58,267 nt of DNA. Source: a virus. The notes beneath the pieces were generated by a model that was not told the origin of the DNA, ran no database searches, and saw only the letters and a list, made by a program, of their open reading frames with translations. Of the stretch, positions 1 to 58,267 are shown one piece after another. A program made the position numbers and the translations under genes. Every line of letters begins with the position of its first letter. Within the stretch, counting starts at the first letter, position 1. The stretch lies in IMG/VR virus record IMGVR_UViG_3300036853_000250, positions 1-58,267 of that record; one strand, 5' to 3'.

Positions 1-121
1 ATGTCGTGTACGTAGCTCATGTGTTCCTCTGCTTTCTAAAATTCTTCGTGCTGTTGTGGTCGTACTCCTCGGTCGACACCAGCTTGATGTTGCGCCGCGT
101 GACCGGCGGCAGGTCGAGCCG
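1..121. repeat. Terminal direct repeat, left copy (identical to 58147..58267)
   Basis: 121/121 nt identity read directly between the two window ends. Confidence 0.95.
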
Positions 122-214
122 CTTGAACTGGCGCCGGACCTTGATGGCCCGGCGTGCGTTGCTGGCGCACCAGCCGGCGAGGAAGGCGCAGAAGGCGATG
201 GTGAGCAGCGTCAT
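17..214 (-). CDS. small membrane protein (65 aa), early-left operon
   Basis: Hydrophobic N-terminus LLTIAFCAFLAGW. The ATG at 214 shares a base with the stop of 214..615. Its stop (17..19) overlaps the ATG at 18..20, which equals 58164..58166 of the next gene across the junction. Confidence 0.5.
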   Translation of the reverse strand: MTLLTIAFCAFLAGWCASNARRAIKVRRQFKRLDLPPVTRRNIKLVSTEEYDHNSTKNFRKQRNT

Positions 215-615
215 CAGTTGGCTCCGAGCAGGCGGTCGAGCAGCGCCAGATCTTCTGTCCTGTGCTTGCTGGTGTTGAAACAGTCAATAATTTTTCTTAT
301 CCTTAGTAGCGATCCGCGCTCCTCCTCGGTCAGCTTCACCGCCGGCATGGCCAGCTGATCCGCGGCGCGGGTGGCGACGCCATCGCCCATCTCAGTCCAG
401 TCCGCAAGCTGAATGCTGTCGTTGTCGTGAATGCACAGTGCATCGTGTACCGATTTCCGCACGACCGCCCGCACCCGCTCCCTGTCCGCAGCGATGGCGG
501 AGCGATGACGCTTGACCTCGATGGCCAGCCTGGTCACCCAGTCGACGAGCCCATCGTAGTCGGCATCGATTGCGCTGAACACGAGCGCGAGTTCCTTGTC
601 GGTCAAGTCCGCCAT
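214..615 (-). CDS. hypothetical early protein (133 aa)
   Basis: ORF 214..714 trimmed to the ATG at 615 (MADLTDKEL...), which overlaps the upstream stop. Confidence 0.6.
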   Translation of the reverse strand: MADLTDKELALVFSAIDADYDGLVDWVTRLAIEVKRHRSAIAADRERVRAVVRKSVHDALCIHDNDSIQLADWTEMGDGVATRAADQLAMPAVKLTEEERGSLLRIRKIIDCFNTSKHRTEDLALLDRLLGAN

Positions 616-1016
616 CACGCCACCCTCCGTCCACACCCGCACATGACCTCCGACGGCCCCAGCACACAGACGTAGTCGCCGGTTTCCCAGTCTCCACCCT
701 CCGACACGTGCCACTGGCGCTCTCCGTTGTTCACCTGCACCGGCGCCCCGAGCCCCAGCAGCGTCGCGATGTCAGCGGCGGCGCTTACCGACTCGCAGAC
801 GATTCGCGCGCTGTAGCCGTCGGGGCGCACGGTGACGGTGACCTCCGCGGCGCCGATGGCGCGGACCATCTCGACCCACGCCGGCACTGGGTCGGTGCGC
901 AAGGACTGCGCGGCGTTCGCGGCGATGGCCTTTGAGATGAGGTCGACGTTTGCGGTCGGCGCGACCTGATCGAGAGCGGCCTTGACCGACTCGGCGATGA
1001 TGGATGTGATGGTCAC
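615..1016 (-). CDS. hypothetical early protein (133 aa)
   Basis: ORF 615..1250 trimmed to the GTG at 1016 (VTITSIIAESV...), with a GTGA overlap on the stop of 1013..1219. The upstream part of the long ORF is an Arg/Gly-rich shadow. Confidence 0.5.
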   Translation of the reverse strand: MTITSIIAESVKAALDQVAPTANVDLISKAIAANAAQSLRTDPVPAWVEMVRAIGAAEVTVTVRPDGYSARIVCESVSAAADIATLLGLGAPVQVNNGERQWHVSEGGDWETGDYVCVLGPSEVMCGCGRRVA

Positions 1017-1219
1017 GCGACCCTCCGATGCCGAGCCGTCGGCTCGTCGCTGACCGCGAGCGGTACCCCGGCCGCGGCCAGCTGAGAGTCCCGCAGACGG
1101 AGCGTGTCCTGTAGCTCGGCGATGTAGACCTGCGCCTCTTTGAAAGAGCGGCGCAACGCCACGATCTCGGACGTGGTCATCAGCCGCGCCTCGTGGCGCT
1201 CGCGCTCCTCCGGGCTCAC
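1013..1219 (-). CDS. hypothetical coiled-coil protein (68 aa)
   Basis: ORF track; 4-nt overlaps with both neighbours. Confidence 0.55.
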   Translation of the reverse strand: MSPEERERHEARLMTTSEIVALRRSFKEAQVYIAELQDTLRLRDSQLAAAGVPLAVSDEPTARHRRVA

Positions 1220-1590
1220 GAGTACACCTCGACGACGTACTCGCCGTCATCGGCCATCCGGTCGAGGATCGCCAGGTGGTCGGCCGTCGTCTGGCGGATC
1301 ACGGCATCGGCGTCGGCGAGCAGCTGGCGCATGCGCGCCAGCTCGGCCCGGTCGACGGAATGCTGCTGGGTGAGACTGTGCGCCAGCTGATGGGCCTGTG
1401 CGAGCTCGTACCGCAGATCGGCGAGGTCCTGCCGGGCCTGCTCGAGTAGCCCGCACGTGACTGCGTGCGCCTGGCGCTCCACCTCGAGCTCGGCGTCCGA
1501 GCCGAAGTCGGGCAGCGCGGCCGGGATGGCGGGCCGGCGCTGGTCGAGCCGGATGCCGATGATGGTGTTGTTGGCTGAGAGGATGTTCAC
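1216..1590 (-). CDS. hypothetical coiled-coil protein (124 aa)
   Basis: ORF track; GTG start; helical repeats such as LADLRYELAQAHQLAHSLTQQ. Confidence 0.6.
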   Translation of the reverse strand: MNILSANNTIIGIRLDQRRPAIPAALPDFGSDAELEVERQAHAVTCGLLEQARQDLADLRYELAQAHQLAHSLTQQHSVDRAELARMRQLLADADAVIRQTTADHLAILDRMADDGEYVVEVYS

Positions 1591-1694
1591 AGGTCTCCTG
1601 CATGCGGCCTGGGCCGCTTGTTGATTCGTTGGTAGCGGCCAATGAGGTAGGCCGCGACGGTGATGGCGAGCCAGAGCAGAGTGAGTCGGTACAT
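1587..1694 (-). CDS. possible 35-aa single-pass membrane peptide
   Basis: Below the ORF-track cut-off. Hand translation is MYRLTLLWLAITVAAYLIGRYQRINKRPRPHAGDL. Its stop overlaps the GTG at 1590 (GTGA). Confidence 0.3.
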   Translation of the reverse strand: MYRLTLLWLAITVAAYLIGRYQRINKRPRPHAGDL

Positions 1695-1701
1695 CAGCGG
1701 A

Positions 1702-1875
1702 CTACGCTATCAAGTCGATGATCGACTTAGCGGACTGCACAGTTGGGGTTTGATGCTGGATTACACAGCCGTCACGCGTGATGCTGTAGCCGGCATCGCT
1801 GCGCCGTTGGATGAGATATCCACGGTAAGCAAACTGATGCAATTGCTCGAAGGATTGCGACTTGTGCTTCCCCAT
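1702..1875 (-). CDS. possible 57-aa protein
   Basis: Below the cut-off. Hand translation is MGKHKSQSFEQLHQFAYRGYLIQRRSDAGYSITRDGCVIQHQTPTVQSAKSIIDLIA. AGGAG lies just upstream. It overlaps the tail of 1761..2075 in another frame. Confidence 0.4.
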   Translation of the reverse strand: MGKHKSQSFEQLHQFAYRGYLIQRRSDAGYSITRDGCVIQHQTPTVQSAKSIIDLIA

Positions 1876-2075
1876 CGCTCCTGCCCCTCTCCCCGCTCAC
1901 GGCGGGCGCGTATGCGACGAGACGGCACGGTGTAGCTTTCGCCGGACCGCGTTGCCTGGACGACCCACCACGATCCGCTGGCGTACTCGACGACCGTCCC
2001 TGGCTGCCAGGACACACCCGGTGTCGCCTGAATCTCCACAAGCTGTCCCCGATGAAACTTGGTATCAAGCCCCAC
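1761..2075 (-). CDS. hypothetical protein with SH3/Tudor-like N-terminal half (104 aa)
   Basis: GQLVEIQATPGVSWQPGTVVEYASGSWWVV. The last ~40 aa are low-complexity and overlap 1702..1875. Confidence 0.5.
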   Translation of the reverse strand: MGLDTKFHRGQLVEIQATPGVSWQPGTVVEYASGSWWVVQATRSGESYTVPSRRIRARRERGEGQERWGSTSRNPSSNCISLLTVDISSNGAAMPATASRVTAV

Positions 2076-2077
2076 GA

Positions 2078-2278
2078 CTACCTCCCTCCGCCACGGACAG
2101 GCTCGTCATCCTTGCCGCGCTCACCGGGGCCGAGAACGATGCGCGTCGTCACGTGGATCGAGTCGCGGTTTCCGCCGTTGGGGCAGACGTGCGACTCGAC
2201 TAGATCGATAGGGTCGACACCGTTTGCTGACGCGGTAATGCCACAGCGGTCACACTTCACGTCATGCAGCGTGCGCAT
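2078..2278 (-). CDS. hypothetical protein (66 aa)
   Basis: ORF track; CDRCG motif near the N-terminus. Confidence 0.5.
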   Translation of the reverse strand: MRTLHDVKCDRCGITASANGVDPIDLVESHVCPNGGNRDSIHVTTRIVLGPGERGKDDEPVRGGGR

Positions 2279-2280
2279 GG

Positions 2281-2493
2281 CTACCTCCCTCCGCTACAGC
2301 GGGCGTTGATGGCGGCGGCGATGGCGGAGCGTGCTTGGTACCTGGAGCTGGCCCTCATCATTCCGCCCGCGTGACACAGGTCTGTCCAGTCAGGTGGCGG
2401 ACGCAGCGCATCCGCGATGGTCATCTCTGACACACCAAACGACGACCCAGATGACCGGATCTGCTCGTCCGTCAGGTTCTCGGCGGTGACCAT
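2281..2493 (-). CDS. hypothetical protein (70 aa)
   Basis: ORF 2281..2496; the ATG at 2493 shares a base with the upstream stop. Confidence 0.5.
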   Translation of the reverse strand: MVTAENLTDEQIRSSGSSFGVSEMTIADALRPPPDWTDLCHAGGMMRASSRYQARSAIAAAINARCSGGR

Positions 2494-2804
2494 CACGCAC
2501 CCCTCCTCTCGAGAAACTCCGCATACCAGGCGTCAGACTCGGCCTCGAGCGGCACGTACTTCACCGGCCTCGTCGGAGCCCGCCCGCGCGCCGGCTCGGT
2601 CCGCGACTGCCACGGCTTGTGGTCGACGTACGTCGGCAGGTCGTCGAACTCGGTCACGTCCGGTCCGCGAGCGTCGGCCAGCACCGCCAGGACCAGGTCC
2701 TCCGACGTGTCGCCGGCCAGCACCGAGTCGCACAGGTCCTCGAGCTCCGTGTGGCCGTGTTCGGCGGCGTAGCACGCGATGTGCTCGATCAGCTGTGCGT
2801 TCAT
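2493..2804 (-). CDS. hypothetical acidic protein (103 aa)
   Basis: ORF 2493..2834 trimmed to the ATG at 2804 (MNAQLIEHIACY...), with an ATGA overlap. Confidence 0.55.
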   Translation of the reverse strand: MNAQLIEHIACYAAEHGHTELEDLCDSVLAGDTSEDLVLAVLADARGPDVTEFDDLPTYVDHKPWQSRTEPARGRAPTRPVKYVPLEAESDAWYAEFLERRGA

Positions 2805-3097
2805 GGCGTCACCCGAGCCGCGCACAGAGGACACGTCGGCGACCCCGACTCGACCGCATCACAGAGAGCACCCGCCTTGACCTTGCGGCACAGAGCGGTC
2901 TCCCCGCCGTCGACAGACGCGTGGGTCAGCAGGGTGCGCTCGCCGATGTCCTTTCCGCGGTACGCGCCGGCCAGAACACCGTGCACCGTGAACGGAGCGT
3001 ATGTTTTGCGAGGACGCTTGCGGCGCGACGCACCCATCATCCGGTCGAACGCCTCGTCATCGAGCCCATCCGGGCCGTCGTCCACTCCCCGGATCAC
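2801..3097 (-). CDS. hypothetical Cys-containing protein (98 aa)
   Basis: ORF 2801..3175 trimmed to the GTG at 3097 (GTGA overlap with the stop of 3094..3414). C-terminus is ...SGSPTCPLCAARV. Confidence 0.45.
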   Translation of the reverse strand: MIRGVDDGPDGLDDEAFDRMMGASRRKRPRKTYAPFTVHGVLAGAYRGKDIGERTLLTHASVDGGETALCRKVKAGALCDAVESGSPTCPLCAARVTP

Positions 3098-3414
3098 GAG
3101 CACACCGCCTTGAGTCCCTCGGTGGCCTGGATGCCGGTCCACCGCGACACCGCCTGCTCGAGCCGGCGGGCGCATGCCACGGCCTCGTGGCCGGCGTCCC
3201 TGGCGCGATCGGCCACGAAGAGCACATCGTCACTGGTCGTGCCGGGGAGCGCCGCGATCTCCGCGGCGACCTCGGCCAGCTCGCGAGCACAGGCGAGCCA
3301 CGCAGTGGGCGTCACGCCGTCGCTGGCGTGGAGGTCGTTGTATTCGCGGAGGGCCGCGGCGCGGCGGGCGATGAGGGAGGCCGGGACTTGAACGCGAGTG
3401 GTTGGGCTGGGCAT
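3094..3414 (-). CDS. first gene of the leftward early operon (106 aa), apparently leaderless
   Basis: The ATG at 3414 lies 6 nt downstream of the predicted -10 TAATCT. Confidence 0.6.
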   Translation of the reverse strand: MPSPTTRVQVPASLIARRAAALREYNDLHASDGVTPTAWLACARELAEVAAEIAALPGTTSDDVLFVADRARDAGHEAVACARRLEQAVSRWTGIQATEGLKAVCS

Positions 3415-3416
3415 GA

Positions 3417-3433
3417 GTGGAGATTAATTCCAC
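3417..3433. promoter_or_regulatory. Operator O1 (GTGGAGATTAATTCCAC), overlaps the -10 of the leftward promoter
   Basis: 17-bp inverted repeat GTGGA-N7-TCCAC, one of four copies flanking the repressor gene. Confidence 0.65.
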
Positions 3434-3449
3434 CCATGCCGGTCGTCAA
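3421..3449 (-). promoter_or_regulatory. Predicted leftward early promoter (PL-like): -35 TTGACG (3449..3444), 17-nt spacer, -10 TAATCT (3426..3421)
   Basis: Read on the minus strand as TTGACG-ACCGGCATGGGTGGAAT-TAATCT-CCACTC-ATG. Confidence 0.5.
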
Positions 3450-3586
3450 CTCCTTTCGGTGGGATTTTTTTCCACTGCAAGTTCCTGCGTCGGCAATTGC
3501 TCGATGAACCGGCGGAATTTTTCCGGGTCAGCCTCAGCGAGCCTTCTCAACAAGGCTCGGATCTCAGCCCTCGTCGCACGACCCAT
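3446..3586 (-). CDS. possible 46-aa ORF downstream of the repressor gene
   Basis: Below the cut-off. Hand translation is MGRATRAEIRALLRRLAEADPEKFRRFIEQLPTQELAVEKNPTERS. It overlaps O2 and the -35 box, so it is doubtful. Confidence 0.25.
   Translation of the reverse strand: MGRATRAEIRALLRRLAEADPEKFRRFIEQLPTQELAVEKNPTERS
3459..3475. promoter_or_regulatory. Operator O2 (GTGGGATTTTTTTCCAC)
   Basis: 17-bp GTGGG-N7-TCCAC with an A/T-tract centre, 42 bp from O1. Confidence 0.6.
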
Positions 3587-3610
3587 ATCCAACCACTGTC
3601 AGCGGTCGGA

Positions 3611-3994
3611 CTAGTCGGAGTCAAGCATCCGGACCAGCAAGCGGAGCTGCTCCATCGCGTACTCATGCTTCTTCAGGGGGAGACTTCGAATCTTGCTGGC
3701 GATCTTGTCGAGCTCGTCTTCAGTTAGCTGTGGGATACCGAGGAGCGCGATGATCGGCGGCGCGTACTTCGACTTCTCGCTGGCTTCGCTCTTGAGAAAC
3801 TTGGTCAGCCCGGATTTGTCGGCCTCGATCATGCGTGCAAGAGAGGCAACGGAATCCGGCTTCCGTCCGGCCAGTCGGTTCGCCTCGAGCTTGGCTCGCA
3901 CCTTCGCCTTCCAGTCTGGGCTGACTTGGAGGCCTTCGCCATCCGGGTACTGTCTTGGATGTCGAGCGTTGGGCATGCATCGTACCGATATCAT
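3611..3994 (-). CDS. CI-like phage repressor candidate (127 aa; HTH-like, no LexA/S24-type cleavage domain visible)
   Basis: Divergent from the Cro-like gene and bracketed by operator pairs. Has the HTH-like segment SVASLARMIEADKSGLTKFLK. An alternative ATG is at 3976. Confidence 0.6.
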   Translation of the reverse strand: MISVRCMPNARHPRQYPDGEGLQVSPDWKAKVRAKLEANRLAGRKPDSVASLARMIEADKSGLTKFLKSEASEKSKYAPPIIALLGIPQLTEDELDKIASKIRSLPLKKHEYAMEQLRLLVRMLDSD

Positions 3995-4002
3995 TTTGGG
4001 AA

Positions 4003-4019
4003 GTGGAGATTCGTTCCAC
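4003..4019. promoter_or_regulatory. Operator O3 (GTGGAGATTCGTTCCAC)
   Basis: Differs from O1 only at two central positions; lies between the repressor start and the -35 of the rightward promoter. Confidence 0.65.
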
Positions 4020-4024
4020 CGCGA

Positions 4025-4053
4025 TTGACTAGAGTGGGAAAAAATTCCACTAT
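4025..4053 (+). promoter_or_regulatory. Predicted rightward early promoter (PR-like): -35 TTGACT (4025..4030), 17-nt spacer, -10 CACTAT (4048..4053)
   Basis: Same geometry as the leftward promoter, with 6 nt between the -10 and the GTG at 4060. Confidence 0.45.
4034..4050. promoter_or_regulatory. Operator O4 (GTGGGAAAAAATTCCAC), inside the PR spacer/-10
   Basis: A/T-tract class operator, close to the reverse complement of O2. Confidence 0.6.
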
Positions 4054-4059
4054 GGGGAA

Positions 4060-4323
4060 GTGAAGGCTCTCAGACCGATCCATCGCAACCTCAAGCGCCT
4101 CCGAGAGGCCCGAGGCCTGACCCAAGCTCAGGTCGGGGCTTGGGTCGACGCCGACAACTCGGTGGTTTCACACTGGGAGTGCGGCAAGTCGTCCCCGCGG
4201 CTCCGCCGGCTCCAAGTGCTAGCCGTCAAGTTCGACGTCACCGTCGATGACCTTCTCAGCGAAGCGCCGCGCCAAGATGCGCAGCGAAAAGCTCCGCGGA
4301 ATTCTGCGCGGAGGGCGTCGTGA
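4060..4323 (+). CDS. Cro-like XRE-family HTH regulator (87 aa)
   Basis: LKRLREARGLTQAQVGAWVDADNSVVSHWECGKSSPRLRRLQVLAVKFDVTVDDLL is a textbook HTH_3 domain; GTG start. Confidence 0.8.
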   Translation: MKALRPIHRNLKRLREARGLTQAQVGAWVDADNSVVSHWECGKSSPRLRRLQVLAVKFDVTVDDLLSEAPRQDAQRKAPRNSARRAS

Positions 4324-4364
4324 CGCTGGCGTCGCGCGTGGGCTGCCGGCGTCGCATGACGTCG

Positions 4365-4742
4365 TCATCCTGCACCTCGCTGGCGTTTGTAGTCGCGGAC
4401 CACCCACACCGTGAGCGCAAGCAACGTCATCAATCCCGCGACCCTTCCGACGGTGTGCGCGCGAGGCCAGCTGGCCCATCGCGTGAACGCTTCTTTGCGA
4501 TCCTCGTCATCCCTGCTCTCTCGCGTGACGAGCTGCCATCCACCAAGCGACGCACCCGAGAGGTAGCCCTCGACGAACACCGACAGGCCATGCCGTGGCG
4601 CTGGCCTGCTTGGGAGCAACGCCGCATCCCACACATCGGGCTCGTGCTCGGTGCCGTCGTCGACAAAGAACCAGACCGCTCCGCCGATGATCGCGCTCGC
4701 GACGTACAACGCAACGATTCCAGATATCAGTTGGTTGGGCAT
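4365..4742 (-). CDS. two-pass membrane protein (125 aa) antisense to the rightward operon
   Basis: ORF 4365..4820 trimmed to the ATG at 4742. Hydrophobic segments are ISGIVALYVASAIIGGAVWFFV and VAGLMTLLALTVWVV. It is convergent with the Cro-like gene. Confidence 0.55.
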   Translation of the reverse strand: MPNQLISGIVALYVASAIIGGAVWFFVDDGTEHEPDVWDAALLPSRPAPRHGLSVFVEGYLSGASLGGWQLVTRESRDDEDRKEAFTRWASWPRAHTVGRVAGLMTLLALTVWVVRDYKRQRGAG

Positions 4743-4873
4743 GCCTCCGAGCGTAACCCGACCCCGAGCCAGAAAACTTCTCACCGCGCCCCTGATAGCT
4801 ACCGGCCGGTAGGCCGTCAACGCGGCACATCTGACCAGCGTCCGGATTGGGACGCAGCGTTCAGAGGTGCCGC

Positions 4874-5098
4874 GTGACGGCAGTCGTCGTCCTTGTTGCT
4901 GTCTGGTACTTGACGCTCGTCTGGCACGCCTGCCAGCTGCCGTGGCATCGCCTGGCCAACGGCATGCTCATCGGTTTCACCGCCGGGATGCTGCTGCCCG
5001 CCGGGTGGATCGTCGTGGTCGGCGTCTGCGCGCTGATCGTCGCGGCTCGCGCTGACCGGATCGGCCCGGCGGTGACGGCCAGGACGGTGCGGCGGTGA
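4874..5098 (+). CDS. small membrane protein (74 aa)
   Basis: ORF 4847..5098 trimmed to the GTG at 4874, after AGAGG. Hydrophobic segments are VVVLVAVWYLTLVW and LLPAGWIVVVGVCALIVAA. Confidence 0.5.
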   Translation: MTAVVVLVAVWYLTLVWHACQLPWHRLANGMLIGFTAGMLLPAGWIVVVGVCALIVAARADRIGPAVTARTVRR

Positions 5099-5286
5099 CC
5101 CGGCCGTACATCCGCCGCGCCCCGGCGCTGACGCCCACGCCTGCTCAGCGGCGGACCAATGCCAGCTGGCTCCGAGCTCAGCTGCGTGACCTCGCGTTCG
5201 AGGCCGCGCTCAACGACTTTGATACCGCGCGCCTCGTCGTTGCGCTGTCTGCGATTGCAGACGGTCGCGACTGGCGCACCACGTAA
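5095..5286 (+). CDS. hypothetical protein (63 aa)
   Basis: ORF track; 4-nt overlap with the upstream gene. Confidence 0.45.
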   Translation: MTRPYIRRAPALTPTPAQRRTNASWLRAQLRDLAFEAALNDFDTARLVVALSAIADGRDWRTT

Positions 5287-5319
5287 CCGGCGCTCGGGGG
5301 AGCGCCAGAGGAGACCCGT

Positions 5320-5616
5320 ATGACCGAGGAAGATATCGCGCTCGCGCTCGAGACCATCGACGCTGCGAGCAAAGGACCGAAGCAGTGGGGCACGATCGCC
5401 GGTGACACCCAAGACGAGGTGATTCCGCGCCTCGTCGAGAACTACATCAGCAACCCGGAGGTCAGGGCTCACGTGGTTGCGATGCCGATCGACGGCACGC
5501 CGATTGAGACGAAATGCCTGACGGTGGCCGGCTGGGAAGCGGCGCTGCGCGAGATCCGGCGGCTGCGCCGCGAGCAGAGCGAACTGCTCCGCGGCATGAA
5601 GCTGAGGCACGCATGA
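5320..5616 (+). CDS. hypothetical protein (98 aa)
   Basis: ORF track; AGAGGAG upstream of the ATG. Confidence 0.6.
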   Translation: MTEEDIALALETIDAASKGPKQWGTIAGDTQDEVIPRLVENYISNPEVRAHVVAMPIDGTPIETKCLTVAGWEAALREIRRLRREQSELLRGMKLRHA

Positions 5617-5873
5617 AGGTCTGGATCACCAAGTACGCGCTGACCTCCGGCGTGTTCACTCGAGAGGTTGACGAACCGACGGACCATGACCCGGGCACGA
5701 TCGTCGACAGGTCAAGCGGCTGTCACGACATCTACAACGTTCACGGCCGCGACTGGCACCGGACCCGCGAGGGCGCTCTGGCCAGAGCAGTCGAGATGCG
5801 CGCCGCCAAGATCAAGTCGCTGGGCAAGCAGATCAACAAGCTTCGCGCCATGACCATCGAGGTGCCGAAGTGA
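5613..5873 (+). CDS. hypothetical protein (86 aa)
   Basis: ORF 5514..5873 trimmed to the ATG at 5613 (MKVWITKYALTSG...), with an ATGA overlap. Confidence 0.6.
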   Translation: MKVWITKYALTSGVFTREVDEPTDHDPGTIVDRSSGCHDIYNVHGRDWHRTREGALARAVEMRAAKIKSLGKQINKLRAMTIEVPK

Positions 5874-6226
5874 CCGCCGACTACAACCCCACCAAGTCTC
5901 GCTGCACGGCTACGCACAGCTTCAGCGACGAGCCGCTGGGTAGCGTCCGCCAGTGCTCGCTCAATGCAGGCCACGCGGATGCGCACCTCACCGCCGACAA
6001 CCGCTGGTGGTCGACGTACTCGCAGCCTGCCCCGAAGCCGAACGACGGTCCGGCGATTGCCGACCTCGTGATGGCCGACATCAAGGCACGAGACCAGCTC
6101 GGACAGCAACGCTACGGCACGCGGCTGCAGGCGAACAACGGACGGGACGCGCTCGTCGACGCCTACCAAGAGGCGCTCGACCTGGCGTTCTACCTGCGAC
6201 AGGCAATCGAGGAGCGTGGACGATGA
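5870..6226 (+). CDS. hypothetical protein (118 aa)
   Basis: ORF track; C-terminal helical motif RYGTRLQANNGRDALVDAYQEALDLAFYLRQ. Confidence 0.6.
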   Translation: MTADYNPTKSRCTATHSFSDEPLGSVRQCSLNAGHADAHLTADNRWWSTYSQPAPKPNDGPAIADLVMADIKARDQLGQQRYGTRLQANNGRDALVDAYQEALDLAFYLRQAIEERGR

Positions 6227-6960
6227 CCGACTACAACCCCACCGAGGCACAGCGGTTGATCGCGGAGGCGCGAGAGGACGATGAGCGAATCGGCGACGAG
6301 TGGCTGGCCAGCGAGCATGGGCCGGGAAATGAAAACTGGTTCGTGTCAGCGAACGAGCACGGCCGCATGACGCATCTGCATCGCCTCACTGCAGAAGGCA
6401 TCGCCCGCACCCGCAACCACCTGCCTGCCCTCGCCGACCAGCTCGAGGCGGCGGGGAGGGAGGTGGAGCGGCTGGACACCGCCGCGGCCATCTCTGACGC
6501 CGGGGCCAGGTGGCACGCCGCGGACAACAAACGCCTCACCATGGAGCGTGACTCCCTGCGCCAGCAACTCGAGGCGGCGCAGGCCGAACTCGCCGACCGC
6601 AATCGCGAACACATAGTCGATCGAGACACCGCCGTGCGCCACGCACGCGCCGATGCAGAGCTGGCACGGCAAGAGCGCGACCTGGCCCAGCAGAGGATTG
6701 CGGAGCTGGAAGCGGAGCGCGAGTGGACTGGCGCCACAACCAAAGCACTCATGGAGTCGCAGGAGCGCCTCGCCATCGAAGTACGTGCATTAACCGCTGC
6801 ACTCCGCGCCATCCTGCCGGTGTACCGGGCGGCAGAGGCGTGGAGCGAGGCGTTCACTGGTACCGCCGCATTCGATGCTCTGGAGTCGGCCGTCGATACC
6901 GCCCGCGCCGCCATCACCCCGGAGATCGCCGCTGTGCTGGCTGGATTGGAGGGTAAGTGA
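6223..6960 (+). CDS. coiled-coil protein (245 aa)
   Basis: ORF 5953..6960 trimmed to the ATG at 6223 (MTDYNPTEAQ...); long heptad-like Glu/Arg/Ala stretches. Confidence 0.65.
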   Translation: MTDYNPTEAQRLIAEAREDDERIGDEWLASEHGPGNENWFVSANEHGRMTHLHRLTAEGIARTRNHLPALADQLEAAGREVERLDTAAAISDAGARWHAADNKRLTMERDSLRQQLEAAQAELADRNREHIVDRDTAVRHARADAELARQERDLAQQRIAELEAEREWTGATTKALMESQERLAIEVRALTAALRAILPVYRAAEAWSEAFTGTAAFDALESAVDTARAAITPEIAAVLAGLEGK

Positions 6961-7115
6961 AGATCAAGGTCACCGTCCGCATCGGCCTGTCCGGCTGCAA
7001 GCGCACGAAGATCATCGAAGTCGCCGACGATGCCGACGACGAAAGGATCGACCAGATCGCAGTCGAGGCAGCCAACGATTCCATCATCGAGATCAGCTGG
7101 GAGCGTGTGCCATGA
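6957..7115 (+). CDS. possible 52-aa protein
   Basis: Below the cut-off; hand translation VKIKVTVRIGLSGCKRTKIIEVADDADDERIDQIAVEAANDSIIEISWERVP; GTGA/ATGA overlaps at both ends. Confidence 0.4.
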   Translation: MKIKVTVRIGLSGCKRTKIIEVADDADDERIDQIAVEAANDSIIEISWERVP

Positions 7116-7411
7116 CCACCGAGCCGCGAACCGTCTCCTGGACCGTCACCGCCACCGTGATGTGCGGCGACCACGAATGCTCGTGGTGCGGCACGCGCAC
7201 GCCGTCACCGCCAGACGACGTCGTCATTGCGTGGGCGCGCAAGCATCCGACCGTGCACTGGCTCTGGCCGAACTCCGACTCGCGCGACGGCTGGCAACCA
7301 GAGGGCTGGGACCACACCCGCGGCGAGTGGCTGTGCCCGCCGTGCGCTGACGAGGCCAACGAAGCGATGAAGGCCGCGCACGCCAAGCGGCGTGCAGAGG
7401 CGAAGCCATGA
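7112..7411 (+). CDS. zinc-ribbon-like protein (99 aa)
   Basis: CGDHECSWCG ... CPPC cysteine pairs; ATG at 7112 inside ORF 6875..7411. Confidence 0.55.
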   Translation: MTTEPRTVSWTVTATVMCGDHECSWCGTRTPSPPDDVVIAWARKHPTVHWLWPNSDSRDGWQPEGWDHTRGEWLCPPCADEANEAMKAAHAKRRAEAKP

Positions 7412-7566
7412 CCCGGCGCCTCCAATCCGTCTCCCTCTCGGTGGCGATGACCCTGTTCACCGTCGAGGATGTCACGCTCGACCACCCGATCCGAGCCGTC
7501 ATCTGCGGCGTGTTCGCGCTGCTCAACATCGCCGCGGCCCTGTGGCCCGTGGACGAGGACTACTAA
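7408..7566 (+). CDS. possible 52-aa hydrophobic protein
   Basis: Below the cut-off; hand translation MTRRLQSVSLSVAMTLFTVEDVTLDHPIRAVICGVFALLNIAAALWPVDEDY. Confidence 0.4.
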   Translation: MTRRLQSVSLSVAMTLFTVEDVTLDHPIRAVICGVFALLNIAAALWPVDEDY

Positions 7567-7952
7567 TGACCGCCACCATCCTCAGCCGAGATCGCGGCGC
7601 CGCGCTGCGCTGCAACTACGACGGTTGCCCCCACGGCATCACGACCGCGCAGATCCAGGCCGGTCTCATCCGCGCCTACGCTGCCTCGGTCGGCTGGATC
7701 CGCGGGCTCGACTCCGGCTCGGGCTCGCCTGACACGGGGGGGCGCCCGGCGAACCGCCGCTGGGACATCTGCCCGGAGCATGCGGTAGTCGAGCGCGAGC
7801 GGGCGAAGCAGCGGAAGCTCGCGGCCGACGAGCGGCGCAAAGAACGGACGAAGCCTCCGACGCCGGAGGTGCTGGCGGCGCGGACGCGGCGGGCCCGGCG
7901 GAAGGCCAACGCGGCGAAGTATGCGGCGCTGGCTCCGCAGGTGTCCGCATGA
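7566..7952 (+). CDS. hypothetical protein with basic C-terminal tail (128 aa)
   Basis: ORF 7392..7952 trimmed to the ATG at 7566. Confidence 0.55.
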   Translation: MTATILSRDRGAALRCNYDGCPHGITTAQIQAGLIRAYAASVGWIRGLDSGSGSPDTGGRPANRRWDICPEHAVVERERAKQRKLAADERRKERTKPPTPEVLAARTRRARRKANAAKYAALAPQVSA

Positions 7953-8215
7953 CCCGCTCACTCCCCGCCTGGGTGCGCGAGGTCGTCGAGCGGCTGGCCC
8001 CCGAGCGCGTGTACCGCAACGGCCTGTGGGCGAACCCGCCGGGGGCGTTGATCGACCGGCTGTATGCGGAGGCAAGGCGTGCGATGCGCGCGCATCGTGC
8101 TCACGTCTGCGCCGGTGATCCAGTACTGGCCATGCAGCCGTACTGGCGCAAGGTCCACGACGAGTTTCACCGGCGGCTGAAGGCGGCGGGCATCTACGTC
8201 GAGGGCGGACTGTGA
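7949..8215 (+). CDS. hypothetical protein (88 aa)
   Basis: ORF track; ATGA overlap. Confidence 0.55.
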   Translation: MTRSLPAWVREVVERLAPERVYRNGLWANPPGALIDRLYAEARRAMRAHRAHVCAGDPVLAMQPYWRKVHDEFHRRLKAAGIYVEGGL

Positions 8216-8415
8216 GCCGGCGACGACGTGGGCGGGTGATGCGGGCGGCTGCCGACGACGGCATCAACGTGCGACTCCGCGACTACGCCAACCTCCGCGC
8301 GCCGGTCACGGCGGTCATCGACGTCTCACATCTGAGCGACGAGGAGCTTGCCGCTCTCGAGCGCGAGAACTGGGCCGCGGTCTGGGCCGATGACGAGACG
8401 GGCGGTGAGGGGTGA
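8212..8415 (+). CDS. hypothetical protein (67 aa)
   Basis: ORF track; GTGA overlap. Confidence 0.5.
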   Translation: MSRRRRGRVMRAAADDGINVRLRDYANLRAPVTAVIDVSHLSDEELAALERENWAAVWADDETGGEG

Positions 8416-8642
8416 GGGCGCTCAACGTATTACCGTCGTTCGTTGGCATCTCATACTCCGTGAGTCCGTGGGTGCCGCTCACCCGCACCGACCCTGACAC
8501 CGGCGAAGTCTCGGACGCGCTGTGCTGGATGATCTGCGGCAATCTGGTGATTCACCCGCTGCGGCTGGCGCAACTGAAACAGGCCATCACGCGGCAAGGC
8601 ATCGAGCTCGCGCGGCGGGCCGATGACGGAGGCGCGCCATGA
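8412..8642 (+). CDS. hypothetical protein (76 aa)
   Basis: ORF track; GTGA overlap. Confidence 0.5.
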   Translation: MRALNVLPSFVGISYSVSPWVPLTRTDPDTGEVSDALCWMICGNLVIHPLRLAQLKQAITRQGIELARRADDGGAP

Positions 8643-8812
8643 CCGCCTCCTCCGCTCCGCGCCCGTATTCCCGCCTCGAGACAGACGACGAGCTGCTCGC
8701 GCGGATCCGCGGTGTGCACGGCAGTCGGTACAGCCAGAGTCCCTACGAGACGGTGGACGCGTTCGCTGACCGGATGCACATGCAGCGCCGGATCGTGTGG
8801 TGCGCGCCGTGA
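8639..8812 (+). CDS. possible 57-aa protein
   Basis: Below the cut-off; hand translation MTASSAPRPYSRLETDDELLARIRGVHGSRYSQSPYETVDAFADRMHMQRRIVWCAP. Confidence 0.4.
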   Translation: MTASSAPRPYSRLETDDELLARIRGVHGSRYSQSPYETVDAFADRMHMQRRIVWCAP

Positions 8813-8997
8813 CCCCGTCCGCCCCCTGCGCCACCTGCGGCGACCTCGTCTGCTTCACCCTGGTCGTCACCGGCCGCGGAGGTGAATCCCAGCTGTGCGT
8901 CCGCTGCTATCTGCCGCCGAAGGCGCTGACGGCCAAGCAGGTCAAGTCGGCCGCCCCGCGGTCGACCGGGCAGCTGGTCATCGGAGGCAAGCGGTGA
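8809..8997 (+). CDS. zinc-ribbon-like protein (62 aa)
   Basis: CATCG ... CVRC; GTG at 8809 overlaps the upstream stop. Confidence 0.45.
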   Translation: MTPSAPCATCGDLVCFTLVVTGRGGESQLCVRCYLPPKALTAKQVKSAAPRSTGQLVIGGKR

Positions 8998-9137
8998 GCG
9001 GCCACGACATCGAGGGCCGGTACGCGATCATGCTGCTCGAGGTCGCCTACCTGTGGCGGCAGATCGAAGGTGCCAGCGAGGCCGAGCTGGCCGAACTGCG
9101 CGAGGCAATCGAAATCGCCAAGGGATGGCGGCGGTGA
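8994..9137 (+). CDS. possible 47-aa protein
   Basis: Frame of ORF 8895..9137 trimmed to the GTG at 8994 (GTGA overlap). Confidence 0.4.
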   Translation: MSGHDIEGRYAIMLLEVAYLWRQIEGASEAELAELREAIEIAKGWRR

Positions 9138-10498
9138 CCTCGCAGCTCATCCTCCGCGACTACCAGCTGGCCGACGTCGACCGGATCCGCGCCGAGTACC
9201 GCGCCGGCCACCGGTCGGTGCTCTACGTCGCGCCGACCGGTAGCGGCAAGACCGCGCTGTCCTCGTACATCCTCCGCGCCGCGGCTGCGCTCGGGAACCG
9301 CGGCCTGTTCGCAGCCGGCCGCACCGAACTGATCGACCAGACCGTGGCCACTCTCGCTACCGCGGGCGTCACCAACGTCCGGGTGATCCAGGCCGAGCGC
9401 GACGAGGGCGACCCAGACGCGCCGGTGATCGTTGGCAGCGTGCAAACGCTCTCGGCGCCGCGCTGGCGCGGTCAGGTCCCGCGCGTGAAGCTGATCGTCC
9501 TCGACGAGGCTCACCACGCTCCGAGCGACCAGTACGGCTCCATCGCCGCGGACCAGCCCGATGCGATGCTGCTGGGCCTCAGTGCAACTCCCGAACGTCA
9601 GGACGGAAAACCGCTCGGCGACCGGTTCACCTCACTCGTGGTCGGCCCCACCGTCCGCCAGCTGACCGACCTCGGAAACCTGGTCCCGTGTCGCGTGTGG
9701 GCTGGACCGATCGACCTGAAACCCGGCCAACTCGCGCTGACGCCGCTCGAGGCATATCAGCGGTTCGCGGCGGGCGAGCGGGCGGCGGTGTTCTGCCGGG
9801 ACCGCAAGCACGCCGCCGCGGAGCTCGAGGTGTTCCAGGCCGCCGGCATCCCCAGCGCGCTGGTCATCGGCACGATGTCGGCTGGCAAGCGGCGGGACAT
9901 CCTGCAGCGCTGGCGCGCTGGCGACATCCACGTGGTGACCAGCGTCGGTGTGCTGACAGAGGGCTTCGACCTGCCCGTCCTCGGCTGCGCCATCCTCGCG
10001 CGCCGGTTCGGCCACGCCGGACTCTACCTCCAGGTCGCTGGCCGCATCCTGCGCACGGCGCCCGGCAAGACCTCAGCGACGCTGGTCGACCTCGCCGGCT
10101 CGGCTCACGAGCACGGGCCGCCGGACCTAGAGCGCGAGTACTCGCTCACTGGCCGGGCGATCTCTGGCGTGCAACGTGAGGCGTTCGGCCAGTGCCGCGA
10201 GTGCGGCTCGATGTTCCGGGCCGGCCCCCGCGCGTGCCCGCATTGCGGCGCGGAGGTCCCGGTGCAAGCGCGGCCGTTGCCGCGGTCCGTCGGCGCTGGG
10301 GTGTCCGAGCTCGCGCCGGCGCGGCCGCGGATCCCGTGGGTCAGCGCGATGCAGGCGCGACGCGAGGGGCACTGCCGGAAGTGCGGCCGCTGGTTCCCCG
10401 CGGGCACGGCCATCTACTTCACCGTCGGACAGCGCGGCTCGGCGCGGCATCAGAAGTGCCCATTGCCGGCGTTGCCCAGCGCGGCGGTCACGCCGTGA
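9125..10498 (+). CDS. SF2 DEAD/DEAH-box DNA helicase with C-terminal zinc ribbons
   Basis: Walker A APTGSGKT, DEAH box VLDEAHH, motif III SATPER, C-terminal CRECG...CPHCG and CRKCG. An alternative GTG start at 9134 overlaps the upstream stop. Confidence 0.85.
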   Translation: MAAVTSQLILRDYQLADVDRIRAEYRAGHRSVLYVAPTGSGKTALSSYILRAAAALGNRGLFAAGRTELIDQTVATLATAGVTNVRVIQAERDEGDPDAPVIVGSVQTLSAPRWRGQVPRVKLIVLDEAHHAPSDQYGSIAADQPDAMLLGLSATPERQDGKPLGDRFTSLVVGPTVRQLTDLGNLVPCRVWAGPIDLKPGQLALTPLEAYQRFAAGERAAVFCRDRKHAAAELEVFQAAGIPSALVIGTMSAGKRRDILQRWRAGDIHVVTSVGVLTEGFDLPVLGCAILARRFGHAGLYLQVAGRILRTAPGKTSATLVDLAGSAHEHGPPDLEREYSLTGRAISGVQREAFGQCRECGSMFRAGPRACPHCGAEVPVQARPLPRSVGAGVSELAPARPRIPWVSAMQARREGHCRKCGRWFPAGTAIYFTVGQRGSARHQKCPLPALPSAAVTP

Positions 10499-11004
10499 GT
10501 CGATCGCCTGGCTGCACGTGCCCGCGCACTCGTCGCGCGTGGGATCCGGTCACCGGTGTCTGCGGCCGCTGCGGCAACCGCATCCGGGAAACCCAGATCA
10601 TGGACGCCGTGCGCGCGGTGCTGATCACCGACCCTCGCTGCATCCTCTGGCGCAACGAGGTCGGTCGCGTGCTGAGCGATCGATTCGTCGATGGCAAACC
10701 GCGCGCGAAGCCGCTGTACCTCGACTACGGCGTATGTAGCCCTGGCGGCTCGGACCTGCTCGGCTGCTACGGCCCGCGGATCCTCGCCGTCGAGTGCAAG
10801 ACAGTGCGCGGCTCGCAATCCGACGAGCAAGTCGACTTCGAGCGCTGGATCACCATGCGCGGCGGCATCTACGTGCTGATCAATTCGGAGCCAGCCGCGA
10901 GCGAGTTGCTCGTGTGGCTGCGGGGCGGCGGGGCGAGCATTCCAGAGCGCTTCAGGGGCGCCGGCCATACACCCTATGACTCCACCACTCAACGCTCTCA
11001 TTGA
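10495..11004 (+). CDS. VRR-NUC family nuclease with N-terminal Cys cluster
   Basis: GGSDLLGCYGPRILAVECK (D...ExK core). The GTG at 10495 overlaps the helicase stop. An alternative ATG lies near 10600. Confidence 0.7.
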   Translation: MSRSPGCTCPRTRRAWDPVTGVCGRCGNRIRETQIMDAVRAVLITDPRCILWRNEVGRVLSDRFVDGKPRAKPLYLDYGVCSPGGSDLLGCYGPRILAVECKTVRGSQSDEQVDFERWITMRGGIYVLINSEPAASELLVWLRGGGASIPERFRGAGHTPYDSTTQRSH

Positions 11005-12766
11005 CGTCCAGCTCGAGCGCCAGCTTGTCGCCGCGCTGATCGCCAATCCCGATCAGCACGCCATCTGCGGCGCACTCGGCGTCTCCGACTTCGGCGACTT
11101 GCACGCACAGCGAGCGTGGCTGTGCCTCGCCAACGTGCTCGCGCGTGGCGAGTGGGTGACGCCCGAGACGCTATCCAACGAGGCGCAGTCTCACTTCGGC
11201 CAGGCCGGCGCCGCCGACACCCTCGACTGGCACGACCTGCAGTGGCTGACCGACCTGATCGCCACGCCGTACCCGGTGCCACACGATATCCCGGTGTGGG
11301 CGTCGCAGGTGCTGGTGCTGGCCGAGACGAGACAGGCCGCGATCCAGGCTGCTGAAAGGCCGCCGGCTCGCACCCCAAAGGGTCCGCGCGCCGAGAACGT
11401 CGAGCCGGTGCGGCTGGCGGAGGCGTTCCGACGGTATGCGTTCGAGCTCGCCGAGATCCCCACGCTGGTCCGCTGGGCGCGCGCGTGGTGGCGCTACGAC
11501 GGCACCCGGTACGTGGAGCACGATGACGAGTTGCTGGATCGAGACGTGATCTCGTTCCTCGATGTCGTCGTCGCTCCGCAGGAGATCCGCGACAAGGACA
11601 CCAAGCAGATCAAGACGACCACGCGGCGGGTCACGCACCGCAAGAAGACTTCGGCCGAGCTGCGGCACGCGCTGCTCCACGTCATGCCGTCGCTCGTCGG
11701 CGGCGCTCCGCAGTGGACCGCCCATGAACCAGGAGACGTCATGCCAGACAACCTCATCCCCGTCGCCAACGGCCTGCTCGACGTAAACAGCCGTACCCTG
11801 CATCCCAGCACGCCGCGATTCTTCTCGACCACGGCCATTGGCACCAGCTGGGACCCCGACGCGCCCGAGCCGGCTGCGTGGCTGGCGTTCCTCGACAGCC
11901 TGTGGCCCGACGATCGCGAGAGCATCCGCGCGCTGCAGCAGGCGTTCGGCTACCTGCTCACCGCGGACACGTCGCAGCAGAAGCTGTTCGCGCTGATCGG
12001 CCCGCCGCGGTCGGGCAAGGGCACCATCGCCCGGATCCTGCGCGGGTTGCTCGGTGATGAGGCGGTGGTCAATCCGACGCTGCAATCGCTCGAGCGGCCG
12101 TTCGGGCTCGCGCCGCTCGTCGGCAAGACGCTGGCGATCATCGGCGACGCCCGACTCGGCGGCAAGAGCGACCAGGCGCAGGTGGTCGAGCGGCTGCTCA
12201 GTATCAGCGGCGAAGACAGCCTCTCCATCGACCGCAAGAACAGGGACCCGGTCAACGTGCGGCTCAAGTGCCGCGTGCTCTTGCTCTCCAACGAGCTGCC
12301 ACGGCTCTACGACACCAGCGGGGCGCTCGCGTCGAGGTTTCTGATCCTGTGCCTGTCCCGCTCGTTCCTCGGCTCTGAGGACACCGGCCTCGAGGGCAAG
12401 CTCCTCGCGGAGCTCCCCGGCATCCTGCGCTGGGCGATGGACGGCCGCGATGACCTCGCGGAGGCGGGCAGGTTCATCACACCGGCCGCGAGCGATGTCG
12501 CCCAGCGGCATCTGAACGCAATCTCGAACCCGCTGGGCGTGTTTCTGGAGGAGTGCTGCGAGATGGGGCCAGGGCACACCGTGTCCGTCACCGACTTCTA
12601 CGCGCGCTACCGCAGCTGGTGCGAGTCCAGCGGGCGCGAGCCGGCCAACAAGCAGGTGTTCTGCCGCGACGTTCACACGCTGCATCCGCACCTCGAAACG
12701 ACCATGCCTCGACGTCCAGACGGCACCAGAATCCGCATCTACCAGGGCATCAGATGCAATCTGTAA
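10976..12766 (+). CDS. Replicative SF3 helicase (D5/P4 primase-helicase C-terminal type) with DnaB-N-like N-terminal domain
   Basis: N-terminus LERQLVAALIANPD...DFGDLHAQRAWLCLANVLARGEWVTPETL resembles the DnaB N-domain. Walker A is GPPRSGKGT. Layout matches the P4-family C-terminal domain. Confidence 0.8.
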   Translation: MTPPLNALIDVQLERQLVAALIANPDQHAICGALGVSDFGDLHAQRAWLCLANVLARGEWVTPETLSNEAQSHFGQAGAADTLDWHDLQWLTDLIATPYPVPHDIPVWASQVLVLAETRQAAIQAAERPPARTPKGPRAENVEPVRLAEAFRRYAFELAEIPTLVRWARAWWRYDGTRYVEHDDELLDRDVISFLDVVVAPQEIRDKDTKQIKTTTRRVTHRKKTSAELRHALLHVMPSLVGGAPQWTAHEPGDVMPDNLIPVANGLLDVNSRTLHPSTPRFFSTTAIGTSWDPDAPEPAAWLAFLDSLWPDDRESIRALQQAFGYLLTADTSQQKLFALIGPPRSGKGTIARILRGLLGDEAVVNPTLQSLERPFGLAPLVGKTLAIIGDARLGGKSDQAQVVERLLSISGEDSLSIDRKNRDPVNVRLKCRVLLLSNELPRLYDTSGALASRFLILCLSRSFLGSEDTGLEGKLLAELPGILRWAMDGRDDLAEAGRFITPAASDVAQRHLNAISNPLGVFLEECCEMGPGHTVSVTDFYARYRSWCESSGREPANKQVFCRDVHTLHPHLETTMPRRPDGTRIRIYQGIRCNL

Positions 12767-12774
12767 TCCAAAAG

Positions 12775-12798
12775 TGGCACGCCCTGGATCGCGATCCA
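12775..12798. repeat. 24-bp direct repeat copy 1: TGGCACGCCCTGGATCGCGATCCA (contains palindrome GGATCGCGATCC)
   Basis: Perfect match to 12864..12887. Confidence 0.95.
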
Positions 12799-12810
12799 GT
12801 CGAGTCAGGT

Positions 12811-12821
12811 ATCGCGATCCA
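12811..12821. repeat. Partial third copy ATCGCGATCCA
   Basis: Matches the 3-prime 11 nt of the 24-mer. Confidence 0.8.
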
Positions 12822-12863
12822 GAATTGCTATCTAACTATTGAATATCTCGTTCTGCGAGTCAC

Positions 12864-12887
12864 TGGCACGCCCTGGATCGCGATCCA
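12864..12887. repeat. 24-bp direct repeat copy 2
   Basis: Perfect match to 12775..12798, offset 89 bp. Confidence 0.95.
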
Positions 12888-12948
12888 CCCCACCCGGCGT
12901 CAGAATTTGGATCTCTCTCTTATATTCTGGGGGGGAAGATCGAGAATA

Positions 12949-12978
12949 CCCCGTGCCACCCCGTGCCAGTGCGTGCCG
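12949..12978. repeat. Tandem 10-bp repeats CCCCGTGCCA CCCCGTGCCA GTGCGTGCCG
   Basis: The core CGTGCCA is the reverse complement of the TGGCACG that starts each 24-mer. Confidence 0.85.
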
Positions 12979-13014
12979 AACCGCATTCAGATTGCACCTA
13001 CACAGGAGTTGCAT

Positions 13015-13548
13015 GTGAGCGACGAGTGCACCACTGTCAGCTTTTCACCACTACTCCATGAGCGCTCCAATGAGCCACAGCAGGACTCAGGCGCGCAGTC
13101 AGCCGACCCGGCCGCGCCGCGCGCGCAGAACGCAAGCCAGACCCCCAAACGTCACGCCTCGCGAGCCGACCTCGGACCGCGGATTCGCCGCCTGACGCGC
13201 AAGCGTGCCGACCTCACTGCGCTGCGAGCCGAGACAGCCGCGCTGGTGACGCCGGAGGTCGCCGCGCAACTGGCGGACCGGCCGCGGACGCGCGGCGATT
13301 GCGCCGATGGGCCCCGGCCGTGCCCTTGGGCGGCGTGTCGGCACCACCTGGCGCTCGACGTAAACCCCGAGACCGGCTCGATGCGCGTCGTGCCGGATCC
13401 CGCCGAGACCTGCTCGCTCGACGTCGCCGACCGCGGCGGCGTGACGCTCGAGGAGATCGGCCAGCTCACGAACCTCACCCGCGAGCGTATCCGGCAGATC
13501 GAGCACCGCGGCTTGCGCTTGCTCAAGCTGCGGATGCCGAGATGGTAG
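13015..13548 (+). CDS. Sigma-70 region-4-like HTH DNA-binding protein (177 aa) with upstream Cys/His cluster
   Basis: C-terminus TLEEIGQLTNLTRERIRQIEHRGLRLLK matches the sigma region 4.2 pattern. Also has CADGPRPCPWAACRHHL. AGGAG lies 6 nt before the GTG at 13015. Confidence 0.7.
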   Translation: MSDECTTVSFSPLLHERSNEPQQDSGAQSADPAAPRAQNASQTPKRHASRADLGPRIRRLTRKRADLTALRAETAALVTPEVAAQLADRPRTRGDCADGPRPCPWAACRHHLALDVNPETGSMRVVPDPAETCSLDVADRGGVTLEEIGQLTNLTRERIRQIEHRGLRLLKLRMPRW

Positions 13549-13566
13549 ATGCAATCGAATTGCATC
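13548..13566. repeat. Inverted repeat GATGCAAT-CGA-ATTGCATC in an A/T-rich spacer
   Basis: 8-bp perfect arms read directly; sits in the 92-nt low-GC gap 13549..13641. Confidence 0.7.
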
Positions 13567-13641
13567 ACCTGCAATCAGGCACTTGAAACGCGGTTGCGTT
13601 TTAACTGTACAACAATACGTCCTAAGTGTAGTAAACACGTA

Positions 13642-14052
13642 GTGGCACGTCCGAATACCGGTCGCTCCGTAGGCCGCCCCAAGGGCAGCCTGACCGGCGC
13701 GCGCGGCGACCTCTCGATGCTCAGCCAGTTGCAGCGCGGTCAGGTCCGCTTCTGGCGGCTGCGCCAGCGTCAGATGCAAAGAAAGCTCGCGGCCCTCGAC
13801 GAGAACGACGAGGTCCCGGCGGCGATGCTCGAGGAAGCGCAGCGCATCGACGCGTTCCTGGCGAAAGCGACGGCCGGTGTGGTGACGATTCGCGAGGCCA
13901 TTGACACCGAGATGACAGCGCTGCCGACGGAGCAACTCGAGGCGCAGCTCGCGGCGGAGTTGGTCGCCGCGTCGAAGACCTGGACGTCGAAGCAATGGCG
14001 GCTGGTGATCTCACAGGCACCCGACGAGGTGCTGGAAGCGAGGATGAGTTGA
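13642..14052 (+). CDS. hypothetical protein, possible small terminase-like DNA-binding protein (136 aa)
   Basis: ORF 13549..14052 trimmed to the GTG at 13642 because the first 31 codons are A/T-rich and atypical. Has a basic GRSVGRPKGSL N-terminus followed by coiled coil. The start is uncertain. Confidence 0.4.
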   Translation: MARPNTGRSVGRPKGSLTGARGDLSMLSQLQRGQVRFWRLRQRQMQRKLAALDENDEVPAAMLEEAQRIDAFLAKATAGVVTIREAIDTEMTALPTEQLEAQLAAELVAASKTWTSKQWRLVISQAPDEVLEARMS

Positions 14053-14282
14053 AGATTTACCGACGAGAGCAACCAGACTACAAGCTGTTCACGGCCGAAG
14101 TTCCCTACGGTGCGCAATGCATGGTCATCGGGCCGCTCGAACGGCTCGACGACGCGATCACGGCGATCGACTGGGACACGAAGACCTTCACCACACTCCG
14201 GACCGAGGGCACGCATCCGTTCCCCGCGCAGTGGTACCGGCCGGAGGACGTCGTGTGGACCGCCGCGCCGAACCGCACATGA
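14049..14282 (+). CDS. hypothetical protein (77 aa)
   Basis: ORF 13995..14282. The TTG at 14049 overlaps the upstream stop (TTGA). An alternative ATG is at 13995. Confidence 0.4.
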   Translation: MKIYRREQPDYKLFTAEVPYGAQCMVIGPLERLDDAITAIDWDTKTFTTLRTEGTHPFPAQWYRPEDVVWTAAPNRT

Positions 14283-14629
14283 CCCGCTACTGCTGGTACG
14301 ACGAGACACCGCCGAAGCCGATCCGCGTCTACGTCCCCAGCGGTGAGACGGTGACGACTGCGCCGGCCGGGTTCACCGTGCGGCGCCGCGGCGACACCGA
14401 AGGGACGGTCAAGCATACGTATCGATGTCCGGTGCACGGACAGTTCGATGTTCATGTCCGGCGGTCGGACGTGCCGGATGCGGTGGCGTGCAGCCGTAGG
14501 TTATCGGACCTTGACTCGATCGTTGAGTACTCGCGCGTCGACCAGTCCGGCTCACTCTGCGGCCACACCTCCCCCTGGGCCGGCTCACTCTGCGGCATCG
14601 GCTTCGCCGCGGGGGAGGTGATGGGATGA
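14279..14629 (+). CDS. hypothetical Cys-rich protein (116 aa)
   Basis: ATG at 14279 inside ORF 14117..14629; the HTYRCPVHGQFDVHV segment resembles zinc-ribbon regulators. Confidence 0.55.
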   Translation: MTRYCWYDETPPKPIRVYVPSGETVTTAPAGFTVRRRGDTEGTVKHTYRCPVHGQFDVHVRRSDVPDAVACSRRLSDLDSIVEYSRVDQSGSLCGHTSPWAGSLCGIGFAAGEVMG

Positions 14630-14904
14630 CCCTCACCGAGCGCACGGCCAGGTTGCTCGACCGCGCCGCGCTGGCCGAGATGCCGGCAATGTACCGCAGC
14701 CTCGTCATCGCGATGGCGCGGGCCGAGGGTCTCGAGTCCGGTGAACTGCGCCGGTTGCCACCGCGCTGGTGGAACATCGGCCGCTACGAGCAGGAGTGTG
14801 CGGAGTGGGAGGCGATACAGCCGCTACATGATGCGGACGTCGTGTTCGTCGAGCCCCGCGACTCGCTCATCGAGCGCGAGCAGAGATGGGCGGTGCACGG
14901 GTGA
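14626..14904 (+). CDS. hypothetical protein (92 aa)
   Basis: ORF track; ATGA overlap. Confidence 0.55.
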   Translation: MTLTERTARLLDRAALAEMPAMYRSLVIAMARAEGLESGELRRLPPRWWNIGRYEQECAEWEAIQPLHDADVVFVEPRDSLIEREQRWAVHG

Positions 14905-15209
14905 GCCACGCCCCCGATTGCGCCCTCGTCCAGTTCGCGCATCTGGACCCGGCCACGTTGAAGACGCCGCTCATCTGCGACTGCGACCAGGACGACGGCG
15001 ATGATAGCCCGCCGACCGAGGAGGAGTGGGACGCAGCCCAGGCTCGCGCGCAACGCGGCGCCGGCCGTCGACTCGGCGTACGCGTGGAGCTCGTGGGTCC
15101 CGCTGCGGAGGCTTACCGGAGCTTCCAGGCCGCGTGCCGAGCGCTCCGCCAGGCCCAGGACGCGCACGCCAAGGCGCTGGCGGCGTTCACCGAGGTGGTC
15201 TCCGAGTGA
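14901..15209 (+). CDS. hypothetical protein (102 aa)
   Basis: ORF 14886..15209 trimmed to the GTG at 14901 (GTGA overlap). Confidence 0.5.
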   Translation: MSHAPDCALVQFAHLDPATLKTPLICDCDQDDGDDSPPTEEEWDAAQARAQRGAGRRLGVRVELVGPAAEAYRSFQAACRALRQAQDAHAKALAAFTEVVSE

Positions 15210-15649
15210 CCCCACTCCGCGTCTCCATCCGCTCGATGTCCGCCGACGAACTGCCCTACGTCCGCGCGGCGTTTGCCGAGAGCATCAAGCGCTCCTCAAA
15301 CGCCCTCGACAAGCTGCCGTGGGCCACGTTCAAGCGCGACGTCCGGCCGCGGCTCTATCATGCGCTCGACGACGCGGAGGTGCTCGTGGCCGACCTCGAC
15401 GGCAACGTCGCCGGGTGGATCGCCCTGACCCGCGGCCGGCGCGTCGACACCGTGCACTGGATGACCACGCGGATGCCGCTGCGGCGTCGATCCGTCATGC
15501 AGCAGCTCGTGGCCGCGGCGGCGCTCAAGGACCGCATCGTGTACACGCACCGGCCGCGCGCCGCAGTCGACGAGCAGGTGACGGGGTGGCTGCGACGACG
15601 CGGAGCGCAGGGCGTGGTCTATGAACCGTACGAAAGGTGGAAGCTGTGA
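15206..15649 (+). CDS. GNAT-like acetyltransferase-fold protein (147 aa), tentative
   Basis: IRSMSADELPYVRAAF... then VAGWIALTRG...VHWMTTRMPLRRRSVMQQLVAAA resembles the beta4-alpha3 acetyl-CoA motif region; GTG at 15206. Confidence 0.45.
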   Translation: MTPLRVSIRSMSADELPYVRAAFAESIKRSSNALDKLPWATFKRDVRPRLYHALDDAEVLVADLDGNVAGWIALTRGRRVDTVHWMTTRMPLRRRSVMQQLVAAAALKDRIVYTHRPRAAVDEQVTGWLRRRGAQGVVYEPYERWKL

Positions 15650-15855
15650 AGACAAAGCGTATCGAGCGACGAGTGATGAACGGCGGCGGCCCTGTGGTGC
15701 TGGCCATCGAGTGGCCGGACTTGCAAGTCGACGAGGACGGCCGGACGTTCAACAACGGTTGGACGCGTTTCTCCGTCGACGGACTGTGCGTCGGTAACGG
15801 TGAATTCGAGGCGGTGTTGCGGCTGCTCGCGATTCCGCAGGGCCCCGCGCTGTGA
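15646..15855 (+). CDS. hypothetical protein (69 aa)
   Basis: ORF 15637..15855 trimmed to the GTG at 15646. Confidence 0.45.
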   Translation: MKTKRIERRVMNGGGPVVLAIEWPDLQVDEDGRTFNNGWTRFSVDGLCVGNGEFEAVLRLLAIPQGPAL

Positions 15856-16214
15856 AGCTCATCAGCATCAAGATCGAGGCGAACCTGCCGACCTGGGGCA
15901 ACCTCAGCGTCATCACCCTCGACGCGCCCGATCACCGGCTCCGCGGCTGGAAGGTCTGCGTGCGTGGGCCCGCGGTGTTCCTCGTCAGCCCGCCCGGCTG
16001 GACCGCCACGCCGACCGGTGGCGAACGTCCGACGACCGGACCAGTGACGGTGATCGAGGTGCCGCGCATCTCGTGCGTGATGCGCTGGCAGGACGCCGAC
16101 TCGGTGGACACAGCGCAGAAGTACGACAGCCCGCCGATGTGGACGCCAGAGGAGCGCAAGGCGCAGGAACTGGCCGAGTTGGAGAAGGCGACCGCGCCGG
16201 GGGCGAAGAAGTGA
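15852..16214 (+). CDS. hypothetical protein (120 aa)
   Basis: ORF track. Confidence 0.55.
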   Translation: MKLISIKIEANLPTWGNLSVITLDAPDHRLRGWKVCVRGPAVFLVSPPGWTATPTGGERPTTGPVTVIEVPRISCVMRWQDADSVDTAQKYDSPPMWTPEERKAQELAELEKATAPGAKK

Positions 16215-16405
16215 AGCCAGGATGCGGCGCGGCGTTCGACGATCTCGGTGAAACGGGTCAGCTGAGTCAGCTGTCGGTGATCGCGGCCAACGATGGCTAC
16301 GTGTACATCACCGTCTCATCTTCGGCCGGTGCGACGCGGTTCATCGCGCGGACAGATCAGGTGCGAGCGATTGCTGACGCCATCAAAGAGGCCGCTGGCC
16401 GGTGA
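16211..16405 (+). CDS. hypothetical protein (64 aa)
   Basis: Frame of ORF 15800..16405 trimmed to the GTG at 16211. Confidence 0.45.
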   Translation: MKPGCGAAFDDLGETGQLSQLSVIAANDGYVYITVSSSAGATRFIARTDQVRAIADAIKEAAGR

Positions 16406-16824
16406 CCCGCATCTGCATCACCGGCGGGCCGCGGACGGGGAAGACGACGCTGGCGAAGCAGCTTGCCATGAAGGTGCTGCGTGCTGCCGCCGAGTCAGGG
16501 ACGGTACTTGGCACGTCGTATCTTCGTCACACCGACAACCTCATCCACCTCGGCTGGTCCGAGGCATCGGCCGCGGCGGCGGAATGGCTCGACGCCCCAG
16601 GTCCCTGGATCATCGAAGGCGTCGCGGTCAGCCGTGCGCTCCGTAAGTGGCGCGACCAGCATCCCGACGAGCCGCCACCGGTGGACCGGGTCATCTTCCT
16701 CAGCGAGCCGTACGAGCGGCTCACGCCCGGTCAGCTGGCGATGGCCAAGGGCGTGCGCACCGTGCACGACGAGATCGAAGGCTGGCTGGCGTCGCACGGC
16801 CTGCTCACGGAGTCGCGCGGCTGA
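16402..16824 (+). CDS. P-loop NTPase, kinase-like (140 aa)
   Basis: N-terminal Walker A ICITGGPRTGKTTLAKQL; small size typical of nucleoside/nucleotide kinase-like folds. Confidence 0.7.
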   Translation: MTRICITGGPRTGKTTLAKQLAMKVLRAAAESGTVLGTSYLRHTDNLIHLGWSEASAAAAEWLDAPGPWIIEGVAVSRALRKWRDQHPDEPPPVDRVIFLSEPYERLTPGQLAMAKGVRTVHDEIEGWLASHGLLTESRG

Positions 16825-16825
16825 T

Positions 16826-18637
16826 ATGCGCCTCTCTCGCGTCGGCATGGCTGCGCTCCGCGAGCTCGCCCGGCGTCGCCCGGTCGCGATCGAGCAGGAC
16901 GGACCCGACGCGCAGGAAGCCGCAGCGGCGCTGCGCCGGCTGTTCTATCCGAAGCAGGCGGCGTTCTTCTCGTCCCCGGCTCGCTGGAAGGCCACCCGCA
17001 AAACCCGGCGCATGGGGGCGACCACCGGCGGCGTGCGCGAGATGCTGGCTCGGGCGCTCGAGCAGCCCGGATTCCGCGCGACGTACGCGACGTCGACGCG
17101 GGCCGAGGCCATCTCCAGAGCGTGGCGCAACGACAACAAGACCGGGTTCGTCGACGTGCTCGCCGAGCAGGCCGAATCGGTCAAGCACCCGTCGCTCACC
17201 GCCTACAAGCTCGGCGGCGTGACGATCGAGGTGCGCGAGACGGACCTGAAACTCGAACTCTCGAACGGCTCACAGATTGAGCTGTTCGGCGCCGAGAACT
17301 TCCGCAGCCAGAAGCGCAAGCGTGGCAACTCGAAGCACGTGTTCTGGATCGACGAGGCCCAGGACTTCGTCGATTTGGAGTCGTTCTTCGACGCCGTGGT
17401 CATCGGTGTCATCAACGACTTCGAGGGCGAGGTCTGGCTGACCGGCACGCCGGGCAAGGACTGCGCTGGGATGTTCTACGACGTCACCAAGGAGCCGGAG
17501 GAAGGCGAGGAGCCGATCGTCGGCTGGGAAGTGCACCAGATCTCGGTCACCGACAATCCGTACTTCGGCCACGTCATCCAGACCGACACCGAGTACTTCG
17601 TCGAGGACAACGCTCGGCCGCCGAACCGGCATGGCCCGTACGAGACGCGCGGCGAGGCCGACCGTGCGGCCGAGCAGATCCGCTGGGACCGTACGGCCGG
17701 CGAAGCGAAGCGCCTCAAGGGCTGGAAGGGCGACGAGCCCGACTTCGTGCGCGAGTGGCTCGGGCGTTGGGTCAAGACCGACGCGCGGTACGTCTACCCG
17801 GTGCACGCCGTGCCGAAGCATGTGCTCATCTTCGCGCCGCAGCGTCTTGCGGACAACCCGTTCGTCGGTACGCACCCGCGGTTTGATGGACACCCTCGAT
17901 GGTACGACCATCATGCAGCCGTCGCCGACTTGCCTCGTCCGAGACGCGGACAGCATCAATGGCTGTACGGCCTGTGGGTTGACTTCGGCTATTCGCCGGA
18001 CCCGTTCGCGCTCGTCTTCGGTGCGTTCACGCCGGACCTGCCCGACGTCTACGAGATGTTCAGCTGGAAGTGCACGCGCGTCCACACGGACGACCAGGCC
18101 GGTTACATGCAGCTGCTGTGGGGCGTGAGCAACGCCATCGTGTCGTTCGTCGGTGACCCGGCCGGCAAGCAAGACGACTTCGATGTGTGGCGCTCGCGGA
18201 TGAACCTGCCGATCGAGGAAGCGAACAAGAAAGGCAAAAACACCCTCGAGGAGTTCCTGGCCGACGACATCCGTCGTGGTCGCGTGCATTTCCGCGAGGG
18301 CTCACCGCTCGTCACCGAGATGCGGCATCTGGTCTACCTGCCCAGCAAGCCCGGCAAGACGCGCGAGGTGCACAAGCATCGCAAGGTGAACGGCATCGTG
18401 CACGGCGATCACTGCTGCGACGCCGCGAGGTACGGCTACGCCGACCTCACCCACTACCTCGCGAAGCTCCCCAAGGACAAGCCGCAGCCCGGATCGCGCG
18501 AAGCGTTCGCGCTCGAGGCCGAAGAGATGGAGCGCGGCGTCGAGACCGCGGAGCAGAAGCGCGCCGCAGAGCTGATGGAGCGGGACGAGCAGATGCGCGA
18601 GTACGGCGACGGAAACGGAGAATACGGATGGCAATGA
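16826..18637 (+). CDS. terL: Terminase large subunit
   Basis: 603 aa. ATPase motifs are TRRMGATTG and VFWIDEAQDF. C-terminal nuclease-like segments are DFGYSPDPFALV, GDPAGKQ and HGDHCCDAARYGY. It precedes the portal region. Confidence 0.85.
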   Translation: MRLSRVGMAALRELARRRPVAIEQDGPDAQEAAAALRRLFYPKQAAFFSSPARWKATRKTRRMGATTGGVREMLARALEQPGFRATYATSTRAEAISRAWRNDNKTGFVDVLAEQAESVKHPSLTAYKLGGVTIEVRETDLKLELSNGSQIELFGAENFRSQKRKRGNSKHVFWIDEAQDFVDLESFFDAVVIGVINDFEGEVWLTGTPGKDCAGMFYDVTKEPEEGEEPIVGWEVHQISVTDNPYFGHVIQTDTEYFVEDNARPPNRHGPYETRGEADRAAEQIRWDRTAGEAKRLKGWKGDEPDFVREWLGRWVKTDARYVYPVHAVPKHVLIFAPQRLADNPFVGTHPRFDGHPRWYDHHAAVADLPRPRRGQHQWLYGLWVDFGYSPDPFALVFGAFTPDLPDVYEMFSWKCTRVHTDDQAGYMQLLWGVSNAIVSFVGDPAGKQDDFDVWRSRMNLPIEEANKKGKNTLEEFLADDIRRGRVHFREGSPLVTEMRHLVYLPSKPGKTREVHKHRKVNGIVHGDHCCDAARYGYADLTHYLAKLPKDKPQPGSREAFALEAEEMERGVETAEQKRAAELMERDEQMREYGDGNGEYGWQ

Positions 18638-18864
18638 AGATGACGCTGCACCCTGATCCCGGAACCGGTCACAGCTGGCGATTGACGCTCGAGGTCGGTG
18701 ATGTCGAGTTCAGCGCGGATATCGAGGAGCGCCTCGGTCGCATTGGGAGAGACGAGATCATCGGTGCCAAGGCCCGCGCGTTGGTGCAGGCCGAGCGAAT
18801 CGCCGACGCCCTGGACTTGCGGCGCTCGTTCAGCGACGGGTCATGTGTTTGGGTGCGGCCATGA
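18628..18864 (+). CDS. hypothetical protein (78 aa)
   Basis: Frame of ORF 18187..18864 trimmed to the ATG at 18628. Confidence 0.5.
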   Translation: MAMKMTLHPDPGTGHSWRLTLEVGDVEFSADIEERLGRIGRDEIIGAKARALVQAERIADALDLRRSFSDGSCVWVRP

Positions 18865-19127
18865 CCGCCATACCCACCGGCCTCGACGTCGATACCGACA
18901 TCGACGGCAACGACATCAACCCGCCGCCAGCCACGACCGACGTCGGGCAGCTCATCTACCTGCTCGAGTGGGCGCGCAAGCGCGGGTTCCGCGTCGGCCC
19001 GACGGTGCGCTGCGGTTCGTTGGTGCTTCAGGTCCAGGACCTGCGCCAGACCGAGGGACGCGATACGCCAGCGGCGGATGACCCTGGGCCGTGGGCCGCG
19101 GCGGGGCACGACCTGGGGGATGCGTGA
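18861..19127 (+). CDS. hypothetical protein (88 aa)
   Basis: ORF 18843..19127 trimmed to the ATG at 18861. Confidence 0.5.
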   Translation: MTAIPTGLDVDTDIDGNDINPPPATTDVGQLIYLLEWARKRGFRVGPTVRCGSLVLQVQDLRQTEGRDTPAADDPGPWAAAGHDLGDA

Positions 19128-19468
19128 TGGCGGAGCGGTGCCCGTACCCTTGCTGCACGCCACCGGTCGAGCGCTACCTCCGCGCGACCATCGCCATCCC
19201 CGGCGGCTCGATCGAGGCGGGCATGCAGCGCGCCCGCGGCGAGCCGCTGACGTTGCTGCGCTCGGAACTCCAGCGGATCATCGGCGACGAGGCTCTCATC
19301 CTCAACGGCTCGGACGTCGACGACGAGATTGCCGGTAGACTCATCGACGCCATCGAGGAGCGCATCGCCGAGACGTGGCCGACGCGAGCATGGTTCGTGG
19401 AGATCTGGGACGCCGAGTCAGCGCTGTCTCAGGTCTACGCGCCGTACGGGATGCCGCGTGTCCGCTGA
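19127..19468 (+). CDS. hypothetical protein (113 aa)
   Basis: ORF 19091..19468 trimmed to the ATG at 19127, which overlaps the upstream stop. Confidence 0.55.
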   Translation: MAERCPYPCCTPPVERYLRATIAIPGGSIEAGMQRARGEPLTLLRSELQRIIGDEALILNGSDVDDEIAGRLIDAIEERIAETWPTRAWFVEIWDAESALSQVYAPYGMPRVR

Positions 19469-19955
19469 CCAGTGGCGCGCGGCGCTCGCCGATGTCGTGC
19501 TCCGGCACCCGAACGGCCGCTCGGCGCCCGTGGTACGCGTGATCGATGGCGATCCACCGTCGCTCTACGTCGGTCTCGATTGCACGTGGTGCACCGGCGA
19601 CGGCCACGAGATGACCGACTTCGCCATCTCGACGGTCCGGCTCACGTACTTCCCGGGCGTGCAGCTCGCGCGGATGTGGCTGGCGGCGGCGTGGGTCGGT
19701 TTCCTGCAGCACGAAGCGCTCGAGCTCGCGACGGTCGACGGCGTTGCGGTCCTGAATCCGCACGACGAGCCGTACGTCTCGAATCCCGTCAACCGCGGAC
19801 TGCGCAACGGCTTCCCGGTGGAGTTGACCTACGAGAGCACGGTCGCAGCTCTCGAGCTGATCATGGCGCGCAGCGAAGCCGAGCGGATGATGCGTGACCT
19901 GTGGGAGGTCCGCGGCTGGCCATACGAATCGCAATTCGCTTGCAACTGCAAGTGA
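19458..19955 (+). CDS. hypothetical protein (165 aa)
   Basis: ORF 19329..19955 trimmed to the GTG at 19458. Confidence 0.55.
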   Translation: MSADQWRAALADVVLRHPNGRSAPVVRVIDGDPPSLYVGLDCTWCTGDGHEMTDFAISTVRLTYFPGVQLARMWLAAAWVGFLQHEALELATVDGVAVLNPHDEPYVSNPVNRGLRNGFPVELTYESTVAALELIMARSEAERMMRDLWEVRGWPYESQFACNCK

Positions 19956-20007
19956 TCTGTGTATCCTTGCAGCTGAACTCGGCCCACAGGCAAAGGGGCC
20001 TCACCCC

Positions 20008-21960
20008 ATGCCTGTCTCCACGTACACCAGCACGGACCGCCGAGACGAACACTGGTTCCGTCTCAAGGTCGGCGCGCCGGTGCACGACAAGCTGGTCGCC
20101 TACGGCAAGGCGCTCCTCCGGCGTGAGGAGTCGTTCCATTCGAAGAACCTCGCGCGCGAGCGCATCTACCGCGGCGTCGACCTGCTCAACCAGAAGGCCG
20201 CGCTGGCGGTGCTCGAGCGTGGTGGACGGTCGTTCGCGCGGTTGAACTTCACCAAGGCGATCTGCGACACGTTCAGCAGCCGGCTCTCGAAGGATCGGCC
20301 GATGCCGGGCGTCGTCCCCGACGGCGACTGGTACGCGAAGCGCCAGGCCGAGAAGTTCCGCGAGTTCGTCGTCGGGCAGATGCTGGACAGTGAGTTCGAC
20401 GATCTCAGCCGGCGCGCGCTGCACGACGGCACCCGGCTCGGATCGGGGCTCACGCGCATCGACGACCAGGACGACGGCATCTTCGCCGAGCGCATTCCGC
20501 TCAACGATCTGCTGTTCGACCGCCGCGAGTGCAAGTACGGCAAGCCACGCCAGGCGATCCGCATCCAGCGCATTGCCCGCGATCACCTCGCCGAGCTGTT
20601 CCCGAATTCCAAGGACGCCATCGAGGCCGCGCCGCCGTCGCTGCGCCGCAAGGACGACACCGACGTCGACAGCGACAGCCGCGGACTCGGCGACCTCGAC
20701 GACTACGTAGACACGTGGGAGGCGTGGCACCCGCCGACGCTGCGCGATTCCGATGACGGCCGTCACGTGTTGTGTATCGACGGCACCGCCGACGCGTGCA
20801 CGCTGGTCGCCGAGCAGTGGCACGAGCCGCGGTTCCCGTGGTCGATGTTCCAGCTGACCGACCCTGACTGGGGCATCTACGCCGAGGGCTTCGTCGATCA
20901 GCTGGTCGACCTCCAGCACGAGGTCAACAAGATCGTCCGCAACATCCAGTTGAACCTCGCGGCGACGGGCCGCGGCTTCTTCATGGTGAACGCCGCGAAC
21001 GACATCCCCGTCGAGATGCTCACCGGCTTCCAGCCGTTCAAGCTCAAGTACAACGGCTCCACGCCGCCCCAGTGGGTCGCGCCTCAAGCGTACAACCCGG
21101 CGCAGATGTCGGCGCTCGACCGCTTCATCCAGGCGGCCTACGACCTCACCGGCGTGAGCAAGGCGAACGCTGAGTCGCGGTCTGCGCTCGGTGCCGGCGC
21201 CAGCGGCGTCGCGCTCGACACGCAGTACGACATCGACAGCGACCGGTTCCGGATGCCGCAAGCGAACTACGCGCGGTACAGGCTCGTCGGCGCGCAGTGT
21301 TACATCGACGCGTCGGCGCGCGTCGCTCGTCGTCGCGCGGAAGGCAAGGGCGCCAAACGCAACTGGGTTGCAACGACGTGGAAGGGCCGCGACGCCATCC
21401 AGCAGCTCGACTACTCGAAGGTCGCGCTCGAGGAGGGTTCGTACCGGCTGCGCATCGAGCCGATCGGCTTCATCCCGGACACCCGCGCCGGCAAGATCGC
21501 CGTCGTCGAGCAGCTGGCCAAGGCCGGCGTCATCCCTCAGTGGCTCGTGCCGATGTTGTTCGACGAGCCGGACTTGCAGGAGATGAATCGAATCCTGCTC
21601 GCGCCGATCAAGAACTGCTTGCGCAAGATGGACGTGATCTCCGACGAGGACGAGCCGTTGCCGCAGCCCGAGCAGTACAACGACCTCGATGTCGAGCTGA
21701 AGATCGCGACGGCCTACTACAACTGGATCCAGTGCGAGAAGGCACCTCCGGCTGTCGAGGAGCGCTATCGCCAGTACGTTGACCTCGTCGTCGACGCGCT
21801 GAAGAAGAAGAACCCGCCGCCGATGCCGATGCCGGCCGCTGGCATGGCCCCGGCTGAGCAGCCACTCCCTGGTGGCGTGCCGCTGATGCCGCAAGGGCCG
21901 GTTCCACCGCCGATGCCGATCGGCGCACCGCCTCAACCTCCGATGCAGATGGCAGCATGA
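20008..21960 (+). CDS. Portal protein (650 aa) with Pro/Met-rich C-terminal tail
   Basis: Size and position: after TerL and before scaffold and capsid. ATG at 20008 inside ORF 19894..21960. Confidence 0.75.
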   Translation: MPVSTYTSTDRRDEHWFRLKVGAPVHDKLVAYGKALLRREESFHSKNLARERIYRGVDLLNQKAALAVLERGGRSFARLNFTKAICDTFSSRLSKDRPMPGVVPDGDWYAKRQAEKFREFVVGQMLDSEFDDLSRRALHDGTRLGSGLTRIDDQDDGIFAERIPLNDLLFDRRECKYGKPRQAIRIQRIARDHLAELFPNSKDAIEAAPPSLRRKDDTDVDSDSRGLGDLDDYVDTWEAWHPPTLRDSDDGRHVLCIDGTADACTLVAEQWHEPRFPWSMFQLTDPDWGIYAEGFVDQLVDLQHEVNKIVRNIQLNLAATGRGFFMVNAANDIPVEMLTGFQPFKLKYNGSTPPQWVAPQAYNPAQMSALDRFIQAAYDLTGVSKANAESRSALGAGASGVALDTQYDIDSDRFRMPQANYARYRLVGAQCYIDASARVARRRAEGKGAKRNWVATTWKGRDAIQQLDYSKVALEEGSYRLRIEPIGFIPDTRAGKIAVVEQLAKAGVIPQWLVPMLFDEPDLQEMNRILLAPIKNCLRKMDVISDEDEPLPQPEQYNDLDVELKIATAYYNWIQCEKAPPAVEERYRQYVDLVVDALKKKNPPPMPMPAAGMAPAEQPLPGGVPLMPQGPVPPPMPIGAPPQPPMQMAA

Positions 21961-22223
21961 AACTCATCGACGACATCAACACGATCATCGTCCAGCGCGA
22001 CGAGTCCCGCGCCATCCGTCCGCTCTGGGTCAAGGTCAACTGGAACTGTCGCGCCGAAGACGTCGACGGCGCGCGCAACCTCGCGCCGGGGCCGATGCAG
22101 TTGGCGCTCGCGGCGGAAGACACCGACTGGGGCGAGGCCGACTCGCTGGCGAACATCCCGCGGGTCGCGCAGCCGGCGTGGATGCGCGCGGTACTGACGA
22201 CCGAGCCGGAGGGTGACGAGTGA
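21957..22223 (+). CDS. hypothetical head-module protein (88 aa)
   Basis: ORF track; ATGA overlap with the portal gene. Confidence 0.5.
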   Translation: MKLIDDINTIIVQRDESRAIRPLWVKVNWNCRAEDVDGARNLAPGPMQLALAAEDTDWGEADSLANIPRVAQPAWMRAVLTTEPEGDE

Positions 22224-23458
22224 CCGAAGGCGTTACCACCGAAGACGAGGTTGCACCGCTCGGCTCCGGCGCGCGCGGCCGTGATTCCGGCCCGCGCACC
22301 GCGCGCGGCTCGATCGTCGAGGACATGGTTGTCGGTGGTCTGACCGCCAAGCCGGCCGGCGGCGCTCGCGGAGAAGCCGAGGACGTCACGGTAAACAGCC
22401 GCGGCGGTGGCCGCGTGCTCAGCGAGACCGCCCAGAAGCTGCTCGCCAAGCTCGACGATTCGCCGCCGGTCGCGCCCGCAGAGACGCCTCCGGCGGCAGC
22501 CGCGGCGCCCGCGCCAGCCACGCCAGCGTCCGAGACTCCGGCCACGCCTACACCCGCCGACCCGGCCGCCGAGTACATCGCCCGCGCCGACCGACTCGCC
22601 CAGCACAACGCCAAGCTGCTGGCCGAACTCGAGAGCGTCCGGGCCCGGTCCGCCCGCGGCGAGCCCAGCGCGCGCGACAAGGCGCTGGACGAGGCCGAGC
22701 GTGGCTACCTCGAGTCGCCCATTGCGTCGATCCGACGGCTCATCGCCACGGCGATCGGCGTCGACGACCCGAAGCATGAAGCGGTCGACGCCGAGATGAA
22801 GGGCCTGTATCAGGACCTCACCGAGCAGGAGCTCGGCGTCTCGCTCGACGACGCCCGCAAAGCCCAGCGCGAGGCGCTGCGGACCCGCAAGCTGATGGAG
22901 CGCGATCGGCGCGAGCGCGCGGCGGAGACCGCCAAGCCACCGGAGCCGACCGAGGCGCCGGAGGCGAAGCAGACCGCCGAGATGGCGGCGAAGATCGCCC
23001 CGCTGCTCGCCGCCGGCAAGCACGCCGAGCGCTACCCGCTCCTGATGGCCCTCGCCCCGGACTTCGACGGCCGCAAGCCCGAGGAGCTGCTGTGGCACGG
23101 CATCCGGCGCGGCATCCAGCTCGGCGAGCTCGACCCGAACACCCCTGACGACAAGCTGATCGACGAGGTCAGCAAGAAGATCGAGACCCACTACCAAGCC
23201 CTTGCCGACAAGATCGTCAAGGCTCGTACCCCTGTTACCAGCACCGCACCGCCAACTCAAGCAAGCGACTCGAGCGGCAGCAAAGTGGACCTACCCAGCA
23301 ACGGGGTCCGGACGATCACGAACGCGAGCGCGAGTGTCGCCCCGGCGACACCTCCGGCAGCCAAGCCAGCACCGACCAGCGACACACCACCGAAGTACCG
23401 AAACGAAAAGGAGCGTCGCCTGGCGATCGCTCGACGGCTACTCGACGGCGCGACCTGA
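22220..23458 (+). CDS. Scaffolding protein candidate (412 aa)
   Basis: Highly charged Ala/Glu/Lys/Pro-rich helical protein immediately upstream of the capsid gene. Confidence 0.6.
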   Translation: MTEGVTTEDEVAPLGSGARGRDSGPRTARGSIVEDMVVGGLTAKPAGGARGEAEDVTVNSRGGGRVLSETAQKLLAKLDDSPPVAPAETPPAAAAAPAPATPASETPATPTPADPAAEYIARADRLAQHNAKLLAELESVRARSARGEPSARDKALDEAERGYLESPIASIRRLIATAIGVDDPKHEAVDAEMKGLYQDLTEQELGVSLDDARKAQREALRTRKLMERDRRERAAETAKPPEPTEAPEAKQTAEMAAKIAPLLAAGKHAERYPLLMALAPDFDGRKPEELLWHGIRRGIQLGELDPNTPDDKLIDEVSKKIETHYQALADKIVKARTPVTSTAPPTQASDSSGSKVDLPSNGVRTITNASASVAPATPPAAKPAPTSDTPPKYRNEKERRLAIARRLLDGAT

Positions 23459-23475
23459 CCGGCTTCTGACTCGCG

Positions 23476-23496
23476 GTGCTCCTCACCAAGGAGCAC
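23476..23496 (+). promoter_or_regulatory. Perfect 8-bp hairpin GTGCTCCT-CACCA-AGGAGCAC that pairs the capsid-gene Shine-Dalgarno
   Basis: Read directly; the 3-prime arm contains the AGGAG located 9 nt before the GTG at 23503. Confidence 0.45.
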
Positions 23497-23502
23497 ACCA
23501 AC

Positions 23503-24771
23503 GTGACCGCATTCTCTCTCAGCAATCAAGACGCAGTCCTCAAAGAAGTCTACACAACCGACAAGATCCTCGAGCAATCGTACGGGGACAACCCGTGGTT
23601 TGCCTTCGTCCAGAAGGAACGCCAGATGACGGCTGGCGGCCGTCGCTACATCCAGCCCGTCGAGTTCGGCAATCCATCAGGCGCGTCCGCCGACTACGGC
23701 GATGCGATGACGGACAACGTCGTCTCGCAGTACACCGACTTCATCATCCCGCGGAAGCGCCAGTACCAGCGCATCCAGATCAACCACGAGCTGCTGTTCA
23801 GCACCGAGAAGAAATCCGACGCGTTCGTCTCGGCGCTCAAGGAGTTCGACCGCGGATTCAAGTCGCTCGGTGAGAAGATCGGCCGCCGGCTGTACCGCAC
23901 CCAGGGCGGGAACATCGGCCAGCTGGCCATCTCGTCGACGAACACCACGACGCTGTCATTCACCGACAACGCCTCGGTGTTCAACTTCCACATCAATCAG
24001 GTGCTGCAGTTCAGCACCACGGACGGTACCGGCTCGCTCCTCGACGGCGGAGACACCACGACCGTGACCGCGGTCGACCACGAGGCCGGCACGGTCACGA
24101 TCGCCGACAACCTAGGCGTCAAGATCGCCGGCATCACGACCTCATCGTTCGTCTTCCAGCGCGGCGACTACAACGCTTGCCTGGCCGGACTCGAGGACTG
24201 GATCCCGGTCGACAACCGTACGACCAAGCTCGCGGCGTCGTTCAACGGCGTCACGCGTTCGACCGCGCCGGTCTACCTCGGTGGCGTGTTCCTCGACGGG
24301 CGAGCATTCGGCGGACTCGACGAGGTCATCATCAAGCTCGTCGGCAAGATCGGCAAGTACGGCGGAAACACCTCGCACTGTCTCGCCAACCCGGAGTCAC
24401 TTAGCGATCTCGAGCTGATCAGCAACTCGAAGATGCGCATCATCGGCGAGCTGACCACGAACATGCGGTCCGAGACCGGCGATCTGATCGTCGGGTTCTC
24501 CGGCTACAAGGCGATCGTCGGCGGGCGGACCGTCAAGATCTACCCGGACCGCAACTGCCCGTCGAACCGCCTGCACGCGCTGCAGCTCGACACGTGGACG
24601 CTGTGGCACACCGGTGATTTGATCAACTGGCTCGGCGAGAGCTACACCGGGAACCGGCTGCAGCCGTCGCAGAACGAGGACAGCGCGGAAGCGCGGCTCG
24701 GTTCGTACCAGAACCTCGGCAACAGCGCACCCGGCTGGAACGGGTCGGCGCAGATCAACGCGAGCAACTGA
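23503..24771 (+). CDS. Major capsid protein (422 aa)
   Basis: Position after the scaffold gene, and size. AAGGAG lies upstream of the GTG at 23503. The longer ORF start at 23476 lies inside the hairpin. Confidence 0.75.
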   Translation: MTAFSLSNQDAVLKEVYTTDKILEQSYGDNPWFAFVQKERQMTAGGRRYIQPVEFGNPSGASADYGDAMTDNVVSQYTDFIIPRKRQYQRIQINHELLFSTEKKSDAFVSALKEFDRGFKSLGEKIGRRLYRTQGGNIGQLAISSTNTTTLSFTDNASVFNFHINQVLQFSTTDGTGSLLDGGDTTTVTAVDHEAGTVTIADNLGVKIAGITTSSFVFQRGDYNACLAGLEDWIPVDNRTTKLAASFNGVTRSTAPVYLGGVFLDGRAFGGLDEVIIKLVGKIGKYGGNTSHCLANPESLSDLELISNSKMRIIGELTTNMRSETGDLIVGFSGYKAIVGGRTVKIYPDRNCPSNRLHALQLDTWTLWHTGDLINWLGESYTGNRLQPSQNEDSAEARLGSYQNLGNSAPGWNGSAQINASN

Positions 24772-24772
24772 T

Positions 24773-25162
24773 ATGGCGCGCTCAGGCAATCGCACCACGA
24801 GTCCGGTGGAGACACCGCGGACCTGCGTACAGGTGCTGTACGCGACGCTGGTCGGCGGTGGCGCTGGCGACCTCACGATGAGCGCACAGGAAGCGCTCAA
24901 CGGCGAGATCGTTTCGGCCGCGCGCACCGGCGCGGGCAAGTACACGGTGACGTTTCGCTACGTCTACCCGGAGCTGAAGCGCGCGCCGGTGTTCGGGTTC
25001 ATCGCCACGACCGATGGACTCGTCGCGCAGTTCGCGTCGATCGACATCACGACCGGTACCGGCGCACTCGAGACCTACGTGGGCTCGACGCCGACCGACC
25101 TCGCCACCACCGACACCATCACCCTCGACTGGGTTGTTCGCAACTCGGGAAAGAACAAGTAA
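24773..25162 (+). CDS. virion-module protein (129 aa), possible head decoration/adaptor
   Basis: ORF track; directly follows the capsid gene. Confidence 0.55.
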   Translation: MARSGNRTTSPVETPRTCVQVLYATLVGGGAGDLTMSAQEALNGEIVSAARTGAGKYTVTFRYVYPELKRAPVFGFIATTDGLVAQFASIDITTGTGALETYVGSTPTDLATTDTITLDWVVRNSGKNK

Positions 25163-25164
25163 CA

Positions 25165-25871
25165 TGCTGACCGAGACTCAACTTTTTGCGGTCGGGAACT
25201 TCGACCAGGGCACCATCGACGGACTCCGCGAGGCACTCGGCGGCGGCGTCGAGGCGCTCTCCGCGGCCGGCGCGCTGTCCACCGCGTCGTACGAGACGGC
25301 GCTGACCGTCAGCGGCACGATGGCCTTCACCTTGGCCGCGCCGACGGTGATCGGCCAGAAGAAGCGCATCCGATGCGTGTCGGCCGCCTCGACGCCACTG
25401 GCGACGCTGACCATCACCAGTCCGGACGACACCGCCGGATTCGTCTGTTCGTCGACGTTTCTATTCGACGCCGCCGGTCAGCGCGTGGATCTCGTGGCCA
25501 CGTCGGGGCTGAAGTGGCGAGCGGTCGATATCGTTCGAGCGGGCGGCGCCGCCAACGAGGTCGTCATCGGGACCACGGTCCTGACCGGCGTCAACCTCAA
25601 GTCGAACTACTTCTGCTCAGTGACGGGCACAGTAGCGAGCACGACCACGAAGGGCATTCCCAACGGGTCGGCGATCGGCGAGGTGATGACCGTCAACGTC
25701 TCGACGGCCGCATCGATTCCGTCGGGAACCATCTCGATCACCGGGCGTACACAGGCCGGCGCCGCGGCGACGACCCTCGGCACGATGGGCGCGGTGACGA
25801 ACTTCGCCACGTGCCGATGGAACGGCACGGCGTGGGACATCATCGGCAACAACACCCTGGTGATGTCGTAA
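25165..25871 (+). CDS. virion-module protein (235 aa)
   Basis: ORF 25014..25871 trimmed to the ATG at 25165; Thr/Ala/Gly-rich beta-type composition. Confidence 0.55.
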
Positions 25872-25875
25872 GCCA

Positions 25876-27873
25876 GTGACGAACTTCGTCTACGACGACG
25901 TTCCGCTGCCCGGCTCGAAGACGAACATCAAGCCGGTCACGAACGCGTCCAACCAATGGAGCGCGGAGGACGCCAACGCGGTGTTCACGGCGCTCGGCGA
26001 TATCCGGACGGTCATCCGCGACGGGTGGATGGCCGCGAAGGACTTTGGCGTGGTTGGCAACGGCGTCGCAGACGACACGGCGGCACTGCAGGCAGCGATC
26101 ACGGCGTCGCCGGGGCGCACCTTGTATCTGCCCAAGGGCAAGTACAAGGTCACCTCGACGCTACTTATCACGGACCGCAATCACCGCATCGTCGGTGATT
26201 GCGGCGTCCGCAACAGCATCAACGGCACGGAGATCCAATTCTTCGGTACCGGGCCATGCATCCAGATCGGCACCGACAACGGGCACGCGTGGAGTGCAAG
26301 CGACTATGACGGGCCGCAAGACCAGGCATTCGAAAACATCTGGATCTCGCACGGCGCGCCTGACTCGTCGATGGCGTCGAACCCCGGCGGCGCTTCGGTG
26401 TACAAGGCTGGCGCATACGGCATCTGGGACTGGCGAGCCGGCGGGCTCGTGTTTCGCAATGTTGGATTCGAGGCTTTCGAAGCGAGCTTCGTCGGCATCC
26501 AGAGCGACATCAACAGCTTCATCAACGTGGTGTCGCTGTATTCGAAATTCGGCCTCTACATCGGCCCGCGGTCCGATCAGCTATCGCTCTATCAGCTGAT
26601 GTCGTTCTCGTGCGACCGGGCGCTCACGATCGATGGCGCGCGCCAGCCACGGATCGTCGACGCGCAGTTCATCGGCTGTGGCACGACGACCGCCGCAGCG
26701 ATCGAGATCCGTCAGGGATCGGCGGGCGTCGAGATCGTCCGTCCGTGGTTCGAGCACCTGTCGGCGACTGGCTATGCTGGTGTCGATCAGCTTTCGTTCG
26801 TCTCGGCTGGAGAGGTCGCCGGCTATGGCTCGGGCGGCTCGATCTCGTCGCCGGGTGGAGCGCCGGTCACGGCGTCGGTCGAGGGTTGCAGTGTGATCGA
26901 GCCGATGATCTTGACCGATATCGTCGGCAACCCGTACCACACCAAGTACGCCGTCTCCGTCGGTAAGTGCCATCGGCTCTTCGTCGCGAGCCCCGCGGTT
27001 CCGGTCGGGTTTTCGATCACGAACCTCGATGCGATCGTTGGCGTTCAGGCCTCGCAGGCGCCGACGAACGGAGACACCCAGATCTCGATTCGCGACATCA
27101 CCTCGACGCTGACGATCGCGAAGACGTTCACCAACCTCGGGGCCGGCAACCCATCGATCAGCATTTACTCAACTGGTCCGTCCGGAACACAGCTGACCAC
27201 CGAGAGCCGATTCTTCTTCAAAACCTTCGGCGCATCGGCCGGCGCGGATAGCATCCAGCTGTCGCAGGAAGGCCAGGTCGGCGAAGTCTGGTTGACCACG
27301 CCCAACAAGCCGTCCGGGCAGGTGACCCGGTTGCGGCTCGCGCGATCGGTGCAGACCAGCTCCAGCGCCTCCGCTCCGAGCCTGGGCACGGTCGAGCTCG
27401 GCGACCGTTGCATGGTCCTGGATCCAGCGGCCGGTGGCTTCGCCGAGTGGGTCTGCGTCGTCGCCGGCAACCCGGGAACGTGGTGCAAGGCGGCGCCGGT
27501 GCTGGCGACCGATGATGCGTTCGTCGTCGGCAAGGGGCTTCGCGCGAGCAACGAGCTGGCGCCCGCACAGATCACGACAAATCAGAACGACTACAGTCCG
27601 GCCGGGCTGGTCGATGCCGTGGTCCTGGTCCTGACCAGTTCGGGCGCGGTCAACATCACCGGCATCGCCACCGGCATCGCTGGTCGGAAGTTGTGGATCT
27701 ACAACGGCGGCGCCCAGAACATCACGCTGACGAACCAGGACGTGTTGTCGGTCGCCGGCAACCGGATCATCGGCCGCGGCGCGGCCAACACCACACTGAC
27801 CGCCGCGACGGCCGCAGAGCTGTACTACAGCCCGTCGTTGTCGCGGTGGATCGTACTCGGAGACACGCTGTGA
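25876..27873 (+). CDS. Tailspike with pectate-lyase-superfamily (right-handed beta-helix) depolymerase domain
   Basis: AKDFGVVGNGVADDTAALQAAITASPGRTLYLPKGKYKV is the canonical N-terminal signature of the Pectate_lyase_3 type; 665 aa. Confidence 0.75.
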   Translation: MTNFVYDDVPLPGSKTNIKPVTNASNQWSAEDANAVFTALGDIRTVIRDGWMAAKDFGVVGNGVADDTAALQAAITASPGRTLYLPKGKYKVTSTLLITDRNHRIVGDCGVRNSINGTEIQFFGTGPCIQIGTDNGHAWSASDYDGPQDQAFENIWISHGAPDSSMASNPGGASVYKAGAYGIWDWRAGGLVFRNVGFEAFEASFVGIQSDINSFINVVSLYSKFGLYIGPRSDQLSLYQLMSFSCDRALTIDGARQPRIVDAQFIGCGTTTAAAIEIRQGSAGVEIVRPWFEHLSATGYAGVDQLSFVSAGEVAGYGSGGSISSPGGAPVTASVEGCSVIEPMILTDIVGNPYHTKYAVSVGKCHRLFVASPAVPVGFSITNLDAIVGVQASQAPTNGDTQISIRDITSTLTIAKTFTNLGAGNPSISIYSTGPSGTQLTTESRFFFKTFGASAGADSIQLSQEGQVGEVWLTTPNKPSGQVTRLRLARSVQTSSSASAPSLGTVELGDRCMVLDPAAGGFAEWVCVVAGNPGTWCKAAPVLATDDAFVVGKGLRASNELAPAQITTNQNDYSPAGLVDAVVLVLTSSGAVNITGIATGIAGRKLWIYNGGAQNITLTNQDVLSVAGNRIIGRGAANTTLTAATAAELYYSPSLSRWIVLGDTL

Positions 27874-28574
27874 GCGACCTCGCTTCGCCGCTCGCGTCCT
27901 CACTCGGAGGGGATCCGTTGACGAAGAACCTTGCGGACCTCATCTCGATCATCCGTTTCCGTGGCGACTACCGCAACGTCCTCCGCTTCCCCGACGCGAA
28001 CCTGACCACGGAGATCCAGGCTGCGTTCGCCGAGTGGTACGAGCTCGTCGTCGACACCAACGAAGGGTACTTCGACACGAACGACACGGTGACCACGACC
28101 TCATCTGTCGGCTTCGTGGCGTTGCCCGATGGGACGTGGCGGGTCCGGGGCATCGACCGACTCGACGGCAGCGACTACATCGGCCTCGAGCAGGTCGGCA
28201 TCGCGGAGCGCAACTGGTTCTCGTCGACACCTGGTCGCCCGTGCGCATACCGGCTGACGTTCCGCGGCGCTGACCTGTTTCCGACGCCCGACGCGGCCTA
28301 CACGCTGCGGGTCACGTACACACCGGTCGCGCCGACGCTCGACAGCACACAGCGGGCGTTCTTCAACAGCTGGGAGGAGTACACCGTCTACGGTGCGCTC
28401 GTTCGGCTCGCGCTCAACGAGGAGCGTGACCCGGGCGCCTGGCAGCAGCAGCTCGACATCCAGCGCGCGCGCATCACGCGCGGCGCGTCGCAGCGCAAGG
28501 CGCAGGAGCCGGAGTATCTCGTGCTCCGCGACAGCGGATACGACGACTTCGATCGCGACGAGAGGTGGCGCTGA
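27870..28574 (+). CDS. virion protein, possible head-tail adaptor (234 aa)
   Basis: ORF 27693..28574 trimmed to the GTG at 27870 (GTGA overlap); assignment rests on position in the tail module. Confidence 0.5.
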   Translation: MSDLASPLASSLGGDPLTKNLADLISIIRFRGDYRNVLRFPDANLTTEIQAAFAEWYELVVDTNEGYFDTNDTVTTTSSVGFVALPDGTWRVRGIDRLDGSDYIGLEQVGIAERNWFSSTPGRPCAYRLTFRGADLFPTPDAAYTLRVTYTPVAPTLDSTQRAFFNSWEEYTVYGALVRLALNEERDPGAWQQQLDIQRARITRGASQRKAQEPEYLVLRDSGYDDFDRDERWR

Positions 28575-28915
28575 TGGCGGGGCGTAGGCCACCGGCAATG
28601 CGACCGGTCGCGGCGCTCGGGATCTCCGACGTGGACGACCCGGCGACGAAGCGCGCGTTCGACGCCGTGGGTGCGGCGGTCATCAGGCTGCAAGAGGCGC
28701 GGTCGCGTGCGCAGCTGACCGCCGATCTCGTCGTCGGACGCAACGTCATCCGGCACGGCCTCGGGCGCGCGGTGGTCGGCTACACGCTTACCGCGACGGT
28801 GGCTAACGCGGCGTTCGCCCATGCGATCGACGCCAGCAACACGAAGCCAGATCTCGAGGTCTGGATCACCGTCATCGGCGTCGCTCAACCCGGCGCGCGG
28901 TTGGAGGTCTGGTGA
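28574..28915 (+). CDS. virion-module protein (113 aa)
   Basis: ORF 28565..28915; the ATG at 28574 shares a base with the upstream stop. Confidence 0.5.
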   Translation: MAGRRPPAMRPVAALGISDVDDPATKRAFDAVGAAVIRLQEARSRAQLTADLVVGRNVIRHGLGRAVVGYTLTATVANAAFAHAIDASNTKPDLEVWITVIGVAQPGARLEVW

Positions 28916-30156
28916 CGACTCTTCCTCAGATGGGGTTGACCCTGCCGACGCGCGGGCCGTCGGGTGCTGGTGTGTGGGACGACTCGATCGACGCCGACCT
29001 CGGGCTCATTGACGCTCACGATCACTCGACGGGCAAGGGCACCGCGGTTCCGACGAGCGGCATCAACATCAACGCGGATCTGACGTTCGGCTCGCTGTAC
29101 GCGCCGATCGGCCTGCATCGGATCACGTTCGCATCGATCGTCGCGCTGTCCTCGTCGAACAAGAGCCTGTTCGTCAACGCCGCCGACAACGAGCTCTACT
29201 GGCGCTCGAACGCCGGAACCAACGTCAAGCTGACCTCGGGCAACGCGCTCAACGTCGCCGCGTTCACCGGCGGCATCGGCGGCGACTACACGGCGGTCGC
29301 CGCGGCGGTCGCGTTCGACGATGCTGGCGACAGGTACACGTTCAAGCAGAACGCGGGCGTCGGCTGGGCCCGACTGGCCAGCGGTGACGTCCGCTTGTTC
29401 GAGACAGGGACGTCGGACACTGTGTTCGTTGGTCTCGCGGCGCCGGCCGCGCTTGCTGGCTCGTACACGCTCACGATGCCACTGGCCGTGCCGGGGTCGA
29501 CCTCGCTGGTGCAGATGGACTCGGCCGGTGTGCTCACGGCGAGCAACACGGTGGCCAATGCGGTCACGCTCTCGAGTTCGCTGTCCGTTGGGACGACGCT
29601 CGGCGTGACCGGATCAGCGACCGTTGGCGGAACGCTCGGAGTGACCGGGCTTATCACGGCGACCGCTGGCGTGACCGCGGCAGCGAATCAACACGTAACG
29701 GTCAGCGGCACCGGAACATTCAAGCATGGCACCGTTACGTTGGTAATCCCTCCGTCGATGGCCGTGGTGCAGTCAGGGGGCACCATAGTCTATGGCGGCG
29801 GGGTCGGCACCACTGGTGCAAGCTTCACTCCCAGCAATGGGATCGTCATCCCCATCTGTCTGAATGTCGGGGACAGGATCAGCGCGATTCGTTCGTATGT
29901 GCTCGACAGCTCCACCGGTCCGACGACGATCCGCGCGTCGCTGATCTCTCAGGCGGTGGCCTCGCTGACCAGGACCAACCTCGGAAACTCGAATACGTCG
30001 TCCGGCGCGGGCGCGGGGGCGGGTGGACAGACGCTCACCCTCACGGCGACTGTGACAATCGCCAGCCAAGTCGCTTACTACCTGATTATCAATGCGGTAT
30101 CCGGGACTGATACCTGCAATTTGATCGTGGTTGAGGTGGACTATGACCACCCGTAA
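28912..30156 (+). CDS. Tail fibre protein (414 aa)
   Basis: N-terminus GLTLPTRGPSGAGVWDDSIDADLGLIDAHDHSTGKGTAV is a pattern recurrent in phage fibre N-termini; Gly/Thr/Ser/Ala-rich shaft. Confidence 0.6.
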   Translation: MTTLPQMGLTLPTRGPSGAGVWDDSIDADLGLIDAHDHSTGKGTAVPTSGININADLTFGSLYAPIGLHRITFASIVALSSSNKSLFVNAADNELYWRSNAGTNVKLTSGNALNVAAFTGGIGGDYTAVAAAVAFDDAGDRYTFKQNAGVGWARLASGDVRLFETGTSDTVFVGLAAPAALAGSYTLTMPLAVPGSTSLVQMDSAGVLTASNTVANAVTLSSSLSVGTTLGVTGSATVGGTLGVTGLITATAGVTAAANQHVTVSGTGTFKHGTVTLVIPPSMAVVQSGGTIVYGGGVGTTGASFTPSNGIVIPICLNVGDRISAIRSYVLDSSTGPTTIRASLISQAVASLTRTNLGNSNTSSGAGAGAGGQTLTLTATVTIASQVAYYLIINAVSGTDTCNLIVVEVDYDHP

Positions 30157-30157
30157 G

Positions 30158-30334
30158 CTAGTCGCACGAGAATCGGACGTCTTCGCCCGGGTTGCACGGC
30201 ACCTCGGCGTCGTTGATGACCAAGCAGCCGACGTCCGGACATACCTCCGCGCAGATCGCGACGTTGTCAACGGTCGGTTCGGGTACGTCGTCAACACACC
30301 CACTCAGCAGTATCGCCATCACCAGCAGCTTCAT
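30158..30334 (-). CDS. Small Cys-rich secreted lipoprotein (58 aa) encoded antisense within the tail operon
   Basis: MKLLVMAILLSGC is a signal peptide plus lipobox. The mature 46 aa contain 6 Cys. The gene exactly fills the only gap (30157..30371) in the tail gene string. Confidence 0.6.
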   Translation of the reverse strand: MKLLVMAILLSGCVDDVPEPTVDNVAICAEVCPDVGCLVINDAEVPCNPGEDVRFSCD

Positions 30335-30371
30335 CCCGCCATCTTGAGCACTGCCCACGCGGAGGTCAACT

Positions 30372-33300
30372 GTGACCCTGCGTGAGGGGCCGCCGGTCCG
30401 CGTCCAATTCGCCGGGGGTGTCGAGACCAAGTCCGATCCCAAGGCGGTGCCGAGTGTCCGCCTGCTCGCACTCGAGAACGGTGTATTTACGCGCGCGATC
30501 TCGATCAAGAAGCGTAACGGTTACGAGTCTATCGCCGACATCGACGGCGCGATTCGTACCGCGACGCGCGATGACGAATTACTGGCGTTCACCCGCACCC
30601 GCAGCACCTCGTTGCAGTCCGACGGCTCCACCTCGGATGCCGGTGCCGTGTTCTCGGTGGTCGCGACCGATCGGCCGCTGGTCGCCACGGGCACCCAGCA
30701 GACGATGCCGGACCAGGCTTCGCTGGCCGGCGTCACCGTGGCCGCATGGGAGGACAGCCGCGGCGGCGTGTGGTGGAGCGTCACCGACACGACGACGGAG
30801 CGGATCCTACGCGCGCCGACTCAAGCGGACGCCGTCGGCCGCTCACCGCGGTGTGTGCCGTGCGGTCCGAACTTGCACGTCTATTACGCGGTGCCGTCGA
30901 TGCGGCGACTGATGGTGCTGGTCATCAGTCCGGAGGCGCCGGGCGCGGCAGTGACTCCGGCTATCCTGACGGACGATCTGGAGGCGACAAATCCGGTTTA
31001 CGACGCGTGTTCGACGACGCGTACCGGAACCCCGGCGGCCATCGCGTGGGTGGAGTCCGCGACCACGGCGATCCGGTTCGGTTATGTCGATCAGAGCGGA
31101 GTGCTGGGCGGCCCGCTTACCGGCCATCCGTCGATCCTGACCTTTGCGGCTGCGCGTTCAGCGACGACACCTGTCGCTATCGCTTACACGTTCATCGATG
31201 GTGGCATCAACGATCGTCTGACTCTCGCATACGTTCCCGCGTCGCTGGCGGCGACCATCGCGACGTTTTTTGGCGGTGATGCATCGACGGCGATCTTGTT
31301 CATCAACGCCGGATCGGGGTACACGGCCGTGAGCGTGCAGCGTATCGCGCTGGCGACAACCGGTGCGACCAGTTCCACCGTGCTGATCTGGGTCGCGTGG
31401 GAGGAGTCCGCTGTCGCGGCGAGCAACCGATTTGTCGTTGCGCAGCGCTATAGCCCGGCTGCGATCTTCCAGGCCGGAATCACGATCCGCTCAGTCGGTC
31501 TCGCGTCGCGCGCATACGCGATCGATGCCGATGTGTTCGCTGTGTTCGTTCATGACACCACGTACTTCAACACGTACCTGACGTTGCGACTGGCCGATGC
31601 AGTCTGCGTCGGTCGTCATGTCCCCGCCGCCGCGGCCGGTGCGCCGACGCGCCCGCACCTGTCGAACGTGCACGTGTTCGGCAGCGTCGCGCTCTTCGCG
31701 CTGCCGTGGCGCGTGCGGCTGACGACCGAGAACAACGACAAGTTCCGCGAGACGTCGCTGCGGTTGTTCACGATGGACTTCGCCTCCGACGCGAGTCATC
31801 AGTACGCGCAGCTCGGCCGCGGGCTGTATCTCGGTGGGGCGTGCCCGCAGCACTACGACGGGTCGATCTGGAGTGAGCAGGGCTTCCACTTCGGCCCCGA
31901 GCTCGTGGCGACCGTGCCCGCGGCCGGCGGCTCCCTCACCAGCGGCACGACCTACGAGTACCGCTACTGGTACGAGTGGACCGACGCGCAAGGTGAGGTG
32001 CACCGCGGCCCGACGTCGATCGGCACGGTCGTCACGATGGGCGGCGGCGACACGCAGGTCACGCACACGCTGCCGACGCTGCGTGTCACCGGCAAGGCGA
32101 ACGTGCGCATCTGCGTCGCACGCACCGAAGCGGCGAAGACGGGCAAGACGGCGCAGCTATTTCGCGTCACGTCGCTCGATCCTTCGGCGTCAGGTCCCAA
32201 CGGCTACGTGGCCAACGACACGACGGTCGACACGGTGACGTTCGTGGACCGCATGAGCGACGTGACGCTGGCGACGCAAGAGGAGCTGTACACGGACGGC
32301 GGCATCCTCAGCAATGACCCCTCGGCTCTCGGCTCTGTCGTCGCGCGCGGACAGTCGCGGCTGTTCTTCACCGACCCCAGCGACGGCAATGTCATCCGCT
32401 TCAGCCAGCCACTCGACGATGGATTCGGCGTCGAGATCCCACCGGACTTGACGATCCGGACCGATCCGTTCGGCGGTGACGTCACGGCGATCGCGTTCGC
32501 CGACGGGCGTGGCTTCGCCTGGAAGCGCGATGCGATCTTCACGTTCGCCGGTGACGGGCCCCTCCCCAACGGCGACACCGCCACGAGCGGATTCACGACG
32601 CCGCAGCTTCTCCCTGGAGATGCCGGCTGCACCAACCCGTCGTCGATCGTGATCACCCCGGCTGGTTTCATGTACCAGTCGAGCAAGGGCATTCACCTGC
32701 TCGCGCGCGACGGGACCGTGCAGTACGTGGGGGCACCCGTCGAGGCCTACAACGCGCAGCGGGTGGTGCGCGCAACGACGCTGCCTGACCGAACCGCGGT
32801 GCTGTTCTTGACCGACTCGGGGCTGTCGTTGCTCTATGACTACCTCTTTGGCCAGTGGTCGACGTTCTCAAACCACGAGGGCCTCGACGCCGCCGTGGTT
32901 AGCAACACGTACCACTACGTGCGCGCTGATGGTCGCGTGTTCCGCGAGACGCCGGGCATCTACAGCGATGCGGGGACGCGCATCCGGCTACGGCTCGAGA
33001 CGGCGTGGCTCCACATGGTCGGCCACCTCCAGGGCTTTCAGCGCTTCTGGTACCTGCATGTCCTCGGCACGTGGGTGTCAGCGCATCAGTTCGGCATCCA
33101 GTACCAGACCGACTACACGCCGGGCTGGACGGACTCGTACTGGCTCGACGCCACCGGCGAGAGCGACAGCACCGGATGGATCACCGGCGGCAACGCCGCG
33201 CCTATCGGCGTCGAGTCGATCGTCGGCACTGGCTACGGCGACGGCGAGTACGGTGACGGACCGTACGGCGGCACCGCGCCGGGACTGTATCAGTGGCGCC

Positions 33301-33458
33301 TCGGCCTCAACGAGAAGGGCCAGTCGATCCAGCTCCGCTTCGAGGACTTCGAGGCGAATGGGTTTCTCGGCGCGTCGTTCGAACTGACCGAGTTGGTTAT
33401 CACCGGCGGCGTCAAGGCGTCCGCACCGCGGCCATTCCAGGCCTCGAGGAGTACGTGA
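30372..33458 (+). CDS. Tail nozzle / tail tubular protein B-like (T7 gp12-like), 1028 aa
   Basis: N-terminal pattern FAGGVETKSDPKAVP...LENGVFTRAISIKKRNG parallels the gp12 pattern GGISQQPD...N...G..KRP. The C-terminal YQWRLGLNEKGQSIQLRFED segment and the size also fit. Confidence 0.6.
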   Translation: MTLREGPPVRVQFAGGVETKSDPKAVPSVRLLALENGVFTRAISIKKRNGYESIADIDGAIRTATRDDELLAFTRTRSTSLQSDGSTSDAGAVFSVVATDRPLVATGTQQTMPDQASLAGVTVAAWEDSRGGVWWSVTDTTTERILRAPTQADAVGRSPRCVPCGPNLHVYYAVPSMRRLMVLVISPEAPGAAVTPAILTDDLEATNPVYDACSTTRTGTPAAIAWVESATTAIRFGYVDQSGVLGGPLTGHPSILTFAAARSATTPVAIAYTFIDGGINDRLTLAYVPASLAATIATFFGGDASTAILFINAGSGYTAVSVQRIALATTGATSSTVLIWVAWEESAVAASNRFVVAQRYSPAAIFQAGITIRSVGLASRAYAIDADVFAVFVHDTTYFNTYLTLRLADAVCVGRHVPAAAAGAPTRPHLSNVHVFGSVALFALPWRVRLTTENNDKFRETSLRLFTMDFASDASHQYAQLGRGLYLGGACPQHYDGSIWSEQGFHFGPELVATVPAAGGSLTSGTTYEYRYWYEWTDAQGEVHRGPTSIGTVVTMGGGDTQVTHTLPTLRVTGKANVRICVARTEAAKTGKTAQLFRVTSLDPSASGPNGYVANDTTVDTVTFVDRMSDVTLATQEELYTDGGILSNDPSALGSVVARGQSRLFFTDPSDGNVIRFSQPLDDGFGVEIPPDLTIRTDPFGGDVTAIAFADGRGFAWKRDAIFTFAGDGPLPNGDTATSGFTTPQLLPGDAGCTNPSSIVITPAGFMYQSSKGIHLLARDGTVQYVGAPVEAYNAQRVVRATTLPDRTAVLFLTDSGLSLLYDYLFGQWSTFSNHEGLDAAVVSNTYHYVRADGRVFRETPGIYSDAGTRIRLRLETAWLHMVGHLQGFQRFWYLHVLGTWVSAHQFGIQYQTDYTPGWTDSYWLDATGESDSTGWITGGNAAPIGVESIVGTGYGDGEYGDGPYGGTAPGLYQWRLGLNEKGQSIQLRFEDFEANGFLGASFELTELVITGGVKASAPRPFQASRST

Positions 33459-33459
33459 C

Positions 33460-34530
33460 ATGGCTGATGTGAAATCAAGCTGGAATCTCGGCGACTGGCT
33501 GGGCAATGTGCACAACTGGTTTGTCGGCGGTGATGCGTCCTCCGCGCTCCCCAAGGGACCACAGCAGTACAACGCCGTCACCGGTCAGCTCGGTCAGATC
33601 GCGGCCGGCGCCCCCAATCGCCAGGCACCACAGACGCAGGCGTATCAACTCGACCCTGCCGCGCAGCTCGCGGGCGGCCAGATGGACCAGTCGCGTGGCG
33701 GTGCAATGGGCGTCGCGAACAATCTCGGGGCCATCGCATCGGGTCAGCAGGCCGGCGCCGGCGAGCTCGCGGTCAACCGTCAGGTGAGTCAGGCGACTGC
33801 CGCGCAGGCCGCGGCGGCGCACATGGCTCGGGGCGCCAACGCCGCCCTGGCGTATCGCTCCGCCGCGCGGAACACCGCCGACATCGGTATGGCCGGTGCA
33901 GGGCAGGCGGCGCAGGCGCAGATGGCCGATCAGCAAGCAGCGCTTGGCCAGCAGGGACAACTCTACGGCGCGATGTACGGGCAGGACGCCAACGTCGCCG
34001 CGCAGAATGCGCAGCTGCAGCAACAAGCGATGTTGCAACAGGGGACGTTCGGCCAGCAGGCCGCGCTCGCGAATCAGCAAGCGCAGCTTGCGCAGACCTC
34101 GCTCAATGACCAGGCGCGTATCCAAGCGCTCGGGCAGCAATTGGGGTGGGACCAAGCGACGATCGACGCGCAGCTGAAGGGCGCCGAAGTCAAGTCGGCG
34201 GACAAGGGCATCCTGGCCGGAATCTTCAAGGGCATCTCCGACGAGCGGCTCAAGACGGACATCGCCGACGGCGGCAAGGACGCCGACGAACTGATGTCCT
34301 CGCTCGGCGGCGCGAAGAAGTACCGCTATCGCGACGAGGAGCGCTGGGGCCGCGGCATGCGGCTCGGCTTCATGGCGCAGGACCTCGAGAAATCCAAAAT
34401 GGGTCGCGCCGTGATGGTCAAGGTCGACGACAAGCTGGGTTTCGACATCGGTAAGGCGGCATCGGCGGCGCTCGCCAGTGTGGCTCGACTCCATGAGCGG
34501 CTCTCTGCGGTGGAGGGCAAGTCGAAGTAA
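33460..34530 (+). CDS. Gln/Ala-rich coiled-coil fibre/needle-like protein with C-terminal S74 intramolecular-chaperone domain
   Basis: GISDERLKTDI ... YRYRDEE ... LGFMAQDLEK ... RLHERLSAVE matches the endosialidase-chaperone (Peptidase_S74) pattern. Confidence 0.7.
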   Translation: MADVKSSWNLGDWLGNVHNWFVGGDASSALPKGPQQYNAVTGQLGQIAAGAPNRQAPQTQAYQLDPAAQLAGGQMDQSRGGAMGVANNLGAIASGQQAGAGELAVNRQVSQATAAQAAAAHMARGANAALAYRSAARNTADIGMAGAGQAAQAQMADQQAALGQQGQLYGAMYGQDANVAAQNAQLQQQAMLQQGTFGQQAALANQQAQLAQTSLNDQARIQALGQQLGWDQATIDAQLKGAEVKSADKGILAGIFKGISDERLKTDIADGGKDADELMSSLGGAKKYRYRDEERWGRGMRLGFMAQDLEKSKMGRAVMVKVDDKLGFDIGKAASAALASVARLHERLSAVEGKSK

Positions 34531-37094
34531 TGGCCCTGTTCGGCACAGACATGGTCAACGTGCAGACGCCCGATGGGCGACGGCTGACGTTGCCCGCGCA
34601 GCTCGCGCAGCAGTTCCCCGGGCTGCAGCCGGTGGCCCCGCTGCAGCAGAGCCTGGGGCCGTCGCTTGGCGGCGCCGCGCCCGGCCCGCCGCCGGCCCCA
34701 GTGCCGGAGGTTGCCGCGCCCGCGCCGCCGCCGGGCCCCGTGACCGCGCCGAGCCAGTCGGCGCCGACCGGCCCCACGCCCGCGCCGCCTCGCGGGCCGG
34801 TGACGTCGCCTGCGCAGGTGCCCGAGCCGGGACCCGTGAACACGCCGAAGCCTCCCACCGATGCCGAGCTGGCCAAGCGCGGCGTGGCCGGTGGACTCGC
34901 CGCGGAGAACGCCGGGTACGACCAGCAGGCCGCGGCAGTCCGCACTGGCGCCATGGTAGACGCCGATGCTGCGACGCAGATCGGACAAGCGATGGCCGCG
35001 CGCGACGCGCAGGCACAGGCCGAGCTCGAGAAGCGCGCGAAGGTCGCCGAGCAACAGCAGGCGCAGCTTGACAGGGCGATGCAAGAGCGCCAGATGGCGG
35101 CGAAGGCGCTCGCTGACAAGAAGATCGACCGGTCCGCGGACCATCCTGTTCTGTCGATGATCAGCATCGTTCTCGGTGCGATCGGAACCGCCATGGTCGA
35201 CCGCGACGCAGCGATCACGGCCGCGATCGGCGGTCGGGCGGCACCGCAGTCGACCGGCGAGAACCCGGCCCTCAGGGCGTTCTACGCGTCCATCGACCGC
35301 AAGGTCGCCGCGCAGATGGCCGACATCGAGAAGGGCCGCGGCGACCTCGCCGAGACCGACAAGACGATCGCCATGATGCGCGCGAACGGTGCCGACCGTT
35401 TACAGACGATGGACGTGCTCCGCGATGCGGCGCTGCAACAGGCCCAGCGCGGCATCGAAACGCTCAAGACAAAGCTCGGCGCGCCACGTGCGCAGGCGAA
35501 CGCGGACATGTTGCTCGCTGACATCCAGCAGAAGCGAGCTGCGTCGGAAAACCAGGCCGCGTCGACAGCGTATCAGCGCATCCAGGCCGAGCAGGCTCGC
35601 AAGGACCAGCTGCAGATGCATGCGCAGAGCGTGGGCGTGCAGCTCCGCGGGCAGAACCTCGAGCAGGGCCGCTGGCAACAGGACTTCGCTGAGAAGAAGC
35701 GGCAGTTTGACATCAAGGAAGCGAACGATCTTGAGGCGGTCAGGCTCGCGCACCCCGGCAAGACGGCCGCCGCGGCTGCAGCTGCGCTCAAAGACAACGA
35801 GGAGCGCGGCATCGGAGACCCGGCCACCGGAAGCTATCTACTTCAGCCCGAGGGCGCGAAGGTCGCGAAGGAAGCCGAGGGCCATCAGGCCACCGCCGAG
35901 CAGTTCCGCGCCGCCGCTGACAGGGAGCAGGATCCAGGTAGGCGTTCGGCACTCGCGGCCCGAGCTGATGCCGAGGCGCAAAAGGCGGCGGAGCTGCGCA
36001 TCGAGGCATCAACCACCGGCACATGGCGCGTTGGCAAGGACGAGCGCAAGGAGGTTTCCTCGCTCGCCTCGACGGCGCAGACCATCGCGAGCACGGCCGA
36101 CGAGATCAAGCTCCTGCGCCAGAAGTACGGCAACGAGTTCACCTCGTCGGCAGCCAAGGCCGAGATGCAGGAAAAGAGCACAGCCCTGCTCATGTATCTG
36201 AAGAACGCGTGGAAACTCGGCGTGCTCAGTGGCAGCGATGCCGAGTACATCGAATCGGCGACTGGCGGCGATCCGTCGAAGCTGACCGCGGCGGACGTCT
36301 CGTCGCTGTTCGGTTCGCCCGACAAAGCGGCTCGACTCGACTCGCTCGTCAGTGGCGTCGAGCAGATGACGCGAAACGAGCTACGCGGCAAAGGCTTCCG
36401 CGGCGAGTTCAAGATCCGTCGCGACGAAGCGGCCAATCTGACCCCCGAAGGCCAGGCCGCCGCCGACGCGCTCGCGCAGCCGACCCCCGGCGAAGAGATC
36501 CAGGGCGCCGGCCGCACCGGCAAGGGTGCGCTCGATACCGTAGGCACGGCGGCGGACAGCTACCTCAACCCGCAGAACACGTGGGCGGCGTTGTCCGGCA
36601 ACCCGTCGGATCCGAAGCGCCGCCGCGAGATCAACGCCGAGCAGAGGGCCACCGGTCGCGGCGACGTCTTCGACATCCCCGGCCTCAATGACACGCAAGC
36701 CAAGGCCGTCGAGGCGAACATCCTCGCGTACAAACAGAACGTCGGCGCGACCGATGAGGCGTCGCGCACGCGCGCGAAGAAAGCGGCTGACACGCTGATC
36801 GGTCTTGCGTCCTCGGATCGGCAGTCGCTGTCCGGCCCCGTGCTCGACGCGCTCGGCGAACATGCACCGGAGCTGCAGAAGCAGGCGTTCGCCCGGCTAC
36901 CCAAGCCACTCGCCACGGCGCGCTCCGGTCGAGAGCAGACGGTTCTCGAGAACACGTCGGTCGGCATCCTTAAGCAGAACGCGCTCGGCGGCGACGAGGC
37001 GTCTAAGGCTGAACTGGGGCGGCGCGCAATCAGTGGCGACAAGGATGCTGTCCGAGCTGTCGCGGATCTGATCAACGCCAGGAAGGTGCGCTGA
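34530..37094 (+). CDS. Internal virion/ejection protein candidate (854 aa) with Pro-rich N-region and one hydrophobic segment
   Basis: Position after the nozzle. Has PPAPVPEVAAPAPPPGPVTAP and VLSMISIVLGAIGTAMV; the rest is long and helical. Confidence 0.55.
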   Translation: MALFGTDMVNVQTPDGRRLTLPAQLAQQFPGLQPVAPLQQSLGPSLGGAAPGPPPAPVPEVAAPAPPPGPVTAPSQSAPTGPTPAPPRGPVTSPAQVPEPGPVNTPKPPTDAELAKRGVAGGLAAENAGYDQQAAAVRTGAMVDADAATQIGQAMAARDAQAQAELEKRAKVAEQQQAQLDRAMQERQMAAKALADKKIDRSADHPVLSMISIVLGAIGTAMVDRDAAITAAIGGRAAPQSTGENPALRAFYASIDRKVAAQMADIEKGRGDLAETDKTIAMMRANGADRLQTMDVLRDAALQQAQRGIETLKTKLGAPRAQANADMLLADIQQKRAASENQAASTAYQRIQAEQARKDQLQMHAQSVGVQLRGQNLEQGRWQQDFAEKKRQFDIKEANDLEAVRLAHPGKTAAAAAAALKDNEERGIGDPATGSYLLQPEGAKVAKEAEGHQATAEQFRAAADREQDPGRRSALAARADAEAQKAAELRIEASTTGTWRVGKDERKEVSSLASTAQTIASTADEIKLLRQKYGNEFTSSAAKAEMQEKSTALLMYLKNAWKLGVLSGSDAEYIESATGGDPSKLTAADVSSLFGSPDKAARLDSLVSGVEQMTRNELRGKGFRGEFKIRRDEAANLTPEGQAAADALAQPTPGEEIQGAGRTGKGALDTVGTAADSYLNPQNTWAALSGNPSDPKRRREINAEQRATGRGDVFDIPGLNDTQAKAVEANILAYKQNVGATDEASRTRAKKAADTLIGLASSDRQSLSGPVLDALGEHAPELQKQAFARLPKPLATARSGREQTVLENTSVGILKQNALGGDEASKAELGRRAISGDKDAVRAVADLINARKVR

Positions 37095-40000
37095 TGCCGG
37101 TCCTGATGCGCAACAAGGACGGCCAGGCCATCGAGGTCGCCGACGAGGACGTCAAGTTCTACGCCGATCGCGGCTACGAGCCCGAGACCACATTCGGCGC
37201 CGTGACGCGCGCCGCGACACCGGACGACGGCGGTGCGCTCGGTACCGCGAACGCGGGCGCACGCGGCTTCTGGTCGGGGCTGACACTCGGCGCGTCGGAC
37301 GTCGTCTCGTCGGCGCTGTCGACCGACCTCGAGCGCGAACAACTGCGAGCAGAGCGGACCGCGCACCCGATCGCCGCCGGTGTCGGCGAGATCGCCGGTC
37401 TTGTCGCCCCGGCGCTCGTCAGCGGCGGTGCGTCACTGCCCGAGTCCACGGCCAGCCTCGGAGCGCGGGCGCTCGAAGCAACCCCCGCCGGCTACCTCAG
37501 TCGCTTCGCGGCCGGTGGCGCCGAAGCCGGGCGCGCGATTGGCGGGCTCGAGGGCGCCGCCAAGGTCGCGGCGTACTCGGGCATCGAGGGCGCCGGTCAG
37601 GCCGCCGGCTCGTACATCTCCGACGTCGCGCTCGGCGACCGCGAACTGACCGCGGAGGGGCTCGCGGGCGCGCTCGGCCACGGCTTCGAGTTCGGCGCCG
37701 CCGCGGGCGCGGTGACGCATGGCATCGAGCGCGGCACGATCGCGGCGCGCCGGTTGTTCGCCCGGACTGCCGAGGGCGGCACGGGCGCGGCGCTGACCGC
37801 CGAGCAGGAGCTGGCGAGGTCGACGCAGGCCACGCTCGAGGCGCAGGAAGCGGCGGCGGAGGCGGCGCGCGCGCAGTTATCGACGGCGCAGCAGGCGCGC
37901 GAGGCGGCGGAGCTGGCGACCCAGAAGGCGCGGGCCGATCTGCTCGAGGTCAGGAACAGCCTGCAGGAGACCGCGGATACCGTGCAGCGCGGGATCCCGG
38001 AGCACGATGCGCTCGAGGCGCATCTACGCGAGATCCGCGCCCCGGCTATTACGCAAACGGTTCCAACTGACGAGTTGCTTGCGCATGGTGTCTTCAACGA
38101 TACGGCGTCCAAGTGGTCGTCGGTGTCGACGGAGCTGAATGACAAGACCTTGCCGACGGTGCTGGCGATCTCACCGAGCGGCAAGGTCGTCGTGCGGGCG
38201 AACCCACAGGCGCTCAAGGCAGCGGCCGAGCACGGCCAGCCTGCACGCGTGCACTGGACCGTGATGTCCGGCGAGCCGCACCCGCTCGCGGAGGCCATCT
38301 CGACGTCGGGACTCGAGGCCGAGCGCAAGGCGACGCAGTTGCTCGAAGAGACCAAGGCGAAGATCGCCGCGGGGCAGATACCCGGCGAGGTCGGTCCGTT
38401 CACGCCTGAGGGCCTCGACCTCGCCGCAAAGCGCGAGATCGCTCGGCAGGCACGCAAGGAGCCTGACCTCGTCGAGGCCCTCAAGGAATATGACGCGGCC
38501 AAGGCCGAGATGGAGGCGGTCAAGCGCCAAGTCGAAGCCGCTCCGCGTGCGCCAAGGGCTGCAAGGGTGCAGGTTGAGCCGCCAAAGACTGCAGAGATAC
38601 CCAGCTACACGACGCTGCGGAAAGCAAAGGTGGACTACATCGAGTCCACGGTTCCAGCTCGCGACATCGCCGAGCGGGGTTACTACGAGCCGCCAGGCGG
38701 GCATCTCGACGCCACACGCACATCGAACGCTCGCAAGGCGATTGCCGAGGGTCAGCGTGAGCCGATCAGCCTCGTCGTATCCGAGAGTGGCAAGATCCAG
38801 GTCGAAGGCGGCCGACATCGCCTGCAGGCCGCCATCGAGGCCGACGCGCCAATCAAGGTGAAGTGGAGCTATGGCTACGAGCCCTCCAAGGAAATGGTGG
38901 CCCGTGGCGCGGCTGCGAAGTCCGGTTCGCTCGAGGTCAAGCGTGTTGGTCGGCCCAGCGAGGGGAAATTTGAAGTACGCAATCCAGACGGGACTGTGAC
39001 TCAGCTCGATCGGAACAGTGCGCGAGAGCTGGCAGAGAGTCAGATGCCGCCGGGATTCACGATCGGGCCACGGATGGAAACGCACCGTGACTTCTCGATC
39101 TTGAGAGGGGTCCCAAAGACTGCCGACGAGATCGTCGAGAATAGCACCTACGTCGTAAAGCCCAGCGAACTGGCACATCGTGGCGTCATCGGCAACGAGA
39201 TACACCCAGAGCATTTATCGAGCATGATCAAGGCTCGAGCTGGAGAGGTAAGGCTCGAGCCGATTGATATTCGCGTCACCCAAGACGGCAGGATGTACGT
39301 TGAGGACGGCAACCACAGACTGCAGGTCGCTGCGCGCACGGATGCTCCGGTAGCGGTAAATTTTAGAGCCGCAGGGGACGGCTACAAGCCACAGCAGAGC
39401 AGTCGAGACATTACCGGTCGACTGCTCGCAGATTTGCCCGCCGGCAGGGGGCGCCGCGCCGCACTGGACCCGCTCGCCGGCTTCGCGCAGGACGTCCACG
39501 ACGCGATCGCGCGGATCGGCGATGGCCCGGCGCAGCGGTACGGCCGCGAAGGCGTTTTCATCTCGGCGATCCACGACGAGATGAGGCAGGCCGGCTACCG
39601 CGGCTCGTTGGCTGACTTCAAGCGCGAGCTGATCAAGGCGAACCGCGAGCAGCTGTTGAACCTGAACCGCGCCGATCTTGTGGATGCGATGCCGGGTCAC
39701 GCGGTCGAGGCCAGCGAGATCGCCGACATGGGCTCCACGTTCCATTTCGTCGAGGACCAGGGCAGGGGGCGCCGCGCCGCAGCGGCTGCGCCACAGCAAT
39801 CCCCGCTCGAGCGCCAGCTCGCGGCGATGAAGACGCAGCTCGATTCCGGCGCCGACATTGGCACGCTGAGCCGCACGCGTACCGCATCGCCGCGGTCGCC
39901 GGAGCAGCTCGAGACCGCCTATGAGGAAGCGATTCAGCGCGCTGACGCGGCCAAGGATGTCGGCGAGAAGCAGATGCATCTTCGCGAGGCCGCGGCACTC

Positions 40001-41362
40001 GAGGAGCAACTCAAGCAGACGCCGCGCCGGTCCGTCGTCGAGGACATCGGCGACATGGCCCCGGTGATGACCCGCTACGAACGTGCCGCGGCGCGCGTCA
40101 CCGAGCTTGCTGGCGGCGCTGCGCCGGAGGCCGCGCGCGCCCATGCCGTCGCGTTCCGCGAGGCCGAGGCCGAGGCCGAGCGCAAAATGATGGATCGGAC
40201 GGCGAGAGCGATCGACGACGCGCAAAACCCGTTGATCAGCCCCGAGGGAAAGCTCGCCAAAGCCCGCGCCGGCAAGGCGGCGGCCGACATCGAGCTCGCC
40301 AAGGCTCGCGTCGCCGAGACCGAAGCATCGCTTGGCGCGCGGGCCGCAGCGGACACCGCCAAGTTTGCACGCGAGGCGTTCGAGGCGGCGCAACCGAAAC
40401 CGCCCGAGCCGGGACTGTTCGGTCAGCTGGCCGGCATGCCGGAGGCCCACGCCATTCCGGTAATCGGCCCGATGCTCAACCGCTACGCGCAGGGCAAGAT
40501 CATGGTCGAGTCGGCCAAGCGCTTCGTTGGCCGCGTGCCGGCGACCGCGACTGGCAAGGCTGCGGCGCTCGCTGCGCGAGTGCGCGACAAGATCGCCAGC
40601 GCCGTCGATCGGTCGCTCGGCCTGATCGAGCGGGCCGCACCCGACGCGCGCCGGCCCGCGGTTGCCGTCCTGGGCGTGCTCGAGCGGCGCGCGTTCGACG
40701 ATGGCGAGCCCGGCGCGCCCAAGGGCGCGAGCGCCACCAAGCTCGCGGCGGTCCGGATCCGCGAGGTCGCCGCCGCAGCCACGAATCCTGATCGGGTGAT
40801 CGCGCAGGTCCGCGGCGAGATGCGCGACGTCACCGATCCGGACCTGATCGCCGCGGCCGAGAAGCACCGCGTGGCGATGTATCAGCACCTCAACGACAAT
40901 GCCCCCAAGGGGCCGCCACCGAACCCGTACACGAAGCGCGAGTGGGAGCCATCGCCCGCGGAGGCGCTGCGGTTCGCGCGCCGGCTCGAGGTCGCCAACG
41001 ACCCCGTGGCTGCGTTCGAGGCGCTGCATCAGCAGTGCCTGACCACGGAGGCGGCCGAAACGCTGCGCGCGGTCTGGCCGAAACTGTTTGGCGAGGCGCA
41101 ACAGCGGCTGGTCTCGAGGGCGCAGGACATCAAGAAACCCGTCGCCTACGACCAGTTGCTCCGCAACTCGCTCCTGTTCGACGTGCCGCTGCACCCGTCA
41201 CTCGAGCCGGACAACGCGGTGGTGCTGCGCTCGGCGTTCGCGCCGATGCCACCGACGCCCGGCACGGGTGCTCCTCAGCCGCCGGTCCCGTCGATCTCCG
41301 GCGGCACCAACCTGACCGCTCTCTACCAGCCGGGCCCAGCCCCGCGCGCATCGATGAGGTGA
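37094..41362 (+). CDS. Giant internal virion/ejection protein (1422 aa) carrying three tandem ParB/sulfiredoxin-like modules
   Basis: Occupies the slot of the T7 gp16-class protein. Carries the motifs KIQVEGGRHRLQAAIEADAPIKV and RMYVEDGNHRLQVAARTDAPVAV. Confidence 0.7.
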   Translation: MPVLMRNKDGQAIEVADEDVKFYADRGYEPETTFGAVTRAATPDDGGALGTANAGARGFWSGLTLGASDVVSSALSTDLEREQLRAERTAHPIAAGVGEIAGLVAPALVSGGASLPESTASLGARALEATPAGYLSRFAAGGAEAGRAIGGLEGAAKVAAYSGIEGAGQAAGSYISDVALGDRELTAEGLAGALGHGFEFGAAAGAVTHGIERGTIAARRLFARTAEGGTGAALTAEQELARSTQATLEAQEAAAEAARAQLSTAQQAREAAELATQKARADLLEVRNSLQETADTVQRGIPEHDALEAHLREIRAPAITQTVPTDELLAHGVFNDTASKWSSVSTELNDKTLPTVLAISPSGKVVVRANPQALKAAAEHGQPARVHWTVMSGEPHPLAEAISTSGLEAERKATQLLEETKAKIAAGQIPGEVGPFTPEGLDLAAKREIARQARKEPDLVEALKEYDAAKAEMEAVKRQVEAAPRAPRAARVQVEPPKTAEIPSYTTLRKAKVDYIESTVPARDIAERGYYEPPGGHLDATRTSNARKAIAEGQREPISLVVSESGKIQVEGGRHRLQAAIEADAPIKVKWSYGYEPSKEMVARGAAAKSGSLEVKRVGRPSEGKFEVRNPDGTVTQLDRNSARELAESQMPPGFTIGPRMETHRDFSILRGVPKTADEIVENSTYVVKPSELAHRGVIGNEIHPEHLSSMIKARAGEVRLEPIDIRVTQDGRMYVEDGNHRLQVAARTDAPVAVNFRAAGDGYKPQQSSRDITGRLLADLPAGRGRRAALDPLAGFAQDVHDAIARIGDGPAQRYGREGVFISAIHDEMRQAGYRGSLADFKRELIKANREQLLNLNRADLVDAMPGHAVEASEIADMGSTFHFVEDQGRGRRAAAAAPQQSPLERQLAAMKTQLDSGADIGTLSRTRTASPRSPEQLETAYEEAIQRADAAKDVGEKQMHLREAAALEEQLKQTPRRSVVEDIGDMAPVMTRYERAAARVTELAGGAAPEAARAHAVAFREAEAEAERKMMDRTARAIDDAQNPLISPEGKLAKARAGKAAADIELAKARVAETEASLGARAAADTAKFAREAFEAAQPKPPEPGLFGQLAGMPEAHAIPVIGPMLNRYAQGKIMVESAKRFVGRVPATATGKAAALAARVRDKIASAVDRSLGLIERAAPDARRPAVAVLGVLERRAFDDGEPGAPKGASATKLAAVRIREVAAAATNPDRVIAQVRGEMRDVTDPDLIAAAEKHRVAMYQHLNDNAPKGPPPNPYTKREWEPSPAEALRFARRLEVANDPVAAFEALHQQCLTTEAAETLRAVWPKLFGEAQQRLVSRAQDIKKPVAYDQLLRNSLLFDVPLHPSLEPDNAVVLRSAFAPMPPTPGTGAPQPPVPSISGGTNLTALYQPGPAPRASMR
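39443..39463. repeat. 21-bp direct repeat GGCAGGGGGCGCCGCGCCGCA, copy 1 (inside 37094..41362)
   Basis: Perfect match to 39761..39781; offset 318 nt, which is 106 codons. Confidence 0.95.
39761..39781. repeat. 21-bp direct repeat, copy 2
   Basis: Perfect match to 39443..39463. Confidence 0.95.
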
Positions 41363-41366
41363 TCCC

Positions 41367-41867
41367 ATGTCCAGAATGCCACGCGCCGGTGGGCGCTACG
41401 TCGCTCCAATCAAGCAGTCCGACGGCACCTCGCCAGTCGAGGAAGGTCACGGCAAATACACGCTCGCAGCCAATACGACGTACGTCTATCCGCTCGGCGG
41501 CGCAGATGCGCCGTTTCAGAGCGTACAGCTCACGGGGTACACGTCGGCAGCCGTCATTACGACCGCGACTATCAGGGACTGCAATCACCACGGCGGCATG
41601 AACTCGGGCCTACCGGCCACCCAGGGCGACGTCCCCGATACCAGCACCACCGTAGGCGAGTGGATCGCTGAGGATCCGACCACGGCGTTCGTCGGCGTCG
41701 ACGGCACTGGCTGGTCTGTGACAAACGGGGTTGTGGCGGCGGCCGGTAGCGGCGTCGGTGGCGCCCTGTTCCACGTCGCAGAGACGGGCGCGGCCCGGAC
41801 GCTGCTCGAGGTCGCGGTTGGAGCTACCGGCGGCGTGTTTCGGGCCTCGGCTCACGGCAAGGACTGA
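41367..41867 (+). CDS. virion-module protein (166 aa)
   Basis: ORF track. Confidence 0.5.
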   Translation: MSRMPRAGGRYVAPIKQSDGTSPVEEGHGKYTLAANTTYVYPLGGADAPFQSVQLTGYTSAAVITTATIRDCNHHGGMNSGLPATQGDVPDTSTTVGEWIAEDPTTAFVGVDGTGWSVTNGVVAAAGSGVGGALFHVAETGAARTLLEVAVGATGGVFRASAHGKD

Positions 41868-43747
41868 TGGCCCTCGGACTACGCAGCATAACGATCGGCC
41901 CACACATCGGCCTGGGCATCGGCGGAGCCGCGAACGGCATCAGCCTGCTCGGCCTCGAACCGATCGGCTTCGGTGGGCAGAGCAACGTCCAGGGCTCGGC
42001 GTCGCCGATCACCCCGACCGGCGTCACGATGGCGCGCGCGATCACGCTCGCGACCGGACTCGATCAGCCGTTCACCGGCTGCTACGAGATGCGCAAGTAC
42101 GGGTCGACGCCTCCGGACCCGCCGACGTGGCTGACCACCGGCGGCATCGTCCAGGGGCCGGTTCCACTCGCGCCGCGGCCCATCAATGCGGAGGAGGCGC
42201 TCGGAGGCTCGTTCGGGCCGTCGCTGTCACTCGGGCGCTACCTGCACCACTCGTTGCCCGGCTGGGTCGTCGGCGAGCTCGCGCTCGGCGGCACGACGCT
42301 GGCCACGAACTGGAAGGCGCCGCCGGGGAACACGTACCCGACGGCGAATCCGAAGCTCGTCGACCAGTGGATCGCCTTCTTGCAGTCGCTGCAGGTCGCG
42401 ACTGGCAAGACGTTGCGCGCCATCGTCTGGTCGCACGGCACGTCGGACGCGCTGAACACGACGAACGCCAACAACTACGCAGCGAACCTGGCGGCGTTCT
42501 ACACCTACGTCTCCGCGTTCTTCCCGGGCGTGCCGTGGATCATCGAGCAAATCAGCTCGTTGTCGGCCGGCGGCGCCGACCTGACCACGGTCCGCAATGC
42601 ACAGGCTGCGTTCGTCGCCGCGAATCCGGGCGTGACGTTCCTCGTCGACTCCGAGTCATTGCCGCTGCCCGGCAATCAGGCCGGCAACCTGACCCACTAC
42701 AACGCGGACGGCTACATCGTGATGGGCCGGCGCTACGCCGCGAAGGTGCTCGCGGCGTGCTCGATCCCCGAGGTGCCGCAAGCGGAGTTCCGCTACTTCG
42801 GCTCGGGAACATCGGTGCAGCTCACCGACATGTCGATCAACGCCAACTCCGCGGTGAACGCGTGGAGTTGGAGCGTGCAGGGTATCGGCGTCATCTCGAC
42901 GAGCCAGAACCCGGTCTGGGTGGCGCCGGGAACCGGGACGTTCAGCGTCTCGCTCACCGCGACGTCGGCGAACGGCAAGAGTGACACCATCACTCACAGC
43001 GTCATCGTCGCAACCAACGCCTGGACCGTCGACGCGACTGCGAACATCGCGTGTCCGTCGACGCTGGCTGAGGAGAACGCGTTCCTGGCGGCGGCCGGCA
43101 TAACCAGCGGCCCGTGCTCGCATCTCTGGCTGAATCAGGCGAACTGCCAAGGCTCGCCGTTCCAGGATCCGGACGTCATCGGCGGCGTCCCGCTCGGCGC
43201 CAACGGCGCGTTCACGTCGCAATCGGCGTCGGCGAGCTGGACGCGTGTCGGCAATCTCTGGGCGGACGGCGTGTCCAACCGGCATCTGTCGAGTACGGCG
43301 GCGGGCTTGCCCGACTGCTCGGTGACGCCGACGCTGCTCATCGGCTTCTGGGACATGCCGGCTGCTGCGCCCGCAGCGACTCGCGGCTTCATGTCGATCG
43401 GCGTGACCGGCAACGGAGATCTACGCCTCGGTCTCACCACCGGCAAGTTGCAACTCAACGCCACGGCGAACACGCCGATGGTTTACAACGTCTGCAACAG
43501 CGGACGCCAGTTCGTCGCGATTCAGGACACGCTCACCGAGGTCATCATCTATACGGAGCAAGAGCGCTTCGTGATGCCGCGGCGCACGCCTGCGAGCGGC
43601 AAGTCCGTCGGCTTCGGCGGATTCACGGCGACGAGTCCGGCCGCGCGACTCGTGTACGCCAAGCTCTACCGCGACGCGGCTGCGCTCATCTCCGTCGAAC
43701 TGCTGCGCGCGTATTTCCGAACTGGAGGATGGAATCCGGCATGGTGA
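41867..43747 (+). CDS. Tail-associated SGNH/sialate-O-acetylesterase-like carbohydrate esterase with PKD-like domain (626 aa)
   Basis: Has the GFGGQSNVQG (GQSN) block, a late LTHYNADGY block, then the PKD-like FGSGTSVQLTDMS...GTFSVSLTATSANGKSDTITHSVIV. Confidence 0.7.
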   Translation: MALGLRSITIGPHIGLGIGGAANGISLLGLEPIGFGGQSNVQGSASPITPTGVTMARAITLATGLDQPFTGCYEMRKYGSTPPDPPTWLTTGGIVQGPVPLAPRPINAEEALGGSFGPSLSLGRYLHHSLPGWVVGELALGGTTLATNWKAPPGNTYPTANPKLVDQWIAFLQSLQVATGKTLRAIVWSHGTSDALNTTNANNYAANLAAFYTYVSAFFPGVPWIIEQISSLSAGGADLTTVRNAQAAFVAANPGVTFLVDSESLPLPGNQAGNLTHYNADGYIVMGRRYAAKVLAACSIPEVPQAEFRYFGSGTSVQLTDMSINANSAVNAWSWSVQGIGVISTSQNPVWVAPGTGTFSVSLTATSANGKSDTITHSVIVATNAWTVDATANIACPSTLAEENAFLAAAGITSGPCSHLWLNQANCQGSPFQDPDVIGGVPLGANGAFTSQSASASWTRVGNLWADGVSNRHLSSTAAGLPDCSVTPTLLIGFWDMPAAAPAATRGFMSIGVTGNGDLRLGLTTGKLQLNATANTPMVYNVCNSGRQFVAIQDTLTEVIIYTEQERFVMPRRTPASGKSVGFGGFTATSPAARLVYAKLYRDAAALISVELLRAYFRTGGWNPAW

Positions 43748-44955
43748 GAGACGAGTTTCAGGCGGCACTCAACACTGGACTGCTCGACCTCCGCGGTCGA
43801 CCGGGGCCACACTACATCGACATCCCGTCGTATCCGCGGCCGATCGCGACGCTCACCGTGCCGGACGGCGCTTCGATCATCGGCGACGGCGCGGTCATCG
43901 TGTTCCGCGGCGATCCGATGGGCCACGACTGGGCTGGCATCCGTGTCGGCAACGACTGGCGCATCACCGGCGTCAACCTTGTCGTCGAGGAGCCCGGCGG
44001 CACATGGGACGAGCAATCGGGCGAACTCAGCTACTGCACCTTCGATCACCCGGTCGTATCGGGGTCGTCGCGCGGCGACTGCATCCGATTCCGTGGCTAC
44101 CCAGACAAGCAGATCCACGACCAGTTGGTGCACCACGTCGAGTTCAGGCGCGCGGCGCGGTCGGGCATCGCGGTCTACGGCGGGCTGCACGGGTCCTGGT
44201 TCCACCACCTCACGTTCGCCGACGTCGCCGATCAGGACCTCGACTGCGAGACCGCGGTCGCGGGCGGCGTCGAGTTCGAGTGGTCGTACTGCACGCATCG
44301 CCTCGGGCCGTCTGCGCAGAGCGCGATCGCGGTGAGCCTGTACCCGGGCGCGGTGCATATGCACCACAATGTGCTCGACGGCCGCGGCCTCGATATCATG
44401 GGCGGTAGTCACGACGTCCACCACAACACCATCACGCAGGCCACGCCGATCCAGGCGCCGGTCGTCTACCTCCGCAAGGCCGGCTCCACACGGTTCCACG
44501 ACGAGGTCTGGACCCGCACCGCTGGCGCCGGGCCGGGTGCCGTGCTCGCCGTGGCGCAGAAGCTCACCGCGCCGAGCAACGTCGTGCTCGAGGACATTGC
44601 GCTTGTCCAGCACACGCCCGTGATGGCGCTCGCGATCTCGGGCGTCGAGGGCATCACGATGCGCGGGCTCACGGTGACCGACCTGGGCCCGGCGGGCGTG
44701 CGCGATGCCATCCGCATCGAGGGCACCGCGCTGACGCGGACCGGTCCGGTCGCCATCGCGGACTGCACGTTCACCGGAGCGTTCCGGGCCGCGGTCAGCG
44801 TCAGCGGCTCGTACCACGGCGGCGTCGGCGAAGTCGAGGTGCGCGACTGCTCGGCGCCGGGCGCGACCGCGATGGTGCGCGAAGAGAACACGGAGCCAAC
44901 GACAACGCGTGGCGGGATCACGGGGCCGGTGATCGAGGAGGACAACCGTAGATGA
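43729..44955 (+). CDS. Right-handed beta-helix protein, second putative depolymerase/spike (about 405 aa)
   Basis: Periodic short beta-rung repeats with His/Asp/Gly. Frame of ORF 43114..44955. Start is the ATG at 43729 or 43741. Confidence 0.55.
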   Translation: MESGMVRDEFQAALNTGLLDLRGRPGPHYIDIPSYPRPIATLTVPDGASIIGDGAVIVFRGDPMGHDWAGIRVGNDWRITGVNLVVEEPGGTWDEQSGELSYCTFDHPVVSGSSRGDCIRFRGYPDKQIHDQLVHHVEFRRAARSGIAVYGGLHGSWFHHLTFADVADQDLDCETAVAGGVEFEWSYCTHRLGPSAQSAIAVSLYPGAVHMHHNVLDGRGLDIMGGSHDVHHNTITQATPIQAPVVYLRKAGSTRFHDEVWTRTAGAGPGAVLAVAQKLTAPSNVVLEDIALVQHTPVMALAISGVEGITMRGLTVTDLGPAGVRDAIRIEGTALTRTGPVAIADCTFTGAFRAAVSVSGSYHGGVGEVEVRDCSAPGATAMVREENTEPTTTRGGITGPVIEEDNRR

Positions 44956-45428
44956 GCCGAGACCGAGCCACGACCCCCGGCGAACGGCCGTCGCACCGGC
45001 GCGCGCGCGACACGATCGCGCCGCCCGATGACGACGGCGACACCGACGAGATCACGTCGCCGGTGGACCTGCTCCTCGATGACGACGTCAAGGACGATGA
45101 CGCAGTCGAGCGGCTACGGCGCGACAGTCGCGATCCGTACGCGCTGATTTACAACCTCTCCGAGGCGGTGACGCGCGAGAAGAGGCGCAACGCCGCTCGC
45201 GTGCTGCACGCCAAGGTGGCGAAGTTAGTCGAGGAATCCGACCGGCGCGCCAAGGAGAGGAAGTGGCTCCTTGGTGTCGTCGGCACCGTGCTGGTCATCG
45301 CGCTCGGTGCGCTGGGTACCGGCGTGCAACTCATGATCTCAAAGGCCGAGCGCGAGGGCAAGAACGAGATTCGCCTCGATCGCGCAGAACAAGACATTCA
45401 GAAGCTGTTGAGCAAAGGACTCCCATGA
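44952..45428 (+). CDS. Single-pass membrane protein of the lysis cassette (158 aa)
   Basis: Acidic N-terminal half, then the transmembrane segment WLLGVVGTVLVIALGALGTGVQLMI. Confidence 0.5.
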   Translation: MSRDRATTPGERPSHRRARDTIAPPDDDGDTDEITSPVDLLLDDDVKDDDAVERLRRDSRDPYALIYNLSEAVTREKRRNAARVLHAKVAKLVEESDRRAKERKWLLGVVGTVLVIALGALGTGVQLMISKAEREGKNEIRLDRAEQDIQKLLSKGLP

Positions 45429-46279
45429 CTCTCACTCGTACGCGTCTATTCTCTGTCGCCGGCATCGTCGGCGGCACCCTCGTGGTCTACGCGCTATTGA
45501 CAGCGCTCCTCGCGCGCGTCGCGCACGCGGATACTGGCACGCCACCGGCGCCCGGCTGGTCGCTCGCCGAGATCCTGCTCCTGATCGGCGTCATCCTGTT
45601 CGCCGCGCGACAGCTCGTCGACGGCCTGCGGGCGGTATTTCACTTCCTGGGCGCGCGGAACCCGGCAACCACGTGGGTCGACGGCGTGGCCACGACCCTC
45701 GACAGCCTGCACGACCGCATCACGGCGCTCGAGGCGCTGATCCCGCGCACGCCCGGCCCCATCGACCCCGGGACCACGGTGACGACCACCACCGTCAAGC
45801 GCGACCCGCAGGCCGGCAAAGCGAATCTCGGGACGCTCGCCACGCTGGCGCTCGGCTCGGTGCTGCTCGGGACGCTGGTCGGCTTCAGCGCGGTCGGCAT
45901 CTCCAGCGGGTGCGCTACGGTCCGCCCCGCGGCTGGCAGCGCGGTCGCGGCCGAACTGGACTGCTCGTCGGCCGCGATGGTCGACGTCGCGCGGTCGCTC
46001 GGTAACGCGGCGCAGACCTACCTGGTGGGCAAGATCGCCGGCGACGGCCGCACCGTCGACACCGCGGCGATCAAGGCGGATCTCCGTGCGCTCGGCAGCA
46101 AGGCGTGGAGCTGCGCGATCACCGTGGCGCTCAACGTGGTGCTCGGCCAGCCGACGGCGCGGACGTCAATCGCCCACGCCGCGGCGGCGCCAGGTCCGGA
46201 CTGGCGCGCGGTGCTCGTCGAGGTCAAGGGCGAGCTCGGCGTGACGGCCGTGCGGCTGCCGACTGGCGAGGTGCTGTGA
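45425..46279 (+). CDS. Multi-pass membrane protein of the lysis cassette (284 aa), holin/spanin-like candidate
   Basis: ATG at 45425 inside ORF 45263..46279. Three hydrophobic segments, the third ending in GISSGC. Confidence 0.5.
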   Translation: MTLTRTRLFSVAGIVGGTLVVYALLTALLARVAHADTGTPPAPGWSLAEILLLIGVILFAARQLVDGLRAVFHFLGARNPATTWVDGVATTLDSLHDRITALEALIPRTPGPIDPGTTVTTTTVKRDPQAGKANLGTLATLALGSVLLGTLVGFSAVGISSGCATVRPAAGSAVAAELDCSSAAMVDVARSLGNAAQTYLVGKIAGDGRTVDTAAIKADLRALGSKAWSCAITVALNVVLGQPTARTSIAHAAAAPGPDWRAVLVEVKGELGVTAVRLPTGEVL

Positions 46280-46283
46280 CCCC

Positions 46284-46565
46284 GTGTCCCTCGCCGCCGC
46301 TCTCCGCGCCGCGCATGACGACCTGACCGCCGTTGAATGGCAGGTCGACACGCTCCTCGAGTCGCTGTTCGCCGGCTGGCGACGGCGGTTCCCGCGCGCG
46401 ATGGGCTGGCGGTTCACGTCGCCCGCGCAGCTCGATGTGTACGACGTCGCCGATCCGCCGCAGCAGACCGTCGAGGTGCTGCGACGCGCGGGCTTCGACG
46501 TCGTGGTCCTGCACGTCCACAAGGCGGTGGCGTTCCTCACCTGTACTTGTAGCGAGGCGAAATGA
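46284..46565 (+). CDS. hypothetical protein (93 aa)
   Basis: ORF track; GTG start. Confidence 0.45.
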   Translation: MSLAAALRAAHDDLTAVEWQVDTLLESLFAGWRRRFPRAMGWRFTSPAQLDVYDVADPPQQTVEVLRRAGFDVVVLHVHKAVAFLTCTCSEAK

Positions 46566-47359
46566 CTGGAGTACTGGTCAACGGCATCGTGGTCCCCGTC
46601 CCCGGCGTCACCGTCATCGGGCCAGGTTCGGCTCCATGGGCGCAGGCCTCACCAGAGGACGGCCGCAGCCGCAACCGCTGGCCGCAGCAACTGATCCTCC
46701 ACAAGACTCTGGCCGACGATCCGGAGGTCGTGCGTCCCGGCATCGGCCCGCTCGGTCACCCGGAGCGCACGGCGCGCGCGTGGGCCGATGCCGGGACGCA
46801 GTCCGGGGCGCCGCTCGTGGTCGGCGGCGAGGCCATCGCGTGTCTTGCCGACGTCGTCCGGTGGAAAGGCTGGCACGCGAACCAGGCCAACGATCGCAGC
46901 GTCGGAATTGAGCACTGCGAGGAGCGCGGCGGAATCGTCTATCAGGCCGTGCTCGACAACGGCGTCGCCCTGGTCCGCGTGCTCGTCGCGGCGCTCGGCA
47001 TCCAGCTACAGGTTCCGCGGGGCTACGCTGGCCGGCCGCTGACGCGGTTCAGGGACGGCGGATCGACGCTCGTAGGCGTGTTCGGGCACCGCGACGTCAC
47101 CGACCGGCGCGGGCGTTGGGACCCTGGCGACGAACTGTTCCGGCTGCTGATCCAGCGGCTCGGCGCGGAGGCGTTCGACTTCGAGTCCGGCGAGGACCTG
47201 GCCGCGTGGAAGGACCGACAGCGCTGGCTCAACCGGCGCGGCGAGCGGCTCGTGGTCGATGGGATCCCGGGGCCGGCCACCACGGCCGCGCTGCGGCGCG
47301 CGGGCTACCGCGACGGGATCTGGGCGTTCGGTCCGTGGGCCGAGAATCCGGCGGGTTGA
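46562..47359 (+). CDS. Endolysin: N-acetylmuramoyl-L-alanine amidase (Amidase_2/PGRP type) with C-terminal PG_binding_1 domain
   Basis: Has WHANQANDRSVGIEH, GVFGHRDVTDRRGRWDPG, and a C-terminal LVVDGIPGPATTAALRRAG. Confidence 0.8.
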   Translation: MTGVLVNGIVVPVPGVTVIGPGSAPWAQASPEDGRSRNRWPQQLILHKTLADDPEVVRPGIGPLGHPERTARAWADAGTQSGAPLVVGGEAIACLADVVRWKGWHANQANDRSVGIEHCEERGGIVYQAVLDNGVALVRVLVAALGIQLQVPRGYAGRPLTRFRDGGSTLVGVFGHRDVTDRRGRWDPGDELFRLLIQRLGAEAFDFESGEDLAAWKDRQRWLNRRGERLVVDGIPGPATTAALRRAGYRDGIWAFGPWAENPAG

Positions 47360-47376
47360 GCGCACCGTTGGATGCT

Positions 47377-48072
47377 CTAGCGTATCGCGTTGCCGCGGAC
47401 TACTGGCAATAGCGCCCGCACCAGATCGGCGGCGTTCGCGCCGATCACGTCGACAGAAAAATCCCAGAGCGCGTCCAGATAACTCGCCTCGCCGGAGCGG
47501 CTCTTGTGCGCGAGCGCCGCCGTGACCGTCCGTTCCCAGGCCCATGCCGCCGGGGCACGGGCAATTTCGCTCACGACGATCACGGCGCGCTCAAGTAGCT
47601 GGCCGTAGTAGTGCTGACCGCCGTAGTCGAGCGCGTGCCCATGTTCGCGCCGGAGGATCTCGCGTGCGGCCAACTCAGTCACGAGCTCGTCGAACATCGA
47701 CAGGACGTCCCACCCTCGACCGCGCACGTCATCCCATGTCAGAGTCGGCCACAGGCATGGCGGCACAGAGTCGCGCGTCGCGATCCCGTGCGACAGCCGC
47801 GGCCCGCAGCCGTGGAGAGTCTCGTGCACCATCGTGTGATGGGCGCCGGCCGGCGTGCCGGGGCGCGGCGGCTCGCCCGTCGGCGTGTATGCTGCCAGCA
47901 GATCGGCCGTGTCTCCGTACAACGTCACGGAGCCGTCGAGGTAGTCGAAGGAGCCGCTCGGGCCGCCCGGTCGTCCTGTCTTCGTGCGGAGAACAGAGGA
48001 GCCGGGCAGTGGCCTCGGGACGCATCCGTGGCGCTCGACCAGGGCGTGATATGTGGCGCGGAAGTTCTGCAT
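47377..48072 (-). CDS. HExxH zincin-motif protein (231 aa), unknown family
   Basis: TMVHETLHG followed by the acidic helix MFDELVTELAAREIL; last gene of a three-gene minus-strand operon. Confidence 0.6.
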   Translation of the reverse strand: MQNFRATYHALVERHGCVPRPLPGSSVLRTKTGRPGGPSGSFDYLDGSVTLYGDTADLLAAYTPTGEPPRPGTPAGAHHTMVHETLHGCGPRLSHGIATRDSVPPCLWPTLTWDDVRGRGWDVLSMFDELVTELAAREILRREHGHALDYGGQHYYGQLLERAVIVVSEIARAPAAWAWERTVTAALAHKSRSGEASYLDALWDFSVDVIGANAADLVRALLPVVRGNAIR

Positions 48073-48079
48073 CGAACGA

Positions 48080-48271
48080 CTATCGTGACGAGCCGCGAGC
48101 GACCGCGAGCCCGAGCGCCTCGCGCGCGAGGTCGCTCCACGTCTGGTTCTGCTTGTTGGCCAGGGCGAGCTGGTCGGCCAGCTCGTCGGCTGTGACGCGC
48201 ACGCGCTTGGTGATCCCGCGCGGCTTAGCGCTCGGAGGGCGGCCGAGCTTGGGCTTGCGGCGGGTGGTCAC
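48080..48271 (-). CDS. Ribbon-helix-helix (CopG/Arc/MobC-like) DNA-binding protein (63 aa)
   Basis: Basic arm KLGRPPSAKPRG, then a beta-strand plus two helices: KRVRVTADELADQLALANKQNQTWSDLAREALGLAV. Confidence 0.55.
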   Translation of the reverse strand: MTTRRKPKLGRPPSAKPRGITKRVRVTADELADQLALANKQNQTWSDLAREALGLAVARGSSR

Positions 48272-48459
48272 GAGCGCGACGCCTCCACTGTGGCGTCGCG
48301 CCGCGACGCGAGCACGATCTCGCGGACGTGTGCGGCGCTGACCTGCGCATCATCGATCAGCGCTTGATCGACGATGATTCCGAGGTCACCGGTACCGTCG
48401 TCGAGGTCGGCAAGGGAGGCGAGGATTGCAGAGCGAGCAACGCGCGGCCTGTTCGTCAT
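48268..48459 (-). CDS. hypothetical acidic protein (63 aa)
   Basis: ORF 48268..48729 trimmed to the ATG at 48459 (MTNRPRVARSAIL...); ATGA overlap with the RHH gene. Confidence 0.45.
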   Translation of the reverse strand: MTNRPRVARSAILASLADLDDGTGDLGIIVDQALIDDAQVSAAHVREIVLASRRDATVEASRS

Positions 48460-48463
48460 GCCA

Positions 48464-48481
48464 TTGTTGTAGCCACAACAA
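48464..48481. promoter_or_regulatory. Perfect palindrome TTGTTGT-AGCC-ACAACAA, 4 nt upstream of the 48459 start
   Basis: Read directly; lies in the divergent intergenic region 48460..48530. Confidence 0.6.
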
Positions 48482-48506
48482 TTCCGGCTGTCAATCCTGT
48501 GGCTAC
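48469..48506. promoter_or_regulatory. Inverted repeat GTAGCCACA (48469..48477) / TGTGGCTAC (48498..48506), 20-nt spacer
   Basis: 9-bp perfect arms read directly; nested with the 48464..48481 palindrome. Confidence 0.6.
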
Positions 48507-48530
48507 AGAAATCCGCGCTACGCTCCACCC

Positions 48531-48830
48531 GTGTCTTGCCTCGACTTGGATCCCGCCTGCGACCCCGCCGCGCTCTGCTGCGGCTGTCTCGGCCGTTCCA
48601 TCGCCAGCGCGCGGGGCCAGGCTCGAGTACTCGGAGAATGCTGGGGTGATCGCGTCCACCGCGCGACCCGCGGCCGAGAGCAGCCCGAGGTGTGGCCGGC
48701 GGACGAGCGGACGCTGGCGATCGCCACACGGCTGGTGGCTCGGCTGGTGAGCGATCCGCGGGCTGTCGAGCCGCTCGCCGCGGTGTGCGTGGCCGGCGCG
48801 GCGGCGTGGTGGGCGAGGCGGGCTAGGTGA
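48531..48830 (+). CDS. hypothetical Cys-rich protein (99 aa)
   Basis: Frame of ORF 48426..48830 has G/C at nearly all third positions from the GTG at 48531 onward. N-terminus is CLDLDPACDPAALCCGC. Confidence 0.45.
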   Translation: MSCLDLDPACDPAALCCGCLGRSIASARGQARVLGECWGDRVHRATRGREQPEVWPADERTLAIATRLVARLVSDPRAVEPLAAVCVAGAAAWWARRAR

Positions 48831-49049
48831 TCAGCGGAGCGCCCGTTCCATGGCGTGTTGGTTGCGCTCCTCGATTTCCTCCTCGAGTTCGTCAATCCGC
48901 TCAAGCGCCGCCTCCCAGCGCTTGAGCAGTTCGTCGACCGTGACCGGAAGGCAGCCGCTCGCCTCGACAAGCATTTCATCTCCGTAGTTACGGATGAGCG
49001 AGATGAGGGTGCGATCGGCGTCCCACGCATTGTCGACGACCTTACTCAT
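48831..49049 (-). CDS. hypothetical acidic helical protein (72 aa)
   Basis: ORF track; 8-nt overlap with the upstream gene. Confidence 0.5.
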   Translation of the reverse strand: MSKVVDNAWDADRTLISLIRNYGDEMLVEASGCLPVTVDELLKRWEAALERIDELEEEIEERNQHAMERALR

Positions 49050-49632
49050 CGTCCACCTGCACCATCACGGTCAGCTTGGGCTTGGCCGTCTCGGCGACGC
49101 GAGCGCGGAGCTGTGCGGCCCACAGCGTGCGGGCGGCGGCCAGCTGGCAGGCGGTGAGGTAGCGCCCCTCGGCTCGCTTGATTGCCACCACGCGTTCGGC
49201 GGTTGCCGGTTCGTCGTGGCGCTGCAGCCACACGTACCGCTCCAGGCACTGCTCCGCGGTCAGGCCGTCGTAGAGCGACTCGGGCGCCTCGATGATCCAT
49301 GGGACCAGCGGCATCATCTTGGCCGCCTCGTCCATCAACTTGCCCTGCTTCTGCCAGAACGCGGTGGCGTCGACCTCGGTGAGGCGGTCGGAGGTGAACG
49401 GCACCCACGTCCCGAGGTGCTCGCGTTGCCACACGTGGTCAGCCTTGCGAGTCGGGGTCGGCTCCTCCGCGGTCCACTGCGGCGTCCAGCCAGCCGAAAC
49501 GAACGCAGCGTGAACCTCAGCTCTCGTGGGGTCTGGCAGACCGCCGAAGTACCATCCGCATCCGCCGCAGCGGCCTGACGATGGCCACGGTGCGCTCATG
49601 TACGCGGCTGTCTTGCAGTTCGGGCATTTCAT
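49042..49632 (-). CDS. hypothetical protein with N-terminal zinc ribbon (196 aa)
   Basis: MKCPNCK...GRCGGCG; AGGAG lies upstream of the ATG at 49632; its promoter region abuts attP. Confidence 0.55.
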   Translation of the reverse strand: MKCPNCKTAAYMSAPWPSSGRCGGCGWYFGGLPDPTRAEVHAAFVSAGWTPQWTAEEPTPTRKADHVWQREHLGTWVPFTSDRLTEVDATAFWQKQGKLMDEAAKMMPLVPWIIEAPESLYDGLTAEQCLERYVWLQRHDEPATAERVVAIKRAEGRYLTACQLAAARTLWAAQLRARVAETAKPKLTVMVQVDDE

Positions 49633-49700
49633 CGGGGCTCCTGTGGTTGTAGCCTTCTATGTTGGCGGGCGGGCGGAAATACGCGCGGGTCGCTGGTGCC

Positions 49701-49715
49701 GCACACCGGCTGCAC
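49701..49715. repeat. 15-bp direct repeat GCACACCGGCTGCAC, copy 1 (candidate integrase arm site)
   Basis: Perfect match to 49886..49900; the two copies flank the tRNA-derived core. Confidence 0.7.
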
Positions 49716-49751
49716 GCGATCGATCTATCTACGCGCCGATGCACATCTCCA

Positions 49752-49798
49752 CGCGGACTGAAAATCCGCGTGTCGTTGGTTCAATTCCGACCCTGGGC
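49752..49798 (+). other. attP core: 3-prime 47 nt of a tRNA-Phe(GAA) gene (anticodon arm, variable loop, T arm, 3-prime acceptor strand, discriminator A)
   Basis: GCGGA-CTGAAAA-TCCGC GTGTC GTTGG-TTCAATT-CCGAC CCTGGGC A. No D arm or 5-prime acceptor strand upstream. Immediately next to the int stop codon. Confidence 0.8.
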
Positions 49799-49799
49799 A

Positions 49800-50897
49800 C
49801 TATCGTTTCGCTGACTTCCGACGAGTTTCGGTAGCGGCCGGAGCGTCAACCGTCTCATTGGTATCCCGTGATCCACGGGTGTCTTGCACACCGGCTGCAC
49901 ACGGCTTCCCGCCGGGCAAACGGCTCACCGCCTCAGCGAGCGTATCCTCGGAGAGCCGACCGTAGACGAGATCGACCATCTTGGTGGACGTGTGGCCGAG
50001 TAGGCGTGCGACTACGGCGCTATCCGTCTTCTGGTTCTTGAGCCAGGACGCGAACGTCCGGCGCAGGTCGTTGGGCGTCACCTTCGGGACCTTGGCGAGC
50101 TCGGCCGCGCGCGCCAGATCGCGGCGGACGTTGCGCCAGCGGGTGACGATCGGTCCAAGCAGGCGCTTGGGAGCACCAGCACGAAGCGCCTCCAGTAGCT
50201 GCGGCGTGATCGGTACGACGCGCCAGCGCGACGTGCGCTTGGTCCCCGGGACGCGCATCTTGGCGCGTCCGAAATCGACATGCTCCCACCGGATCCGTTC
50301 GACCTCGCCGAGTGACAGGCCGCCCCACATCGCGAGCATCACCCACAGGCGACGTCGGGCGGCGACCTTGGTGAGGAAACTCTCGGCCTGGTGCTCATCG
50401 AGCCAGACCTCTTTGGGGTGGTACACCACGCGAACCTTGGGAACGATCGCCTCGATCGACCCGCTCCACAGGTTGCGGGTGCGAGCTTCTGCGAGCGCCC
50501 GGCGCAGCACCACCAGTTCCTTGTGAATGGTGCCGTTAGCGGCGGTTTCGCTCTGCCGTGTCGCGATGTAGCGCATCACGGCATCGCGGGTGATTGCGCC
50601 GACCTCGGTGTCGCCGCCGAGCAGACGCGTGAGGTGGTGACCCTTCTGGGCGTAGGCCGTTGCGGTCGCTGCGGCGCGTTCGACGGCCACTACCGCAAGC
50701 ATGTTGCCGATCGCGTCCCTCAGCGTGTGGTGCGAATGCGTGGCCGGATCGGCCGATCCCAACTCGAGCTTGCGGAGCTTGGCGCGGGCGACTTGCTGAT
50801 CGCGCGTGCGGAGCGACTGCCGCCGCGGCTGTCCTCGGAGATCCGTCCAGTAGCCGTGCCATGTGCCGCCTGGCTTGCGTTGATAGATTCTTCCCAC
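49800..50897 (-). CDS. int: Tyrosine integrase
   Basis: N-terminus VGRIYQRKPGGTWHGYWTDLRGQPRRQSL, with catalytic-region motifs LRRTFASWL and LLGHTSTKMVDLVYGRL. ORF 49800..50981 trimmed to the GTG at 50897. Confidence 0.85.
   Translation of the reverse strand: MGRIYQRKPGGTWHGYWTDLRGQPRRQSLRTRDQQVARAKLRKLELGSADPATHSHHTLRDAIGNMLAVVAVERAAATATAYAQKGHHLTRLLGGDTEVGAITRDAVMRYIATRQSETAANGTIHKELVVLRRALAEARTRNLWSGSIEAIVPKVRVVYHPKEVWLDEHQAESFLTKVAARRRLWVMLAMWGGLSLGEVERIRWEHVDFGRAKMRVPGTKRTSRWRVVPITPQLLEALRAGAPKRLLGPIVTRWRNVRRDLARAAELAKVPKVTPNDLRRTFASWLKNQKTDSAVVARLLGHTSTKMVDLVYGRLSEDTLAEAVSRLPGGKPCAAGVQDTRGSRDTNETVDAPAATETRRKSAKR
49886..49900. repeat. 15-bp direct repeat GCACACCGGCTGCAC, copy 2 (inside the int 3-prime end)
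   Basis: Perfect match to 49701..49715. Confidence 0.7.
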
Positions 50898-51073
50898 GGT
50901 GCCTCTGTTCGGGATGCAAGGTATCGAGCGAGCGCTTCCTCGGGCACGCGCAGCAAGCTGCCGACTCGGACATGCATGCACGAGCGTGCGACGCGGTATG
51001 CGGTTGCGCGCGAGCAGCCAAGGCGCGCGGCGATGTCGGCGGCGGTGAGGTAGACGACGTGCGGACGGGTCAC
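50720..51073 (-). CDS. xis: Excisionase-type (MerR/AlpA-like) HTH protein; ORF extends 178 nt into int in another frame
   Basis: VYLTAADIAARLGCSRATAYRVARSCMHVRVGSLLRVPEEALARYL. The C-terminal ~60 aa are low-complexity. Confidence 0.55.
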   Translation of the reverse strand: MTRPHVVYLTAADIAARLGCSRATAYRVARSCMHVRVGSLLRVPEEALARYLASRTEAPWEESINASQAAHGTATGRISEDSRGGSRSARAISKSPAPSSASSSWDRPIRPRIRTTR

Positions 51074-51321
51074 GGCTTGGCCCGCTTCCGGTACACCCGC
51101 CGCAACGCCGCGAGCCGGTGCTGCTGTTGCTCGGTGTGGCTGTCGCAGATCAGCGCCCGGTACGCGCGCAGCCGGTCAGCAGCGGCGAGCAGGTCCGAAC
51201 GCGTCGGTTCGCCGTAGCGCAGGGTCCACTCGAGGCTATCGGCCCCGTCTGTCTCGTCGGCCCCGGGCATCGGCCAACTCGTCTCGAGGAGCGCGGGATC
51301 GTCGGCGCCGGTGGCGTTCAC
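51070..51321 (-). CDS. hypothetical protein (83 aa)
   Basis: ORF 51070..51435 trimmed to the GTG at 51321 (GTGA overlap). Confidence 0.45.
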   Translation of the reverse strand: MNATGADDPALLETSWPMPGADETDGADSLEWTLRYGEPTRSDLLAAADRLRAYRALICDSHTEQQQHRLAALRRVYRKRAKP

Positions 51322-51506
51322 GGCTTCATCCCCCGGTACGTCTCGAGCAGCCGGCGGCGCTCGTCGATCGCAGCTGACAGGTCGATCTCGGCTTCCTGGC
51401 CGATGCGGTCGTTGAGCCCGGTGTGCTGTAGGCATAGCGCATCGAGGTTCTCGATGACGATCGTGAGGTCGGCGATGCGCAAGGCGGTTGCGGTGCGGTC
51501 GGTCAT
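51318..51506 (-). CDS. hypothetical protein (62 aa)
   Basis: ORF 51318..51692 trimmed to the ATG at 51506 (ATGA overlap). Confidence 0.45.
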   Translation of the reverse strand: MTDRTATALRIADLTIVIENLDALCLQHTGLNDRIGQEAEIDLSAAIDERRRLLETYRGMKP

Positions 51507-51700
51507 GGCTCGATGACTCCGACGCTGGCGCGCGCCATCGCGTCTTCGCCGGCCTCGATGACCTGCTCGTGAGCGTGTCGCTGCAGCATCCGCTCCCACT
51601 CGCGTCCGTGGCGACGGCCGAGTCGGTATCCGTGTTCGAACGCCGCTGCCGCTACTCCCACGGCCGCGAGGATGATGAGCAGTCCAGCCCACGGACTCAC
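51503..51700 (-). CDS. small membrane-anchored protein (65 aa)
   Basis: WAGLLIILAAVGVAAAAF; the GTG at 51700 overlaps the upstream stop. Confidence 0.45.
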   Translation of the reverse strand: MSPWAGLLIILAAVGVAAAAFEHGYRLGRRHGREWERMLQRHAHEQVIEAGEDAMARASVGVIEP

Positions 51701-51954
51701 GTGAACCACTCCGCGCGCAGAGTCGCCGACGTCTCGATCAGCCGGTACGCGGCCTCGACGCAGGATGCGACATACATGACGTCGTCAGAGACGATGCCGA
51801 GGAATTCTCCACGCGCCTTCCAGCGCAAATCGATTGCGATTCTCAGTGGGTCACAGCTCCGAAAACCGATGAACTGGTCAACCATTGACAGGTTGTTCCG
51901 GTGGTCAGCGCAGAGCAGGAGCTCGATGACCTGGCGTTTCTCGTCGAGGGTCAT
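51697..51954 (-). CDS. hypothetical protein (85 aa)
   Basis: ORF 51697..52023 trimmed to the ATG at 51954 (ATGA overlap). Confidence 0.5.
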   Translation of the reverse strand: MTLDEKRQVIELLLCADHRNNLSMVDQFIGFRSCDPLRIAIDLRWKARGEFLGIVSDDVMYVASCVEAAYRLIETSATLRAEWFT

Positions 51955-52244
51955 GGAATCGTCTCCAATTTGCCGAGCGCAACGAGAATCGCACTGTGCC
52001 GTTGTCCGTCTGAGCGATTCCACTCCTCACACGCGCGCCACAACTCGAGCAGCGCATCGGCGTGGTTGACGAGCTCGGCGACCGCAGCGCAGTCATCTGC
52101 GTCGGCGAAGTTCGCGATGTGGTTAGTGTGCAGCGTCCCGCCCATTCCGGTGTTGTCCGGCACTAGTGACAGAAAGCGACCTCGCGCGTGCCAGACGCGA
52201 GGATGAGATCGGAGTACGATGGCCCGGAAGTCGTCGAGGGTCAT
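51951..52244 (-). CDS. hypothetical protein (97 aa)
   Basis: ORF track. Confidence 0.5.
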   Translation of the reverse strand: MTLDDFRAIVLRSHPRVWHARGRFLSLVPDNTGMGGTLHTNHIANFADADDCAAVAELVNHADALLELWRACEEWNRSDGQRHSAILVALGKLETIP

Positions 52245-52429
52245 GAGTCACTCTCCGAGTAATCGGCGATGGCGATCAGATCGGCCGCGAGCTTTCGGGC
52301 TTCCGCTGGCGTCAGCCACGCTCGGCCGTCGGCCGCACCGAGCTTATGAATGATTACCGTGGCGGGTTCGTCGAGCCGCTTTCGTGTCGCCTCGAGCCGA
52401 TAGCCGGCGATGAGCGCCTTGCGCTTCAT
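52241..52429 (-). CDS. hypothetical protein (62 aa)
   Basis: ORF track. Confidence 0.5.
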   Translation of the reverse strand: MKRKALIAGYRLEATRKRLDEPATVIIHKLGAADGRAWLTPAEARKLAADLIAIADYSESDS

Positions 52430-53100
52430 GCCTCACCTCCAAGATCCTCGTCCCGCGGGTCCGGGTCAGCGGCACGCTCGGTCTCGTAGACGAGCGCGTC
52501 GATCTCGGCCTCGATCTCCGGCGCCGGATGGCCGGTTACGTGACGGACGGTGCCGTTCCAGAGGGCGTTGGCGGTCTCTCCAGCCGGCTCCTTGCCGCCG
52601 TAGCCGTGCTCGTCGATGGCCCGCTCCTTGGCGTCCGCGGCGGCGTTCGCCGCGGCGCACTCGGTGTCGATGAGCCGGGCGAGCGCATCCTCGACTCGGT
52701 CCGCCTCGGCTTGCCGCTCACTTACCTGTCGCCGCGTCAGGCCGATGTGATCCGCGCCGGTGGTGATGGTTTGGTCGTCTGGGTCGTCCTCGTGGTCGAC
52801 GATCGCTCGCGCCAGCTGGCCGGCGTACCAGCCAGAGATGTCTCCGTGCCAGTCGTCGGGCCCGACGTCGAGATAGCCGTCATTCTCAGCATCAGACCAC
52901 GCAACCCCGGTCAGCTTCAGCTCGGCTGCACGGATCTCGGTGAGCACGTTGAACGTCTCTGCAGCCGGCCCCATCCCCAGCCGCGCTCCGCAGCCGTGAC
53001 AGAACCTGGCGAACTCGACCTCTGAGCCGTCGGGCAGCGTGCGCCACACCGAGCGGGTCGACGGGTGCTTGCATTCGGTGGTGTCGGGGCGGCGGGTCAT
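52426..53100 (-). CDS. hypothetical acidic protein with N-terminal Cys/His cluster (224 aa)
   Basis: ORF 52426..53103; TECKHP...FCHGCG. Confidence 0.55.
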   Translation of the reverse strand: MTRRPDTTECKHPSTRSVWRTLPDGSEVEFARFCHGCGARLGMGPAAETFNVLTEIRAAELKLTGVAWSDAENDGYLDVGPDDWHGDISGWYAGQLARAIVDHEDDPDDQTITTGADHIGLTRRQVSERQAEADRVEDALARLIDTECAAANAAADAKERAIDEHGYGGKEPAGETANALWNGTVRHVTGHPAPEIEAEIDALVYETERAADPDPRDEDLGGEA

Positions 53101-53264
53101 CAACTCTCTCCTTGCTTCGCACCGTCACCGGCGCAGTGGGTCATCAGCTCGCCGATGTACCCAGCCGCCCAGTCGTCGCGACCGGTCGCCGAGTACCAGC
53201 TGGCCATCCAGGCCACGACGACGTGACGCGGCAGTAGCTCGCGGCGTGGGGGCTCGACGGTCAT
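53100..53264 (-). CDS. possible 54-aa protein
   Basis: Below the cut-off; hand translation MTVEPPRRELLPRHVVVAWMASWYSATGRDDWAAGYIGELMTHCAGDGAKQGES; overlaps both neighbours by one base or in ATGA fashion. Confidence 0.4.
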   Translation of the reverse strand: MTVEPPRRELLPRHVVVAWMASWYSATGRDDWAAGYIGELMTHCAGDGAKQGES

Positions 53265-54145
53265 CACGTCTGCACCTCATCAATCGCAGCCTCAAGGGCC
53301 GCGGCAAGTTTTGCGGACTCGTCGACCGCCCGGTCGACCTCCTCGCAGGCCAGCAGGTCGGCCGATGCGGCGGTCAGTGCCCGCAGCCGGATCATCGCGG
53401 TGTCGTACCGGCGCTCCATCGCGGTCAGCTGGCCGGCGAGCGTAGCGGCACGGTCGGACATCGAGACGAAGTCGCGGCGGTACTGGTCGAGTTGCTGCGT
53501 GGCGGTGGCGAGCGTCTGCGTTGCCTCGCGGACGTCGGCGGTGAGGGCCGAGATCCGCCGATCGCGTTCGGCCAGTTCCGCGCGAGCCGAGCCGACCTCG
53601 GCCACCAGCTTGGCTCGCTGCTCCGTCCAACCCTTGATCTCATCAGGGAACGGCGTCTCGTTGGTCACGCGCACGATGGTCGCGAGGAGTTCTTGCTGGC
53701 GTGCCTCGAGCTGGTCGATGCGCTGGCGGTCACCGACGTTCGCCGCGGTGGCGACGTCGAGGCGGGCGGTCGCGTCACTCAGCGCCGCCTCGAGCTCGCT
53801 GGCGCGATGCTTCTCTCGCCAGAGCAGACGGCGCACGCCGTTCGCGCATCGCTTCCAGTCCCGTTCGCTTGGGTCGCGACCGCAGTCACAGCCCATCGGC
53901 ACGAATCCGTGCTCCTCGCCAACGTGGTTCGGAGCGGTGGTGCCACACCAGCAGCAATCAGGGTCGATCGCGTTGCCGCATGACGAGCAGTGCGACCCCT
54001 CGGATTCGTCGTTGCGCTGTTGCAGCGCCGCGATGTGGCCGAGCAGCGCACGTATAGTCTCCACGTGCCAGAGGTCGAATCCGTGCTCGGCGTCCCTCTG
54101 GCAGTCGGCCAGTTCCTCGGGGCTGAGTAGCTTGGGATCGATCAT
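53264..54145 (-). CDS. Cys-rich plus coiled-coil protein (293 aa)
   Basis: ORF 53264..54220 trimmed to the ATG at 54145; HCSSCG...CCWCG...CDCG, then a long coiled coil. Confidence 0.55.
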   Translation of the reverse strand: MIDPKLLSPEELADCQRDAEHGFDLWHVETIRALLGHIAALQQRNDESEGSHCSSCGNAIDPDCCWCGTTAPNHVGEEHGFVPMGCDCGRDPSERDWKRCANGVRRLLWREKHRASELEAALSDATARLDVATAANVGDRQRIDQLEARQQELLATIVRVTNETPFPDEIKGWTEQRAKLVAEVGSARAELAERDRRISALTADVREATQTLATATQQLDQYRRDFVSMSDRAATLAGQLTAMERRYDTAMIRLRALTAASADLLACEEVDRAVDESAKLAAALEAAIDEVQT

Positions 54146-54684
54146 GTCCGCACCGGCATCACGACGAAGCGAATCCCGTCGGTGTTCGTGAACATCATCG
54201 CGTCGAGTGAGCCGCCCCAAGCGGCGATCTTGACGCCGTTCGTGCTGTCAGGTCGCGATGCTTGGTCAACCTCGTAGATGGCCGCGAGGTACTTCGGGTT
54301 GAACCCGTACGGCTCAGGCAGCTTGTCGGGCTTGCCCGCTGGCATCACCTGCTCGTAAGGTGGGTACTTCGAGGCATCGCGAGTCGGCACCGCCATGCGG
54401 ACTCCCTCGGCAATCGTCAGCACGACGCGTGCGTCGTCGAGCTTGATCTCGATCTCGCGACCGCCGCGCAGCTCGCGCTGCGCCGTTACCGCGGCAAGCA
54501 GATGCCTGCGGTCAACGCCGAACGCCGGGCCGTCGTACTCGAGCGGCACCCGCACGAGGCGATGGCCGTCACAGGCGACGTACTCGCCTTTGGTGAACAG
54601 CACCATGCAGAGGTGCGGCCTCGACTCGTCGGTCGATGCCCATTTTGCGACCGCGGCGAGGAGGTTGGTAGGGATTCTGATCAT
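54142..54684 (-). CDS. Half-size DnaN (beta sliding clamp)-like protein (180 aa)
   Basis: DESRPHLCMVLF..YVACDGHRLV, KYPPYEQVMP, GFNPKYLAAI and FVVMPVRT mirror the clamp blocks (L.G..f...vATDGHRLa, rFPdY..viP, gFN..YL.d, vvMPmR). ORF 54142..55092 trimmed to the ATG at 54684. Confidence 0.6.
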   Translation of the reverse strand: MIRIPTNLLAAVAKWASTDESRPHLCMVLFTKGEYVACDGHRLVRVPLEYDGPAFGVDRRHLLAAVTAQRELRGGREIEIKLDDARVVLTIAEGVRMAVPTRDASKYPPYEQVMPAGKPDKLPEPYGFNPKYLAAIYEVDQASRPDSTNGVKIAAWGGSLDAMMFTNTDGIRFVVMPVRT

Positions 54685-54881
54685 GGCACAACCCCGAAGA
54701 ACGCCACCGTGGCGAACGCGGCCAGCACGACGAGGAAGGCCATCCGATACGGATACAGCGTGCCACTCTTGGCAGCGATTTGCGCTGCACCCATCAACAC
54801 CGAGCCAATCGCCAGCTGGCACAGCACCATGACAGCGATCAGACCCGGCCACATCCACCACGAGAATTGAGTTACATGCAT
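54681..54881 (-). CDS. small two-pass membrane protein (66 aa)
   Basis: WWMWPGLIAVMVLCQLAIGSVLMGAA and MAFLVVLAAFATVAFFGVV. Confidence 0.5.
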   Translation of the reverse strand: MHVTQFSWWMWPGLIAVMVLCQLAIGSVLMGAAQIAAKSGTLYPYRMAFLVVLAAFATVAFFGVVP

Positions 54882-54893
54882 ATAGAAAGTCCT

Positions 54894-54911
54894 GCTCGCA
54901 CGGCTGCGAGC
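54894..54911 (-). terminator. GC-rich hairpin GCTCGCA-CGGC-TGCGAGC between the exonuclease gene and the next ORF (weak terminator/processing candidate)
   Basis: 7-bp perfect stem. On the minus-strand RNA it is followed only by AGGACUUUCUAU, so the U-tract is poor. Confidence 0.25.
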
Positions 54912-54958
54912 GCTGAAGGGAGGGAGGCGCCCTGCGACGCCGTGTGAGCAGGGGTCGG

Positions 54959-56095
54959 CTAGAACGGGCTGTCTGAAACAGCCTCGGTGAGTTGTTTGGG
55001 CTCGTCGTCAGTGACGAGCCGCGGGCCGGCGGTGTACTCGCAGATCTCGGTGCCTGCAGACCGGGTCGCGCCGCCGCGCTCGCGAACGACATCGAGCACG
55101 CGCTTAGCCGCGCCGCGCTTGCCCTTGAGCGCGGCTTCGAGACGCACCTTCGTCGCGCTGCGGATCACGGCCCGGTCGGCGGTGTCGCGGTCGTGCAGCT
55201 CGGCGACCACAGCGTGGACGGTGTCGCCGTCGAGCTTCTCGTTTCCCTGCTTGGCCTGGGGGCCGAAGAACCGGCCGTTGCCCAGCGGGATCGGGCGCTC
55301 GATGGCGCGAGCGGTGAGGGCCGCTTTGATGCGCCCGTACAGGATGCCGATCCGCTTCATCAGGTCGTAGGCGTCGGCGGCCTCGACGTCGTTCTCGAAC
55401 GGGACCATCGCCTCGACGCGCATCGCGAGCGCTCCACCGCCGGCATCGGCCGCGAGACGCTTCTGCTCCGCGCAGTCGTGGAACCCCGGGCAGTACTTGC
55501 AGTGCTTGTTGATGCGGAGCGACTTGTCCTGGCTCACGACCGCGGCGCGCAGGACCTCTGCGTGGAGGTCGAGGTCGAACACGGTCAGCGTCGCGACGTC
55601 GGCCGGGATCCACGGCGCAGCAAGGTAGACGATCGCCACAGTGACCTCGAGATACCCCCCGGCGCGAGCGACCATGAGCGCGTACGTGGCGATCTGAGCG
55701 TTACTGGCCACCGGATCGACCGGCTCGAAGCCCTTGTAGTCGATGACCAAGATACGCCGGGCGCCGCGGACCAGCAGGTCCACCGTGCCCGGGATCTCGA
55801 ACGGTCCGCGCGCCGGGTAGTCGCGCCCGTTGAGATGTCCGAGAGCGCGACACGTGTCGTCGCTAACGTCGTAGAGAAACGAGCACTCCGCGGCCAGCTC
55901 GTCGCCCGGCTCAAGCAGCGCCTGCACGCGCGGGTCGAGGTCGTCATCGGCGCGCATGTCGGCGGCGGCTTCGGCGTCGGCGTGCCGATCGTCGCCGTCG
56001 TCGGCGTACTTGGACTGGTAGTCTGCATGGCGCAGGTGACCGGAGCCGGGGCAGGCCAAGAGACGGGGGACGGCGGAGGCGGAGAGGCGGATCAT
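54959..56095 (-). CDS. PD-(D/E)XK exonuclease, Cas4/RecB-like with Fe-S-type cysteines
   Basis: Core VDLLV...ILVIDYKG, the QIATYALM (QxxxY) motif, one N-terminal Cys (LLACPG) and the C-terminal CKYCPGFHDC. Adjacent to recT. Confidence 0.75.
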   Translation of the reverse strand: MIRLSASAVPRLLACPGSGHLRHADYQSKYADDGDDRHADAEAAADMRADDDLDPRVQALLEPGDELAAECSFLYDVSDDTCRALGHLNGRDYPARGPFEIPGTVDLLVRGARRILVIDYKGFEPVDPVASNAQIATYALMVARAGGYLEVTVAIVYLAAPWIPADVATLTVFDLDLHAEVLRAAVVSQDKSLRINKHCKYCPGFHDCAEQKRLAADAGGGALAMRVEAMVPFENDVEAADAYDLMKRIGILYGRIKAALTARAIERPIPLGNGRFFGPQAKQGNEKLDGDTVHAVVAELHDRDTADRAVIRSATKVRLEAALKGKRGAAKRVLDVVRERGGATRSAGTEICEYTAGPRLVTDDEPKQLTEAVSDSPF

Positions 56096-56943
56096 GGCGC
56101 GGCCGTTGCCTCACCCGTGTTTGCGCTTGACGAGTCGGCGGAGTTCACAGGCGTCGGCGCTGCGCCCGAGGACGAAGCGCCGGATGTAGGGAGCGACTGG
56201 ATCCGCTTGAGGTTCGTCTTGTAGCGTTCCATCGCGGCCTCCTGGACCGCTCCCTTGACGCCCCGCTTGCCGAACGCCGCACCGAGTTCCTTCAGCTTGG
56301 CGATCGTCATAGCCGCGTCCATCTCGGCGATCTCGGGGAAGTCGGCGAGGGTGGGCGCCGGGGCCTCCACAAACTCGGCATCCTCGTACCTCTCTTCGTT
56401 GGCCGGCCGCGCGACCTGCACCGGCGCTTCGCGCCATCCGCTTGCCTCGTCGTCGTTGTAGCAGCCCATAAGCACGTCCGGGTAGACCCGCCGCGCGAGC
56501 TCGGCCTTCGCACGCGAAGCCAGCATCTGTCTTGGGTAGCAGCGCCAGTTGTCCTTCTGATGGAGAGCGGCCTTCTTGGCCATTTCCCACGTCCATGTAC
56601 AGCGCTGCGGCACCTTGGACCCGACGCGCAGCGTTTCGTACGTGACCGAGGTGTCGGACTCTTCGACGCAATCGAAGTACACCGCCTTACCGCTGCCGAG
56701 GACGAGCGCGACCATGCCGTCGCTGGACATCACCGGCTTGCCCTCAATAACATGGAACGCTCGCAGCGAAGCCATCGGCGCAAGCCCCATCTCCTGGCCA
56801 GCCATGATGGTCACCAGGACGTCCGGCATCTTGCCTTGCATCGGCTTGGGCAAGAGCGTGGACTTCGCGAGTTTCTCGGCGAGCGCGACCAGGTCATCGT
56901 CACTGCGCCGGACGACCGCGATCGCCGTCGATTCGGCTACCAC
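56092..56943 (-). CDS. recT: RecT-family single-strand annealing protein
   Basis: LAKSTLLPKPMQGKMPDVLVTIMAGQEMGLAPMASLRAFHVIEGKPVMS is the characteristic RecT core. Confidence 0.85.
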   Translation of the reverse strand: MVAESTAIAVVRRSDDDLVALAEKLAKSTLLPKPMQGKMPDVLVTIMAGQEMGLAPMASLRAFHVIEGKPVMSSDGMVALVLGSGKAVYFDCVEESDTSVTYETLRVGSKVPQRCTWTWEMAKKAALHQKDNWRCYPRQMLASRAKAELARRVYPDVLMGCYNDDEASGWREAPVQVARPANEERYEDAEFVEAPAPTLADFPEIAEMDAAMTIAKLKELGAAFGKRGVKGAVQEAAMERYKTNLKRIQSLPTSGASSSGAAPTPVNSADSSSANTGEATAAP

Positions 56944-57479
56944 CGGCGCACCGCCCGGTCATAGGCCATCGAGCTGGTGATGAACGGGATGTCTTCGTCG
57001 CCAGCCGGCGGGATGTCGTCGGGGGGCGGACCGCCGCCACCGGACTGGTCATCGGCGAGGGCCGCGAGCAATGCCGCATTGGCGTCGGCCCGGTTCTCTG
57101 CACTGCTTGCCTTGAGCGGCCTGGGACCACGGCCGATCGAGTTGACCTTGACCCAGGTCGTGCCGGCCTTCGGTCCAGTCTTGCGTTCCCAGTGCTTGAT
57201 CTCGAGCGTGGATGCGCCCCCGGTCTTGGCAACCCATGCGGCGATGTCGGACTCGAGCGTGGCGAGGTCACGACAGGCCCAGCCCACCGCCTTGCAGGTC
57301 TTGGCGATGTACGGAGCCTGCTTGTTGTTGACGATCTCGTCGTAGGTGAATCGCCGGCCCTTGTGGGTCCCGTCGGTCACCTCGGCATTGATGCGCACGA
57401 CCGGAATGCCCTTGTCGTTGTCGCCGTAGGTTCCATCGATCACCTTGCACGGCCAGAATCCTTCTGCAATGTCAGCCAT
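56937..57479 (-). CDS. ssDNA-binding-type protein (DUF669-like), acidic tail with DIPF motif (180 aa)
   Basis: ORF 56937..57539 trimmed to the ATG at 57479, after AGAGGA. Has a Gly/Pro linker, then DDIPPAGDEDIPF. Lies upstream of recT. Confidence 0.5.
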   Translation of the reverse strand: MADIAEGFWPCKVIDGTYGDNDKGIPVVRINAEVTDGTHKGRRFTYDEIVNNKQAPYIAKTCKAVGWACRDLATLESDIAAWVAKTGGASTLEIKHWERKTGPKAGTTWVKVNSIGRGPRPLKASSAENRADANAALLAALADDQSGGGGPPPDDIPPAGDEDIPFITSSMAYDRAVRRW

Positions 57480-57547
57480 ATGTCCTCTGTGTGTGATTAC
57501 GTGTCGTCTCTCGTTCGGTGCCCCTGCCATGAGTTGCACATGGCCAT

Positions 57548-57579
57548 CTGCCGCTAAGATTGCCCAACCGTTGCGGCAG
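57548..57579 (-). promoter_or_regulatory. Hairpin CTGCCGC-N18-GCGGCAG inside a 153-nt untranslated gap of the early-left operon
   Basis: 7-bp perfect arms read directly. Confidence 0.3.
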
Positions 57580-57632
57580 ACTGAGACTACCAGGGGCAGG
57601 TGCTGGTCAATGAGAACCAGCGAAGCAGCCGT

Positions 57633-58166
57633 CTACCACTTGGGCTCGCTGAGGTCGCGCATGTACTTGGGCTCGGTGCGCACGCGCCGAGCGACCTGGG
57701 GTTCGCCCGGAAGGGGGGGCGTTCCACCGTCGCTGCGCACGAGTCCAACATGCTCGATGAGAGGCGTGGCGCGAACCGGCGCAGTCTTCGCCGCTTGCTT
57801 GCGGCGCTTCTTCTTGTCGTAGCGCCGCAGGCTCGCGAGCTTCTGCGACTTCGGAACTGGCGCGAGCCGATACTCGCCGGGCGCCATCACGCCAGCACGA
57901 TCGAACGAGACGATCTCCGTGCGCGCGTCTGCGGGGAGCGCATACCGGACCATGCGATCCGGGTACTCGAGGAAGGCCATCGAGCGAAAGAAGTACGCGG
58001 CGACCACGCCGGGCTCGTGTTGAGCCGCTCGCGCGAACGCGCAGCACTTGCTGTTCTTGGCCTTGGCCTTCTTGATGTCGTCGACGGCGACACCGATCAT
58101 GATCGGGGACGTGGCGTCGATGATAGGGATGTTCTTTGCCTTGGCGATGTCGTGTACGTAGCTCAT
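57633..58166 (-). CDS. hypothetical basic protein (177 aa); start codon lies inside the terminal repeat
   Basis: ORF track; AGAGGAA lies upstream of the ATG at 58166 (= position 20). Confidence 0.55.
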   Translation of the reverse strand: MSYVHDIAKAKNIPIIDATSPIMIGVAVDDIKKAKAKNSKCCAFARAAQHEPGVVAAYFFRSMAFLEYPDRMVRYALPADARTEIVSFDRAGVMAPGEYRLAPVPKSQKLASLRRYDKKKRRKQAAKTAPVRATPLIEHVGLVRSDGGTPPLPGEPQVARRVRTEPKYMRDLSEPKW

Positions 58167-58267
58167 GTGTTCCTCTGCTTTCTAAAATTCTTCGTGCTGT
58201 TGTGGTCGTACTCCTCGGTCGACACCAGCTTGATGTTGCGCCGCGTGACCGGCGGCAGGTCGAGCCG
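58147..58267. repeat. Terminal direct repeat, right copy (identical to 1..121)
   Basis: 121/121 nt identity read directly. Confidence 0.95.

Follow-up and report, generated by a model that had tools for sequence, protein, structure and literature searches.

ParB/sulfiredoxin (Srx)-fold domains have been described as cargo in several delivery systems. [quoted passage not shown] The motif of this lineage consists of an Asp or Asn at a strand end, then a conserved Arg; a conserved Tyr lies in an additional helix (PMC5512222). Tox-ParB is known from polymorphic toxins (PMC3482391), and MuF polymorphic toxins with MuF-borne cargo have been described as well (Zhang et al., 2012, PMC3482391; Jamet et al., 2017, PMC5576092). 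Recently, ToxB of CdiA was described as a ParB-fold toxin with ATPase activity that makes the nucleoid collapse (bioRxiv 10.64898/2026.05.05.722872). A sequence-only reading of a phage DNA had pointed out three ParB-like modules in a giant virion protein and held that such an array matched no described function. This was too strong, because injected ParB/Srx cargo is already on record (PMC5512222; PMC3482391; bioRxiv 10.64898/2026.05.05.722872) and the same module occurs in MuF fusions (21/35; see below).

The window, that is, the whole stretch of DNA analysed (58,267 nucleotides), comes from an uncultured podovirus-like phage of ~58 kb. Its open reading frame of interest has the length first claimed for it, and the conserved parts are as follows.

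37094..41362, plus strand: open reading frame for a large structural-module protein of 1422 aa, with conserved N- and C-terminal scaffold and variable centre
37094..37963, plus strand: conserved N-terminal scaffold (aa 1-290), Gly/Ala-rich, then coiled coil; from homologue coverage and local HMM
37361..37438, plus strand: sole strongly hydrophobic, TM-like segment (aa 90-115), with a Kyte-Doolittle 19-residue mean of up to 1.62
39800..41359, plus strand: conserved C-terminal scaffold (aa 903-1422); from homologue coverage and local HMM

A comparison of 107 homologues showed two conserved ends, N- and C-terminal, around a variable middle. The N-terminal scaffold is covered by 66-100 of them and the C-terminal one by up to 103, with local HMM matches in 197 and 201 of 240 proteins, respectively; more than 200 homologues in public data have this scaffold in common. 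A scaffold profile built from 36 cargo-poor homologues gave nothing except coiled-coil noise against PDB sequences and Pfam, and the same was true against PHROGs. Searches of Pfam with the whole protein and the three module windows returned no relevant match, tblastn searches of INPHARED phages with the 1422-aa protein and the portal found no cultured relative, and a GTDB scan with the C-terminal domain had no match.

The gene follows portal, capsid and tailspike genes and two large ORFs (30372-33458 and 34530-37094), and it is followed by tail fibre and lysis genes. This order is conserved in two relatives, L002 and L003, of which L003 carries an integrase, so that the lineage may be temperate. 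Tail-fibre-type genes lie on both sides (Peptidase_S74 at 33460-34530 and SASA esterase at 41867-43747), and a tail-associated role is thus possible. The protein had been assigned to the T7 gp16 class of ejection proteins. Its size (1422 aa) and gene position agree with this, but it matches no solved structure and no Pfam or PHROG family. It resembles the gp16 class in being large, in its position in the structural module, in its hydrophobic segment and in the mosaic domains of its relatives; it differs in lacking a transglycosylase domain and any similarity, by sequence or profile, to a solved ejection protein. For proteins of the gp16 type, size and synteny are likewise the basis of identification; the C-terminal portion of these proteins gets into the cytoplasm and is DNA-binding (PMC8954989). 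By size and gene position, a gp16-type ejection role is suggested for the protein, and its location in the virion and its injection are predicted.

The centre of the protein contains three modules, two of which are part of a cassette.

38048..38263, plus strand: module A (aa 319-390), ParB/Srx-like but degenerate; belongs to the native core and lies outside the insertion (HMM E 7e-20)
38603..39799, plus strand: inserted cargo cassette (aa 504-902), from a three-way alignment with P0001 and P0002
38642..38881, plus strand: module B (aa 517-596), ParB/Srx-fold, B-type, motif GGRHR (AF2 model, Foldseek and BFVD)
38930..39142, plus strand: conserved extension of ~70 aa (aa 613-683) before module C, from homologue matches
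39146..39370, plus strand: module C (aa 685-759), ParB/Srx-like, C-type, motif DGNHR (identity to B, and phrog_1033)
39443..39463, plus strand: left copy of a perfect 21-nt direct repeat, encoding GRGRRAA (exact repeat search)
39521..39763, plus strand: domain D (aa 810-890), mobile and tentatively winged-helix-like (homologues, AF2 and Foldseek)
39761..39781, plus strand: right copy of the perfect 21-nt direct repeat (exact repeat search)

Relative to its nearest relative P0001 (80% identical), the protein has a precise insertion of 399 aa at aa 504-902, which holds module B, then the 70-aa extension with module C, then domain D. P0001 has no cassette between "...AEIP" and "SPLE.QLAAMK", and P0002 carries a different cassette, an ADP-ribosyltransferase (ART), at the same junction. 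The whole array had been proposed to be acquired. The insertion in comparison with P0001 and the other cassette in P0002 support this for B and C, but module A is native and is equally degenerate in the relatives P0001-P0004. A survey of homologues for presence or absence of the cassette, which had been suggested as a check, found the scaffold constant and the centre variable, with the cassette missing in P0001 and also in P0011 and P0014. Among scaffold homologues the slot holds ParB-like modules, ADP-ribosyltransferases or NUDIX, or it is empty. PF03496 ADP-ribosyltransferase is present in 22 of the 107 homologues, and others have PF01129, NUDIX or a domain with the source label "GNAT"; P0012 and P0043 have PHROG matches to T4-Alt-like and exoenzyme ART. 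The order in which the modules are joined to ART, NUDIX and other domains varies from orthologue to orthologue. As judged from these alignments, the centre of the protein behaves as a hot-swappable slot for putative effector cargo.

The three peptides from which the modules were first recognised fall at aa 353-388, 556-591 and 722-757 (nt 38150-38257, 38759-38866 and 39257-39364), and their similar build reflects true paralogy of units of ~75 aa, as found by pairwise comparison and profile search. B and C are 36% identical over 84 aa (pairwise E 4e-12), and A and B are 27% identical over 85 aa (E 3e-9, with composition-based statistics off and a tiny search space). The pairwise similarity between A and C is weak, and homologues bridge the two. 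A profile seeded on the three copies recovers A at 7e-20, B at 4e-34 and C at 7e-27, and it also detects 37 further copies in 32 homologues.

The fold had been proposed from the sequence, and structure modelling, which covers module B and domain D, bears it out for B. The AF2 model of B has a pLDDT of 83.5 and a pTM of 0.72. When it was compared with the PDB by Foldseek, the best 50 matches all belonged to the ParB/Srx superfamily, including sulfiredoxin, ParB, Noc, PadC, SbnI and KorB. Their probabilities were 0.72-1.00, with TM of ~0.5-0.57 and modest E-values (2e-3), and the top 35 were at 0.97 or above. BFVD gave 18 matches at E <= 1e-3, and those with a name are ParB/Sulfiredoxin. According to its model, module B belongs to the ParB/Srx superfamily at the fold level. 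Module C probably has the same fold, as suggested by its 36% identity to B, and a weak PHROG match also lies on it (phrog_1033 ParB-like, E 0.0015, aa 704-749). For module A, it is the 27% identity to B that points to the fold. The Pfam ParB models gave no match to the whole protein or to A, B and C even at E <= 1, and hence none above the curated gathering threshold, and module profiles did not reach ParB and Srx among PDB sequences. Other family members have sub-threshold Pfam matches only, to DUF1015 (3e-4), ParBc_2 (5e-3), DndB and ParB_N (PF02195; 5e-4 for a lone module and 3e-6 in a full-length protein), all of which we take to be ParB-clan families. With single-sequence targets, for which hhalign has limited sensitivity, the module profile gave no signal against human sulfiredoxin and a probability of 0.2 against the N-terminal domain of P1 DdrB. 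Matches of the module profiles to NHL-repeat/TRIM71 and LOV proteins in the PDB were spurious, driven by the short string "G.l.V.D..nHRl"; the NHL-repeat reading was rejected because more than 100 aa separate the modules and the model shows an alpha/beta fold rather than a propeller blade.

The closest structures to B are those of sulfiredoxin and of the N-terminal NTP-binding domains of ParB, Noc, KorB and PadC (PDB 2rii, 3cyi, 6sdk, 7nfu, 8qa8 and 6ryk). Identity to them is only 12-21%, and the modules lack the Srx Cys and the ParB GERRxR box. We assume that the module G-x-H-R, at the start of the helix after the central strand, corresponds to G-C-H-R of Srx by motif register rather than by residue-level superposition. 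The modules also differ from partition ParB. Their motif is DGxHR, neither a canonical HTH nor a dimerisation domain is present, there is no HTH beside B, 50 aa past C comes a domain of weak winged-helix character, and no ParA/parS context is seen. ParB-like proteins are common in phage genomes, and the modules could in principle be a non-virion factor of the ParB type for partition or organisation of the phage genome inside the infected cell. This is most improbable in our view, since the gene is inside the late structural block with conserved synteny, the GERRxR box is absent, the ORFs scanned, which took in part of the small ones, contained no ParA-like gene, and the slot is interchangeable with ADP-ribosyltransferases.

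The arrangement is close to that of the DdrB-like ParB proteins. In both, a ParB/Srx-fold domain is part of a large multidomain protein encoded in a late virion gene block, relatives combine ART, MuF and other effector domains, and entry into the cell with the DNA is predicted. As in polyvalent proteins, the ParB/Srx modules and domain D are joined in one polypeptide, and architectures are shuffled among orthologues. Unlike P1 DdrB, the carrier is an undescribed N/C scaffold, the cargo is central, and up to three copies are present per protein. The motifs are also different. P1 DdrB has S-G-N-G-R without His, and the module family has D-G-(R/N)-H-R, with D or N before G-x-H-R in most copies.

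In sulfiredoxin and ParB, the G-x-H-R element holds the phosphates of the nucleotide. The corresponding phosphate-binding element, G-x-[H/R]-R, is present in B (GGRHR) and C (DGNHR), and it is lost in A, which reads RANPQAL, as the sequence-only reading had seen. The signature (D/E)G-x-HR-L that it had given for both the second and the third module is clean in C (D-G-N-H-R-L), but B reads G-G-R-H-R-L, with Gly for the usual Asp, a minority variant found in 11 of 186 family copies. H-R is intact in 160 of the 186, which suggests that the motif is under selection. The extension has 38 matches, every one directly upstream of a DGNHR module, MuF fusions included. Since G-x-H-R is kept in both intact modules, binding and hydrolysis of a nucleotide (ATP or CTP) would be the most likely mechanism. 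On the other hand, the usual Asp is missing from B of this phage, and A has been kept although it is inactive, so that a non-catalytic role is conceivable. In that case the modules would be blocks that set the length or packing of an internal or tail protein, with the ParB fold as a stable scaffold. The motif-less module A is still conserved (55-72% identity with its P0001 counterpart), and homologues of 811-1032 aa manage with no cassette at all. We nevertheless consider such structural filling rather unlikely, because H-R is retained in two conserved motif classes, the slot is elsewhere filled by genuine enzymes such as ART and NUDIX, and the same module is the C-terminal cargo of MuF proteins.

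With a little better than even confidence, we favour a large structural-module carrier with a swappable centre, whose cargo in this phage is an injected, NTP-binding ParB/Srx effector. It would be a fresh example of a known phage habit, the delivery of enzyme cargo with the DNA, on the polyvalent-protein theme. The N- and C-terminal parts would be the carrier, probably serving to package the protein into the head and to eject it through the tail. The slot would present a B-type module, a C-type module with its 70-aa extension and a probable winged-helix domain, and module A, upstream of it, would be an older, inactivated ParB/Srx module that has become part of the core. B and C would enter the cell with the DNA, bind and hydrolyse ATP or CTP, and act early on DNA or nucleotide pools, whereby the host nucleoid might be shut down or compacted, or a defence countered.

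MuF is a classic capsid-delivery domain. Phage_Mu_F is fused to the module in 21 of the 35 module-bearing proteins that lack the scaffold, and others pair the module with 2H phosphoesterase, InPase or exotoxin-A ART. The likeness to MuF toxins is that these 21 proteins carry a module of this very family as C-terminal cargo and that effectors are exchanged on a constant carrier; the difference is that the 1422-aa protein has no Phage_Mu_F match in Pfam, its cargo is internal, and no immunity gene is evident. As described, ToxB resembles the modules in being a ParB fold used as a delivered effector, one whose action depends on nucleotide hydrolysis and not on partition, and it differs in its delivery by type V secretion and in having an immunity protein. 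The cargo might accordingly be regarded as a polymorphic toxin for non-immune bacteria, as in MuF toxins of temperate phages and CdiA ToxB, and the fusion to MuF, the Tox-ParB and ToxB precedents (PMC3482391; bioRxiv 10.64898/2026.05.05.722872) and the integrase in L003 fit this idea. We judge it improbable, however, because the cargo is central rather than C-terminal, the MuF domain is absent, and no cassette-linked immunity gene was found; the small downstream ORF (41367-41867) is conserved whatever the cassette.

Domain D is present in 10 other proteins (11 in all). Its AF2 model (pLDDT 77.7) has weak Foldseek matches to PadR, Fur/Zur, ORC-WH, BlaI and histone H1 (E >= 0.08, TM 0.36-0.40), and neither PDB sequences nor Pfam gave a match. 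We tentatively describe it as winged-helix-like on the basis of this model. D is flanked by the 21-nt direct repeat; in 300 codon shuffles, exact repeats reached at most 16 nt. ParB N-domains are established as nucleotide-bridged dimers, and ParB, Noc and KorB, which are among the Foldseek matches of B, are CTP clamps. Together with the winged-helix-like domain after C, B and C could form an NTP-gated DNA-binding unit that holds, or loads onto, the leading end of the genome and protects it or guides its entry instead of attacking the host. B-type and C-type modules are paired in at least 8 single polypeptides, and the cytoplasmic part of T7 gp16 binds DNA (PMC8954989). Against this, the excess of pairs is not significant (~9 of 12 two-copy proteins), 149 of 166 proteins have a single module, D is in 11 proteins only with a weak winged-helix assignment, and neither the GERRxR box nor a canonical HTH is present; a pilot or shield of this kind is therefore unlikely. 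A further speculation, of low probability, is that B and C join with the winged-helix-like domain into an intramolecular DNA clamp gated by nucleotide, which would be injected with the genome and would ride on or cap the incoming DNA against host nucleases. The family would then be the podovirus counterpart of MuF toxins, with a constant ejection carrier and a hot spot for in-frame exchange of effectors.

If the carrier of the favoured effector-cargo reading is truly ejected, more than 200 public variants on one scaffold, with one slot, would amount to a ready-made collection of injected effectors. The phage studied here and its relatives P0001 and P0002 form a near-isogenic set that differs mainly in the slot, by which the role of each cargo in host range or defence evasion can be tested. 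The finding would also add a second, sequence-distinct family of ParB/Srx cargo beside DdrB of phage P1, and would extend the recent finding of the ParB fold as a delivered NTPase effector.

As for the origin of the cassette, a search of a word-indexed protein database gave one partial match, 70% identical and limited to module B, in a Kofleriaceae MAG. The B-C-D arrangement was not found in any of four IMG/VR contigs that have B-type modules with 62-66% identity. Codon usage had been taken as a foreign mark of the cassette, with a visible shift to A/T endings. The shift is real, but it is milder and placed differently, and codons with a final G or C are still the majority within the patch. 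GC3 of the whole gene is 0.82-0.87, like other genes of this phage. By segment, it is 0.70 at aa 451-503, 0.77 in B, 0.64 in the C unit, 0.87 at aa 776-902 and 0.86-0.87 in the rest of the gene. GC3 thus falls in part of the insertion but not throughout it, and module A (0.79) and aa 391-450 are outside the patch. Two overlapping ORFs, 38171..39214 (minus strand, antisense) and 38490..38861 (plus strand), were rejected since their GC3 is not coding-like. The lowest 100-codon GC3 among all genes examined in the 58-kb stretch is at aa 600-790 of this protein, and a cassette-less relative also falls to 0.68-0.72 at the same junction.

First, the ORF at 37094..41362 (+) is real and encodes a protein of 1422 aa. 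The three peptides quoted in the sequence-only reading fall at aa 353-388, 556-591 and 722-757, and a profile seeded on them outlines three modules:

aa 319-390, module A
aa 517-596, module B
aa 685-759, module C

Pairwise identity is 36% across 84 aa for B and C (E 4e-12) and 27% across 85 aa for A and B, and A is linked to both B and C through homologues. Judged from these similarities the three are paralogues, in line with the similar build first noticed. When the motif register is set against 186 family copies, B reads G-G-R-H-R-L, C reads D-G-N-H-R-L and A reads A-N-P-Q-A-L. Only C is thus canonical: A has degenerated, and B is without the usual Asp, a variant found in 11 of the 186 copies. 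The proposed loss of GxHR in the first module is borne out, but the (D/E)G-x-HR-L signature proposed for the other two fits only C.

These modules lie in the variable centre of a conserved scaffold. A database search found 107 homologues of the protein; the N-terminal ~290 aa and C-terminal ~450 aa are common to all of them, and coverage drops sharply between aa ~300 and ~930. This slot carries the module in 32 homologues, PF03496 ADP-ribosyltransferase (ART) in 22, and PF01129, NUDIX or a domain labelled 'GNAT' by the source in some others; P0012 and P0043 have PHROG matches to Alt-like and exoenzyme ART. The content of the slot is thus variable. Besides long coiled coils, a single hydrophobic segment (aa 90-115) is present in the scaffold, which matches no solved structure, Pfam or PHROG entry. 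Ejection proteins of the gp16 class are usually assigned by size and synteny (PMC8954989), and by these two features the protein is a putative member.

Aligning all three, the protein and its two nearest relatives, was decisive for the insertion. In P0001 (1032 aa, 80% identical), '...EPKAAEIP' is directly joined to 'ESPESPLEQQLAAMK', and exactly at this junction our protein has 399 additional residues, aa 504-902 (nt 38603-39799). At the same junction P0002 (74% identical) has an unrelated ADP-ribosyltransferase cassette of ~180 aa. An acquired cassette is thus confirmed as a precise insertion, but module A lies outside it and is native to P0001-P0004, where it is already degenerate. The insertion is built as follows:

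aa 504-612, module B with flanks
aa 613-683 (window 38930-39142), conserved ~70-aa extension directly upstream of module C
aa ~810-890, domain D, the last domain, after module C
39443-39463 and 39761-39781, perfect 21-nt direct repeat GGCAGGGGGCGCCGCGCCGCA, exactly bracketing domain D

The extension is always immediately upstream of a DGNHR-type module, in 38 proteins. The repeat copies are 318 nt apart and in frame, and both encode GRGRRAA; no exact repeat longer than 16 nt arose in 300 codon shuffles, and of 240 homologues in hand essentially this protein alone has the motif. The pair resembles a scar left when a domain was inserted in frame, separately and recently, or else a site for precise loss of D. 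Domain D occurs in 10 other proteins. Its model (pLDDT 77.7) resembles winged-helix structures only weakly (PadR, Fur/Zur, ORC WH, BlaI, histone H1; E >= 0.08, TM 0.36-0.40), so that it can be called winged-helix-like with low confidence. A DNA-end pilot or shield, formed by a B/C pseudo-dimer and this winged helix, is rather unlikely.

Composition agrees in part with the claimed patch of foreign codons. Against a mean GC3 of 0.855 for the window genes, the segments of this gene give these values:

aa 1-450, 0.87
aa 451-503, 0.70
module B, 0.77
C unit, 0.64
domain D, 0.87
aa 903-1422, 0.86

The anomaly is real, since the C unit also holds the lowest 100-codon GC3 windows among all genes examined, but it is moderate, covers only part of the insertion and excludes module A, and P0001 has a smaller dip at its empty junction. 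The insertion appears to be composite, with one history for B/C and another for D. Searches turned up no close donor; at 70% identity, a Kofleriaceae MAG fragment is the best match to B, and four IMG/VR contigs match B at 62-66%.

The ParB/Srx fold is supported for B by modelling. The B model, based on alignment A1 of 29 module copies (pLDDT 83.5, pTM 0.72), matches sulfiredoxin (2rii, 3cyi; E 2e-3, prob 1.00, TM about 0.54), ParB-CDP (6sdk), Noc, PadC, the pNOB8 ParB N-domain, SbnI, serine kinase, KorB and Atu1540. [quoted passage not shown] It also has 18 matches at E <= 1e-3 among predicted viral structures, the named ones being annotated as ParB/Sulfiredoxin or ParB-like nuclease. Individual family members add sub-threshold matches, amid unrelated weak ones, to DUF1015, DndB, ParBc_2 and ParB_N, all of which we take to belong to the Pfam ParB clan. 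By homology the fold probably extends to C, and through weaker similarity it may extend to A. PHROGs give a single weak ParB-like match, on C (E 0.0015), and Pfam gives none up to E <= 1, neither for the whole protein nor for the modules. In sequence terms the modules form an uncurated family within the ParB/Srx superfamily. Profile searches of PDB sequences did not reach ParB/Srx and returned only NHL repeats (TRIM71, TRIM2). This resemblance is reproducible with profiles A1 and A3 but spurious, coming from the string 'G-x-l-x-V-x-D-x-x-n-H-R-l', a trap for automated annotation.

The module is also found on other carriers. An exhaustive profile search gave 454 cluster representatives at E <= 1e-3. 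Of the 166 proteins in hand that bear the module, both ends of the scaffold are present in 120 and absent from 39. Phage_Mu_F (MuF) fusions with a C-terminal module make up 21 of 35 scaffold-less proteins; others of the 35 add 2H phosphoesterase, inorganic pyrophosphatase or exotoxin-A-type ART. MuF fusions are also among the 38 proteins with the ~70-aa extension. MuF is the archetype of a carrier packaged in the capsid, with polymorphic toxin or polyvalent domains as its cargo (PMC3482391, PMC5512222), and no other indirect evidence speaks as strongly for the module being delivered cargo as these fusions do. H-R is kept in 160 of 186 copies, mostly as DGRHR (68) or DGNHR (61), and the notion that the modules are non-catalytic structural filler is unlikely. 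Two or three copies occur in 17 proteins, mostly one per motif class, and three copies in only three. DGRHR and DGNHR types share one polypeptide, in either order, in P0046, P0108, P0110, P0111, P0112, P0115, P0237 and the window ORF, which hints at a functional pair, although the excess is not statistically significant.

The array had been proposed as a novel device of no described function. This goes too far, since a paper of 2017 had already presented ParB/Srx-fold domains as cargo delivered by phages, namely the 'DdrB-like ParB' domains of polyvalent proteins, in whose domain network MuF and ART are hubs (PMC5512222), and polymorphic toxin systems include ParB-fold toxins (PMC3482391). What is new is the family and the architecture of its carrier; the theme is known, and the device is not categorically new. 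The family has no detectable relationship to P1 DdrB (hhalign probability 0.2), whose motif is S-G-N-G-R instead of DGRHR or DGNHR. There is slightly better than an even chance that the slot cargo is an injected NTP-binding or NTP-hydrolysing effector, and that the carrier is a virion-delivered protein with a hot-swappable slot; virion location, injection, enzymatic activity and target of the cargo are what we infer here, while the fold, paralogy, insertion, slot variability, MuF association and motif conservation are shown. Recent work showed that a CdiA toxin with the ParB fold is an ATPase and collapses the nucleoid (bioRxiv 10.64898/2026.05.05.722872). For the present modules, a competition toxin is quite improbable, and an intracellular partition-type role is very improbable.

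At about 58 kb and 67% GC, the window is a phage genome and has these genes, among others:

helicase, D5-type primase
large terminase, P22/SU10-like portal, major capsid protein
pectate-lyase tailspike and large ORFs of 1028 and 854 aa
33460-34530, Peptidase_S74 ORF of 356 aa, intramolecular chaperone domain of tail fibre or spike type
41867-43747, SASA-esterase fibre, downstream of the slot protein
others: amidase endolysin, RecT, exonuclease

In tblastn against INPHARED (about 50,000 GenBank phage records), neither the slot protein nor the portal had a match. Homologue contigs cluster at 54-60 kb, the few named ones being Kofleriaceae (Myxococcota) MAGs, and the phage appears to be a member of an uncultured lineage. 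Gene order around the slot protein is kept in two related loci, L002 and L003. The latter, a 74% identical relative, has an SU10-type adaptor and a phage integrase at 20651-21694, downstream of the lysis region, so that the lineage may be temperate. The Peptidase_S74 ORF lies between the large ORFs of the kind commonly taken for internal or ejection proteins, and the structural block thus mixes fibre and putative internal-protein genes. The SASA carbohydrate esterase domain recurs in L003 (14084-15961) with added PKD domains, which suggests a receptor-modifying, deacetylating tail fibre.

Follow-up and report, generated by a model that had tools for sequence, protein, structure and literature searches.

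Six open reading frames (ORFs), A to F, fill the space between the endolysin gene and the attachment site of a temperate phage, and the question they raise is whether they work as one system. An earlier note had taken them for an undescribed regulatory or defence module, built around an operon in which an RHH regulator (B) and an HExxH protein (C) would act together. The window (the whole stretch of DNA analysed, 58,267 nucleotides) represents a 58,146-bp circularly closed temperate phage with a GC content of 67%, whose host is Kofleriaceae (Myxococcota) and whose integration site is tRNA-Phe. All six ORFs were found where that note had placed them, together with every peptide it had quoted (Table 1). 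GC3 gives strong coding support to C, B and F (0.81–0.91) and moderate support to A, E and D. Homologs elsewhere were recovered for C, B, D and F, and the same searches returned none for A and E. A shares 4 nt (GTGA) with B, 7 nt separate the stop codon of B from the start of C, the ATG of E is located within the last codons of F, and the convergent genes D and E have abutting stop codons.

Table 1. Features at and around the six-ORF segment, with a putative repressor gene elsewhere in the genome (positions in the window)
Feature	Position	Strand	Description
Putative CI-like repressor gene	3611-3994		~14.5 kb from C on the circular map
Endolysin	46562..47359	+	Amidase_2 (Pfam) plus PG-binding motif; convergent with C
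C	47377..48072	-	231 aa; predicted soluble gluzincin-type zincin metallopeptidase; last gene of the A-B-C operon
B	48080..48271	-	63 aa, basic (+9), RHH-like; conserved core of the cassette, presumed autorepressor
A	48268..48459	-	63-aa acidic ORF, first in operon; GC3 0.77
A-B-C promoter/operator	48460..48512	-	conserved -35/-10 plus TGTGGCTACA near-palindromes
D	48531..48830	+	99 aa, Cys-rich (7 Cys); divergent from A-B-C, convergent with E
E	48831..49049	-	72 aa, very acidic (-9), coiled-coil-like; start overlaps the end of F
F	49042..49632	-	196 aa; N-terminal CxxC...CxxC zinc ribbon, conserved C-terminus; first gene beyond attP
attP core	49753..49800	+	~48 nt; 3' part of tRNA-Phe(GAA), anticodon stem to acceptor end
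Tyrosine integrase	49800..50981	-	Pfam Phage_integrase, E 3e-17
Excisionase-like ORF	50720-51073		

Relative to the sibling phage L008, DNA homology covers xis-int-attP (86%), D (73%) and B (76%), and none is seen across A, E, C and the amidase (48070-46395). The breakpoints coincide exactly with gene borders: L008 retains B, D, F, xis-int and attP, with A, E, C and the lysin replaced. This pattern agrees with the earlier proposal that a cargo slot occupies the future prophage end. The ORF preceding B encodes an unrelated protein in each of four phages (the one studied here, L008, L011 and L013), and the slot following B holds C, a 55-aa ORF, a 92-aa ORF or, in L013, nothing. C is absent in all three siblings. 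The genes next to its own four homologs are related neither to A or B nor to one another. Because B is kept without C in the siblings, and C homologs occur without A- or B-like neighbours, C is an orphan passenger rather than a dedicated partner. The comparison proposed in the note thus showed that the A-B-C trio is not kept together as a functional unit, and it corrects the tempting reading of adjacent regulator and HExxH protease genes as a dedicated pair. Judged from these sequences, B with its own promoter is the fixed part of the region and the accessory genes around it are swappable. C may nevertheless have a functional interaction with A, B or the repressor in the phage studied here.

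Upstream of A lies a promoter with a -35 hexamer TTGACA (48494-48489), a 17-nt spacer and a -10 hexamer TACAAC (48471-48466), with 6 nt from there to the ATG. An inverted repeat was detected at this site, and its motif was found nowhere else in the window. The operator-like near-palindromes TGTGGCTACA occupy 48468-48477, over the -10 element, and 48498-48507, upstream of the -35 element. L008, L011 and L013 share the -35/17 nt/-10/6 nt/ATG layout and carry two TGTGGCTACAGT repeats each, so that all four phages align in register as TTGAC(A/T), 17 nt, TACA(A/G)(C/T), 6 nt, ATG, plus the TGTGGCTACA repeats, in otherwise unrelated surrounding DNA. A regular expression for this promoter has one match in the 58-kb window. 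A generic promoter scan gave no site here, since the -10 hexamer lacks the final T. Each promoter has two TGTGGCTACA sites, which overlap its -10 and -35 elements and, in the four phages, are co-conserved with B. Whereas the siblings have their two copies in tandem at 12 bp, the window has its second copy inverted, at a distance of 30 bp, so regulation may differ.

B itself is 66–78% identical to its three sibling counterparts, with substitutions by codon position of 11/8/27, a purifying pattern, and GGAGG precedes its GTG start. As conserved operator repeats overlap a conserved promoter, B appears to behave as a DNA-binding regulator, which is what the earlier note had predicted. Its profile matches were all sub-threshold, and included phrog_876 'transcriptional repressor' (E 0.003), an Arc-like phrog (0.25) and the RHH-clan entries NikA-like (0.04), RHH_5 (0.11) and RHH_1 (0.22). 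An hhalign comparison with CopG gave E 0.04 with the strand register as expected, and a PDB profile search with B came back empty. Given sub-threshold profile matches throughout and that empty search, an RHH fold for B is suggested rather than established. Together, B, the sigma-70-like promoter and the TGTGGCTACA repeats would form an autoregulated cassette driving interchangeable cargo. B most likely binds the TGTGGCTACA sites and represses its own operon, and such autorepression would lead to steady, low, phage-autonomous expression of any genes inserted before B (here A) or after it (here C). C is translationally coupled to B, simply hitch-hiking on its promoter.

The remaining ORFs differ in how well they are supported. 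The start of A at ATG 48459, which gives 63 aa, is backed by the conserved promoter 6 nt upstream; it falls 6 nt past the -10 hexamer, in register with the first-ORF ATGs of the siblings. An 86-aa version from an automatic gene caller was rejected, as it would extend through the conserved promoter. A host-type promoter so placed would put the transcription start on the first ATG or beside it, and we infer that A is translated from a leaderless start. With an unrelated protein at its position in each sibling, A is variable cargo. The D protein has 63% identity to its L008 counterpart, in which the N-terminal block CLDxxPACxPAALCxGCLGRxIASxRGQARVLGECW is conserved, and the GC frame pattern agrees with the D frame over 48640-48830. 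D is absent from L011. Because D was left uncalled by the Logan gene caller and its third-position substitution bias is weak (24/25/35), we regard it as a probable, not a certain, gene. E is an insertion relative to L008 (22 nt there versus 224 nt in the window) with sub-threshold matches only in Pfam and PHROG. The only PADLOC match was that of E to ZorA (E 0.015, 11.7 bits), rejected as a coiled-coil artefact. F has a GC3 of 0.86, and GGAG 8 nt upstream of its ATG. It has homologs in L008 (F', 412 aa), L010 (183 aa) and L011 (a C-terminal remnant). Searches with F gave no family match and no PDB match, and it is a member of a phage-restricted family.

Four homologs of C were identified (P0002, P0003, P0004 and P0006; E 8e-14 to 3e-4). 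Across the five family members, which show 27–32% identity to C, the HExxH motif (H83-E84-T-L-H87), E129, E133 and Y156 are all invariant, and invariance among homologs only ~30% identical indicates that the HExxH of C is not a chance motif. An ELxTE helix further downstream is likewise invariant in all five, and C has a conserved HGxGP turn following HExxH and a distinctive ELxTELAxRE helix. The AF2 model of C (pLDDT 84.6, pTM 0.86), whose underlying alignment comprises five sequences, contains helices at 4-13, 74-86 and 120-144 and strands at 28-31, 40-42 and 49-52. H83 and E84 fall in the predicted helix 74-86 and H87 comes directly after it. E129 and E133 are both on helix 120-144 in the model, providing two candidate third zinc ligands. 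The zincin core consists of an N-terminal helix, a three-stranded sheet, an HExxH helix and a Glu helix (PMC5512222), and the modelled topology of C fits that definition. When the model was compared with the PDB by Foldseek, the best matches were zinc peptidases, with E values of 0.02–0.4 and TMq of 0.36–0.42, none at E<=1e-3; the best viral match reached E 2e-3 and TMq 0.46. Best matches included LasB, M1 peptidase, collagenase, minigluzincins and a phage 'zinc-binding metallopeptidase', and nearly all of the weak fold matches are zinc peptidases. In the absence of a statistically strong fold match, the zincin assignment is based on topology and motifs.

We thus predict that C is a gluzincin-type zincin metallopeptidase from a very small family not described before. 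The model and the invariant residues point to a zincin fold with its catalytic residues intact, much as the earlier note had supposed. Zinc would be bound by H83 and H87 plus E129 or E133, with E84 as the catalytic base and the invariant Y156 as candidate transition-state residue. That C stands outside the named families likewise held up, with no match in Pfam, PHROG, NCBIfam, PADLOC or PDB sequences. Relatives of C were found neither in GTDB genomes nor in IMG/VR. Resemblance to gluzincins (M4 thermolysin/LasB, the M1 domain, minigluzincins and phage polyvalent-protein MPTases), which are the best fold matches, extends to the order of N-terminal helix, three-stranded sheet and two helices, with HExxH on one helix and an invariant Glu ~42–46 residues later on the following long helix. 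In P0006, a distant family member, the domain forms the C-terminal part of a longer phage protein, an arrangement shared with polyvalent-protein MPTases (PMC5512222). Unlike gluzincins, C has no profile match to Pfam, NCBIfam, PHROG or PDB families and TM-scores of only ~0.4, and it is a stand-alone protein of 231 aa with its own HGxGP turn and ELxTELAxRE helix.

The proposed likeness to ImmR-ImmA and Xre-COG2856 pairs found no support in these comparisons. As in those systems, a small DNA-binding regulator adjoins an HExxH zinc protease gene on a mobile element. However, the B-C pair is not co-inherited, and B is RHH-like rather than an Xre-type HTH protein. In Pfam, neither C nor its four homologs had any match at E<=1, Peptidase_M78/COG2856 included, NCBIfam gave none either, and PprI/IrrE structures aligned marginally to the C model, with TM of only 0.14–0.17. 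Unlike ImmA, C is not encoded next to the putative repressor of the phage.

We consider it fairly likely (probability about 0.6) that the segment is a mosaic moron-type accessory region, with the B cassette as its stable element and C as an interchangeable passenger, and not one six-gene system. Of the earlier interpretation, the cargo slot, the zincin fold and the role of B as a regulator stand, and the RHH plus zincin (plus A) unit is not supported. As with morons of the lambda bor/lom or b-region type, conserved flanks frame a hypervariable gene content at the att-proximal end; the region possesses a host-type promoter of its own, and sibling phages do without it. It departs from them in having its own conserved regulator, B, with cargo swapped on both sides of B within one operon, and, unlike promoter-gene-terminator morons, it shows no evident terminator. 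Neither mosaic moron regions nor orphan phage enzymes are unusual, and current understanding is not overturned. The outcome is an ordinary mosaic cargo region that contains a single new family of zincins and a tidy regulatory cassette.

As a soluble, cytoplasmic enzyme (no signal peptide or transmembrane segment is visible in its sequence), C presumably cuts a specific host or rival-phage protein. There is an outside chance that the B cassette is a plug-and-play platform of a Kofleriaceae phage lineage for interchangeable conflict effectors, with the C family as unrecognised phage zincin effectors. If so, C could be a proteolytic anti-repressor for a CI that lacks a cleavage domain, a protease version of P22 Ant, or its proteolysis could instead eliminate a protein of a host defence or of a rival phage. 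A very rare new zincin family with clear catalytic signatures in high-GC phages is a candidate for target-hunting, and the compact promoter-operator-regulator cassette is a possible genetic part and cargo-slot marker.

The first of these roles leads to a more specific alternative, which we think decidedly unlikely: that the operon provides an Arc-Ant-like secondary immunity, in which B controls a downstream anti-repressor and C proteolytically inactivates the CI-like repressor, the sibling ORFs after B being anti-repressors matched to their own, different repressors. In P22, arc-ant/mnt comprises a promoter, a small regulator, a downstream effector and a divergent gene, and the geometry here, with D divergent, is similar. 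As in P22 immI, where RHH repressors govern an accessory operon of the late region, the operon encodes the small, putatively RHH repressor that would control it, its promoter is overlapped by operator sites and has a divergent gene on its other side, and it lies at a distance from the main immunity region; the portal of the phage is P22-like. The putative repressor, as the earlier note had stated, lacks a self-cleavage domain (it has no peptidase domain), and in a sibling without C the repressor is of the same type but diverged (heteroimmune), so that cargo and immunity differ together in the single comparable pair. However, a single pair shows this co-variation, the genome is highly mosaic, with differences in A, E and the lysin too, and L013 has no ORF at all downstream of B. 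Compared with immI, D is Cys-rich and not RHH-like, the downstream gene encodes a zincin and not an Ant-type protein, the first gene is probably leaderless with B second in the operon, and B showed no significant similarity to Arc or Mnt. ImmA-type protease anti-repressors are encoded beside their cognate repressors, whereas ~14.5 kb separate C from the putative repressor, and the dissimilarity of C to ImmA/IrrE noted above also weighs against this role. C homologs elsewhere lie among unrelated small genes with no regulator pattern, and no SOS-type control element was identified.

Very little probability attaches to a prophage-expressed defence or toxin-antitoxin-like system, in which A and/or B would restrain the protease C until superinfection freed it. 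A prophage-end cargo slot with a host-type promoter is a typical setting for lysogen-expressed exclusion genes. The set of small acidic protein, regulator and enzyme recalls omega-epsilon-zeta, a three-component toxin-antitoxin operon, and the C homolog in L004 is likewise translationally coupled to an upstream acidic ORF of 112 aa. Against this, phages that lack C still have the B cassette, which means that B is no dedicated antitoxin or regulator of C, and B has no C-terminal toxin-binding extension. A has no homologs and is not found beside any C homolog, and the ORFs upstream of the C homologs are mutually unrelated; a toxin-antitoxin signature is missing, as no partner of C is conserved. 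None of the six proteins significantly matched a PADLOC defence model, and the failure to find C relatives in GTDB genomes or IMG/VR also counts against a defence role.

It is just as improbable that the genes are lambda b-region-like early genes, with F-E and A-B-C read through from the early-left operon via xis-int and attP. They would then serve lytic host take-over or counter-defence, with C degrading a host defence protein, and be disconnected from the early-left promoter in the prophage. F, E, A, B and C do share the strand of xis-int and the early-left genes and lie immediately downstream of them across attP, and C homologs in L002 and L004 are within runs of small early-type genes. A scan of 47000-51300 found no terminator-like site, which is weak evidence in a genome of 67% GC. 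The conserved autonomous promoter/operator before A argues instead for regulated transcription of A-B-C on its own, and D is transcribed against any such read-through.

Scarcely credible is a lysis-associated role for C as an accessory cell-wall or envelope peptidase acquired with the amidase as one swapped block: the two do form a single contiguous block without L008 homology, and lysins and accessory peptidases vary across siblings (Amidase_2 in the window, GH25 in L008 and L011, an M23 peptidase in L013), but C lacks a visible export signal, lies on the opposite strand as part of the operon of B, has homologs that no lysin adjoins, and occupies a slot whose cargo differs between L008 and L011 despite their homologous GH25 lysins (42% identity).

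At the attachment site, the claim of an attP was confirmed. Positions 49753-49800 of the window coincide letter for letter with the 3'-terminal ~48 nt of the tRNA-Phe(GAA) gene in Kofleriaceae MAGs, and Rfam gave a tRNA-like match at 49735-49799. The stop codon of the integrase, which is 90% identical to its L008 counterpart, abuts attP, and the integrase gene and the island share a strand (-). Metagenome assembly is the source of every Kofleriaceae genome recovered here. Eighteen MAG contigs, the majority labelled Kofleriaceae, contain an exact 45-nt match to attP, and the full tRNA-Phe gene is present in 17 of the 18, which gives this uncultured phage lineage a firm host and attB (tRNA-Phe) assignment.

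The earlier note had proposed that A, B and C constitute a regulatory or defence module, in which an RHH protein is coupled to an HExxH protein. B has three relatives (66–78% identity), two on contigs of sibling phages (58.6–59.3 kb) and one on a 1.9-kb fragment. In the sibling L008 (IMG/VR contig 3300010400_000023), the integrase is 90% identical to that of the window, and DNA identity over the xis-int-attP segment amounts to 86%. Also kept are B (76% DNA identity) and D (73% DNA and 63% protein identity), and F is represented by a longer homolog. No counterpart exists there for A, C, E, the amidase or the greater part of the 93-aa gene that precedes the amidase; a 55-aa Cys-rich ORF occupies the place of C, and a GH25 lysin that of the amidase. 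Downstream of B, the sibling loci L011/L012 carry a 92-aa ORF plus a GH25 lysin; no ORF comes after B at L013, whose lysin is an M23 peptidase. The ORF ahead of B encodes a different protein in each phage. Homologs of C, for their part, are found on contigs of 152 kb and 16 kb, the latter from a MAG, and on two short ones, and the genes beside these four show no similarity to A, B or one another. The proposed module fails this comparison: B is kept without C, and C homologs lack A- or B-like neighbours. Approached from either side, the sequences indicate that A-B-C is not a unit.

We interpret the region as a mosaic cargo slot in which the promoter, its operators and B would be the fixed part, forming an autoregulated, leaderless cassette driven by host RNAP; unrelated genes would be swapped around B, and C would be one such passenger. 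A cargo slot, a zincin and a regulator had all been recognized in the earlier note and are retained here; the functional pairing of RHH protein and HExxH protein is not. L008 and L011 have homologous GH25 lysins (42% identity) but unlike cargo, which argues that turnover of the slot is independent of the lysin. The novelty is modest, amounting to a new zincin family and a regulator cassette within the well-known phage morons.

Two further observations concern the siblings. In L008, the leaderless ORF that opens the B operon codes for 62 aa and includes a hydrophobic segment, IIAWSVVILIAAFTLIMIM, that is probably membrane-spanning; here the A position holds another kind of cargo. In L011, a 1337-aa protein encoded adjacent to the tail genes has a Pfam match to ADPrib_exo_Tox (ADP-ribosyltransferase toxin) and may be an injected effector. 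Its position corresponds to that of a 1422-aa ORF in the window, which has no precomputed Pfam match.

CTTGACTGTGGCTACAGTTGTGGCTACAGTCTGGACATG is common to the three sibling loci, where it directly precedes the opening ORF of the B operon. The promoter in these phages comprises a –35 element (TTGACT), a 17-nt spacer, a –10 element (TACAGT) and 6 nt before the ATG, and is covered by two tandem TGTGGCTACAGT repeats. The layout ahead of A is the same, with the ATG again 6 nt after the –10 element. This distance implies a leaderless mRNA and an A protein of 63 rather than 86 aa; the 86-aa version produced by automatic gene calling was dismissed, as it would contain the promoter. The operator-like 10-mer is near-palindromic (TGTnGCnACA) and occurs nowhere else in the window, and the promoter pattern has one match in 58 kb. 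A generic scan for sigma-70 promoters and terminators found nothing in the region, and the A promoter was detected solely through the cross-phage comparison. Transcription by read-through from the early-left operon across attP, in the style of the lambda b region, is possible for F-E; for A-B-C, the dedicated promoter argues against it.

Coordinates of features in the window and in compared loci
Feature	Location	Coordinates	Strand	Remark
A promoter, –35 TTGACA	window	48494-48489	minus	17-nt spacer to –10
A promoter, –10 TACAAC	window	48471-48466	minus	
Operator-like TGTGGCTACA	window	48468-48477		over –10
Second TGTGGCTACA copy, inverted	window	48498-48507		upstream of –35
ATG of A	window	48459	minus	
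D	window	48531-48830	plus	
GGCTACAAC	window	49644-49652	minus	upstream of F
tRNA-like element	window	49735-49799		Rfam match
attP core	window	49753-49800		equals 3′ ~48 nt of tRNA-Phe(GAA) in MAGs (loci L015-L032), mostly Kofleriaceae
Terminal overlap	window	1-121 and 58147-58267		exact, 121 bp
Immunity region, including 127-aa ORF (3611-3994)	window	3611-3994 and 4256-4420		compared with L033
Immunity region of sibling	L033	6956-7638		compared with window
1422-aa ORF	window	37094-41362		
62-aa ORF of B operon	L008	12938-13126		
1337-aa gene	L011	12169-12201		runs off the locus
Three consecutive motif genes	L007 (Logan SRR30224746)	247-3591		379-aa zincin-fusion homolog P0006, 206-aa ORF, 413-aa ORF

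Substitutions in B are distributed 11/8/27 by codon position, and B is, on this comparison, under purifying selection. Its weak profile matches all fall in the RHH clan, none of them significant. PDB searches with the B sequence, the B profile and F′ gave nothing significant, and the same was true of hhalign comparisons of the B profile with CopG and Arc. The fold of B is thus only suggestively RHH. That B would be the operon's DNA-binding autoregulator is argued more strongly by its co-conservation with the promoter-overlapping repeats than by the fold. A copy of GGCTACAAC, made up of half an operator and the A promoter's –10 hexamer, lies ∼20 nt upstream of the ATG of F; B may have a weak second site there, or the recurrence may be coincidental.

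C has no match in Pfam, PHROGs, NCBIfam, PADLOC or PDB sequences, and a PDB sequence search with the C profile gave nothing significant. A word-indexed protein search with C and the family profile as queries returned only C itself and the homolog P0004, and pattern scans of IMG/VR, GTDB genomes and JGI metagenome contigs found no relatives. The family was recovered by exhaustive HMMER search alone (1.84 billion representatives), which identified four relatives (P0002, P0003, P0004 and P0006; E = 8e-14 to 3e-4) that are 27–32% identical to C; one further match proved to be a repeat artefact. Invariant in the family alignment are H83, E84, H87, G90, P91, E129, T132, E133 and Y156. AlphaFold prediction from the single sequence was unusable (pLDDT 40), whereas the five-sequence alignment yielded a confident model, with pLDDT 84.6 and pTM 0.86. 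The model runs from an N-terminal helix through three strands to a helix that bears H83 and E84 and is immediately followed by H87; E129 and E133 sit on the long helix that comes next. This order corresponds to the zincin core in the definition of Iyer et al. 2017 (PMC5512222). Foldseek matches were all weak (best PDB E 0.02, TM ∼0.4; best viral E 2e-3), the top ones being LasB/thermolysin-type M4 enzymes, an M1 peptidase, collagenase, minigluzincins and a phage 'zinc-binding metallopeptidase'. IrrE/PprI aligned to the model with a TM of only 0.14–0.17. C is therefore best regarded as a predicted gluzincin-type metallopeptidase, representing a new and very rare family, a modest addition to the well-known zincin superfamily. 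Most likely, C would be an active zinc peptidase directed at a host or rival-phage protein.

At L007, the P0006 gene and the two genes consecutive with it share an N-terminal motif, EE(A/S)KHPRxxGKF, which may act as a common signal for targeting or processing. Searching the literature for KHPR...GKF at the N-terminus yielded nothing but noise.

The earlier note had also suggested that C is an anti-repressor protease inactivating the CI-like repressor. The window's putative CI-like protein (127 aa) has no cleavage domain and no Pfam match. The sibling's immunity region retains the genes on either side of this ORF but has, in place of the ORF itself, a diverged counterpart of the same type with a Cro-like HTH gene adjoining it, such that the two phages look heteroimmune. 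That the sibling lacking C is also heteroimmune would suit an anti-repressor, albeit as a single comparison in a very mosaic genome, and the geometry resembles that of P22 arc-ant. However, the putative repressor gene is ∼14.5 kb away from C, C does not resemble M78, and B is not followed by any gene at L013, making this role improbable. We regard a defence or toxin-antitoxin function for A-B-C as quite improbable, there being no PADLOC matches and no conserved partner for C. A role in lysis is unlikely, and C was dismissed as a lysis accessory because it has no export signal, is encoded on the opposite strand and has homologs that are not near lysins.

All six ORFs and the peptides quoted from them in the earlier note are present in the window, with GC3 support that is strong for C, B and F (0.81–0.91) and moderate for A, E and D. 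A and B overlap by GTGA, with GGAGG upstream of B, and C starts 7 nt past the B stop without a Shine-Dalgarno sequence. GGAG precedes F, and the ATG of E lies inside the last codons of F. The stops of the convergent C and lysin genes are 17 nt apart; that of D directly adjoins that of E on the opposite strand (0 nt apart). D, missed by the automatic gene caller on an identical Logan contig, is probably a real Cys-rich protein, though with a weak selection signal. E corresponds to a ∼210-bp insertion relative to L008, and F is a member of a phage-restricted zinc-ribbon family.

The exact terminal overlap implies that the window represents a closed circle, a genome of 58,146 bp. Its GC content is ∼67%, and it encodes a helicase, D5-type primase, large terminase, P22-like portal, pectate-lyase-like and SASA-esterase tail proteins, Amidase_2 endolysin, excisionase-like protein and tyrosine integrase. 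Among 50,697 deposited phage genomes, there is no close relative at the DNA or protein level, with zero matches to C, F, B, D, the portal-like protein or 4.5 kb of DNA; a 20.7-kb region recurs identically in an independent Logan assembly. The attP assignment in the earlier note was correct, as seen from the tRNA-like Rfam match and the identity to the 3′ part of Kofleriaceae tRNA-Phe(GAA). A 45-nt attP stretch is matched exactly in 18 genome contigs, mostly labelled Kofleriaceae, and 17 of these carry a full tRNA-Phe(GAA) gene at the matching place. A member of the Kofleriaceae (Myxococcota) is thus identified as the host, which links an uncultured lineage of phages to a host family. The island does fall at the prophage end, as had been supposed: integration places int next to the reconstituted tRNA, with F-E-D-A-B-C at the other end of the prophage. 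One contig, L027, contains only a partial tRNA copy, beside an integrase with 34% identity, indicating that another element has integrated at the same attB.
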